Assembly (NCBI GenBank): GCA_964016885.1
Contig: OZ024766.1
Location: 310,001-374,000, forward strand
Direction of reading: 5' to 3'
Origin: Eledone cirrhosa
Lineage: Eukaryota
DNA: 64,000 nt
The notes under the pieces are model-generated. The model had not been told where the DNA came from, made no database searches, and was given only the letters and a program-made list of their open reading frames with translations. Each line of letters opens with the position of its first letter. Within the stretch, counting starts at the first letter, position 1. Positions 1 to 64,000 of this stretch are shown here, piece after piece. The position numbers and the translations under genes were made by a program.

Positions 1-252
1 GTTCTTGCACACTTGATGACTTTGTTGACGTTTGAATGAGAGCATATGTTGGCAATAAAGTCAAGCCAACAATACAAAATAGCAATGGGTAGGTTGTATT
101 CAGCAATAAATCTGCTCAGTTTCAGCTCAGCTGATGCTATTTTCGTTAAGTGAACATATCATTATGAAATCTGTCACTTTCATTGTTTGTTTCACTACTT
201 TCACATTCTTTTGGTGTTTTTCAGTCCCTTTATGCCTTACTATTTCACTTAA

Positions 253-725
253 CCCTTTAGCATTCACATTACTCTATATATACTATTATATTTTCATGGT
301 AAAGGCTTTACCTCACATAATATCTCACATAACATTTACATTACTCTATATATACTATTGTATTTTCACAGTAAAGGCTTTATCTCACATAACATTTACA
401 TTACTCTATATATACTATTGTATTTTCACAGTCAAGGCTTTATCTCGCATATCTCTCATAACATTTACATTACTCTATATATACTATTGTATTGTCACAG
501 TAAAGGCTTTACCTCACATAATACCTCACATAACATTTACATTACTCTATATATACTATTATATGTTCATGGTAAAGGCTTTACCGCACATAATTATCTC
601 ACATAACATTGAATCTATGAGATTTTGAAAGTATTTATTTTGAGAACAATACCTTAACATCAGTTTGAGCGACCGGTTACAGCCAGTTTCAACAGAAAGA
701 GGTGGCCGGTTTGAACACTAAAGGG
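253..725 (+). mobile_element. piggyBac-type MITE with 5 internal 60-72 bp tandem units
   Basis: TTAA at 249-252 and 726-729. Terminal inverted repeats CCCTTTAGCATTCA / TGAACACTAAAGGG. Internal unit 'cattactctatatatactattgtattttcacagtaaaggctttatctcacat' starts near 267, 339, 399, 468, 540. Confidence 0.85.
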
Positions 726-959
726 TTAAGCTACCAGCTATATCAGAATTACACAATTTACTGGTCCTCTTGCCAGTTGGTTTTGCCCATAAAATCTATT
801 CAGTAATTATTTCCTGAGACATTCTGGCCACAAGTCCATAGTATTTGAACCATGATATCTTAATTTCGTGAACTAGTGGCTCTACATGGAACAACTCTCT
901 GATCTCTGACGTTATGCATTCTATCAAGTTATGTTACCCCAAGGCACTCTAAATCTGAG

Positions 960-1230
960 TGGAGTTCCACTGAAGCAGGTGAAGAAGTTCAAGTATGTTA
1001 GAACTGTGTTCACAAGTGATGGAAGACAGGAGGCTGAGTGAAATGTAAGAATTGCAGGAGCTGGTGCAGTAATGTGCTAGGTGAGGTAGGTGTAAAGGGC
1101 AAACTCTCTATCTTCAGTTCGATATTCATGCCAACACTAACATTGGGTAATGACTGAAAGAATATGATCCCAAGTACAAGCATCTGATGTGGAGTTCCCC
1201 TGAAGGGACTTTGCAGTGAAATTACAGATA
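960..1230 (+). mobile_element. Decayed RTE-clade LINE fragment (post-RT region)
   Basis: Reads LKQVKKFKYVRTVFTSDGRQEAE*NVRIAGAGAVM, resembling the FKYLG..FTSDG...RI..A...M motif of RTE/Expander ORFs. Contains stops. Confidence 0.6.
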
Positions 1231-1344
1231 TAAATACAATTTATATAATGTATAATGAAAAACTAATAAATTATTTACTAAAGAAACAAATCAATAAAAA
1301 AAAAGGCAGTTTCCCAGTGAGTTTCTGAGAGAAGAGAAGACATG

Positions 1345-1700
1345 GCATTGCCTCAGGTGATAGAGGGTCACAGAGTTATACACTTCAACAGGGAATGTTG
1401 ATGTACCCTATACATTTCTGAGATAAGACAGCATTATCTCAGGGGAAAGAGGGTCCCTCATTTACACACTACAACAGGGAATGTTGATGTTGCCCTATAA
1501 ATTTATGAGATAAGACAGCATTATCTCAGGGGAAAGAGGGTCCCTCATTTACACACTACAACAGGGAATGTTGATGTTGCCCTATAAATTTCTGAGATAA
1601 GACAGCATTATCTCAGGGGAAAGAGGGTCCCTCATTTACACACTACAACAGGGAATGTTGATGTTGCCCTATAAATTTCTGAGATAAGACAGCATTATCT
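1345..1700. repeat. 87-bp minisatellite, about 4 copies
   Basis: 'acaacagggaatgttgatg' recurs at 1471, 1558 and 1645, with a degenerate copy near 1385. Confidence 0.9.
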
Positions 1701-2019
1701 CACTGTAAAGTGGTTGTGGAGGTGCCACGGTTAAAAAAGCACCCAGCCCACACTGTAAAGTGGTTGTGGAGGTGCCACGGTTAAAAAAGCACCCAGCCCA
1801 CACTGTAAAGTGGTTGTGGAGGTGCCACGGTTAAAAAAGCACCCAGCCCACACTGTAAAGTGGTTGTGGAGGTGCCACGGTTAAAAAAGCACCCAGCACC
1901 CACTGTAAATGAGGTTGGTGTTAGGAAGGGCATCCAGCTGTAGAAATCAAGCCAGAATCAGTTCTCGTCCCACCCTTGCAAGCAGGGAAAAGTGGACGTA
2001 AAATGATGATGATGATGAT
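1701..2019 (+). mobile_element. 5'-truncated RTE 3' UTR/tail with four 50-bp tandem units
   Basis: 'cactgtaaagtggttgtggaggtgccacgg..' at 1701, 1751, 1801 and 1851. Then 'ggtgttaggaagggcatccagctgtagaaa..ggacgtaaaat(gat)n', the same tail as the RTE at 47.5-50.4 kb. Confidence 0.8.
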
Positions 2020-2118
2020 TACAGGAAAAAGTTTTCCCACATATTTTACAGTAATATCGTTTCTCTCCAGTGTGTTATTTTGTAACTTCTCCAGACAAAA
2101 GATTTCCCACATATTTCA

Positions 2119-2214
<96 letters not shown>

Positions 2215-3444
2215 TTATCCAGTGTGTGTTCTTTCATGTTCAGTCAAACTAAATCGATGTGCAAAAGATTTCCCACATATTTCACAGTGATAGGGTTTCT
2301 CTCCAGTATGTGTTCTTTTATGTCTAGTCAAGTCACTGGTCTTAACAAATGTTTTCCCACATATTTCACAGTGATAGGGTTTCTCTCCAGTGTGTGTTCT
2401 TCTGTGTGTAGTCAAATGACCACTATCTACAAATGATTTCCCACATATTTCACAGTGATAGGGTTTCTCTCCAGTGTGTGTTCTTTTATGTCTAGTCAAA
2501 TCACTGGTCTTAACAAAATATTTCCCACATATTTCACAGTCATAAGGTTTCTCTCCAGTATGTGTTCTTCTGTGTATATTCAAATTACTGCTGCTGGAAA
2601 AGGATTTCCCACATATTTCACAGTGATAGGGTCTCTCTCCAGTGTGAGATCTTTTGTGCTGTGTCAAATGACTGCTTTGCGCAAATGCTTTCCCACATAT
2701 TTCACAATGGAAGTGCTTCTCTCCAGTGTGTGTGCTATAGTGAACTACAAGGTGACCATTTACAGCAAATGTTTTCCTACATATTTCACAGTGGAAGGGT
2801 TTCTCTCCAGTGTGTGTTCTTCTGTGTGTAGTCAAATGACCACTATTTACAAATGATTTCCCACATATTTCACAGTGATAGGGTTTCTCTCTAGTATGTG
2901 TTCTTTTATGTCTAGTCAAATCACTGGTCTTAACAAAATATTTCCCACATATTTCACAGTCATAAGGTTTCTCTCCAGTATGTGTTCTTCTGTGTATATT
3001 CAAATTACTGCTGCTGGAAAAGGATTTCCCACATATTTCACAGTGATAGGGTCTCTCTCCAGTGTGAGATCTTTTGTGCTGTGTCAAATGACTGTTTTGC
3101 GCAAATGCTTTCCCACATATTTCACAATGGAAGTGCTTCTCTCCAGTGTGTGTTCTATAGTGAACTACAAGGTGAGCATTTGCAGCAAATGTTTTCCCAC
3201 ATATTTCACAGTGGAAGGGTTTATCTTTAATATGTATGAGTTTGTGTGTGGATACTTCATCTTCTGATGAGAAAGTTTTCCTACAAATCTTACAGCTATA
3301 TTCAGGAATATTTCTGTGAAATGATCCTTGTCCAGTACATGTTTCACTAGATAAAGGTTTCTCACCACTGTATGTCTGTGTAACTGTATCTATATTGGTA
3401 GAAACAGGTGTGGTAGAAATGTCCAAGGGTTTAACGTCCTCCAT
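2215..3444 (-). CDS. C2H2 zinc-finger protein, 409 aa, 13 fingers (ZF1, CEICGK type)
   Basis: ATG-initiated ORF with tandem CxxC-x12-Hxxx-H fingers and TGEKP linkers. The stop falls inside a linker, and decayed fingers continue to about 2020. Confidence 0.9.
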   Translation of the reverse strand: MEDVKPLDISTTPVSTNIDTVTQTYSGEKPLSSETCTGQGSFHRNIPEYSCKICRKTFSSEDEVSTHKLIHIKDKPFHCEICGKTFAANAHLVVHYRTHTGEKHFHCEICGKAFAQNSHLTQHKRSHTGERPYHCEICGKSFSSSSNLNIHRRTHTGEKPYDCEICGKYFVKTSDLTRHKRTHTREKPYHCEICGKSFVNSGHLTTHRRTHTGEKPFHCEICRKTFAVNGHLVVHYSTHTGEKHFHCEICGKAFAQSSHLTQHKRSHTGERPYHCEICGKSFSSSSNLNIHRRTHTGEKPYDCEICGKYFVKTSDLTRHKRTHTGEKPYHCEICGKSFVDSGHLTTHRRTHTGEKPYHCEICGKTFVKTSDLTRHKRTHTGEKPYHCEICGKSFAHRFSLTEHERTHTG

Positions 3445-3574
3445 AGTAATTCTTGAAGAATTATTGTAAGTTCAGGATAGATATGACTGTGTAAGACTGA
3501 TGTTGGGGTAAAAAAAAATGGTAGTGTGTCTTTAGTTGTGTTTGTATCTTAACAAATCAGGATTTGTTTACCAT

Positions 3575-3850
3575 GGAGTGTAGAAAAGTACACAATATCT
3601 GCTGTGTTAACAATACAAATAATACGTACTTTATATTTCAAGTCCAAGTGTAAAGTCAAGAAAGACCAGGAAAGCTAATTGTTCAGATGTTGGTGATTTA
3701 AACCTATTTCTCACTGTCCTGTAAAATGTGGAACAACCAATTCACGATGTAGCGTAGTTTCTCATGAAATGAAATATTTAATCATGTAGGAGATGGAACA
3801 CCTACCCTGGAACATGTAGCTCACTCTATATTATCTACAGAATATTAACT
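3575..3850 (-). promoter_or_regulatory. Conserved non-coding block upstream of CEICGK-type genes (copy at 60553-60828)
   Basis: Near-identical 275-bp sequence 5' of both ZF1 and ZF5. A regulatory or 5'-exon role is inferred from position only. Confidence 0.45.
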
Positions 3851-4344
3851 TTCACCCTAACATAAGATAATTGCTACATGAAATATAATTAGATAAATGT
3901 TATAATTAAGATAGCAGGTACGTAGTATCGTTGGTAATGCTTCACTCCCCTGAATAACACCGGTGTCAGACGTTAAAAGTCCCTGACATAATTTAATACC
4001 TTCACTTATATCAATTGTATCCAACACGTGATAAAACAAACATCACCCAGTAAAATAATTATTACGTATCAATGAAGGAGTCTCTTGCCTTGTTGCTTGA
4101 GCTGGTAGAAATAACAGCCAAGTCTCACTCTAGGTCTAGTATTACAGTATGGAGTGGGCGCTTTTTGTTGTAACACCAAAAACAACCACTTTACAGTGTG
4201 GACTGGGAATGTTTTTGCCACGTCACCAACATGACCACTGGGCGTTTTTTATCGTGTTACCCAGATTGGTGTTATGACTTCTTGGTTTTGTGTCGGGAAA
4301 AAAAAACAACAACAACTCATTGGAGGCGTTAATATGATTCGGCC

Positions 4345-4800
4345 GTTTTTTTGCATGGTACTTCTCAAAACACTTGACTGTGTCGTCAAAACATTCTGGG
4401 TACATGCTCATTAATTCATCCTTATTTTTAATTGGCGGTTGGTCTTCCATAGGCAAATCTGTCAATCCTGCTCGGGGCCGCCTTCACTTCACTGTTGATT
4501 GACACAATGTTGAGCTTTTGGCAGGTATTAAATCAGAGAATTGCAGGTCCTTCTGTGTTTTGTGAAATAAATAGAACACTTGATTTTTTTTTTTTCTCCT
4601 TTGTGCGTCCCTGTAATGGTTGTTTTGCCCAGTTGTGGAATCCTGGTACCTCCATATGCAGTCAGAACTACATCTCTTGGTGTGAGGATTACTTCTTTGA
4701 CCTTATCCTCTTGCATCGTGTTCTGGGAACATTTTTTTGTAGAGGTTGACAGGCAAGATATTACTCTTGGTTTTAGTGTCGATCTACCTGCAACAGAAAA
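4345..4800 (-). mobile_element. Ty3/Gypsy pol fragment (aspartic protease region), frameshifted
   Basis: Minus strand reads IDTKTKSNILPVNLYKK (degenerate IDTGA.xNILP), then LTAYGGTRIPQLG and ELMSMYPECFD, the usual order in Gypsy pol. Confidence 0.65.
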
Positions 4801-4914
4801 TTAATGGCATGTAATGTACTTCTTATAAATACAAAGTTTATTTTCTCTCATGATCATGTGTTTTTTTTTTTATTAACCTTTGAAATCGGGGCAATCTTTC
4901 TGCCCCACCCTGTA

Positions 4915-5250
4915 TATCCAAACCATTGAAATCTTCTTTCCTGTACACAGCGTCTGATCCCTTTTATGCCCAGTTTGTCTCAGTTCATTTACTCTTTGCT
5001 GTTCATGTATATTCCTATTACACATCCATTCGGACATGCCAGCTTCATTTCTTTCCAATCTTTGTATGTCCTCTACACACAGCAACCAGGTCTCAATACC
5101 ATGCAGGTTTGCTGTTTGTATACACACAGCAATCAGTCTGTCCTTCATTATGAGAGAAAAACCTGTAGCTAGCAGCCATAGCTCCCTGAACTTTCTCCAT
5201 CCAGTTCTCCTTCTGGCTGTTGTATTTTCAGAACACCTTCAGTTATATCA
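4915..5250 (-). mobile_element. RTE LINE fragment (C-terminal ORF region)
   Basis: TGWRKFREL..HGIETWLLCVEDIQRLERNEAGM matches the 49008-49997 ORF. Confidence 0.85.
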
Positions 5251-5944
5251 ATTCACTCCATCAATTGTATCCAACCCAAGGTAAAAGCAACAATGTCACC
5301 CAGTAAAATATAATAACAACATATCAACGAGTGAGTGTCTTACCTTTCTACTTAAACTGTTAGAAATAGCAGCCAAATCACACTCTATTTAACTCAAAGG
5401 AGTTAAATATTCGACAGTTTAGTCGTATATATTTTCCTTAGGGCCTTGTGGTGTGTGGCTGATTGTCACATTCGGTGGTGAATTGTTGTTTTTGTTTGTA
5501 ATTTCCCTTTCTTCAGCTTTCACCATATATTTAACTGGCTATATATATTTTTTGTGATTTACATTTGTGAGGTTCCTAGCAATAATTAATTGTATTTATA
5601 TCTGTGTTTATATTTTCATTTTCTAATAAACAATTTGTAATGTTATTTATACAGTTGAATTATTGTATTTATATAGAATACTAGCTGAATTATCCGGCTT
5701 TGCCCAGGTTACTGCTGTTCTTTTTCAGATTAATAAACAATAAATATGAAGATATGTTTTTTTTCTTCTCATAATTATTTCAAAATTGTAATTGTTTTTC
5801 ATAATTCATTATATAAATTATATAAATTGTATTTATATCTTAAATTTCAGTCCCTGGGTTGTTAATAAAAGATTTATATTTGAGGAATTTGTCAAGTCAA
5901 TAATTTCAACTTTTCATTATTTAAATGTCTTTTATTAACACTGT

Positions 5945-6230
5945 ATGGAAGGAACGGAAGTGGGAGTATGGGGTAGGCTGTGTGGGTGTGTATTGCGTTA
6001 AGAGGTGCCTACTGACTGTAGGTTTGTATGCAAAGCAAGTGACTGTCATGTTTTTTGAAGTTTGTGTTACAGATAGTCCAATCATTTGCATCACAGAATT
6101 CCAGGATCCTGAAGCCTTCCTCATTTCTAGTACCAAACCCATAGCCTCCATTGATTCCAACATGGCCATTAAGGGGGCCAGCAATAATTATGTAGTCACT
6201 GTTGGGTATCTGAGAGGTAGTGAGCATTAG
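5945..6230 (-). mobile_element. Internally deleted RTE LINE (AP endonuclease fragment joined to 3' UTR)
   Basis: GPLNGHVG..GFGTRNEEGFRILEFCDAND.TICNTNFKK is followed directly by 'ctacagtcagtaggcacctc', which is the 3' UTR start near 50015. Confidence 0.75.
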
Positions 6231-6346
6231 CGACTCAGAACCTGTCTTTAGTAACGCCTGGTAAAGCGGATTGGGGTGCATAAGTGGATATAATTGATAT
6301 ATATATATGTGTGTGTGCACATAGATCTATGTCATCTTTCTCTAGT

Positions 6347-6990
6347 ATCATCATCATCATCATCACCGTTTTACGTCCGTTCTTCCACGCTAGCATGGGT
6401 TAGACGGGTTGTCCTGTTGTGGGCAGTGTCCGGTCGGCTGACCATGTCTTGCTCATACAGGAACTGATTTTGGCTTGATTTCTACAGCTGGATGCCCTTC
6501 CTAACACCAACCTCATTTACAGTGAGTGCTGGGTGCTTTTTTGCCGTGGCACCTCCACGACCACTTTACAGTGAGTGCTGGGTGCTTTTTTGCCGTGGCA
6601 CCTCCACGACCACTTTACAGTGTGGGCTGGGTGCTTTTTTGCCGTGGCACCTCCACGACCACCTTGCAGTGGGAGGGTGTGGGGGCATATTGTCTATATG
6701 CTTCAGCTTGTACCCATGGGAGGTTGGGTACTCTGCATTACTGCGTGACACCAGAGGTCACGGTCGTGTGTCATCGCCCTTGAGAGGTGCAACTGGGTAA
6801 GGTCGGCCCCTATTACCTCATCCCAGGTCTTCTTGGGTCTCCCCACTCCGCGGCTTCCATTGACTTCTAGTGCTCTGCACCTTTTTATGCAGCTGTCATC
6901 CTTCATACGCATCACATGTCCATACTAACGCAACCGCATCTCCTGCACACAGCATTTGATTCCTCTTATGCTCAGTCTCTCTCTCAATTC
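6347..6990 (-). mobile_element. 5'-truncated RTE LINE with 49-bp UTR repeats and (GAT)n tail
   Basis: ORF end MMRMKDDSCIKRC..GVGRPKKTW..DRDLW, then UTR repeats, with (atc)n at 6347-6365. Confidence 0.9.
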
Positions 6991-7231
6991 TCAAAATATG
7001 CTTTGCTATATAAAATTCTTTGTCTCTAAAATAATATTTGTTTGTTCCTATGCATTCTCAAACTGCTGGACCTCCAGCACGATTTGACCGCGATGACATC
7101 ACATTGTATATGAGTGTGTGTGTTTGTGAGTTTGTTACGTACAGTAGATCTCGGAGAATTAAACACACACATACATCTACACATACAGAAACAAATAGAT
7201 ATCAGAAAGAAGAAAAAGAAACACACTCCTT

Positions 7232-7350
7232 CAATTATACCCTACAACAGGGAATGTGGGTGTTGTCCTCTAAATATTTCTTGAGGCCAGTTACATCATT
7301 ATGTCATGGGATAGAGGGTCCCTCAATTATACACTACAACAGGGAATGTA
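7232..7350. repeat. 92-bp repeat, about 1.3 copies; empty paralogous site of the 47.5-kb LINE insertion
   Basis: Matches the units at 47225-47510 and continues into the sequence found at 50368 onward. Confidence 0.8.
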
Positions 7351-7702
7351 GGTGTTGTCAAGAAATATATTTAAGAAGACAACTATCAGATATGAGAACG
7401 TCTTTAATTCCACATAAAAGTAAATAATAAAATGGAAAGCAATATTTGGAGGATGTAGAAATGCTAAGGGTTTCCCTGGAATGTTCTTGGACAATAAGTT
7501 TATATTTGTAAGGTGAAGGAATGTGTTGGAGTGTGTAATTAAAAGGTTTCCCTCCAGCATGTGTTTGTTTTTGTCTAAGTTACTGATAGGAGTCTTTTCC
7601 AGTGTTCTGTTCTGTAGTTAAATTACTTCTAAACACAAAACATTTCCCACATATTTCACAAGGAAAGACTTTCTCTCCAGTGAGTGGGCTTTTTTGTATA
7701 TT

Positions 7703-8851
7703 TTAGCTACGAATATTGACATGAGATTTCCTACATATTTTGCAGTGAAAGGGTTTCACGCCTGTAGTTAAGTGACTTGACTGAGAGAATGTTTTACCGC
7801 AGATATCGCAGTGATATGGTTTCTCTCCTGTATGGATACATTTGTGTCTACTTAAGCTATATGACCGAGAGAATGATTTACCACAGATATCACAGTGGTG
7901 TGGTTTCTCTCCTGTATGGATATATTTGTGTTTGCTTAAGTTACATGACTTAGAGAATGATTTACCACAGATATCACAGTGATGAGGCTTCTCTCCTGTA
8001 TGACTATATTTGTGACTAGTTAATTGATCATTTCGAGAAAATGATTTACCACAGATATCACAGAGATGAGCTTTCTCACCTGTATGGATATATTTGTGTT
8101 TAGATAAGTTACCTGACTGAGAGAATGATTTATTACAGATATCACAGTGGTACAGTTTCTCTCCTGTATGGATATATTTATGTTGAGTTAAGCTATCTGA
8201 CTGAGAGAATGATTTACCACAGATATCACAGTGATAAGGTTTCTCTCCTGTATGGATATATTTGTGTTGTGTTAAGCGAATTGACTGGGAGAATGATTTA
8301 CCACAGATATCACAGTGGTGAGGCTTCTCTCCAGTATGACTATATTTGTGTTTAGTTAATTCATCATTTCGAGAGAATGATTTACCACAGATATCACAGT
8401 GATACGGTTTCTCTCCAGTATGGATATATTTGTGCCTACTTAAGTGAATTAACTGAGAGAATGATTTACCACAGATATCACAGTGATGAGGTTTCTCTCC
8501 TGTATGAATATATTTATGTTTAGATAAGTTACCCGAATGAGAGAATGATTTACCACAGATATCACAGCAGTACAGTTTCTCTCCTGTATGGATATATTTG
8601 TGTCTACTTAAGCTAGCTAACTGAGAGAATGATTTACCACAGATATCACAGTGGTATGGTTTTTCTCCTGCATGACTATAATTGTGTTTAGATAAATAAT
8701 CACCTTGAGCAACTGATTTACCACCGATATCACAGTGAAATGGTTTCTCTTCTGTATGACTATATTTATGTTGAGTTAAGTCATCAGCTCGAGAGAATGA
8801 TTTACCACAGATATCACAGTGGTAAGATAATTTTTCATTCCTCTTCGACAT
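7703..8851 (-). CDS. C2H2 zinc-finger protein, 382 aa, about 11 intact plus 3 degenerate fingers (ZF2, CDICGK type)
   Basis: Tandem fingers with TGEKP linkers. Finger 2 has C>G (CDIGGK) and the last two fingers are truncated. Candidate splice acceptor TTTCAG at 9188-9190. Confidence 0.88.
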
Positions 8852-9335
8852 CTCTTTTTTTCTTGTTCTTCTTTTTATAGTTTATTTCTAACAAATATTT
8901 CCATCAACTTTGATCTTCGTTGACACCTGAAAATGATACAAATTCCTTTATAGATTTACCCAAGTTTAATAAGAATACAATATCTTCTTGTACACTTTCC
9001 AGATAGTGAGGAGATAAAATATTTAATCAACCTCAGTTCAGAAGAAATATTTCACTGTAAGTCACCAAATGCTGACATAAAAGGACTTTTGTCAATTTTG
9101 TGTAAAATCTTGTGTTAGTTTCTGAAAGATGATATTGTTGATGTATCCGAAGTAACAATTTCTCTTCTGTCAACATCTTGGGATATTCTGAAATAACAGA
9201 GAAAACAAAATAAGATATGGAGCATGTTGAAATGTGATTCAATAATGGAAATTTTACATTTCTATATTGAGAAACTATATATATAAACTTTCAGCTGAAT
9301 AATTAAACTTTTCAATTGTATCACCTCCATCTTAA

Positions 9336-9614
9336 CCCTTCAGTGTTCAAACTGGCCAAAACCGGCCAGATTTCTCTACCTCTTTCTGTTGAAACTGGCT
9401 GTAACTGGTCACTCAAACTGATGTTAAGTTATTGTTCTCAAAATAAATACTTTCAAAATCTCATAGATTCGATATTATGTGAGGTAAAGCCTTTACCATG
9501 AAAATATAATAGTATATATAGAGTAATGTATATGTTATGTGAGATATTATGTGAGGTAAAGCCTTTACCATGAAAATACAATAGTATATATAGAGTAATG
9601 TGAATGCTAAAGGT
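9336..9614 (-). mobile_element. piggyBac-type MITE (2 internal units)
   Basis: TTAA at 9332-9335 and 9615-9618. Reverse complement of the 253-725 element. Confidence 0.85.
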
Positions 9615-9662
9615 TTAATGTCTAAAACTGTGTGTGTGTATATATCTTTATATATATATATA

Positions 9663-9995
9663 GTGAAGTCTTAGTGGTTATATCATTGGTCTTACAATCG
9701 TTAGGTTGAGAGTTCAATTCCCAGACTGGGCAATGTGGAAAACACTGCGTCATTGAGGAAAACACTTTATTCCACATTGCGACAGTTCACTCAGCTGTAG
9801 AAATGAGTTGTGATGTCATTAGTGTCAGTCATTGCCTTTCCTTTGGACAACATCAGAGGCATGGAGAGGGGAGACTGGTGTACGTAGGTAACTACTGGAC
9901 GGCCAGAAAAGGAAATAAAAACAAAAACATTTTGCTGCCTTGAAGGGGAACTCTCAAGGTTTAAATCACAGTCACTTGTGACCAAAGGGATGTCT
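9663..9995 (+). mobile_element. tRNA-derived CORE-like SINE, degenerate
   Basis: A/B-box-like 'cttagtggtt' and 'gagttcaattccc', then 'cactttattccacattgc..cactcagctgtagaaatgag', shared with the 40281 copy. Confidence 0.65.
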
Positions 9996-10064
9996 TTTTT
10001 TTTTTTACCCTGTATATATATCATCATTTAACATCCATCTTCCACGCAAGCATGGGTTAGACGA

Positions 10065-10255
10065 TGTGTGTGTTTTCATGCGTGTGTACATGTATATGTG
10101 TGTATGCGTGTGTACATGTATATGTGTGTGTACATGTATATGTGTGTATGCGTGTGTACATGTATATGTGTGTATGCATGTGTTTGTACGTATATATATG
10201 CGCGTGTGTGTATATTTATATGTATGTATGTGTATATATATATTTATATGTATAT
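10065..10255. repeat. Compound TG/TA microsatellite with a 26-bp higher unit
   Basis: 'gcgtgtgtacatgtatatgtgtgtat' is repeated. Confidence 0.9.
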
Positions 10256-10339
10256 TTCTATTTCTCAATATTCATTTTTATATACACACGAATGTTTTTA
10301 TATTTTACTTTATTAACTGTCTGTTTTTGTTTTTTTTTA

Positions 10340-10775
10340 TACATATGTGGTAGTGAGACATGGGCAGCAACTGCAGAGGATATGCGACGGCTGGAGAGAA
10401 ATGAGGCAAGCATGCTCCGTTGGATGTGCAATGTCAATGTGCAGGAACGACCCACCATGGACGTGTTGAGAGAGAAACTTTGTCTGAGAGGGATAGAATG
10501 TAGTGTACGAGAGAGGAGACTGAGGTGGTATGGACATGTGATGCGCATGGAGGATGACTGATGCGTGAAGAAGTGCCAGGAAATGCCAGTTGAAGGAAGA
10601 CGTGGTAGAGGTAGACCACGAAAAACATGGGCGGAGGTGGTGAGAACAGACCTCAGATCATTGAAGCTCACGGTGGAGATGACGAGGGACCGTGACGAGT
10701 GGAGAGATGCTGTACTGAATAAGACCCGTCCTACCCTTGCAAGCAGGGAAAAGCAGACGTAAAATGATGATGATG
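10340..10775 (+). mobile_element. 5'-truncated RTE LINE, short-UTR subfamily
   Basis: GSETWAATAEDMRRLERNEASMLRWMC..RLRWYGHV..*..GRGRPRKTW..DRDEWR, ending 'gacgtaaaatgatgatgatg'. Confidence 0.9.
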
Positions 10776-11029
10776 TGGGTCCACATACTTATTGATACTG
10801 CCTTTTTGTTGTTTTTTTTACACATGTGGTTGTATACGTGTGTGTGTGTGTAGTTATTTCACCGTAAAAGTCAAACGGAGTTTCACAGATCCACACCCCT
10901 CCACGTTTGGTGAGAAATAATTATTCTTTCTAGTTTTTGTTTTTTTGTTTCCGTGTGCTATCAACTAATCTGACCCCCAAGGTGCTCCCAATCATCTTTT
11001 TCTCCCGATAAAAATCGATTGTGAGAATC

Positions 11030-11730
11030 TTGGAAGTTAGATTAGTTGATAGCACACGAAATAACCGAGGAAAGAAATTATTTTCCCACTGAAATGGAGG
11101 GGTGTGTTGTATAAATTGACCTAAACTACACATTATAATACAAGGTAGTAAACAACATGATTAAATAGACGGAGGTAATTTAAATAATAAAGACACTCAT
11201 AATAACAATCTATTTTATATCACATGTAACAGTAGAATCTAGCTATTGTAAAATAAGACAACATTTCAGTCTAGAAGTATTTTCCTGTATATAAAAGTGA
11301 CGAGGAAGAAATATGTCCAAAGTTGTTAAATATTTTCACTTGTATATAATTACTGTATCGTTGAAAGGTTCACATAATTCTATTATTTACACACATTATT
11401 ATAGACTTCAAGTAAATCTTTCTCAACTTACCCTCTTCCCATGTAATCAATGTGTTGTCTTCTTATATTTTATTAAACAAAGAAATAATCTCCTTGTTGT
11501 TGTTGAATAAAAATTTTCAAAGATTGTCTCACCTTTTCTTTGTCCGCCATTGTTGTATCTTCTTATTCTTTAGCCACAGATTCGTATCTTGTCACAATGA
11601 AGAAGGTAAGCTAGCTCTTTTGCCCTACCCCCTTCTTTGTATGCGTGCGTGTGTGTATATATGTATGTCTATATGTGTGTATCTATGTAGGTATATATAT
11701 ATATATATTATGTATATATATGACAAGTAA
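11030..11730. promoter_or_regulatory. Conserved promoter/first-exon block of CDICGK-type genes (copies about 44450-45330 and 53915-54400)
   Basis: Near-identical block 2-3 kb upstream of ZF2, ZF3 and ZF4. Minus-strand donor GTAAGT at 11426-11431, 45029-45034 and 54315-54320. Minus-strand AATGGCGG (YY1-like) near 11545 and 45145. Confidence 0.55.
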
Positions 11731-11789
11731 GTATGTTTTGAAACAGTGAGCAGGTTTTAAAATAGAAAATATTATAGCTTTCATTATAG

Positions 11790-14700
11790 GATGACGTTTT
11801 AGCCATTTTACTAATTTATGATGCCTTTTGAGGCATTTTAGAGTCATTTTAGTCATTTAAGATGCTGTTTTAGTCCTTTTAGTCACTTATGATAACGTTT
11901 TAATCATTTATGATGACGTTTCAGTCCTTTACGATGACGTTTAAGCCATTTTACTCATTCATGATGCCTTTTTAGCCATTTTAGAGTCATTTTAGTCATT
12001 TATGATGCCATTTTAGTCATTTATGATGACGTTTTAATCATTTATGATGACGTTTTAGTAATTTATGATGACGTTTTAGCGATTTTACTTATTTATGATC
12101 CCTTTTTAGCCATTTTAGAGTCATTTTAGTCATTTATGATGCCATTTTAGTAATTTATGATGACGTTTTAGTAATTTATGATGACGTTTTAGCCATTTTA
12201 CTCATTTATGATGCCGTTTTAGCCATTTTAGTCATTCGTGATGCTGTTTTAGCCATTTTTGTCATTTATGATGACGTTTTAGCCATTTTACTCATTTATG
12301 ATGCCTTTTTAGCCATTTTAGACTCATGTTAGTCATTTATGATGCCGTTTTAGCCATTTCATCCATTTATGATGCTCTTTTAGCCATTTTAGTCATTCAT
12401 GATGACGATTTAGCCAATTTGGAGTCATTCTAGTCATTTATGATGCCGTTTTATCCATTTTAGTCATTTCTAATGACGTTTTAGCTATTTAAGATTCATT
12501 TTATTCATTTATGATGCCGTTTTAGCCATTTTAGTCATTTATAATGACGTTTTAGCTATTTAAGAGTTATTTTAGTGATTTATGATGCCGTTTTATCCAC
12601 TTTTGAGTCATTCTAGTCATTCATGATGCCGTTTTAACAATTTTAGTCATTTATAATGACGTATTAGCAATTTAAGAGTCATTTCAGTCATTTATGATGC
12701 CGTTTTAGCCATTTTGGAGTCATCCTAGTCATTTATGATGCCTTTTAGCCATTTTAGTCATTTATAATGCCGTTTTAGCCATTTTAGAGACATTTTAGTC
12801 ATTTATGATGCTATTTTAGCCATTCTAGACACATTTTAGTCATTTACTCATTTAAGATGCCGTTTTAACCATTATGGAGTCATTTTAGTAATTTATGATG
12901 CCGTTTAGGCCATTTTGGAGTCATTCTAGTCATTTATGATGCCGTTTTATCCATTTCAGTCATTTATAATGAAGTTTTAGCTATTTAAGATTTATTATAA
13001 TCATTTATGATGCCGTTTTAGCCATTTTAGTCATTTATAATGACGTTTTAGCTATTTACGAGTCATTTTAGTCATTTATGATGCCGTTTTAGCCATTTTG
13101 GAGTCATTCTAGTCATTTATGATGCCGTTTTAGGCATTTTGGAGTCATCCTAGTCATTTATGATGCTGTTTTAGCCATTTTAGTCATTCTTAATGACGTT
13201 TTAGCTATTTTAGAGTCATTTGAGTCACTTAAGATGCCGTTTTAACCATTTTGGACACATTTTAGTCATTTATGATGCCGTTTTATCCATTTTCGAGTCA
13301 TTCTAGTCACTTATCATGCCGTTTTAGTCATTTATAATGACGTTTTAGCTATTTAAGAGTCATTTTAGTCATTTATGATGCCGTTTTAGCCATTTTGGAG
13401 TCATTCTAGTCATTTATGATGCCGTTTTAGCCATTTTGGAGTCATCCTAGTCATTTATGATGCCTTTTAGCCATTTTAGTCATTTATAATGACGTTTTAG
13501 CTATTTAAGAGTCATTTTAGTCATTTATGATGCCGTTTTATCCACTTTTGAGGCATTCTAGTCATTTATGATGCCGTTTTAACCATTTTAGTCATTTTTA
13601 ATGACGTATTAGCTATTTAAGAGTCATTTCAGTCATTTATGATGCCGTTTTAGCCATTTTATTCATTTATAATGACGTTTTAGCTATTTAAGAGTCATTT
13701 CAGTCATTTATGATGCCGTTTTAATCATTTATAATGACGTTTTAGCTATTTAAGAGTCATTTCAGTCATTTATGATGCCGTGTTAGCCATTTTAGTCATT
13801 TATTATGCCGTTTTAGCCATTTTAGAGTCATTTTAGTCATTTATGAAGCTATTTCAGCCATTCTAGACACATTTAATCATTCATAATAGCGTTTTACCCA
13901 TTTTACTCATTTATAATGACGTTTTAGCCACTTTAGAGTCATTTTAGTCATTTATGATGCCGTTTTAGCCATTTTGGAGTCATTCTAGTCATTTATGATG
14001 CCGTTTTAGCCATTTTAGTCATTTCTAATGACGTTTTATGTATTTTAGAGACATTTGAGTCATTTAAGATGCCGTTCTAAGCATTTTGGAGTCATTTTAG
14101 TCATTTATGATGCCGTATTAACCATTTGAGTCATTCATAATGACGTTTTAGCTATTTAAGAGTCATTTTAGTCATTTATGATGCCGTTTTAGCTATTTTA
14201 GTCATTTATAATGACATTTTAGCTATTTAAGAGTCATTTTAGTCATTTATGATGCCTTTTTATCCATTTTTGAGTCATTCTAGTCATTTATGATGCCGTT
14301 TTAGCCATTTTAGTCATTTATAATGACGTATTAGCTATTTAAGAGTCATTTCAGTCATTTATGATGCCGTTTTAGCCTTTTTATTCATTTATAATGACGT
14401 TTTAGCTATTTACGAGTCATTTCAGTCATTTATGATGCCGTTTTAATCATTTATAATGACGTTTTAGCTATTTAAGAGTCATTTCAGTCATTTATGATGC
14501 CGTGTTAGCCATTTTAGTCATTTATTATGCCGTTTTAGCCATTTTAGAGTCATTTTAGTCATTTATGAAGCTATTTCAGCCATTCTAGACACATTTAATC
14601 ATTCATAATAGCGTTTTACCCATTTTACTCATTTATAATGACGTTTTAGCCACTCTAGAGTCATTTTAGTCATTTATGATGCCGTTTTAGCCATTTTGGA

Positions 14701-17700
14701 GTCATTCTAGTCATTTATGATGCCGTTTTAGCCATTTTAGTCATTCCTAATGACGTTTTATGTATTTTAGAGACATTTGAGTCATTTAAGAGGCCGTTCT
14801 AAGCATTTTGGAGTCATTTTAGTCATTTATGATGCCGTATTAACCATTTGAGTCATTTATAATGACGTTTTAGCTATTTAAGAGTCATTTTAGTTATTTA
14901 TGATGCCGTTTTAGCCATTTTAGTCATTTATAATGACGTTTTAGCTATTTAAGAGTCATTTTAGTCATTTATGATGCCTTTTTATCCATTTTTGAGTCAT
15001 TCTAGTCATTTATGATGCCGTTTTAACCATTTTAGTCATTTATAATGACGTATTAGCTATTTAAGAGTCATTTCAGTCATTTATGATGCCGTTTTAGCCA
15101 TTTTAGTCATTTATAATGACGTTTTAGCTATTTAAGAGTAATTTTAGTCATTTATGATGCCGTTTTAGCCATTTTAGTCATTTATAATGCTGTTTTAGCC
15201 ATTTTAGAGTCATTTTAGTTATTTATGATGCCGTTTTAGCCATTTTAGTCATTTATAATGACGTTTTAGCTATTTAAGAGTCATTTTAGTTATTTATGAT
15301 GCCGTTTTAGCCATTTTAGTCATTTATAATGACGTTTTAGCTATTTAAGAGTCATTTTAGTCATTTATGATGCCGTTTTAGCCATTTTGGAGTCATTGTA
15401 CTCATTTATGATGCCGTTTTAACCATTTTAGTCATTTATAATGACGTTTTAGCTATTTAAGAGTCATTTCAGTCATTTATGATGCCGTGTTAGCCATTTT
15501 AGTCATTTATAATGCTGTTTTAGCAATTTTAGAGTCATTTTAGTCATTTATGAAGCTATTTCAGCCATTCTAGACACATTTAATCATTCATAATAGCGTT
15601 TTACCCATTTTACTCATTTATAATGACGTTTTAGCCACTATAGAGTCATTTTAGTCATTTATGATGCCGTTTTAGCCATTTTAGAGTCATTTTAGTCATT
15701 TATGATGCCATTTTAGAGTCATTTTAGTCATTTATGATGCCGTTTTAGCCATTTTAGAGTCATTTTAGTCATTTATGATGCCGTTTTAGCCATTTTAGAG
15801 TCATTTTAGTCATTTATGATGCCGTTTTAGCCATTTTAGAGTCATTTTAGTCATTTATGATGCCGTTTTAGCCATTTTACAGTCATTTTAGTCATTTATG
15901 ATGCCGTTTTAGCCATTTTAGAGTCATTTTAGTCATTTATAATGCCGTTTTAGCCATTTTAGAGTCATTTTAGTCATTTATGATGCCGTTTTAGCCATTT
16001 TAGAGTCATTTTAGTCATTTATGATGCCGTTTTAGCCATTTTAGAGTCATTTTAGTCATTTATGATGCCGTTTTAGCCATTTTAGAGTCATTTTAGTCAT
16101 TTATGAAGCTATTTCAGCCATTCTAGACACATTTAATCATTCATAATAGCGTTTTACCCATTTTACTCATTTATAATGACGTTTTAGCCACTTTAGAGTC
16201 ATTTTAGTCATTTATGATGCCGTTTTAGCCATTTTAGAGTCATTTTAGTCATTTATGATGCCGTTTTAGCCATTTTAGAGTCATTTTAGTCATTTATGAT
16301 GCCGTTTTAGCCATTTTAGAGTCATTTTAGTCATTTATGATGCCGTTTTAGCCATTTTAGAGTCATTTTAGTCATTTATGAAGCTATTTCAGCCATTCTA
16401 GACACATTTAATCATTCATAATAGCGTTTTAACCCATTTTACTCATTTATAATGACGTTTTAGCCGCTTTAGAGTCATTTTAGTCATTTATGATGCCGTT
16501 TTAGCCATTTTAGAGTCATTTTAGTCATTTATGATGCCGTTTTAGCCATTTTAGAGTCATTTTAGTCATTTATGATGCCGTTTTAGCCATTTTAGAGTCA
16601 TTTTAGTCATTTATGAAGCTATTTCAGCCATTCTAGACACATTTAATCATTCATAATAGCGTTTTACCCATTTTACTCATTTATAATGACGTTTTAGCCA
16701 CTTTAGAGTCATTTTAGTCATTTATGATGCCGTTTTAGCCATTTTAGAGTCATTTTAGTCATTTATGATGCCGTTTTAGCCATTTTAGAGTCATTTTAGT
16801 CATTTATGATGCCGTTTTAGCCATTTTAGAGTCATTTTAGTCATTTATGAAGCTATTTCAGCCATTCTAGACACATTTAATCATTCATAATAGCGTTTTA
16901 CCCATTTTACTCATTTATAATGACGTTTTAGCCACTTTAGAGTCATTTTACTCATTTATGATGCCGTTTTAGCCATTTTAGAGTCATTTTAGTCATTTAT
17001 GATGCCGTTTTAGCCATTTTAGAGTCATTTTAGTCATTTATGATGCCGTTTTAGCCATTTTAGAGTCATTTTAGTCATTTATGATGCCGTTTTAGCCATT
17101 TTAGAGTCATTTTAGTCATTTATGATGCCGTTTTAGCCATTTTAGAGTCATTTTAGTCATTTATGATGCCGTTTTAGCCATTTTAGAGTCATTTTAGTCA
17201 TTTATGATGCCGTTTTAGCCATTTTAGAGTCATTTTAGTCATTTATGATGCCGTTTTAGCCATTTTAGGGTCATTTTAGTCATTTATGATGCCGTTTTAG
17301 CCATTTTAGAGTCATTTTAGTCATTTATGATGCCGTTTTAGCCATTTTAGAGTCATTTTAGTCATTTATGATGCCGTTTTAGCCATTTTAGAGTCATTTT
17401 AGTCATTTATGAAGCTATTTCAGCCATTCTAGACACATTTAATCATTCATAATAGCGTTTTACCCATTTTACTCATTTATAATGACGTTTTAGCCACTTT
17501 AGAGTCATTTTAGTCATTTATGATGCCGTTTTAGCCATTTTAGAGTCATTTTAGTCATTTATGATGCCGTTTTAGCCATTTTAGAGTCATTTTAGTCATT
17601 TATGATGCCGTTTTAGCCATTTTAGAGTCATTTTAGTCATTTATGATGCCGTTTTAGCCATTTTAGAGTCATTTTAGTCATTTATGAAGCTATTTCAGCC

Positions 17701-20700
17701 ATTCTAGACACATTTAATCATTCATAATAGCGTTTTACCCATTTTACTCATTTATAATGACGTTTTAGCCACTTTAGAGTCATTTTAGTCATTTATGATG
17801 CCGTTTTAGCCATTTTAGAGTCATTTTAGTCATTTATGATGCCGTTTTAGCCACTTTAGAGTCATTTTAGTCATTTATGATGCCGTTTTAGCGATTTTAG
17901 AGTCATTTTAGTCATTTATGATGCCGTTTTAGCCATTTTAGAGTCATTTTAGTCATTTATGATGCCGTTTTAGCCATTTTAGAGTTATTTTAGTCATTTA
18001 TGATGCCGTTTTAGCCATTTTAGAGTCATTTTAGTCATTTATGATGCCGTTTTAGCCATTTTAGAGTCATTTTAGTCATTTATGATGCCGTTTTAGCCAT
18101 TTTAGAGTCATTTTAGTCATTTGTGATGCCGTTTTAGCCATTTTAGAGTCATTTTAGTCATTTATGATGCCGTTTTAGCCATTTTAGAGTCATTTTAGTC
18201 ATTTATGATGCCGTTTTAGCCATTTTAGAGTCATTTTAGTCATTTATGATGCCGTTTTAGCCATTTTAGAGTCATTTTAGTCATTTATGATGCCGTTTTA
18301 GCCATTTTAGAGTCATTTTAGTCATTTATGATGCCGTTTTAGCCATTTTAGAGTCATTTTAGTCATTTATGAAGCTATTTCAGCCATTCTAGACACATTT
18401 AATCATTCATAATAGCGTTTTACCCATTTTACTCATTTATAATGACGTTTTAGCCACTTTAGAGTCATTTTAGTCATTTATGATGCCGTTTTAGCCATTT
18501 TAGAGTCATTTTAGTCATTTATGATGCCGTTTTAGCCATTTTAGAGTCATTTTAGTCATTTATGATGCCGTTTTAGCCATTTTAGAGTCATTTTAGTCAT
18601 TTATGATGCCGTTTTAGCCATTTTAGAGTCATTTTAGTCATTTATGATGCCGTTTTAGCCATTTTAGAGTCATTTTAGTCATTTATGATGCCGTTTTAGC
18701 CATTTTAGAGTCATTTTAGTCATTTATGAAGCTATTTCAGCCATTCTAGACACATTTAATCATTCATAATAGCGTTTTACCCATTTTACTCATTTATAAT
18801 GACGTTTTAGCCACTTTAGAGTCATTTTAGTCATTTATGATGCCGTTTTAGCCATTTTAGAGTCATTTTAGTCATTTATGATGCCGTTTTAGCCATTTTA
18901 GAGTCATTTTAGTCATTTATGATGCCGTTTTAGCCATTTTAGAGTCATTTTAGTCATTTATGATGCCGTTTTAGCCATTTTAGAGTCATTTTAGTCATTT
19001 ATGAAGCTATTTCAGCCATTCTAGACACATTTAATCATTCATAATAGCGTTTTACCCATTTTACTCATTTATAATGACGTTTTAGCCACTTTAGAGTCAT
19101 TTTAGTCATTTATGATGCCGTTTTAGCCATTTTAGAGTCATTTTAGTCATTTATGATGCCGTTTTAGCCATTTTAGAGTCATTTTAGTCATTTATGATGC
19201 CGTTTTAGCCATTTTAGAGTCATTTTAGTCATTTATGAAGCTATTTCAGCCATTCTAGACACATTTAATCATTCATAATAGCGTTTTACCCATTTTACTC
19301 ATTTATAATGACGTTTTAGCCACTTTAGAGTCATTTTCGTCATTTATGATGCCGTTTTAGCCATTTTAGAGTCATTTTAGTCATTTATGATGCCGTTTTA
19401 GCCATTTTAGAGTCATTTTAGTCATTTATGATGCCGTTTTAGCCATTTTAGAGTCATTTTAGTCATTTATGAAGCTATTTCAGCCATTCTAGACACATTT
19501 AATCATTCATAATAGCGTTTTACCCATTTTACTCATTTATAATGACGTTTTAGCCACTTTAGAGTCATTTTACTCATTTATGATGCCGTTTTAGCCATTT
19601 TAGAGTCATTTTAGTCATTTATGATGCCGTTTTAGCCATTTTAGAGTCATTTTAGTCATTTATGATGCCGTTTTAGCCATTTTAGAGTCATTTTAGTCAT
19701 TTATGATGCCATTTTAGAGTCATTTTAGTCATTTATGATGCCGTTTTAGCCATTTTAGAGTCATTTTAGTCATTTATGATGCCGTTTTAGCCATTTTAGA
19801 GTCATTTTAGTCATTTATGATGCCGTTTTAGCCATTTTAGAGTCATTTTAGTCATTTATGAAGCTATTTCAGCCATTGTAGACACATTTAATCATTCATA
19901 ATAGCGTTTTACCCATTTTACTCATTTATAATGACGTTTTAGCCACTTTAGAGTCATTTTAGTCATTTATGATGCCGTTTTAGCCATTTTAGAGTCATTT
20001 TAGTCACTTATGATGCCGTTTTAGCCATTTTAGAGTCATTTTAGTCATTTATGATGCCGTTTTAGCCACTTTAGAGTCATTTTAGTCATTTATGATGCCG
20101 TTTTAGCGATTTTAGAGTCATTTTAGTCATTTATGATGCCGTTTTAGCCATTTTAGAGTCATTTTAGTCATTTATGATGCCGTTTTAGCCATTTTAGAGT
20201 CATTTTAGTCATTTATGATGCCGTTTTAGCCATTTTAGAGTCATTTTAGTCATTTATGATGCCGTTTTAGCCATTTTAGAGTCATTTTAGTCATTTATGA
20301 TGCCGTTTTAGCCATTTTAGAGTCATTTTAGTCATTTATGATGCCGTTTTAGCCATTTTAGAGTCATTTTAGTCATTTATGATGCCGTTTTAGCCATTTT
20401 AGAGTCATTTTAGTCATTTATGATGCCGTTTTAGAGTCATTTTAGTCATTTATGATGCCGTTTTAGCCATTTTAGAGTCATTTTAGTCATTTATGATGCC
20501 GTTTAAGCCATTTTAGAGTCATTTTAGTCATTTATGATGCCGTTTTAGCCATTTTAGAGTCATTTTAGTCATTTATGATGCCGTTTTAGCCATTTTAGAG
20601 TCATTTTAGTCATTTATGATGCCGTTTTAGCCATTTTAGAGTCATTTTAGTCATTTATGAAGCTATTTCAGCCATTCTAGACACATTTAATCATTCATAA

Positions 20701-23700
20701 TAGCGTTTTACCCATTTTACTCATTTATAATGACGTTTTAGCCCCTTTAGAGTCATTTTCGTCATTTATGATGCCGTTTTAGCCATTTTAGAGTCATTTT
20801 AGTCATTTATGATGCCGTTTTAGCCATTTTAGAGTCATTTTAGTCATTTATGATGCCGTTTTAGCCATTTTAGAGTCATTTTAGTCATTTATGATGCCGT
20901 TTTAGCCATTTTAGAGTCATTTTAGTCATTTATGAAGCTATTTCAGCCATTGTAGACACATTTAATCATTCATAATAGCGTTTTACCCATTTTACTCATT
21001 TATAATGACGTTTTAGCCACTTTAGAGTCATTTTAGTCATTTATGATGCCGTTTTAGCCATTTTAGAGTCATTTTAGTCACTTATGATGCCGTTTTAGCC
21101 ATTTTAGAGTCATTTTAGTCATTTATGATGCCGTTTTAAGCCACTTTAGAGTCATTTTAGTCATTTATGATGCCGTTTTAGCGATTTTAGAGTCATTTTA
21201 GTCATTCATGATGCCGTTTTAGCCATTTTAGAGTCATTTTAGTCATTTATGATGCCGTTTTAGCCATTTTAGAGTCATTTTAGTCATTTATGATGCCGTT
21301 TTAGCCATTTTAGAGTCATTTTAGTCATTTATGATGCCGTTTCTAGCCATTTTAGAGTCATTTTAGTCATTTATGATGCCGTTTTAGCCATTTTAGAGTC
21401 ATTTTAGTCATTTATGATGCCGTTTTAGCCATTTTAGAGTCATTTTAGTCATTTATGATGCCGTTTTAGCCATTTTAGAGTCATTTTAGTCATTTATGAT
21501 GCCGTTTTAGCCATTTTAGAGTCATTTTAGTCATTTATGATGCCGTTTTAGCCATTTTAGAGTCATTTTAGTCATTTATGATGCCGTTTTAGCCATTTTA
21601 GAGTCATTTTAGTCATTTATGATGCCGTTTTAGCAATTTTAGAGTCATTTTAGTCATTTATGATGCCGTTTTAGCCATTTTAGAGTCATTTTAGTCATTT
21701 ATGATGCCGTTTTAGCCATTTTAGAGTCATTTTAGTCATTTATGAAGCTATTTCAGCCATTCTAGACACATTTAATCATTCATAATAGCGTTTTTACCCA
21801 TTTTACTCATTTATAATGACGTTTGCCACTTTAGAGTCATTTTAGTCATTTATGATGCCGTTTAGCCATTTTAGAGTCATTTTAGTCATTCATGATGCCG
21901 TTTTAGCCATTTTAGAGTCATTTTAGTCATTTATGATGCCGTTTTAGCCATTTTAGAGTCATTTTAGTCATTTATGATGCCGTTTTAGCCATTTTAGAGT
22001 CATTTTAGTCATTTATGATGCCGTTTTAGCCATTTTAGAGTCATTTTAGTCATTTATGATGCCGTTTTAGCCATTTTAGAGTCATTTTAGTCATTTATGA
22101 AGCTATTCAGCCATTCTAGACACATTTAATCATTCATAATAGCGTTTTACCCATTTTACTCATTTATAATGACGTTTTAGCCACTTTAGAGTCATTTTAG
22201 TCATTTATGATGCCGTTTTAGCCATTTTAGAGTCATTTTAGTCATTTATGATGCCGTTTTAGCCATTTTAGAGTCATTTTAGTCATTTATGATGCCGTTT
22301 TAGCCATTTTAGCGTCATTTTAGTCATTTATGATGCCGTTTTAGCCATTTTAGAGTCATTTTAGTCATTTATGATGCCGTTTTAGCCATTTTAGAGTCAT
22401 TTTAGTCATTTATGAAGCTATTTCAGCCATTCTAGACACATTTAATCATTCATAATAGCGTTTTACCCATTTTACTCATTTATAATGACGTTTTAGCCAC
22501 TTTAGAGTCATTTTAGTCATTTATGATGCCGTTTTAGCCATTTTAGAGTCATTTTAGCCATTTATGATGCCGTTTTAGCCATTTTAGAGTCATTTTAGTC
22601 ATTTATGATGCCGTTTTAGCCATTTTAGAGTCATTTTAGTCATTTATGATGCCGTTTTAGCCATTTTAGAGTCATTTTAGTCATTTATGATGCCGTTTTA
22701 GCCATTTTAGAGTCATTTTAGTCATTTATGATGCCGTTTTAGCCATTTTAGAGTCATTTTAGTCATTTATGATGCCGTTTTAGCCATTTTAGAGTCATTT
22801 TAGTCATTTATGATGCCGTTTTAGCCATTTTAGAGTCATTTTAGTCATTTATGATGCCGTTTTAGCCATTTTAGAGTCATTTTAGTCATTTATGATGCCG
22901 TTTTAGCCATTTTAGAGTCATTTTAGTCATTTATGATGCCGTTTTAGCCATTTTAGAGTCATTTTAGTCATTTATGATGCCGTTTTAGCCATTTTAGAGT
23001 CATTTTAGTCATTTATGAAGCTATTTCAGCCATTTTAGACACATTTAATCATTCATAATAGCGTTTTACCCATTTTACTCATTTATAATGACGTTTTAGC
23101 CACTTTAGAGTCATTTTAGTCATTTATGATGCCGTTTTAGCCATTTTAGAGTCATTTTAGTCATTTATGATGCCGTTTTAGCCATTTTAGAGTCATTTTA
23201 GTCATTTATGATGCCGCTTTAGCCATTTTAGAGTCATTTTAGTCATTTATGATGCCGTTTTAGCCATTTTAGAGTCATTTTAGTCATTTATGATGCCGTT
23301 TTAGCCATTTTAGAGTCATTTTAGTCATTTATGATGCCGTTTTAGCCATTTTAGAGTCATTTTAGTCATTTATGATGCCGTTTTAGCCATTTTAGAGTCA
23401 TTTTAGTCATTTATGATGCCGTTTTAGCCATTTTAGAGTCATTTTAGTCATTTATGATGCCGTTTTAGCCATTTTAGAGTCATTTTAGTCATTTATGATG
23501 CCGTTTTAGCATTTTAGAGTCATTTTAGTCATTTATGAAGCTATTTCAGCCATTCTAGACACATTTAATCATTCATAATAGCGTTTTACCCATTTTACTC
23601 ATTTATAATGACGTTTTAGCCACTTTAGAGTCATTTTAGTCATTTATGATGCCGTTTTAGCCATTTTAGAGTCATTTTAGTCATTTATGATGCCGTTTTA

Positions 23701-26700
23701 GCCATTTTAGAGTCATTTTAGTCATTTATGATGCCGTTTTAGCCATTTTAGAGTCATTTTAGTCATTTATGATGCCGTTTTAGCCATTTTAGAGTCATTT
23801 TAGTCATTTATGAAGCTATTTCAGCCATTCTAGACACATTTAATCATTCATAATAGCGTTTTACCCATTTTACTCATTTATAATGACGTTTTAGCCACTT
23901 TAGAGTCATTTTAGTCATTCATGATGCCGTTTTAGCCATTTTAGAGTCATTTTAGTCATTTATGATGCCATTTTAGCCATTTTAGAGTCATTTTAGTCAT
24001 TTATGATGCCGTTTTAGCCATTTTAGAGTCATTTAGTCATTTATGATGCCGTTTTAGCCATTTTAGAGTCATTTTAGTCATTTATGATGCCGTTTTAGCC
24101 ATTTTAGAGTCATTTTAGTCATTTATGATGCCGTTTTAGCCATTTTAGAGTCATTTTAGTCATTTATGATGCCGTTTTAGCCATTTTAGAGTCATTTTAG
24201 TCATTTATGAAGCTATTTCAGCCATTCTAGACACATTTAATCATTCATAATAGCGTTTTACCCATTTTACTCATTTATAATGACGTTTTAGCCACTTTAG
24301 AGTCATTTTAGTCATTTATGATGCCGTTTTAGCCATTTTAGAGTCATTTTAGTCATTTATGATGCCATTTTAGCCATTTTAGAGTCATTTAGTCATTCAT
24401 GATGCCGTTTTAGCCATTTTAGAGTCATTTTAGTCATTTATGATGCCGTTTTAGCCATTTTAGAGTCATTTTAGTCATTTATGATGCCGTTTTAGCCATT
24501 TTAGAGTCATTTTAGTCATTTATGATGCCGTTTTAGCCATTTTAGAGTCATTTTAGTCATTTATGATGCCGTTTTAGCATTTTAGAGTCATTTTAGTCAT
24601 TTATGATGCCGTTTTAGCCATTTTAGAGTCATTTTAGTCATTTATGAAGCTATTTCAGCCATTCTAGACACATTTAATCATTCATAATAGCGTTTTACCC
24701 ATTTTACTCATTTATAATGACGTTTTAGCCACTTTAGAGTCATTTTAGTCATTTATGATGCCGTTTTAGCCATTTTAGAGTCATTTTAGTCATTTATGAT
24801 GCCGTTTTAGCAATTTTAGAGTCATTTTAGTCATTTATGATGCCGTTTTAGCCATTTTAGAGTCATTTTAGTCATTTATGATGCCGTTTTAGCCATTTTA
24901 GAGTCATTTAGTCATTTATGATGCCGTTTTAGCCATTTTAGAGTCATTTTAGTCATTTATGAAGCTATTTCAGCCATTCTAGACACATTTAATCATTCAT
25001 AATAGCGTTTTACCCATTTTACTCATTTATAATGACATTTTAGCCACTTTAGAGTCATTTTAGTCATTTATGATGCCGTTTTAGCCATTTTAGAGTCATT
25101 TTAGTCATTTATGATGCCGTTTTAGCCATTTTAGAGTCATTTTAGTCATTTATGATGCCGTTTTAGCCATTTTAGAGTCATTTTAGTCATTTATGATGCC
25201 GTTTTAGCCATTTTAGAGTCATTTTAGTCATTTATGATGCCGTTTTAGCCATTTTAGAGTCATTTTAGTCATTTATGATGCCGTTTTAGCCATTTTAGGG
25301 TCATTTTAGTCATTTATGATGCCGTTTTAGCCATTTTAGAGTCATGTTAGTCATTTATGATGCCGTTTTAGCCATTTTAGAGTCATTTTAGTCATTTATG
25401 ATGCCGTTTTAGCCATTTTAGAGTCATTTTAGTCATTTATGAAGCTATTTCAGCCATTCTAGACACATTTAATCATTCATAATAGCGTTTACCCATTTTA
25501 CTCATTTATAATGACGTTTTAGCCACTTTAGAGTCATTTTAGTCATTTATGATGCCGTTTTAGCCATTTTAGAGTCATTTTAGTCATTTATGATGCCGTT
25601 ATAGCCATTTTAGAGTCATTTTAGTCATTTATGATGCCGTTTTAGCCATTTTAGAGTCATTTTAGTCATTTACGATGCCGTTTTAGCCATTTTAGAGTCA
25701 TTTTAGTCATTTATGATGCCGTTTTAGCCATTTTAGAGTCATTTTAGTCATTTATGATGCCGTTTTAGCCATTTTAGAGTCATTTTAGTCATTTATGAAG
25801 CTATTTCAGCCATTCTAGACACATTTAATCATTCATAATAGCGTTTTACCCATTTTACTCATTTATAATGACGTTTTAGCCACTTTAGAGTCATTTTAGT
25901 CATTTATGATGCCGTTTTAGCCATTTTAGAGTCATTTTAGTCATTTATGATGCGTTTTAGCCATTTTAGAGTCATTTTAGTCATTTATGATGCCGTTTTA
26001 GCCATTTTAGAGTCATTTTAGTCATTTATGATGCCGTTTTAGCCATTTTAGAGTCATTTTAGTCATTTATGATGCCGTTTTAGCTATTTTAGAGTCATTT
26101 TAGTCATTTATGATGCCGTTTTAGCCATTTTAGAGTCATTTTAGTCATTTATGAAGCTATTTCAGCCATTCTAGACACATTTAATCATTCATAATAGCGT
26201 TTTACCCATTTTACTCATTTATAATGACGTTTTAGCCACTTTAGAGTCATTTTAGTCATTTATGATGCCGTTTTAGCCATTTTAGAGTCATTTTAGTCAT
26301 TTATGATGCCATTTTAGCCATTTTAGAGTCATTTTAGTCATTTATGATGCCGTTTTAGCCATTTTAGAGTCATTTTAGTCATTTATGATGCCGTTTTAGC
26401 CATTTTAGAGTCATTTTAGTCATTTATGATGCCATTTTAGCCATTTTAGAGTCATTTTAGTCATTTATGATGCCGTTTTAGCCATTTTAGAGTCATTTTA
26501 GTCATTTATGATGCCGTTTTAGCCATTTTAGAGTCATTTTAGTCATTTATGATGCCGTTTTAGCCATTTTAGAGTCATTTTAGTCATTTATGAAGCTATT
26601 TCAGCCATTCTAGACACATTTAATCATTCATAATAGCGTTTTACCCATTTTACTCATTTATAATGACGTTTTAGCCACTTTAGAGTCATTTTAGTCATTT

Positions 26701-29700
26701 ATGATGCCGTTTTAGCCATTTTAGAGTCATTTTAGTCATTTATGATGCCGTTTTAGCCATTTTAGAGTCATTTTAGTTATTTATGATGCCGTTTTAGCCA
26801 TTTTAGAGTCATTTTAGTCATTTATGATGCCGTTTTAGCCATTTTAGAGTCATTTTAGTCATTTATGATGCCGTTTTAGCCATTTTAGAGTCATTTTAGT
26901 CATTTATGATGCCGTTTTAGCCATTTTAGAGTCATTTTAGTCATTTATGATGCCGTTTTAGCCATTTTAGAGTCATTTTAGTCATTTATGATGCCGTTTT
27001 AGCCATTTTAGAGTCATTTTAGTCATTTATGAAGCTATTTCAGCCATTCTAGACACATTTAATCATTCATAATAGCGTTTTACCCATTTTACTCATTTAT
27101 AATGACGTTTTAGCCACTTTAGAGTCATTTTAGTCATTTATGATGCCGTTTTAGCCATTTTAGAGTCATTTTAGTCATTTATGATGCCGTTTTAGCCATT
27201 TTAGAGTCATTTAGTCATTTATGATGCGTTTTAGCCATTTTAGAGTCATTTTAGTCATTTATGATGCCGTTTTAGCCATTTTAGAGTCATTTTAGTCATT
27301 TACGATGCCGTTTTAGCCATTTTAGAGTCATTTTAGTCATTTATGATGCCGTTTTAGCCATTTTAGAGTCATTTTAGTCATTTATGATGCCGTTTTAGCC
27401 ATTTTAGAGTCATTTTAGTCATTTATGAAGCTATTTCAGCCATTCTAGACACATTTAATCATTCATAATAGCGTTTTACCCATTTTACTCATTTATAATG
27501 ACGTTTTAGCCACTTTAGAGTCATTTTAGTCATTTATGATGCCGTTTTAGCCATTTTAGAGTCATTTTAGTCATTTATGATGCCGTTTTAGCCATTTTAG
27601 AGTCATTTTAGTCATTTATGATGCCGTTTTAGCCATTTTAGAGTCATTTTAGTCATTTATGATGCCGTTTTAGCCATTTTAGAGTCATTTTAGTCATTTA
27701 TGATGCCGTTTTAGCCATTTTAGAGTCATTTTAGTCATTTATGAAGCTATTTCAGCCATTCTAGACACATTTAATCATTCATAATAGCGTTTTACCCATT
27801 TTACTCATTTATAATGACGTTTTAGCCACTTTAGAGTCATTTTAGTCATTTATGATGCCGTTTTAGCCATTTTAGAGTCATTTTAGTCATTTATGATGCC
27901 ATTTTAGCCATTTTAGAGTCATTTTAGTCATTTATGATGCCGTTTTAGCCATTTTAGACTCATTTAGTCATTTATGATGCCGTTTTAGCCATTTTAGAGT
28001 CATTTTAGTCATTTATGATGCTATTTTAGCCATTTTAGAGTCATTTTAGTCATTTATGATGCCGTTTTAGCCATTTTAGAGTCATTTTAGTCATTTATGA
28101 TGCCGTTTTAGCCATTTTAGAGTCATTTTAGTCATTTATGATGCCGTTTTAGCCATTTTAGAGTCATTTTAGTCATTTATGAAGCTATTTCAGCCATTCT
28201 AGACACATTTAATCATTCATAATAGCGTTTTACCCATTTTACTCATTTATAATGACGTTTTAGCCACTTTAGAGTCATTTTAGTCATTTATGATGCCGTT
28301 TTAGCCATTTTAGAGTCATTTTAGTCATTTATGATGCCGTTTTAGCAATTTTAGAGTCATTTTAGTCATTTATGATGCCGTTTTAGCCATTTTAGAGTCA
28401 TTTTAGTCATTTATGATGCCGTTTTAGCCATTTTAGAGTCATTTTAGTCATTTATGATGCCGTTTTAGCCATTTTAGAGTCATTTTAGTCATTTATGAAG
28501 CTATTTCAGCCATTCTAGACACATTTAATCATTCATAATAGCGTTTTACCCATTTTACTCATTTATAATGACGTTTTAGCCACTTTAGAGTCATTTTAGT
28601 CATTTATGATGCCGTTTTAGCCATTTTAGAGTCATTTTAGTCATTTATGATGCCGTTTTAGCCATTTTAGAGTCATTTTAGTCATTTATGATGCCGTTTT
28701 AGCCATTTTAGAGTCATTTTAGTCATTTATGATGCCGTTTTAGCCATTTTAGAGTCATTTTAGTCATTTATGAAGCTATTTCAGCCATTCTAGACACATT
28801 TAATCATTCATAATAGCGTTTTACCCATTTTACTCATTTATAATGACGTTTTAGCCACTTTAGAGTCATTTTAGTCATTTATGATGCCGTTTTAGCCATT
28901 TTAGAGTCATTTTAGTCATTTATGATGCCGTTTTAGCAATTTAGAGTCATTTTAGTCATTTATGATGCCGTTTTAGCCATTTTAGAGTCATTTTAGTCAT
29001 TTATGATGCCGTTTTAGCCATTTTAGAGTCATTTTAGTCATTTATGATGCCGTTTTAGCCATTTTAGAGTCATTTTAGTCATTTATGAAGCTATTTCAGC
29101 CATTCTAGACACATTTAATCATTCATAATAGCGTTTTACCCATTTATAATGACGTTTTAGCCACTTTGGAGTCATTTTAGTCATTTATGATGCCGTTTTA
29201 GCCATTTTAGAGTCATTTTAGTCATTTATGATGCCGTTTTAGCAATTTTAGAGTCATCTTAGTCATTTATGATGCCGTTTTAGCCATTTTAGAGTCATTT
29301 TAGTCATTTATGATGCCGTTTTAGCTATTTTAGAGTCATTTTAGTCATTTATGATGCCGTTTTAGCCATTTAGAGTCATTTTAGTCATTTATGAAGCTAT
29401 TTCAGCCATTCTAGACACATTTAATCATTCATAATAGCGTTTTACCCATTTTACTCATTTATAATGACGTTTTAGCCACTTTAGAGTCATTTTAGTCATT
29501 TATGATGCCGTTTTAGCCATTTTAGTGTCATTTTAGTCATTCATGATGCCGTTTTAGCAATTTTAGAGTCATTTTAGTCATTTATGATGCCGTTTTAGCC
29601 ATTTTAGAGTCATTTTAGTCATTTATGATGCCGTTTTAGCCATTTTAGAGTCATTTTAGTCATTTATGATGCCGTTTTAGCCATTTTAGAGTCATTTTAG

Positions 29701-31323
29701 TCATTTATGAAGCTATTTCAGCCATTCTAGACACATTTAATCATTCATAATAGCGTTTTACCCATTTTACTCATTTATAATGACGTTTTAGCCACTTTAG
29801 AGTCATTTTAGTCATTTATGATGCCGTTTTAGCCATTTTAGAGTCATTTTAGTCATTTATGATGCCGTTTTAGCAATTTTAGAGTCATTTTAGTCATTTA
29901 TGATGCGGTTTTAGCCATTTTAGAGTCATTTTAGTCATTTATGATGCCGTTTTAGCCATTTTAGAGTCATTTTAGTCATTTATGATGCCGTTTTAGCCAT
30001 TTTAGAGTCATTTTAGTCATTTATGAAGCTATTTCAGCCATTCTAGACACATTTAATCATTCATAATAGCGTTTTACCCATTTTACTCATTTATGATGCC
30101 GTTTTAGCCACTTTAGAGTCATTTTAGTCATTTATGATGCCGTTTTAGCCATTTTAGAGTCATTTTAGTCATTTATGATGCCGTTTTAGCCATTTTGGAG
30201 TCATTCTAGTCATTTATGATGCCGATTTAGCCATTTTAGTCATTCCTAATGACGTTTTATGTATTTTAGAGACATTTGAGTCATTTAAGAGGCCGTTCTA
30301 AGCATTTTGGAGTCATTTTAGTCATTTATGATGCCGTATTAACCATTTCAGTCATTCATAATGACGTTTTAGCTATTTAAGAGTAATTTTAGTTATTTAA
30401 GATGCCGTTTTAGCCATTTATAATGACGTTTTAGCTATTTAAGAGTCATTTTAGTCATTTATGATGCCTTTTTATCCATTTTTGAGTCATTCTAGTCATA
30501 TATGATGCCGTTTTAGCCATTTGAGTGATTTATAATGACGTATTAGCTATTTAAGAGTCATTTCAGTCATTTATGATGCCGTTTTAGCCATTTTATTCAT
30601 TTATAATGACGTTTTAGCTATTTAAGAGTCATTTCAGTCATTTATGATGCCGTTTTAATCATTTATAATGACGTTTTAGCTATTTAAGAGTCATTTCAGT
30701 CATTTATGATGCCGTGTTAGCCATTTTAGTCATTTATTATGCCGTTTTAGCCATTTTAGAGTCATTTTAGTCATTTATGAAGCTATTTCAGCCATTCTAG
30801 ACACATTTATTCATTCATAATAGCGTTTTACCCATTTTACTCATTTATAATGACGTTTTAGCCACTCTAGAGTCATTTTGGTCATTTATGATGCCGTTTT
30901 AGCCATTTGGGAGTCATTCTAGTCATTTATGATGCCGTTTTAGCCATTTTAGTCATTCCTAATGACGTTTTATGTATTTTAGAGACATTTGAGTCATTTA
31001 AGAGGCCGTTCTAAGCATTTTGGAGTCATTTTAGTCATTTATGATGCCGTATTAACCATATGAGTCATTTATAATGACGTTTTAGCTATTTAAGAGTCAT
31101 TTCAGTCATTTATGATGCCGTTTTAATCATTTATAATGACGTTTTAGCTATTTAAGAGTCATTTCAGTCATTTATGATGCCGTTTTAATCATTTATAATG
31201 ACGTTTTAGCTATTTAAGAGTCATTTTAGTCATTTATGTTGCCTTTTTATCCATTTTTGAGTCATTATAGTCATTTATGATGCCGTTTTAGCCATTTTAG
31301 CCATTTATAATGACGTTTTAGCT
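11790..31323 (+). repeat. Satellite array, forward arm (41-bp monomer GATGCCGTTTTAGCCATTTTAGAGTCATTTTAGTCATTTAT plus 21/30-bp variants)
   Basis: Period 41 read directly (e.g. 16021 to 16062). Flanks are diverged and the core at about 15540-30200 is homogeneous. Confidence 0.98.
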
Positions 31324-34300
31324 ACTAAAATGAGTAAATGACTCTAAAATGGCTAAAACGACATTATAAATGACTAAAATAGCTAAAACGGCATCATAAA
31401 TGACTGGAATGACTCCAAAATGGCTAAAACGGCATCATAAATGACTAAAATGACGCTAAAACGTCATTATAAATGACTAAAATGGCTAAAACGGCATCAT
31501 AAATGACTAGAATGACTCCAAAATGGATAAAACGGCATCATAAATGACAAAAATGACTCTTAAATAGCTAAAACGTCATTATAAATTACTAAAACGGCAT
31601 CATAAATGACTAAAATGACTCTAAAATAGCTAAAACGTCATTATAAATGACTAAAATGGCTAAAACGGCATCATAAATGACTAGAATGACTCCAAAATGG
31701 ATAAAACGGCATCATAAATGACAAAAATGACTCTTAAATAGCTAAAACGTCATTATAAATTACTAAAACGGCATCGTAAATGACTAAAATAACTCTTAAA
31801 TAGCTAAAACGTCATTATAAATGACTCAAATGGTTAAAACGGCATCTTAAATGACTAAAATGACTCCAAAATGCTTAGAACGGCCTCTTAAATGTCTCAA
31901 ATGTCTCTAAAATAGATAAAACGTCATTAGGAATGACTAAAATGGCTAAAACAGCATCATAAATGACTAGAATGACTCCAAAATGGCTAAAACGGCATCA
32001 TAAATGCCTAAATTGACTCTAAAGTGGCTAAAACGTCATTATAAATGAGTAAAATGGGTTAACCGGCATTATCAATTACTAAGATGTGTCTAGAATGGCT
32101 GAAATAGCTTCATAAATGACTAAAATGACTTTAAAATGGCTAAAACGGCATTATAAATGACTAAAATGGCTAAAAGGGCATCATAAATAACTAAAATAAC
32201 TCTTAAATAGCTAAAAGATCATTATAACTGACTAAAATGGCTAAAACGGCATCATAAGGGACTAGAATCACTCCAAAATGGCTAAAACGGCATCATAAAG
32301 GACTAGAATCACTCCAAAATGGCTAAAACGGCATCATAAATGACTAAAATGACTCTTAAATAGCTAAAATGTTTATTATAAATGACTAAAATGGCTAAAA
32401 CGGCATCATAAATGACTGAAATGACTCTTAAATAGCTAAAACGTCATTATGAATGACTAAAATGGCTAAAACGGCATCATAAATGACTAGAATGACTCCA
32501 GAATGGCTAAAACGGCACCATAAATGACTCAAATGACTCTTAAATAGCTAAAACGTCATTATATATGACTAAAATGGCTAAAACGGCATCATAAATGATT
32601 AAAATGAATCTTAAATAGCTAAAACGTCATTATAAACGACTAGAATGGATAAAACGGCATCATAAATGACTGAAATGACTCTTAAATAGCTAATACGTCA
32701 TTATAAATCACTCAAATGGCTAAAACGGCATCATAAATGACTAGAATTACTCCAAAATGGATAAAACGGCATCATAAATGATTAAAATGACTCTTAAATA
32801 GCTAAAACGTCATTATAAATGGCTAAAACGGCATCATAAATAACTAAAATTACTCTTAAATAGCTAAAACGTCATTATGAATGACTCAAATGATTAATAC
32901 GGCATCATAAATGACTAAAATGACTCCAAAATGCTTAGAACGGCCTCTTAAATGACTCAAATGTCTCTAAAATACATAAAACGTCATTAGGAATGACTAA
33001 AATGGCTAAATCGGCATCATAAATGACTAGAATGACTCCAAAATGGCTAAAACGGCATCATAAATGACTAAAATGACTCTAGAGTGGCTAAAACGTCATT
33101 ATAAATGAGTAAAATGGGTAAAACGCTATTATGAATTATTAAATGTGTCTAGAATGGCTGAAATAGCTTCATAAATGACTAAAATGACTCTAAAATGGCT
33201 AAAACGGCATAATAAATGACTAAAATGGCTAACACGGCATCATAAATGACTGAAATGACTCTTAAATAGCTAAAACGTCATTATTAATGACTAAAATAAC
33301 TCCAAAATGCTTAGAACGGCCTCTTAAATGACTCAAATGTCTTTAAAATACATAAAACGTCATTATAAATGACTAAAATGGCTAAAACGGCATCATAAAT
33401 GACTAGAATGACTCCAGAATGGATAAAACGGCATCATAAATGACTAAAATGACTCTTAAGTGGCTAAAACGTCATTATAAATGAGTAAAATAGGTAAAAC
33501 GGCATCATAAATGACTAAAATGTGTCTAGAATGGCTGAAATAGCATCATAAATGACTAAAATGATTCTAAAATGGCTAAAACGGCATTATGAATGACTAG
33601 AATGGCTAAAACGGCATCATAAATGACTCCAAAGTGGGTAAAACGGCATCATAAATGACTTAAATGATTCCAAAATGGTTGAAACGGCATCTTAAATGAC
33701 TCAAATGTCTCTAAAATAGCTAAAACGTCATTGGAAATGACTAAAATGGCAAAAACGGCATCATAAATGACTAGAATGATTCCAAAATGGCTAAAACGGC
33801 ATCATAAATGACTAAAATGACTCTTAAATAGCTAAAACGTCATTATGAATGACTACAATGGGTAAAACGGCAGCATAAATGATTAAAATGACTCTTAAAT
33901 AGCTAAAACGTCATTATTAATGACTAAAATGACTAAAACGGCATCATAAATGACTAGATTAACTCCAAAATGGCTAAAACGGCATCATGAATGACTAAAA
34001 TGACTCTTAAATAGCTAAAACGTCATTATAAATGACTAAAATTGCTAAAACGGCATGATAAATGACTAAAATGACTCTAAAATAGCTAAAACATCACTAG
34101 AAATGACTAAAATGGCTAAAACGGCATCATAAATGACTAGAATGACTCAAAAATGTCTAAAACGGCATCATATATGACTAGAATGACTCCAAAATGGATA
34201 AAACGGCATCATAAATGACTAAAATATCTCTTAAATAGCTAAAACGTCATTATAAATGACTAAAAGGGCTAAAACTGCATTATATATGACTAGAATGACT

Positions 34301-37300
34301 CCAAAATGTCTAAAAGGCATCATGAATGACTAAAATGACTCCAAAAATGTTAAAACGGCATCTTAAATGACTCAAATGACTCTAAAATAGCTAAAATGTC
34401 ATTAGGCATGACTAAAATGTCTAAAACGGCATCATAAACCACTAGAATGACTCCAAAATGGCTAAAACGGTATCATAAATGACTAAAATGACTCTAAAAT
34501 AGCTAAAACGACATTATAAATAACTAAAATGGCTAAAACGGCATCATAAATGACTAGAATGATTCCAAAATGTCGAAAACGGCATCATAAATAATTAAAA
34601 TAACTCCAAAATGGTTAAAACGGCATCTTAAATGACTCAAAAGCCTCTAAAATAGTTAAAACGTCATTAGGAATGACTAAGACGGCTAAAACGTCATCAT
34701 AAATTACTAGAATGACTCCAATGTGGCTAAAACGGCATCATAAATGACTAAAATGTCTCCATAATGGTTAAAACGGCATCATTAATGATTAAAATGAATC
34801 TAAAATAGCTAAAACTTCATTATAAATGACTAAAATGGCTAAAACGGCATCATAAATGACTAAAATGACTCTAAAATAGCTAAAACGACATTATAAATAT
34901 ACTAAATTGGCTAAAACGGCATCATAAATGACTAGAATGATTCCAAAATGTCGAAAACGGCATCATAAATAACTAGAATGACTCCAAAACGGCTAAATCG
35001 GCATCATAAATGAGTAACATGACTCTTAAATAGCTAAAACATCACTATAAAAGACTAAAATGGCTAAAACGGCATCATAAATGACTGAAATGACTCTTAA
35101 ACAGCTAAAATGTCATTATAAATGACTAAAAGGGCTAAAACAGTATCATAAACCACTAGAATGACTCCAAAATGGCTAAAACGGTATCATAAATGACTAA
35201 AATGTCTCTTAAATAGCTAAAACGTCATTATAAATGACTAAAATGGCTAAAACAGCATCATAAATGATTAAAATGACTCTTAAATAGCTAAAACGTCATT
35301 ATTAATGACTAAAATGGCTAAAACGGCATCATAAATGACTAGAATGACTCCAAAATGTCTAAAACGGCATCATAAATGACAACAATGACTCCAAAAAGGT
35401 TAAAACGGCATCTTAAATGACTGAAATGACTCTAAAATAGCTAAAACGTCATTAGGCATGACTAAAACGGTATCATAAACGACTAGAATGACTCCAAAAT
35501 GGCTAAAACGGCATCATAAATGACTAAACTGACTCCATAATGGTTAAAACGGCATCAGAAATGACTAAAATAATTCTTAAATAGCTAAAACGTCATTATA
35601 AATTACTAAAAGGGCTAAAACGGCATTATAATTTACTAGAATGACTCCAAAATGGCTAAAACAGCATCATAAATGACTAAAATGACTCTTAAATAGCTAA
35701 AACGTCATTATAAATGACTACAATGGGTAAAACGGCAGCATAAATGATTAAAATGACTCTTAAATAGCTAAAACGTCATTATTAATTACTAAAATGACTA
35801 AAACGGCATCATAAATGACTAGATTAACTCCAAAATGGCTAAAACGGCATCATGAATGACTAAAATGACTCATAAATAGCTAACACGTCATTATAAATGA
35901 CTAAAATTGCTAAAACTGCATGATAAATGACTAAAATGACTCTAAAATAGCTAAAACATCACTAGAAATGACTAAAATGGCTAAAACGGCATCATAAATG
36001 ACTAGAATGACTCAAAAATGTCTAAAACGGCATCATGTATGACTAGAATGACTCCAAAATGGATAAAACGGCATGATAAATGACTAAAATGTCTCTTAAA
36101 TAGCTAAAACGTCATTATAAATGACTAAAAGGGCTAAAACTGCATTATATATGACTAGAATGACTCCAAAATGTCTAAAACGGGATCATGAATGACTAAA
36201 ATGACTCCAAAAATGTTAAAACGGCATCTTAAATGACTCAAATGACTCTAAAATAGCTAAAATGTCATTAGGCATGACTAAAATGTCTAAAACGGCATCA
36301 TAAACCACTAGAATGACTCCAAAATGGCTAAAACGGTATCATAAATGACTAAAATGACTCTAAAATAGCTAAAACGACATTATAAATATACTAAAATGGC
36401 TAAAACGGCATCATAAATGACTAGAATGATTCCAAAATGTCGAAAACGGCATCATGAATAACTAGAATGACTCCAAAACGGCTAAATCGGCATCATAAAT
36501 GAGTAAAATGACTCTTAAATAGCTAAAACATCACTATAAAAGACTAAAATGGCTAAAACGGCATCATAAATGACTGAAATGACTCTTAAACAGCTAAAAT
36601 GTCATTATAAATGACTAAAATGGCTAAAACAGTATCATAAACCACTAGAATGACTCCAAAATGGCTAAAACGGTATCATAAATGACTGAAATGACTCTTA
36701 AATAGCTAAAACGTCATTATAAATGACTAAAACGGCATGATAAGTGACTAGAATGACTCCAAAATGGATAAAACGGCATCATAAATGACTAAAATGTGTC
36801 CAAAATGGTTAAAACGGCATCTTAAGTGACTCAAATGACTCTAAAATAGCTAAAACGTCATTAAGAATGACTAAAATGGCTAAAACAGCATCATAAATGA
36901 CTAAATCGGCTAAAACGGCAACATAAATGACTACAGTGACTCTTAAATAGCTAAAAAGTCATTTTAAATGATCAAAATGGCTAAAACGGCATCATAAATG
37001 ACTAGAATGACTCAAAAATGTCTAAAACGGGATCATAAATGACTAAAATGACTCCAAAAATGTTAAAACGGCATCTTAAATAACTCAAATGACTCTAAAA
37101 TAGCTAAAACGTCATTATAAATGACTAAAATGCCTAAAACGCCATCATAAATGACTAGAGTGACTCCAAAATGGCTAAAACGTCATTATAAATGAGTAAA
37201 ATGGGTAAAACGGCATTATGAATGACTAAAATGACTCTAAAATGGCTAAAACGGCATTATGAATGACTAAAACGGCATCATAAATGACTCCAAAATGGCT

Positions 37301-38730
37301 AAAACGGCATCATAAATGACCGAAATGACTCTTAAATAGCTAAAACGTCATTATAAATGACTAAAATGGCTAAAACTGCATCATAAATGACTAGAATGAC
37401 TCCAAAATGGATAAAACGGCATCATAAATGACTAAAATGACTCTTAAATAGCTAAAACGTCATTATAAATGACTAAAACGGCATTATAAATGACTCAATT
37501 GACTCTAAAATAGCTAAAACGTCATTATAAATGACTCTTAAATAGCTAAAACGGCATCATAAATGACTAAAATGACTCCAAAATGGTTAAAACAGCATCT
37601 TAAATGACTCAAATAACTCTAAAATAGCTAAAACATCATTACGAATGACTAAAACGGCATCATAAATGACTAGAATGACTCCAAAATGACTAAAACGGCA
37701 TCATAAATGACTAAAATGACTCCAAAGGGGTTAAAACGGCATCTTAAATGACTCAAAAGACTCTAAAATAGCTAAAACGTCATTAGGAATGACTAAAATG
37801 GCTAAAACGGCATCATAAATGACAAGAATGACTCCAAAATGGCTAAAACGGCATCATAAATGACTAGAATGACTCCAAAATGGCTAAAACGGCATCATAA
37901 ATGACTAGAATGATTCCAAAATGTCTAAAACGGCATCATAAATGACTAAAATGACTCCAAAAGGGCTAAAACGGCATCTTAAATGACTCAAAAGACTCTA
38001 AAATAGCTAAAACGTCATTAGGAATGACTAAAACGGCATCATAAATGACAAGAATGACTCCAAAATGGCTAAAACGGCATCATAAATTACTAAAATGACT
38101 CCATAATGGTTAAAACGGCATCTTAAATGACTAAAATGACTCTAAAGTGGTTAAAACGTCATTATAAATGACTAAAATGGGTAAAACGGCATTATGAATG
38201 ACTAAAATGTGTCTAGAATGGCTAAAATAGCATCATAAATGACTAAAATGACTCTAAAATGGCTAAAACGGCATTATCAATTACTAAAACGGCATCATAA
38301 ATGACTAAAATGACTCTCAAATAGCTAATACGTCATCATAAATGACTAAAATGGCTAAATCAGCATCATGAATGAGTAAAATGGCCAAAACCTCATAATA
38401 AATTACTAAAACGTCATAATAAATGACAAAAATGGCTCTAAACGCATATCGAATGACTAAAATGGCATCATAAATGAGTAAAAAGGGATCATAAATAAGT
38501 AAAATCGCTAAAACGTCATCAGAAATGACTAAAACGTCATCATAAATGATTAAAATGTCATCATAAAGGACTAAAACGGCATCATAAATGACTCTAAAAT
38601 GGCTAAAAGGGCATCATGAATGAGTAAAATGGCTAAAACGTCATCATAAATGACTAAAACTTCATAATAAATGACGAAAACGTCATAAGTGACTAAAACA
38701 GCATCATAAATGACATCATAAATGAGTAGA
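31324..38730 (-). repeat. Satellite array, inverted arm (diverged 41/30/21-bp units)
   Basis: Sequence switches to ATAAATGACTAAAATGGCTAAAACGGCATC after TTTTAG-CTA-CTAAAA. Confidence 0.98.
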
Positions 38731-38734
38731 ATAT

Positions 38735-39262
38735 CTTTTTAGCCATTTTAGTCATTTATGATGCCGTTTTAGCCATTTTAGCCATTTTAATCATTTATGA
38801 TGACGTTTTAATCATTCATGATGAAGTTTTATCACTTATGATGCCGTTTTAACCATTTATGATGTTGTTTTAGCGATTTTAGTCATTTATGGTGACGTTT
38901 TAGCCATTTTACTCATTTATGATGCTGGTTTAGCCATTTTAGAGTTAATCTAGACATTTACTATGCCGTTTTAGCCATTTTAGTCATTTATGATGACGTT
39001 TTAGCAATTTTACTCATTTATGATGCTGTTTTAGCCATTTATGATGATGTTTTAGCCATTTTACTCATTTATGATGCCTTTTTAGTGATTTATGATGACG
39101 TTCTAGCCCTTTTCCTCATTTATGATGGCGTTTTAGAGTCAATCTACTCATTTATGATGCCTTTTTAGCCATTTTGGTGATTTATGATGCTGTTTAAGCC
39201 ATTTAGGATGCTGTTTTAGCTATTTTAGTCATTCATGATGACGTTTAACTCATTTATGATTC
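38735..39262 (+). repeat. Satellite, short forward-orientation block of old 21/30-bp units
   Basis: Second orientation switch at 'gagtagaatatctttttagcc'. Confidence 0.95.
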
Positions 39263-39284
39263 AATTTATGATTGCTTTGGTGTT

Positions 39285-39420
39285 TGCCAAGTTTATTCTA
39301 AACATTTTCGATTATGTTCTGTTTCTAATGGAATTTCTTCTCCAACTCATTCACAGATTCAGCCATAAGATCATCAACATACAGAATTTCTCATAGATAG
39401 CCAGTCTTAAACTCCTCTCA
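39285..39420 (-). mobile_element. Old RTE RT fragment (paralog of 46955-47100)
   Basis: Minus strand reads EILYVDDLMAESV (YADD motif region). Confidence 0.6.
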
Positions 39421-39614
39421 GAAGTAGGTTGAGGACAGAGTCATGGTCAACTGTTACCTGTACAAGTGTTAGATGTATTAAAACTTTTATTGAGATGATA
39501 TTAGTACATACAGTGTGAATAAAAGACATTTAGATGGGAAAATAATGAAATTACTGACTTGAGAAATTTCTCAAGTATAACTCTTTTATTAACAACACAG
39601 GGATTGAAATTTAA

Positions 39615-39811
39615 CCCTTTAGCGTTCACATTACTCTATATATACTATTGTATTTTCATGGTAAAAGCTTTAACTCACATAATATCGAATCTATGAGATT
39701 TTGAAAGTATTTATTTTGAGAACAATACCTTAACATCAGTTTGAGTGACCAGTTACAGCCAGTTTCAGCAGAAAAGGGTTGAGAATTCTGGCTGGTTTGA
39801 ACACTAAAGGG
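39615..39811 (+). mobile_element. piggyBac-type MITE (1 internal unit)
   Basis: TTAA-CCCTTTAGCGTTCA ... TGAACACTAAAGGG-TTAT. Confidence 0.85.
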
Positions 39812-39819
39812 TTATATAG

Positions 39820-40260
39820 GACTGTTTCTGGCTTGGTTTCTAACGCCAACCACATATACAGTGTGTGCTGGCTACTTTTAGTTTTGACACCTACATCCCC
39901 ACTTTACAGTGTGGACTGGGTGCTTTTTGTCATGACACCTACACAACCACTTTACAGTGGACTGGGTGCTTTTGTCATGACACCGACACAACCACTTTAC
40001 AGTGTGGACTGGGTGCTTTTTATCATGACACCTACATGACCACTTTACAGTGTGGGCTGGGTGCTTTTTGTCGTGACACCTACATGACCTCTTTACAGTG
40101 TGGGCTGGGTATATTTTGTTCACAGTGTAAGGATGTTGTAAATAGGAGCGGGTGGGTGGGGGTATAGTGGTTAAGAGGTGCCTACTAGGTGTATGTTTGA
40201 GTGTGCGCATGGGAATGCGTAAATTCTGTATTACTGCATAACAGCAAAGATCTCGATCTT
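39820..40260 (-). mobile_element. RTE ORF end plus 3' UTR with about 43-bp tandem units
   Basis: DRDLCCYAVIQN, followed by repeated 'aaaagcacccagtccacactgtaaagtgg'. Confidence 0.75.
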
Positions 40261-40280
40261 TATATACATATATATATAGT

Positions 40281-40626
40281 GGAGGCACATGGCTTAATGG
40301 TTAGAGCATTGGCTTTGCAATCGAAAGGTTGTGAGTTCAATTCTCAGACCGGGTGATGTGTTGTTACCTTGAGCAAGACACTTTATTTCACATTGCTCCA
40401 GTTTACTCAGCTGTAGAAATGAGATGATAGGGACTGGGGTCCATATCATTCCACTGCAAAGTGGTCGTGGAGGTGCCACGGCAAAGAAGCACCCAGCACT
40501 CGCTGTAAATGAGGTTGGTGTTAGGAAGGGCATCCAGCTGTAGAAATCAAGCCAGAATCAGTTCCCGTCCCACCCTTGCAAACAGGGAGAGGCGGATGTA
40601 AAATGAAATGATGAATGATGATGATG
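40281..40626 (+). mobile_element. tRNA-head CORE-like SINE with RTE-derived tail
   Basis: A box TGGCTTAATGG and B box GAGTTCAATTC. CORE-like CCTTGAGCAAGACACTT..CAGTTTACTCAGCTGTAGAAATG, then RTE tail with (GAT)n. ATATAGT on both sides (40274-40280, 40627-40633). Confidence 0.75.
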
Positions 40627-40634
40627 ATATAGTT

Positions 40635-41050
40635 GGAAAGAACAAACAAACGCAGGAGTCAATTGCACATAGTTGTATTAGATTCAAGCTTAGTGTGAGT
40701 GGAGGAAGTTTTGACATTTCATACTTAAGTCCTTCATCAGAAAAGTTGAGAAGAACTCCAAAAAGGAATAAGGAGGGTTGTAAAGAGGAAAACACACACA
40801 CACACACTAATTGTAGGATAAGGTAGGTAAATAGTTGTTGGTGGACAGGTAATAGAAGACAGCCTTCCAGAGAAAGGTGGAGGATAAGGTAGGTAAATGG
40901 TTGTTGGTGGACAGGTAATAGAAGACAGCCTTCCAGAGAAAGGTGGAGGATAAGGTAGGGAAATAGTTGTTGGTGGACAGGAAATGGAAGACAGCCTTCC
41001 AGAGAAAGGTGGAGGAGTTGTTCAGAGATGTGATAGAACAACCTGCTTTC
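40635..41050 (-). mobile_element. Penelope-like terminal fragment with degenerate hammerhead motif and three 66-bp repeats
   Basis: Minus strand TTTT-CTGATGA-AGGACTTAAGTAT-GAAA-TGTC-AAAA at 40709-40744. 66-bp unit 'ccttccagagaaaggtggagga..' x3 at about 40816-41015. Confidence 0.5.
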
Positions 41051-41757
41051 ACTATAGTTAAGTTATCAAAATAAAGTTTCAGATATTACTGGGGATTAAG
41101 TTTATCTACAGAATAGAAGAAACAGAGTTCAACAGCAATGAAATGCCATAATTGAAGAGCTGCCTTTGAGCAAGGGCGATGAACAGCGCAAGAGTTAAAG
41201 TAATACCTCAAAACCAATCCACCCATGGCCACACAAGGGGAATCACCTTTACTAGAAACATTGTATATAGGGAAGTGCTTTAAAGGATGTTTTTTATGTG
41301 TACTTTTATAAAATTAATTTTAAATAAACATATTATTATACATAAAATAAAGGAAAATATAATTGTTTATTCACCAAAATACTGCAAATCAAACAACTTC
41401 GATTAACTGATAAATATTCATTGGACAATATTTAAATTTCAAAAATTATCTGAATTTTTTCACGGGTCCAGCTAGTCCATTATAAATACTTTAAACTTTC
41501 TGGCATCTATTTAGTGAGGGAAGTATATCTATAGTATATTTTCTTCCTGCAGGAAATTTGTTAGATACAACAGACATAAGTTCTCTGAAAAAAATCTTGT
41601 ATTAAAAATACAACAATATTAAATTATCTCACCAATGTAAGATATAGTTATAGTGTTTGATGGTTGTTATTACAGTGTAATATCTTCTTTCATATGTAGA
41701 TATATTTATGGTTAAAAAGACAATAGTTTCATACAATGAATTTTGACACTGATACTG

Positions 41758-42873
41758 TTACACTTCTGTATGAACAGATACATGTTTAGTTAATTTACTT
41801 TTTCGACAGAACGATTCACCACAGATAACACACTTATGAGGCTTCTCTCCTGTATGAAGACGTATGTGTTGAATTAAGTGACCTAACTGACAGAATGATT
41901 TACCACAGATATCACAATGATAAGGTTTTTCTCCTGTATGAATACGTATGTGTCGAGTTAAGTCACGTACACAAGAAAATGACTTACCACAGATATCACA
42001 GTGATGAGGTTTCTCACCTGTATGAATACGCATGTGTTCAGTTAAGTAACATGACTGAGTGTATGATTTACCACAGATATCACAGAGATGAGGTTTATCT
42101 CCTGTATGAAGACGCATGTGTTGAGTTAAGTTACCTAACTGTGAGAATGATTTACTACAGATGCCACACTGATGAGGTTTTTCTCCTCTATGAAGCTGTA
42201 TGTGAGTAACTAGGCGACCTCTGTAAGAAAAGGATTTACCACAGATATCACACTTATGAGGATTCTCTCCTGTATGGCTATAATTGTGAATAGTTAAGCT
42301 ACTTGACTGTGAAAATGATCTACCACAGATATCACAGCGGTGTGGTTTCTCTCCTGTATGAACATGTTTGTGTCTAGTTAAGTGACTCAATTGAGAGAAG
42401 GATTTACCACAGATATCACAGTGATGAGGCTTCTCGCCTGTATGAATACGTTTGTGTATAGTTAAGTGAACTAACTGAGAAAATGATTTACTGCAGATTT
42501 CACAGCGATGAGGTTTCTCTCCTGTATGAATATATTTGTGTTGAGTTACGCCACTAATACAAGAGAATGATTTACCACAGATATCACAGCGATGAGGTTT
42601 CTCTCCTGTATGAATACGTTTGTGTTGAGTTACGCCACTAGTACAAGAGAATGATTTACCACAGATACCACAGTGATAAGGCTTCTCTCCTGTATGAAGA
42701 CGTATATGAATAGTTAGGTTACATAACTGTGAGAATGATTTACCACAGATACCACACGGATGAGGTTTTTCTCCAGTATGAACACGTTTATGTTTAGTTA
42801 ATTCACTTGTACGAGAACATGATTTACCACAGATATCACAGTGATATGATGATTTTCTTTTGCTCTTCGACAT
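41758..42873 (-). CDS. C2H2 zinc-finger protein, 13 intact fingers (ZF3, CDICGK type)
   Basis: First ATG (MSKSKRK) at 42873 aligns with the ZF2 start; the ORF track starts at TTG 42894. Stop follows the last finger cleanly. Candidate acceptor at 43292-43294. Confidence 0.92.
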   Translation of the reverse strand: MSKSKRKSSYHCDICGKSCSRTSELTKHKRVHTGEKPHPCGICGKSFSQLCNLTIHIRLHTGEKPYHCGICGKSFSCTSGVTQHKRIHTGEKPHRCDICGKSFSCISGVTQHKYIHTGEKPHRCEICSKSFSQLVHLTIHKRIHTGEKPHHCDICGKSFSQLSHLTRHKHVHTGEKPHRCDICGRSFSQSSSLTIHNYSHTGENPHKCDICGKSFSYRGRLVTHIQLHRGEKPHQCGICSKSFSQLGNLTQHMRLHTGDKPHLCDICGKSYTQSCYLTEHMRIHTGEKPHHCDICGKSFSCVRDLTRHIRIHTGEKPYHCDICGKSFCQLGHLIQHIRLHTGEKPHKCVICGESFCRKSKLTKHVSVHTEV

Positions 42874-43470
42874 CTCTCCAGGAAAAAATATCAATCTTTT
42901 AAGTGTCTTCCCAGAACTTTTTCTCTCAACACAATATATTGATGTTGTTTCTTGGTTTTGATTTTACAGTTTATTCCCAACAAATATTTCCTCTGTTAAA
43001 TCTCCATCAGCTCTGCTCTTTGTTGACATCTGAAAATGATGCAAATTCCTTTGTAAGTTTTTGCAACTTTACTAAGAATGCAGAATCTTCTTGTACATTT
43101 TCCAGATAGGAAGAAGAGAAATCTTTCCATCAACCTCAGTTTAGAAGAAATATTTCACTGTAATTCACCAAATGTTGATATAAAAAGACTTATATGAATA
43201 CTGTGTAAAATCTTGTGTTAGTCTTTTAAACAATGATATTGATGTTGTATCTGAAGTTAAAATTTCTCTTCTGTCAATGTCATGTGATATTCTGAAATAA
43301 GAGAAAAACAAAATAAGATATAGAGGAGAGGATATTAAAATGTTGTGATTTAACAATGAAAATTATATATTTCTATATCGATAAACTGTATATATAAACT
43401 TTCACCTGAATAATTCAACTTGTTAAATGTATCCCTCCATCTTAAACTCTAAAAATGTATAAATATATTT

Positions 43471-43507
<37 letters not shown>

Positions 43508-43539
43508 AGCATGGAAAGTGGGAGAAATCTTCTCCCCCC

Positions 43540-43845
43540 TCCCACAATGTTGCTGCTATGAAAAAACGCACTAAGTCCACAGTGTAAGGTGGTCATGCTG
43601 GTGAAATGACAAAAAGCACCCAGTCCACCTTGTTGGATGTTCGTTTTTGTGATATGATAAAAAGCACCCTCCTCAAACTGTAACATGGTTGGTGTTACGA
43701 ATGGCAACCAGCCATAGAAACAAAGTCAAAATATAGATCTGTATGAGCAAGACGTGGTCTCTGAACCTGACTTGTCTTATAATGTGACAACCTGTCAAAC
43801 CCATGCAAGCATGGAAAATGGATATTAAAAGATGAGGATGATGAG
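43540..43845 (+). mobile_element. Degenerate RTE 3' UTR/tail
   Basis: 'ggttggtgttacgaatggcaaccagccatagaaa..cccatgcaagcatggaaaatggatattaaaagatgaggatgatga'. Confidence 0.7.
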
Positions 43846-43994
43846 ATATCTTTCAGGCAAGAAAGATGCACCCAAGAGACAAAACAACCTGTTGAATATA
43901 GTTCTCCAGGCAATAACAGAGGAGTTTAAGAATGAGATATCAGTACACTAACAACCTAGTTCTTATAGCTGAATCATTGAGTAGGCACAAGTAC

Positions 43995-44152
43995 TTCCAC
44001 CTTACAAGTTGGACAGGGCGCTATCTTTGCAGTCTGAGTTCAAATCCTGCCGAGATTAACTTTACCTTTCATCCTTATGGGGGGTCAATAAAATAGAGTA
44101 CCAGTAATGTACTGCGGTAAATGCTGGCCTTGTGTCAAAAGTACAATTATTT
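43995..44152 (+). mobile_element. tRNA-derived SINE with Meta-like central domain
   Basis: B box GAGTTCAAATCC, then 'cctttcatcctt..ggggtcaataaaatagagtaccagt'. Same family as 52642-52828. Confidence 0.65.
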
Positions 44153-44608
44153 TAAAAGGACACCCTACTTTCCTGGGGAAAAAAGAAAATTCCTCGTTTT
44201 TTTTCGAGAGTTATCAACTAATCACACCTCCCAACAAGTAGGAAATGACTAGATTTATAGAAAAACTAGGGTGAAAGGGGGTCGAAAAGACGATCGGAGT
44301 TTCACAGATCTACACCCACCTCGCCTTTGGTGGTCGAAAGTTCCCCTTTTAGGGGGTTTTTTTTTGTGCTATCAACTAATTTGAACTCCAAGGTGATCCC
44401 TATCGATTTTTTCCCAGATTAAGGATAGGGTTTCTGTTCTCCGGGAATCTTGGAGGTTCGATGAGTTGATAGCACAAGAAATAACCGAGGAAAGAAATTA
44501 TTTTCCCACTGAAATGGAGGGGTGTGTTGTATAAATTGACCTAAACTACACATTATAATACAAGGTAGTGAAGAACATGATTAATTACACGGAGGTAACT
44601 TAAATAAT

Positions 44609-44781
44609 TGTTTCTACTTTTGGCACAAGGCCAGCAATTATCCCAGTGTATTACTGGTACTTTATTTTATTGACCCTGTAAGGATGAAAGGCAAAGTTAA
44701 CCTCGGCGGGATTTTTAACCCAGATCATAAAGGGAGGTAACTCTATGCTTCAAAGCATAGAGTTACCTCCCTTTATAATCT
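44609..44781 (-). mobile_element. Meta-like SINE with folded-back 5' end
   Basis: 17-bp target duplication GAGGTAAYTTAAATAAT at 44592-44608 and 44782-44798. Empty site in the paralogs near 11172 and 54061. Confidence 0.8.
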
Positions 44782-45279
44782 GAGGTAATTTAAATAATAG
44801 AGTCATACTAATATATTTTATATCACATGTAACAGTAGAATCTAGCTATTGTAAAATAAGACAACATTTCAGTCTAGAAGTATTTTCCTGTATATAAAAG
44901 TGACGAGGAAGAAATATGTCCAAAGTTGTTAAATATTTTCACTTGTATATAATTACTGTATCGTTGAAAGGTTCACATAATTCTATTATTTACACACATT
45001 ATTATAGACTTCAAGTAAATCTTTCTCAACTTACCCTCTTCACATGTAATCAATGTGTTGTCTTCTTATATTTTATTAAACAAAGAAATAATCTCCTTGT
45101 TGTTGAATAAGAATTTTCAAAGATTTCATCAGCTTTTCATTGTCCGCCATTGTTGTATCTTCTTATTCTTTAGCCACAGATTCGTATCTTGTCACAATGA
45201 AGAAGGTAAGCTAGCTCTTTTGCCCTCCCCCCTTCTTTGTGTGCGTGCGTGTGTGTGTATCTATGTATGTATGTATATA

Positions 45280-45310
<31 letters not shown>

Positions 45311-45334
45311 GTATATATATATATATGACAAGTA

Positions 45335-46340
45335 TATATATATATATATATAAGAATAAACGTGCTGCGTGGTTGCTAATGGGTTACATATGAATAAAGT
45401 TAGTCCTTCATCAGTGATCTTCCAACCATCATTGGTATTTCATCGCTTTAAAGACCATATACCTCCGGTTGGTGCGAGCAACGTCTAAAAAAAGTCGTTG
45501 GGACACGTAAATAAAGGGGACACGAGTGTAAACAAACAAAGATGGCGAAACAACGAAAAGTGAGGAAGAAGAAGTCAAGTCCCAAATTTCTATGAATATA
45601 AATTCGGTGAAATCGTGAACGAGAGAGAATAAAGACCATCAAACCTGGTTGGAATGTGAGCAAGGAAGGAATTTCGCACAGGTCTAACGGGAGGAAGAAG
45701 GGGTCTAGTCTGTGAATTCGGTAAACATAAGTTCTGTGAAATCGTAGACGAGAGAGAGAGAAAAAATGCCGACTTGCCTGGCCAAGGGTGCGAAAGAAAA
45801 GAATTACGCACAGGTCAAACGGGAAGGAGGAGGAGGAGGAGAGGTAGTAACAGAGAGTGAGTGAGTGAAGGGTGAGGAAGAGGCTAACAGAGAGAGTGAC
45901 TGTTTGTGACCCGTCTATTTCGTTCTTACTGCTTCCTCTTTCTCTGTATCCTCTCTGACAGTCACTCTCTCTGTTAGCCTCTTCCTCACCCTTCACTCAC
46001 TCACTCTCTGTTACTACCTCTCCTCCTTCTTCCCGTTTGACCTGTGCGTAATTCTTTTCTTTCGCACCCTTGATGGTCTTTATTCTCCCTCGTTTACGAT
46101 TTGATGGTCTTTATTCTCTCTCGTTCACGATTTCACCGAATTTATATTCATAGAAATTTGGGACTTGACTTCTTCTTCCTCATTTTTCGTTGCTTCACCA
46201 TCTTTGTTTGTTTACACTCGTGTCCCCTTTATTTACGTGTCCCAACGACTTTTTTTAGCCGTTGCTCGCACCAACCGGAGGTATATGGTCTTTAAAGCGA
46301 TGAAATACCAATGATGGTTGGAAGATCACTTTATTCATAT
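45335..46340. mobile_element. About 1-kb foldback insertion, possibly Penelope-derived
   Basis: 45413-45640 is the reverse complement of 46102-46330, and 45783-45903 of 45958-46072. Flanked by ATATATGACAAGTA (45321-45334, 46341-46354), which is single-copy in the paralog near 11716. Confidence 0.8.
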
Positions 46341-46589
46341 ATATATGACAAGTAAGTATGTTTTGAAACAGTGAGCAGGTTTGAAATTAGAAAATATTAT
46401 AGCTTTCACCGTATTTTTCGACTAAAGAAATTTTAGCCTGATAATGGGGTTTAGAACCCTCAGATAAATGGAAAAAGATGAGTATTGACGTACATGTACG
46501 TCAATACTCATCAATACTGCATTGTTGTTAGTATACTAACATCATACAATCTGCCAGTCAATTTATTGGAAAGAAACCTTTTGTAGCTA

Positions 46590-47100
46590 GCAGCTGTAGT
46601 AGCTCCCCGAACTCTCTCTGGCTGCTGTATATTTAGAACATTTACCTCCACTGCTAATTAGGTCACCTAGGTAGTAGAAGCTATCAACCATTTCTATAGA
46701 TCCCTCCTGAGATAGGTAGAACTTTATTTCACTGTTGTCCTTACTACCACCTATCCCTGTACATCTACGATACTCAAACTCTATCTTTACCATGAATCTG
46801 CTTCCTCTCCCACTACACTTCTTGTATACTCAATATTTACATTGGGTACATCATACAGAGTTACTACCTACACCTTTTCTACATATCAAACAAGGCTACT
46901 TCCCAGATGAGATCAAGGTCTTGTCTTTTTTCCTCTTTATGAAGACTTTGGTTATTGTCAAGTTTAGTCTAAACATTTTGTAATATGTTTTTGTTTCTAA
47001 AGTTAGAATTTCTACTCCAGCCCTTTCACAGATTCAGCCATAAGAAACAGATCATCAACATACAGAATTTCCCATAGATATTATGTGTTAAACTCCTCTC
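46590..47100 (-). mobile_element. Old RTE fragment (RT end, Cys-rich insert, downstream region)
   Basis: WEILYVDDL..; GSIEMVDSFYYLGDLISSGGKCS matches GSIEIVDTFRYLGDKISSGGGCS in the 49008 ORF. Confidence 0.8.
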
Positions 47101-47224
47101 TTAGTAAACAGAAGTAGGTTCAGTACAGAGTCATGATCAACTGTTACCTGTACAAGTATTTGTGTTAGATGTATTAAAACTTCTATTGAGATGATATTAA
47201 TACATACAGTGTTAATAAAAAATA

Positions 47225-47510
47225 CACACTACAACAGGGAGTGTGGGTGTTGTCCTCTAAATATTTCTTGAGGCCAGTTACAGCATTAAGTCATGGGATA
47301 GAGGGTCCCTCAATTATACCCTACAACAGGGAATGTGGGTGTTGCCCTCTAAATATTTCTTGAGGCCAGATACAGCATTAAGTCAGGGATAAAGGGTCCG
47401 TCAATTATACCCTACAACAGGGAATGTGGGTGTTGCCCTCTAAATATTTCTTGAGGCCAGTTACAGCATTATGTCATGGGATAGAGGGTCCCTCAATTAT
47501 ACACTACAAC
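47225..47510. repeat. 92-bp minisatellite, 3 copies
   Basis: 'acaacag' anchors at 47231, 47323, 47414 and 47506. Confidence 0.9.
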
Positions 47511-47512
47511 AG

Positions 47513-50367
47513 AATCCTGGAATTCTGTGACGCAAATAACCTAACTATCTGTAACACTAACTTCAAAAAACGAGACAATCACTTGATCACCTACAGATCA
47601 GGGGAACATACCAGCCAGGTAGATTATATCCTTACCAGAAGACGTGACAGAGTGTCTGTTGTAAACACTAAATCCCTCTCCCATGAAGAATGCACCTCCC
47701 AACATAGACTGATAATTAGCGACCTCAAAGTCAAGACGAGATGTACTCAACAACAGAAGAGGACTATCCTCAGGAGAAAAATATGGAAGCTAAAGGACCC
47801 CACAACCAGTAATAAATTTAAAAGCATATGCTTTTGACAGTAAGGAAGAGCATTTAGAGTCGTACAATATAGAGGAACAGTGGGAATTCCTGAAAGCAAA
47901 CCTGCTGATGGCGGCAGACGAAGTCTGTGGCTGGAGCAGGCCTATAGGCAGGAGGAGAGTAACGTGGTGGTGGAGGAGTCAATTAAGGCCAAAAAGCAGG
48001 CTTGGAAAGTATGGCGGGATGGGGGAAGTAGAGAAGACTATCAAGTGGCCAGGAGGGAAGCTAGGAGACAAGTGTACTTCGCAAGAAGGGAAGCAGAGGA
48101 AAGAAAGTTCAAGCATGTTCTACAACGTGAGGTGTTCAGGATTGCTAGGCAATGTGTCAAGGAAAACCGTGATATTGTCGGGGAGAAGTATGTCCTTAAT
48201 GATGATGGTGTACTTGCCATCACTGACGCTGATAAGAAGGTAGCTTGGAAGTGTCACTACGAAAGGCTACTAAATGAGGAGAATAAATGGGAGAAAGACA
48301 GTCTCCCCCACATCGATCCAATAGAGGGACCAGCAGTGTTAGTCGAAGGTAGTATAATAAGTAAGGCAATCAAAGATATGAAGACGGGTAAGGCGGCTGA
48401 GCCTTCAGAAATAGTTGCTGAAATGCTGAAAGCTTCTGGTACAGTGGGACACACCATGGTCACCCGGATAGTAAACCAAGTCATACAGAATGAGGTTGTT
48501 CCAAAGGACTGGCATAGCAGCAGCATCATCATTAACTGCTACAAGGGTAAAGGAGATGCCCTAGATAGGAGTAACTATAGAGGCATTAAATTAATCGACC
48601 AGGTCATGAAGGTCACAGAAAAAGTAATAGCGCAACTAATCAGAGATAGAATTGATCTAGATGAAATGCAGTTCGGGTTTGTGTCAGGTAAAAGTACCAC
48701 AGCCGCTCTTTTCATTGTACGACAACTACAGGAGAAGTACCTAGCTAAAAGTAAACCCCTATACTTAGCTTTTGTCGACTTGGAGAAAGCCTTCGACAGA
48801 GTTCCCCGTTCTATTATCTGGTGGGCTCTTAGAAAACTAGGTGTAGATGAATGGCTTGTGAGGGCTATACAAGCCATGTATAAAGAAACAGTCAGCAAGG
48901 TTTGAATTAACAACGAATATAGTGAAGAGTTTAGCGTAAAAGTTGGTGTTCATCAGGGCTCCGTTCTTAGCCCCCTACTATTTATTATTGCCCTTCAGGC
49001 TATAACAGTGGATTTCAAGACCGGCTGCCCATGGGAACTCCTATACGCAGATGATCTAATGCTCATAGCTGAATCAATGGCCGAACTAGAGAAGAAATTC
49101 CAAACATGGAAGCATGGCCTAGAATCAAAAGGCCTTAAAATTAACTTGTCTAAGACTAAAGTTCTAGTTTGTAGGAAGGAAAATAGGGCACCGGTCCCTT
49201 CCGGGAAATGGCCATGCTCAGTGTGTAGGAAAGGAGTAGGTAGAAACTCCATTTTATGTCCCAAATGCAAAGTATGGGTGCATAAAAGATGTACTGGGAT
49301 CACAGGTAAGCTAACTAAGAACATAGATTTTATATGTGGCCGGTGCTCTGGTGCAATAAGTAGCAGCAAGTGCCCACAGAATACTAACTCCTTCCATTGC
49401 ACAGATGGTTCTATAGAAATAGTGGACACCTTCCGTTACTTGGGTGACAAAATCAGCAGTGGTGGGGGGTGCTCTGAAAGTACAGTAGCTAGAGTCAGAA
49501 CTGGATGGAAAAAGTTCCGAGAGCTTATACCACTATTAGCCGCTAAAGGGTTCTCTCTAAAAATGAAACGCAGGCTGTATGATGCCTGCATACGAACAGC
49601 AATGTTTCATGGCAGTGAGACCTGGGCATTGTGTGCAGAGGATATACGCAGACTGGAGAGGAACGAAGCTTGCATGCTCCGCTGGATGTGTAATAGTAAT
49701 ATACGTGAACGGCAAAGCATAAACGAACTAAGGGAAAAATTAGAAATAAGAGGGATCAGATGTTTACTCGAGAGAAGACTATGTTGGTATGGTCACGTGA
49801 TGTGCATGATAGACGACAGCTGTATAAAAAAGTGCAGGGCAATAAAAATAGACGGTAGCCACGGAGTAGGCAGACCCAGAAAAACCTGGGACGACTTGAT
49901 AAATTCCGATTTCACACACTTACACCTCTCCAAGACAATGTCACTGGACCGAGATCTTTGGCGCTACACAGTCATACAGAAGACCCGCCTTACCTAAGTA
50001 CAAAGTGAAACCTACTACAGTCAGTAGGCACCTCTAACAAAATACACCCCCGTCCCACCCCATCCACACCACCCCTTTCAATGTAAAGTTATGTTGGCAC
50101 CACAACATCCAGTCTGAAATAAATGAGGTTGTGTAGGTGTCACGACAAAAAAACACACAGTCCATGCTGTAATGTGGCCGTGTAGGTAACACGGTAAAAA
50201 CCTCCCAGTCCACACTGTAAACGTGGTTGGTGTTAGGAAGGGCATCCAGCTGTAGAAAACACGCCAGACAGTCCTATGCGAGCAAGACAATCACTCTTGC
50301 CTCAAGTGGGAAAACTCCCGTCCAAACCCATGCAAGCGTGGAAGATGGACGTTAAACGATGATGATG
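47513..50367 (+). mobile_element. 5'-truncated RTE-clade LINE (endonuclease C-terminus, RT, PHD-like Cys/His insert, 3' UTR, (GAT)n tail), inactivated
   Basis: Motifs QVDYIL, NYRGIKL, QFGFVSGKST, AFVDLEKAFDRV, GVHQGSVLSPLLF and LLYADDL. In-frame TGA at 48903-48905 joins the 341-aa and 329-aa ORFs; frameshifts near 47.8-48.0 kb. AACAG on both sides. Confidence 0.95.
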
Positions 50368-50569
50368 AACAGGGAATGTAGGTGTTGTCAAGAAATATAT
50401 CTAAGAAGACAACTATCAGATATGAGAACGTCTTTAATTCCACATAAAAGTAAATAATAAAATGGAAAGCAATATTTGGAGGCTGTAGAAATGCTAATGG
50501 TATCCTTGGAATGTTCTTGGACAATAAGTTTATATTTGTAAGATGAAGGAATGTGTTGGAGTGTGTAGT

Positions 50570-51261
<692 letters not shown>

Positions 51262-52050
51262 TCAGTGGTTTGGTTTGTCTCCTGTGTGAATATGCTTGTG
51301 TCTACTTAAGTGCTCATTTCGAGAAAATGACTGACCACAGATGTCACATTGATGAGGTTTCTCTCCTGTATGACTATATTTGTGTTGAGTTAAGTGAATT
51401 GATTGGGAGAATGATTTACCACAGACATCACAGTGATGTGGTTTCTCTCCTGTATGGGTATATTTGTGTCTAGTTAAGTTACCTAATCGAGAGAATGTTT
51501 TACCACAGATGTCACAGTGATGAGGCTTCTCCCCTGTATGAATATATTTGTGTTGTGTTAAATGAATTGATTGAGAGAATGATTTACCACAGATATCACA
51601 GTGATGAGGTTTCTCTCCTGTATGAATATATATGTGTCTACTTAAGTCACATGACTGAGAGAATGTTTTACCACAGATTTCACAGTGATGAGGCTTCTCT
51701 CCTGCATGACTATATTTGTGTTGAGTTAAGTGATCATTTCGAAAGAATGATTTACCACAGATATCACAGTGATGTGGTTTCTCTCCTGTATGTCTATATT
51801 TGTGTTGAGTTAAGTGATCATTTCGAGAGAATGATTTACCACAGATATCACAGGGATACGGTTTCTCTCCTGTATGACTATATTTGTGTTGAGTTAAGAG
51901 ACCATTTCGAGAGAATGATTTACCACAGATATCACAGTGATGAGGTTTCCCTCCTGTATGGCTATATTTGTGTTGAGTTAAGTGATAATTTTGAGAGAAT
52001 GATTTACCACAGATATCACAGTGGTATGATTTTTTCTTCTTCTCCGACAT
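51262..52050 (-). CDS. C2H2 zinc-finger protein, 9 fingers (ZF4, CDICGK type; closest to ZF2)
   Basis: ATG (MSEKKKK) at 52050. TGA replaces the first Cys of finger 10. Candidate acceptor at 52438-52440. Confidence 0.85.
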
Positions 52051-52641
52051 CTCTTTAGGAAAAAATATTTTTCTATGATACAAAATAAGGATGTTTTTTC
52101 TTGGTCTTCTTTTTATAGTTTATTCCTAACAAATATTTTCAAAGTTAAATTTCCATCAACTTTGATCTTTGTTGACATCTGAAAATGATGCAAATTCCTT
52201 TATAGATTTACCCAAGTTTAATAAGAATACTATATCTTCTTGTACACTTTCCAGATAGTGAGGAGATAAATTATTTAAGGAACCTCATTTCAGGAGAAAT
52301 ATTTCACTGTAAGTCATCAAATGCTGATATAAAAGGACTTATATAAGTTTTGTGTAAATTGTTGTTAGTTTTTAAAAGATGATATTGTTGATGTATCCGA
52401 AGTAAAAGTTTCTCTTCTGTCAACGTCTTGGGATATTCTGAAATAACAGAGAAAACAAAATAAGATATGGAGAATGTTGAAATAAAACAATATAAAGAAT
52501 TGGAAACATAGGTGGAGAAGTTAAAAACAGCTCAAAATACAGCAATCTAAAGTATAATAAAGTAAGGAGTGCAGGACTGCATACGTTTTTTTGATTTTTA
52601 TCCCGTTTGTAAAATAAGTTGGATTACTTTGAATAAATAAT

Positions 52642-52828
52642 TGTTTCTAGTTTTGGCACAAGGCCAGCAATTACCCAGTGTATTACTGGTACTTTATTTT
52701 ATCAACCCCGTAAGGATGAAAGGCAAAGTTAACCTCGGCGGGATTTGAACTCAGAATGGCAAGGGCCGTAACTCTATACGTCAAAGCATGGCGTCCGACC
52801 CTCTACCGTTACTGCCAATCCACCGCCT
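52642..52828 (-). mobile_element. Full-length tRNA-derived Meta-like SINE
   Basis: Starts GGCGGTGGATTGGCAGTAACGG and has B box GAGTTCAAATCC. 14-bp target duplication TTTGAATAAATAAT at 52628-52641 and 52829-52842. Confidence 0.85.
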
Positions 52829-53417
52829 TTTGAATAAATAATGAATGAATATTATATAATTTATCTACTCAATTTTGTGGCTGTTCATTAAATATATTTT
52901 GTTTATTTAAAGATTCACTTCTTTAAAATTTTTAAATGTCAACACTTACGGTGGCAATCACTTAAATAAACATACTAATTTTCTCCTAATGCAGTTTATA
53001 TATAATATATCTCTAGGTGTGTTGTTCATATATCCCTAACTCCTGTTGAGAAACCCTACGATTATGTGAGACAGCCACTAATTCACGGTGAAATAAACTA
53101 TCTGTAGTTTGTCCATGAGTTTAATAGTTATTGAAATGGTTAGTACATTATAATTCAACCTTTTCCAGTTAATATGTATTTTCCGTTTGTTCATAGATTA
53201 TATCCATTGCACCAAGGTGGCTTCTGACCCATGTAATTCAAAACACACTTCTTTCTGTGTTTATTTCTATATATTATATTATATTATATTATATTATATT
53301 ATATATATATGTAATAATTGATTGATAAGTATTTCAGAAAGCCATTACAATGTGGTAGAAATATATAAAGGGTAAAGGATGACAAACAAAACAAAGCAAT
53401 GTTTGTTTGTTTTTTAA

Positions 53418-53627
53418 CCCTTTAGCATTCACATTACTCCATATTTATTATTATATTTTCATGGTAAAGGCTTTACCTCACATAATTATCTCACATAATA
53501 TCGAATCTACGAGATTTTGAAAGTATTTATTTTGAGAACAATACCTTAACATCAGTTTGAGTGACCAGTTACAGCCAGTTTCAACAGAAAGAGGTAGAGA
53601 ATTCTGGCCGGTTTGAACATTAAAGGG
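53418..53627 (+). mobile_element. piggyBac-type MITE (1 internal unit)
   Basis: TTAA at 53414-53417 and 53628-53631; same TIRs as 253-725. Confidence 0.88.
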
Positions 53628-55254
53628 TTAACCAGTATATTTCAACTTACTGCAGGCTACTGAAGAAACTTGTGGCTGGAGCAGAGCTCCGTCCAACCAG
53701 ACAGAGAGTGACATGTGTCAAACAGTTTTTCAGCTAGTCCTTCACAATATTACAACCTTACTATGTACAAAACCTACAGAAAAAAAAGGATGAAAGGCAA
53801 AGTAAACCTCGGTGGGATCAAATAATGTGACCCCCAAGGTGCTCCCAGTCGACTTTTTTCCTCGGACCAGTGTTAGGGTGTCAGCTCTCCAGGAAAAATA
53901 TATTGTGAAAATCTTGGAGGTTAGATGAGTTGATAGCACACGAACAAAACAACAAAAAAGAACAGGAAAATAATTATTTTCCCACTGAAATGGAGGGGTG
54001 TGTTGTATAAATTGACCTAAACTACACATTATAATACAAGGTAGTAAACAACATGAGACGGAGGTAATTTAAATAATAAAGACACTCATAACAACAATAT
54101 ATTTTATATCACATGTAACAGTAGAATCTAGCTATTGTAAAATAAGACAACATTTCAGTCTAGAAGTATTTTCCTGTATATAAAAGTGACGAGGAAGAAA
54201 TATGTCCAAAGTTGTTAAATATTTTCACTTGTATATAATTACTGTATTGTTGAAAGGTTCACATAATTCTATTATTTACACACATTATTATAGACTTCAA
54301 GTAAATCTTTCTCAACTTACCCTCTTCACATGTAATCAATGTGTTGTCTTCTTATATTTTATTAAACAAAGAAATAATCGCCTTGCTGTTTAATTAGAAA
54401 TTCCAAAGACTTTCTCCGCTATTAACGTTGGTGTATTTTGTTAGAGTAAAGTAGAGAGGCTGACTTTGTCTTTAGCCACAGATTTGATAGGAAATATGTA
54501 CGTCTCAGTTCTCTGTGTATATACTTGGTTGATATGTGGTCCTATATGTATATATAAATATTCAATTATTTTGTTTGACCGATTTGGCTTGTCTCGTCTT
54601 TTTGGTTTAGTTGGTCGATGGCTTCTTGACCGCCATCTCAGTTTGTTTGGCCTTTATAGCCTATGTTTATTGCTCTGGTCTTTATTTAGCATAACTCAGA
54701 TATTGCGTTTCGATCTCGCTGAAATTATATTTGTGTATATATATATATATAAATATATAAATATATATCGTCCATAAATTACTGATAGCAGATATTCTGG
54801 TGAAATAGTCGTACTTCTACAACAAATTGTAGCGTAACTCTTTGTAGACAAAATTGTAAAGTAAGAATAGATATGACAGTTTAGGACTGGTGTCGGGTAA
54901 GGAAAATGTGTGTATGTATAGATATTTGCTACACAAGATATAATTAGATTAATTAAAGTTAATTAATTAAGATAGCAGGTACGCGGGGTTGTTGACATTT
55001 CCTTCCCTTGATTGACACCGGTGACTTACTTTAAAAGTCCCTGATATAACAACTGTCTTAAATAAAGGTAAATACATATTTGGCAGTGCAGTCCTAGATG
55101 TATATAAACGTGGTAGTCACGGTTGGAACACAGTTTAATAGAGATCTGTTCGATTATGTTGAGCCAAGACCTAACGAATTAAAAAAAGACTGTTAAATAT
55201 TTTTGTTTTTAATTAAATCTTAAGCCAAGACGAGGTTGTCTCCCCTTGCAGTTA

Positions 55255-55390
55255 TCAATAGTTACCTCCCTTTACGGACTGAGTTCAAATCCCTCCAAGG
55301 TTAACTTTGCCTTTCACCCTTACGCTGTCGATAAAATAAAGTACCAGTAATGTACTGAGTAATTGCTGGCTTTGTGCCAAAAGAAGAAAA
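55255..55390 (+). mobile_element. Meta-like SINE fragment
   Basis: 'gagttcaaatcc..ggttaactttgcctttcaccctt..gataaaataaagtaccagt..gctggctttgtgccaaaa'. Confidence 0.7.
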
Positions 55391-55394
55391 ACTT

Positions 55395-55680
55395 ATTCTA
55401 TATATACTATCGTATTTTCACAGTAAAGGCTTTACCTCACATAATATCTCACAACATTTACATTACTCTATATATACTATTGTATTTTCATGGTAAAGGC
55501 TTTATCTCACATAATACCTCACATAACATTTACATTACTCTATATATACTATTGTATTTTCATGGTAAAGGTTTTACCTTACATAATTATCTTACATATC
55601 AAATCTATGAGATTTGAAAGTATTTATTTTGAGAACAAAACCTTAACATCAGTTTGAATGACCAGTTAGAGCCAGTTTCA
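55395..55680 (+). mobile_element. piggyBac-type MITE lacking both ends (3 internal units)
   Basis: Internal sequence matches 253-725. It is cut on the left by a SINE and on the right by CR1 repeats. Confidence 0.75.
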
Positions 55681-56330
55681 ATGGAGGTTTTAAAGGATGC
55701 AGTGTCTCGACAGCTAACAACTGATGCAGTCGTTTGTTCCATGGAGGTTTTAAAGGATGCAGTGTCTCGACAGCTAACAACTGATGCAGTCGTTTGTTCC
55801 ATGGAGGTTTTAAAGGATGCAGTGTCTCGATAGCTAACAACTGATGCAGTAGTTTGTTCCATGGAGGTTTTAAAGGATGCAGTGTCTCGACAGCTAACAA
55901 CTGATGCAGGTAGTTTGTTCCATAGAGGTTTTAAAGGATGCAGTGTCTCGACAGCTAACAACTGATGCAGGTAGTTTGTTCCATGGAGGTTTTAAAGGAT
56001 GCAGTGTCTCGACAGCTAACAACTGATGCAGGTAGTTTGTTCCATGCTTCATCAACTCTGAGTAAGAAAACATGTTTCCGAAAGTCATGGGAGCTGTGCT
56101 GTTTTCTGACTTTGTAGGCATGCCCACGTGTGTTAGACACATGGAAATCAAAAAGGTGCTCAGAGTTGTTGTTGGAAAGATGGTAGACACCCACAAGATT
56201 ATTAACCAAGTCAGTTGCCAGACATCAGAGCAACGCATTCAGAGTATGGTAGATGCCTGATGGAGGGTATTTGCTTCATTGCACATCTCTGAACAGTTTC
56301 CAGGTCAATATTCTGAGCAAGATAGAATTT
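55681..56330 (-). mobile_element. CR1-like LINE ORF2 end with six tandem 60/61-bp copies of its terminal segment
   Basis: NTRGHAYKV..F..RVDEAWNKLPASVVSCRDTASFK matches the CR1 TRGH..WN.LP..VV...FK ending. Units at 55681, 55741, 55801, 55861, 55922 and 55983. Confidence 0.8.
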
Positions 56331-57093
56331 GCAACACTAGTCTGGAACCCCTAAGTGTGGATGTACCATACAGTTTTATAACAAATATACTAAATTGACT
56401 TCTAAATATTTCTGAGACGAGACAAGACACGGCATTGGCTCAACTGTCACAAAGTCCCTCAGTTACATACTACAGCATTGTTACAGGAGATAGCGAGGCT
56501 GAGGTGCTGAAACAGCCAAGTACACTCATCAGAATAATCACCTGATACTACAGCAAAGTGAAGCAATGGCGTGACTAAGGTGCTGAAATAGCCAAGAACT
56601 TTGACTAGGAACACTACATGATACTTCAACAAAGTAAGGTGATGGCGTGACTAAGGTACTGAAATAGCCAAGTACCTTCACCTAGGAACATTACATATAC
56701 TTTAATACAGTGAACCACCGACAATGACAAAATCCTTGTCTGAGTCACAGCTTCTCTGAATATCTTGAATACCAGATGCTGAAGAATGTCATTTACTGAT
56801 AAATCACAGTGCAGGGGTAGGTTTGGCTGACATTTCAATTTAAAATGTGAAGTTGGGGGTTAGGGTTTCAGTTATGTACTGTTCGTTTCAATATGTGGGG
56901 CTAGGGTTAGGGTTACAGTTAGGCATAGGTTGAGGTATTGTTCGTTTCAATATGAAATGTGGGGTAATAACCAAGAAACACTGAATTTTCTTGCATAGAT
57001 TAAAAATGAATTTAAGAAGACAAGGATTAGATGTGATGTGAGCAAGATTTTAATTCCAAGTAAAAAAACAAAAAACTCTTTTTGTTTGGTTCA

Positions 57094-57408
<315 letters not shown>

Positions 57409-57439
57409 TCACATATTTCACAAATAAAAAGGTTTTATT

Positions 57440-58660
57440 TCAAGTATGAGATCGTTTGTGTCTACATAAGGAACTGTTTGAGACAAAAGATTTCCCACAT
57501 ATTTCACAGTGATAAGGTTTTTCTCCAGTGTGTGTTCTTTTGTGTCTTGTTAATTCACCATTAGAGACAAAAGATTTCCCACATATTTCGCAATGGAAGG
57601 GTTTCTCTCCAGTGTGACTACGTATGTGTTTAACAAGGTTAGCATTATGAGTAAATAATTTTCCACATATTTCACAGTGAAAGGTTTTTTCACCAGTGTG
57701 TAAACGTTTGTGGAGGCAAAGATTATATTTAAGAGAGAAAGATTTCCCACATATTTCACAATGAAATGGTTTTTCTCCAGTGTGGCTACGTTTATGATCA
57801 ACTAAATGACATTTATATACAAAAGATTTCCCACATGTTTCACACATAAACGGATTTTTTCCACCATGTTTTATTTTATGGACTGCAAGATTAGAATTAT
57901 CACTGAAAGATTTACCACATATCTCACAACGATACGGTTTCTCTCCTGTGTGTGTTCGTTTGTGTTTTTTTAAGCTATCATTAGAACCAAAATATTTTCC
58001 ACATATTTCACATTGGAAGGGTTTTTCTCCAGTGTGTCTACGTTTGTGAGACATAAGATTGAAATTAGTCACAAAATATTTCCCACATATTTCACAATGA
58101 TAAGGATTTTCTCCAGTGTGACTTCGAATATGCTTAACAAGATATCCATTTACGGAGAAATATTTCCCACATATTTCACAGTGGAAGGGTTTCTCTCCAG
58201 TGTGGCTACGTATGTGTTTAACAAGGTCAGCATTATGAGTAAATAATTTTCCACATATTTCACAGTGAAAGGTTTTTTCACCAGTGTGTAAACGTTTGTG
58301 GAGACGAAGATTATATTTAAGAGAGAAAGATTTCCCACATATTTCACAATGAAATGGTTTCTCTCCAGTGTGGCTACGTTTGTGATCAACTAAATGACAT
58401 TTATATACAAAAGATTTCCCACATGTTTCACAGTGGAAGGGTTTGTTTTTAGTGTGTTTGTGTGTAGATAATTCATCTTCTGATGGGAAAGTTTTCTTAC
58501 AAACCTCACAGCTATATTCAGAAATATTTCTGTGTAATGATCCTTGTTCAGTACATGTTTCACTAGGTAAAGGTTTTTCACCACTGTATGTCTGTGTAAC
58601 TGTATCTATATTGGTAGAAACAGGTGTGGTAGAAATGTCCAAGTGTTTAACATCCTCCAT
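57440..58660 (-). CDS. C2H2 zinc-finger protein, 406 aa, 12 intact plus 1 degenerate finger (ZF5, CEICGK type; paralog of ZF1)
   Basis: The N-terminus nearly matches ZF1. Decayed fingers continue to about 57230. Confidence 0.9.
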   Translation of the reverse strand: MEDVKHLDISTTPVSTNIDTVTQTYSGEKPLPSETCTEQGSLHRNISEYSCEVCKKTFPSEDELSTHKHTKNKPFHCETCGKSFVYKCHLVDHKRSHTGEKPFHCEICGKSFSLKYNLRLHKRLHTGEKTFHCEICGKLFTHNADLVKHIRSHTGEKPFHCEICGKYFSVNGYLVKHIRSHTGENPYHCEICGKYFVTNFNLMSHKRRHTGEKPFQCEICGKYFGSNDSLKKHKRTHTGEKPYRCEICGKSFSDNSNLAVHKIKHGGKNPFMCETCGKSFVYKCHLVDHKRSHTGEKPFHCEICGKSFSLKYNLCLHKRLHTGEKTFHCEICGKLFTHNANLVKHIRSHTGEKPFHCEICGKSFVSNGELTRHKRTHTGEKPYHCEICGKSFVSNSSLCRHKRSHT

Positions 58661-59364
58661 AGCAATTCTTTAAGAATTCTTAACAGTTGAGAAATATCTG
58701 TGATTATAATATATTACAGTTTAGTTTCTTGTCTTAGATATCATAGGACTATGTTTACATGTGTGGGAAATATACAACATAGATATACTTTCTACATGCC
58801 CCTAGAAGTCTTGTAGCTAAGTGAGTCCTCTCCGGGTGGGATATATGTATTGTTTTCTATATCCAAGTTAATAAATGAAATTATGGTTCATAAATGCTAT
58901 GAAGTCTAACAAATAAATATTGTCCATAAATGACTGATAACAGATATTCTGGTGAAATAGTTGACACAGCTGCAAAGTAAGAATAAATATGACAGTGTCA
59001 GACTGGTTTTGAAGAAAGAAAATTTGTGTGTGTGTATATACATATATATATAAGCAAAAGGGATATTTAATTTGTTGGTAATTCAACAAATATATATGTT
59101 TATAACTGATTCAAAGCACTCGACAGATTTTCTGGAGCATAACATCATGGAATGACCAAATGAAGTTTATTTTTCAACACAGTTCCTGAGAAGAGTTGAA
59201 ATTAACGCATATAAGATTTCACAGCTCTAGCATCACTCCTACATTTCTTCAATTTACTACGTTGTCTCTGCTTACATATTGCCGACATACATACACACAT
59301 CTCACTCTCTCTAAATATATTCCATACTGAAAACATAGTTGGTGACTAGTGGTGAGATGCTGTG

Positions 59365-59430
59365 CTGAATAAGACCCGTCCCGCCCTTGCAAGCAGGGAA
59401 AAGCGGACGTAAAATGATGATGATGGTGAT
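59365..59430 (+). mobile_element. Very short RTE 3' end
   Basis: 'ctgaataagacccgtcccgcccttgcaagcagggaaaagcggacgtaaaatgatgatgatg' matches 10715-10775. Confidence 0.8.
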
Positions 59431-60184
59431 ATATATGTATATATATATATTGTTAAAATTCCTATATAGTATTATAACAAATTTTTCAGTATAACAATAT
59501 TTTTTCAATCCCCAGCCACACACTCGATGGGTTAGGTTGTTCTCGTTATAAAGAATTTTGTTTCAATACACGATTTCATATTTTAAAAAAACCTGCAATA
59601 TATATATATAAAATAAAAGGATGAGGCTATGTAGCCAGTCCCAGTAAAATAGACTCCCAGGATGAGTTGCGGCCAGAGTTAAGACAATTTGAAATCTTTT
59701 CCACCACCAATTGTTAAAAACCCAAGTTAAAGTCATTTAGTCGTCCATTCGTAACGTACGTTACGCTTTAGTTACATACACACACATCTACAGGTAAATA
59801 CATAAACAGATGGAGACAACAGAAGCAAGGTGCTGGTGAAACGGTATAGCGATGTGTGTTGCGTCCGTTTAGGTTTTACCGGCTACATAGCCTATTCGAA
59901 TACAAACACACAAATCCGAAAAGGACACGATACTGGTTGTATATATATCAAGGGAGGAGCAAATTTAGTTGTAGAGATTAGTTTAGCTGTTATTAAGAAA
60001 TATCAACCAAGATATTTAAAAAAAAGAATCTTCGATATGCGATAAACACGACATGTACATAAATTATGGCACACAAAAATAGATGTGTTTTGGTAGTTTG
60101 GGGAGAAAAATATAATTATTGGGAGGCAGGCAGATGTTCCCACCTCCCCGACACTGATATATAAACCCGTAAAGCAAATATTAA

Positions 60185-60321
60185 TTATTACTTCAGATTA
60201 AAAGTTTAAACCGAGAATTTCTGCTTTCCCCCTAAGCGGGAACATTTGAAAATGTTTCAGTAGACTCAGCTAAGGGTGAAAGCAGAAATTCTCGGCTTAA
60301 ACTTCTAATCTGAAGTAATAA
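60185..60321. repeat. Inverted repeat, 53-bp arms (4 mismatches) with a 31-bp loop
   Basis: 60185-60237 pairs with 60269-60321. Confidence 0.9.
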
Positions 60322-61516
60322 TAAATACATATATATAATTTCGTACTGCGCACTTTGTAATTGTTTTTTACTATATATATATATATATATATAAAGAGCG
60401 TGAAATTAATAAACCTTTGTTCGTACTGCCTCTCTGTTTTGTTCCCGTTCAATTTTTCACTATATATATATATATATATATAAAACAAACATATATGGGT
60501 GTATGTCTACATTGTCCTGTGTGTAGTCCAAATAAATCCCGATTGTTTTACACGGAGTGTAGAAAAGTACACAATATCTGCTGTGTTAACAATACAAATA
60601 ATACGTACTTTATATTTCAAGTCCAAATGTAAAGTCAAGAAAGACCAGGAAAGCTAATTGTTCAGATGTTGGTGATTTAAACCTATTTCTCACTGTCCTG
60701 TAAAATGTGGAACAACCAATTCACGATGTAGCGTAGTTTCTCATGAAATTAAATATTTAATCATGTAGGAGATGGAACACCTACCCTGGAACATGTAGCT
60801 CACTCTATGTTATCTACAGAATATTAACATGATATAATTGCAACACAGTATATAATTCCATTAATTAAGACTAGTAATTAAGAGAGAAGGTACGTGGTGA
60901 TGTAGAGACTGCTTCTCTCCCCTTAATGACGCCGGTGTTGTCCGTTAAAAATCCCTGATTTCATTTCTTCAGTTATTTCAATTGTAACCGACCCATATTA
61001 ATATTACTAACACCACGCAGTAAAATAATTATTACGTATCAACGAGGCAGTCTCTTACCGTTTTGTTCAACATGGTAGAAATAGCAGTCAAATCACTCTC
61101 TACTGTCTAAAATAGTGGAGAAGGAATTCGGCAGTAGAGTTGACAGCATGAATGGACTTGTTATTTTTCTCTAAAACCCCTTTTCCCGATTCCGCCCTGA
61201 AAGTCCTCTCAATCTTCCTAATTTCTGATACTTTCTTCTGAAACGTTAAGACCCTCTTCCTGCTATTTCAAGCGTTAAACTAATATATTCCTTCCATATA
61301 CTCTACCGTTTGTGTTGTTGTTTCTGTTTACCTTTCAAACACACACACGCACACATACATATATATATATATATAATTAAAATGTAGAGTTAGAAACTCA
61401 CAATAACTCCCTATTAGCCAGGGAGCTGCAGGAAGAGAGATCAAGCTCTTTATGAATCATAGTAATGAAAGACCCAACATATTATGGCAGACAATAAGGG
61501 ATAAAATACCACCCTA

Positions 61517-62825
61517 CAGAGATTTAGATGGATGTTAGATGTATTAAAGCTACTTACAACATGATATCATTACATATGGTGTTAATAACAGAGATTTAGG
61601 TGGGTGTTAGATGTATTAAAGCTACTTACAACATGATATCATTACATATGGTGTTAATAACAGAGATTTAGGTGGGTGTTAGATGTATTAAAGCTACTTA
61701 CAACATGATATCATTACATATGGTGTTAATAACAGAGATTTAGATGGGTGTTAGATGTATTAAAACTACTTACAAGATGATATCATTACATATGGTGTTA
61801 ATAACAGAGATTTAGATGGGTGTTAGATGTATTAAAACTACTTACAAGATGATATCATTACATATGGTGTTAATAACAGAGATTTAGATGGGTGTTAGAT
61901 GTATTAAAACTACTTACAAGATGATATCATTACATATGGTGTTAATAACAGAGATTTAGGTGGGTGTTAGATGTATTAAAGCTACTTACAAGATGATATC
62001 ATTACATATGGTGTTAATAACAGAGATTTAGATGGGTGTTAGATGTATTAAAACTACTTACAAGATGATATCATTACATATGGTGTTAATAACAGAGATT
62101 TAGATGGGTGTTAGATGTATTAAAACTACTTACAAGATGATATCATTACATATGGTGTTAATAACAGAGATTTAGATGGGTGTTAGATGTATTAAAACTA
62201 CTAACAAGGTGATATAATTCCATATGGTGTTAATAACAGAGATTTAGTTGGGTGTTAGATGTATTAAAACTACTTACAAGATGATATCATTACATGTGGT
62301 GTTAATAACAGAGATTTAGATGGGTGTTAAATGTATTAAAGTTACTTACAAGATGATATCATTACATGTGGTGTTAATAACAGAGATTTAGTTGGGTGTT
62401 AGATGTATTAAAACTACTTACAAGATGATATCATTACATATGGTGTTAATAACAGAGATTTAGATGGGTGTTAGATGTATTAAAACTACTTACAAGGTGA
62501 TATAATTCCATATGGTGTTAATAACAGAGATTTAGTTGGGTGTTAGATGTATTAAAACTACTTACAAGATGATATAATTACATATGGTGTTAATAACAGA
62601 GATTTAGATGGGTGTTAGATGTATTAAAACTACTTACAAGGTGATATAATTCCATATGGTGTTAATAACAGAGATTTAGTTGGGTGTTAGATGTATTAAA
62701 ACTACTTACAAGATGATATCATTACATATGGTGTTAATAACAGAGATTTAGTTGGGTGTTAGATGTATTAAAACTACTAACAAGATGATATTACATATGG
62801 TGTTAATAACAGAGATTTAGATGGG
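61517..62825. repeat. 72-bp minisatellite, about 18 copies
   Basis: 'gatttagatgggtgttagatgtattaaaactacttacaagatgatatcattacatatggtgttaataacaga' at 61521, 61593, 61665 and onward. Confidence 0.97.
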
Positions 62826-63147
62826 AAAATAACAAAATGTCCAAATCACACATTGACAAATTCCTTAATTATAACTTTATTATTAACAACACAGGCTATG
62901 ACACTTAGGACATAAATAGAATGTATATAATAAATTGTGAAATACTTAATGATTTACAAAATAATGAAAATTATTGTGTACAGTGTTCAGGTGTACTACA
63001 ATTCATCAAATGTGCATGTGTAATACATAGAATAATGTACAAAAGTCAGGAAAGTGAACAGTGTATGAGTGATGATATACACACAGATACACGTGTATAT
63101 GTATGGAGGAGGAATATCAGGTGTAGTGTTGGTCAATTTCAGTAAGT

Positions 63148-63318
63148 ATGGAGGTTTTAAAGGATGCAGTGTCTCGACAGCCAACAACTGATGCTGGTAG
63201 TTTGTTCCATGGAGGTTTTAAAGGATGCAGTGTCTCGACAGCCAACAACTGATGCTGGTAGTTTGTTCCATGGAGGTTTTAAAGGAAGCAGTGTCTCGAC
63301 AGCCAACAACTGATGCAA
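63148..63318 (-). mobile_element. About 2.8 copies of the CR1-derived 61-bp unit, abutting a zinc finger
   Basis: Units at 63148, 63209 and 63270, the same as those at 55681 onward. Confidence 0.85.
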
Positions 63319-64000
63319 GTCATAAAAGACTTCCCACATATTTCACAATGATAGGGTTTCTCTCCTGTGTGTGTTTGTCTATGTCTATTTAAGTCAGAGC
63401 TGCAGACAAAAGATTTGCCACATATTTCGCAGTGAAAATGTTTCTCTCCAGTGTGTCTTTGTTTATATCTCTTTATGTCAGTGTTGTAGGCAAAAGATTT
63501 CCCACATATTTCACAGTGATAGGGTTTTTCTCCAGTGTGTGTTCTTTTATGAACAGTTAAGCTACTGTTTGTCACAAAAGATTTCCCACATATTTTAGTG
63601 ATAGGGTTTTTCTCCAGTGTGTATAACCATGTGCTTAACCAGATTGCCCTTCTCGGTAAATGAATTCCCACATATTTCACAATGGAATGATTTTTTTTTC
63701 CCTGTGTGAGTAAGTATATGATTACTAAGGTTCGAACTCACAGTAAAAGACTTCCCACATATTTCACAATGAAAGGGTTTCTCACCAGTGTGTGTTCTTT
63801 TGTGTACAGTTAAATTACTGTTTTGAACAAAACATTTCCCACATATTTCACAATGATAGGGTTTTTCTCCAGTGTGTCTTCTTTTGTGTGCATTCAAAAT
63901 ACCGCTTGTGGAAAAAGATTTCCCACATATTTCACAGTGAAAGGGTTTTTCTCCAGTGTGTGTTCTTTTGTGATTAGTTAGCATACCATTTTGAACAAAA
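63319..64000 (-). pseudogene. 3' part of a C2H2 zinc-finger gene (ZF6, CEICGK type) running off the window; frameshift and stop at 63595
   Basis: Fingers in 63595-63984. A 2-bp loss ('ttttagtg' for 'tttcacagtg') creates TAA, with further fingers in another frame. The upstream part may still encode a functional shortened protein. Confidence 0.7.

Follow-up and report, generated by a model that had tools for sequence, protein, structure and literature searches.

Satellite macro-dyads of flour beetles are the closest described systems. They have been reported in Tribolium freemani (TfSat01/TfSat03; bioRxiv 10.1101/2024.12.02.626372) and T. madens (TmSat1/TmSat2; PMC13081366), and the cited sections of the latter paper, of 2026, describe satellite macro-dyads as documented in Tribolium only. 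As far as those sections go, the likeness to the arrays analyzed here lies in multi-kb arrays of two inverted subarrays with unequal arms, in joins without spacer (TfSat01), in shorter one-directional arrays and in an interleaved second satellite. In contrast, the same sections give few types of inversion site, conserved at 95-99.9%, and place the beetle dyads in putative centromeric megabase blocks, whereas 23/23 dispersed centres differ here and the arrays of Eledone stand singly among genes. Since the inversion sites in Tribolium are conserved, polarity is inherited there along with the site.

Foldback (FB) elements of Drosophila have long modular inverted repeats, with 10/20/31-bp subunits that expand inward. 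Foldback/Mutator elements (Drosophila FB, Tetris, Tm1, Rehavkus) resemble our arrays in their long unequal inverted arms, variable number of short modules, fixed polarity and lack of coding capacity, and unequal arms, modular subunits and fixed polarity are what the cited sections report for Foldback-type elements (PMC3169594, PMC4079207). They differ, on the same partial accounts, in that our arrays are without terminal motif, flanking or middle domain, 8-10 bp duplication and linked transposase. Inward telomere fusions and fold-back inversions offer another likeness, since in the cited part of PMC10762111 one strand of the repeat is joined head-to-head with microhomology and the choice of the strand whose 3′ end is extended sets the polarity. 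Our repeat is, by comparison, non-telomeric, interstitial, kilobase-scale and germline-fixed, and enzyme and template are putative. Twin priming of LINEs can also yield inverted joins; of the marks of such an insertion (3′ tail, target-site duplication, sense transcript), the first two were looked for in the arrays and not found. In the main texts covered, a coverage that is incomplete, the literature held no description of the family or of a polarity combined with independent joins; the main text of the octopus repeat paper PMC13282606 does not contain the word 'satellite'.

Architecture of the 27-kb array

The window, that is the whole stretch of 64,000 nt of Eledone cirrhosa DNA that was analyzed, contains no N. 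It holds a 27-kb satellite array (G000:C27 0.32 Mb, 0.32 Mb from the contig end), in which three orientation blocks were mapped: + 11790-31324, − 31325-38728 and + 38737-39273. The features are listed below.

11790..31324, + strand: left arm, 19,535 bp; the T-rich strand is the top strand; 9-, 11- and 12-bp modules combine into 21-, 30- and 41-bp units
11790..12400, + strand: old outer layer of the left arm, with many 21/30-bp units
12400..15400 (approximate boundaries), + strand: intermediate layers of the left arm, with counterparts mirrored in the right arm
15400..30200 (approximate boundaries), + strand: young left-arm core of nearly pure 41-mers, without mirror copy
30200..31324, + strand: inner copy of the intermediate layer in the left arm; 30200-30560 equals 32690-33060 at 339/347
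31322..31328, no strand: convergent centre, spacer absent, overlap of about 2 bp; sequence found at no other locus
31325..38728, − strand: right arm, 7.4 kb; the T-rich strand is the bottom strand
38729..38736, no strand: divergent join, a few bases outside monomer sequence
38737..39273, + strand: short peripheral block of about 540 bp, in left-arm orientation, of the old 21/30-rich type
2215-3471, 7703-8881, 41758-42963, 51262-52119, 57440-58669 and 63279-64000, − strand: C2H2 zinc-finger ORFs, single exon

An earlier note on this DNA had described a giant foldback with mirror-image arms at 11790..38730. The arms are indeed inverted, but the true end lies at 39273, a third + block having been overlooked. 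Because this block closes the array, the outermost ends are direct and not inverted. It is 81-86% identical to its best matches and carries no recent duplication. The idea that it mirrors the adjoining arm was ruled out here; it is partly true at locus C18b. When the pattern of the divergent join at 38729..38736 was searched genome-wide, that single match was returned. Inward lengthening of the units, also described earlier, is seen in the outer 600 bp of this array (mean unit length 29 on the left and 32 on the right, 34-41 inward) but not beyond 600 bp; as a family-wide rule it was rejected, being present in only a minority of other arms.

The mirror relation between the arms is genuine in places. 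The four left/right pairs noted earlier were all recovered in reverse complement, with 36/36, 41/43, 189/190 and 339/347 identities. The 36-mer at 12067 recurs solely at 38485 (33 family loci compared), and the outermost 400 bp of the two arms are mutual best matches among 19 and 49 windows and have 18 rare 18-mers in common. The layer at 11790..12400 aligns collinearly with the outer end of the right arm at about 89%, with 11809 pairing with 38728, and the intermediate left-arm layers contain the 189/190 tract (13155-13345 vs 36710-36900). The mirror-image layering that had been proposed is, however, a patchwork. Identity to the left arm is ≥98% for 3/25 right-arm windows and 87-94% for 22/25, and the best match of a window lies in its own left arm in 13/25, at another locus in 11/25 and in a tie in 1/25. 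The left arm has a stretch of some 15 kb (about 15400-30200) that lacks a counterpart in the right arm; this core holds exact internal duplications of up to 590 bp, and the right arm carries a private internal duplication of 1866 bp (34319 vs 36185). Mirror collinearity, measured by rank correlation, was not significant at any of 13 loci, the 27-kb array included. Outer ends pair clearly in 2/18 loci, this array and C23, and at 12/18 loci arm-to-arm sharing of 24-mers exceeds sharing with any other locus. The tracts at 98-99% are likely recent arm-to-arm conversions.

The inversion at 31324/31325 is real. The centre is crossed in run X1 by a 101-nt contig (depth 4.9) that spans 31279-31379 with zero differences and reaches 46 and 55 bases either side; in X2, X4 and X5 no contig bridges the centre among the matches listed (24 of 2112 pieces). 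A foldback artefact of assembly or library, about which the earlier note had been concerned, is exceedingly improbable, because a short-read-type contig crosses the join without mismatch, the arms have diverged (87-94% identity, each with private duplications) and the structure recurs across the family. There is also no reason for artefacts to be polar. What could be said for an artefact is that three other centres sit in 200-N scaffold gaps and that X1 may derive from the assembly's own sample.

The array is flanked on both sides by C2H2 zinc-finger ORFs, each of a single exon and each on the − strand. A LINE at 47382-49997 of the window encodes a reverse transcriptase and a PHD finger in three open frames. 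Other tandem arrays of the window are found at 61516-62825, 55677-56046, 63148-63316 and 261-610, with units of 72 bp (18 copies at 96%), 60/61 bp and 72 bp.

Polarity, joins and age layers across the family

A DNA search, together with four exact patterns matched on both strands, located the loci in the 3.0-Gb genome; for one pattern they were taken from 100 of 478 matches, and the census is not exhaustive. This search method cannot favour either polarity. The loci examined contain at least 646 kb of the satellite, which is AT-rich; its large arrays lie on contigs C15-C27 and on two small scaffolds. The control satellites are each essentially single-locus and therefore uninformative. Among the loci examined, 22/28 runs ≥8 kb have both orientations, as two inverted multi-kb subarrays without spacer. 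In 21/22 of these the + arm stands before the − arm, so that the T-rich strand points inward (P 1.1e-5), and 18/19 are inward when the three loci with 200-N gap centres are left out. The remaining 6/28 runs have a single orientation, each being interrupted by a gap or by the end of the retrieved sequence. Joins with both neighbours ≥2 kb comprise 21 convergent and 2 divergent ones, and both of the latter are internal to serial dyads. Resolved outer ends (n = 49) point inward in 34 cases and outward in 15, and 13/15 outward ends are blocks <1.4 kb. Small isolated pieces of the satellite are mostly of one orientation, and complex loci can be resolved into convergent dyads, nested or in series. 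The polarity of the large array at C24e is reversed if a second satellite is left out of account, and C20c, C25 and C25c have large divergent joins between the two satellites. T-runs ≥4 number 57 per kb on one strand and 0 on the other. About 25 dispersed dyads follow a strand rule, with the T-rich strand nearly always inward. The random orientation switches that the earlier note had considered were not found; the switches are strongly polar.

This common polarity goes with different centres. All sequenced centres differ (23/23; best 32/40 matches, a spanning 20-mer common to none), even among closely related loci, and they have little or no spacer. Conservation of the inversion site between loci, as in Tribolium, is absent except in the amplified C18 domain and C24d. 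An overlap ≥4 bp was measured at 15/33 convergent joins, compared with 16% of simulated blunt joins, and at 7/22 divergent joins; the measure is approximate, and some joins are local duplicates. Arrays start at an arbitrary monomer phase. Comparison of array ends and flanks across loci gave no shared terminal sequence or flanking domain, and flanks have nothing in common but other satellites and dispersed repeats of ordinary kinds. Among the 29 flanks compared, unique flank was never seen as an inverted copy, and the flanks of the 27-kb array are not inverted copies of one another. Target-site duplications were not found at 23 loci: the longest flank match was 5-7 bp in 20 of them and 8, 12 and 17 bp in three, where it is satellite motif. 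At C4 (G000:C4:78.708-78.741 Mb) a tandem unit has three copies with a 1.56-kb satellite block and also a block-free form. This empty site is clean, the block having been acquired without duplication. No poly(A) tail marks the array ends. Targeting of TA/CA microsatellites was rejected, with 6/51 inward ends against 741/3812 (19%) in the background. A twin-priming geometry, in which the outer end of one arm would be continuous with the inner end of the other, gave no consistent signal in the 24 joins listed.

The share of recurrent 40-mers places the youngest sequence in mid-arm (medians over 14 loci: mid-arm 0.72, centre 0.29, outer end 0.17). Therefore continued growth at the join is not supported, and the centre was rejected as the ongoing site of growth (0.29 vs 0.72). 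Since recent duplication peaks mid-arm, each arm can be read as a layered satellite of the ordinary kind, bounded by the join. Peripheral blocks at divergent joins are frozen in 6/7 cases (recurrence ≤0.06). Arms of different subfamilies meet at C18b and C6, and layer order is not conserved between loci. Copying between loci is common: the C13 left arm has 71% of its 24-mers in common with C20c, the C4 block matches C27b at 97%, and C24g and C26a have a common satellite boundary at 96%.

Explanations for the fixed polarity

What is observed is the architecture, the fixed polarity, the distinct spacer-less centres, the lack of termini and of target-site duplications, the young mid-arm and the frozen short outer blocks. 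Because a palindrome is symmetric, joins that are independent and yet of fixed polarity require that the process itself be strand-biased or that polarity be inherited while the centres turn over. The polarity pattern suggests strand-biased repair rather than a transposon. Our preferred reading, to which we assign a probability of roughly 45%, is that a dyad would arise when templated repair of a DNA break lengthens the broken 3′ ends in one sense only, that of the T-rich strand, likely because it is the A-rich strand that is at hand in single-stranded form. A small seed array, or the sequence next to it, would be broken, one 3′ end or both would prime on an A-rich template, and several kb would be copied. 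The candidate template is a satellite transcript copied by LINE reverse transcriptase or, alternatively, a DNA strand displaced by the satellite transcript; enzyme and template are both putative. As T-rich ends are unable to anneal mutually, joining would proceed via microhomology of 0-7 bp or a short insertion. What is left of the seed would persist at the outer end, a short block of 'wrong' orientation, and the arms would grow mid-arm by ordinary unequal exchange or slippage and trade tracts by gene conversion.

Runs of four or more T terminate transcription by RNA polymerase III, and hybrids of rU with dA are weak, so that A-rich RNA is the expected species; given the T-run asymmetry of the family, products of polymerase III and stable RNA-DNA hybrids would be limited to RNA of the A-rich sense. 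LINEs with reverse transcriptase ORFs occur in the window and at other array loci. As given in the cited sections, the strand whose 3′ end is extended sets inward versus outward joins of telomeric repeats (PMC10762111), inverted templated insertions at breaks are documented (PMC11724301), and octopus has retrotransposition-competent LINEs (bioRxiv 2021.01.24.427974). At the level of sequence, the polarity (21/22), the independent joins (23/23) and the overlap excess (15/33 vs 16%) suggest such repair, as do the lack of an inverted unique flank (29 flanks), the duplication-free gain at C4 and the nested or serial build of complex loci, among them C26b and C24c with a related 71/143-bp satellite in mirrored position. 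The arms of different subfamilies at C18b and C6 count for it because self-foldback alone cannot yield them. Against repair weigh the lack of a poly(A) tail, of a target-site duplication and of microsatellite enrichment at the ends; the mid-arm youth (0.72 vs 0.29) and the pairing of outer ends in 2/18 loci; and the reversed C24e, the divergent joins of C20c, C25 and C25c and the 15/49 outward ends. A bias through G-T wobble, with the T-rich strand folding better, was rejected, since the A-rich strand is stabler in 363/560 windows and the T-rich strand in 157/560. A telomere-like version, in which LINE reverse transcriptase would lengthen the two 3′ ends of a chromosome break with A-rich satellite RNA as template, is unlikely. 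If this version were true, each event would leave an inward-pointing dyad, and nested or serial multi-satellite dyads would record repeated events.

The main rival of strand-biased repair is a polarity inherited from a founder. One convergent dyad would have arisen by accident, centre-spanning fragments would have seeded other loci, for example by extrachromosomal circles as put forward for Tribolium, and microhomology deletions would have remodelled the centres while polarity was kept. The common copying between loci (C13/C20c, C4/C27b, C24g/C26a), the C18 domain, which amplifies a conserved centre as a unit, and the conserved centres in the cited accounts of Tribolium dyads all agree with this history. 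We nevertheless regard it as rather unlikely, because 23/23 dispersed centres differ, close relatives included, arms can be of different subfamilies, and the frozen outer blocks suggest that both join types were seeded and that only the convergent pair grew. Another rival is a replication filter, whereby foldback or inversion in situ would be unbiased and arrays would expand or persist only where entering forks copy the T-rich strand in their own direction of travel, so that convergent arms grow and divergent blocks remain small. Repeat instability can depend on orientation, the wrong-way outer blocks are small and frozen, growth is located mid-arm, and 0/6 single-orientation runs ≥8 kb have both ends resolved; foldback at local microhomology is documented in the cited part of PMC11724301. 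But arrays of 10-40 kb would often be replicated by a single fork, which predicts large arrays of single orientation or arbitrary polarity, and unique flank is duplicated in none of 29 flanks; such a filter is distinctly unlikely.

A transposon, which the earlier note had offered as a hypertrophied Foldback element, would here be a decayed one of Foldback/Mutator type, its modular inverted arms hypertrophied and its ends lost. Long modular inverted arms are present, MULE genes occur in the genome, fixed polarity, unequal arms and modular subunits match such elements, and Foldback elements are known to seed satellites, as far as the cited sections describe (PMC3169594, PMC4079207; bioRxiv 10.1101/2024.12.02.626372). 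The array is not a Foldback element, because conserved termini, target-site duplication, shared centre and linked transposase are all lacking: target-site duplication and shared centre at 23 loci each, and a transposase in the 75 ORFs scanned (71/115 locus ORFs and 4 window ORFs), so that the earlier observation of neither target-site duplication nor transposase was borne out on this wider scale. The genome-wide search for transposase covered the MULE family, three array centres being gaps, and gave 12 matches, of which 0/12 have the satellite within 5 kb. The short elements with paired ends, target-site duplications and a Mutator transposase that this origin leads one to look for were not seen either, since in copies of 0.5-2.2 kb termini, flanking domain, duplication and centre are equally unconserved. 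With the clean C4 empty site and an order of layers that varies between loci, a transposon origin is very unlikely. The other origin proposed earlier, an inverted duplication of a layered satellite, fits this locus; the array polarity across the genome is poorly predicted by either.

Associated satellites and significance

A related 71/143-bp satellite has short motifs in common with the family (G000:C26:1822479-1858511, C24:8503702-8532453, C25:17965001-18009930 and others). At C26b and C24c it borders the arms on their outer side in mirrored order; it also builds dyads of its own and extends over >42 kb. At G000:C18:41881610-41885863, twelve short blocks, 68-774 bp long, alternate at the edge of a large array and in part recur as units. 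At G000:C18:42.686-42.695 Mb a 41-bp satellite of different sequence continues straight into a + arm of the family; 23/24 pattern matches to this 41-bp satellite lie there. At C24a (G000:C24:3549511) a 3′ tail that we take to be SINE-like runs straight into a satellite block of the same sense, and at C18b (C18:42667966) a short 3′ end, presumably LINE-like, adjoins the right arm. Read-through or template switching could have produced these junctions as chimeras, or they could be due to chance.

Within the genome, only the domain at C18:42.69-43.37 Mb, sampled in 8 stretches and an edge, looks Tribolium-like. Over about 680 kb, dyads of a GC-rich 30-bp satellite with a conserved centre alternate with short pieces or dyads of the family of the 27-kb array. 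As it is very like the centromeric macro-dyads of Tribolium, we infer that this domain is a candidate centromere.

Macro-dyads are now found in an animal distant from Tribolium, with joins that are independent and yet a polarity that is fixed. A satellite macro-dyad with a strand rule may be the first such pattern outside flour beetles. The combination of independent joins and fixed polarity separates two explanations, and it bears on how satellite arrays seed loci and switch orientation.
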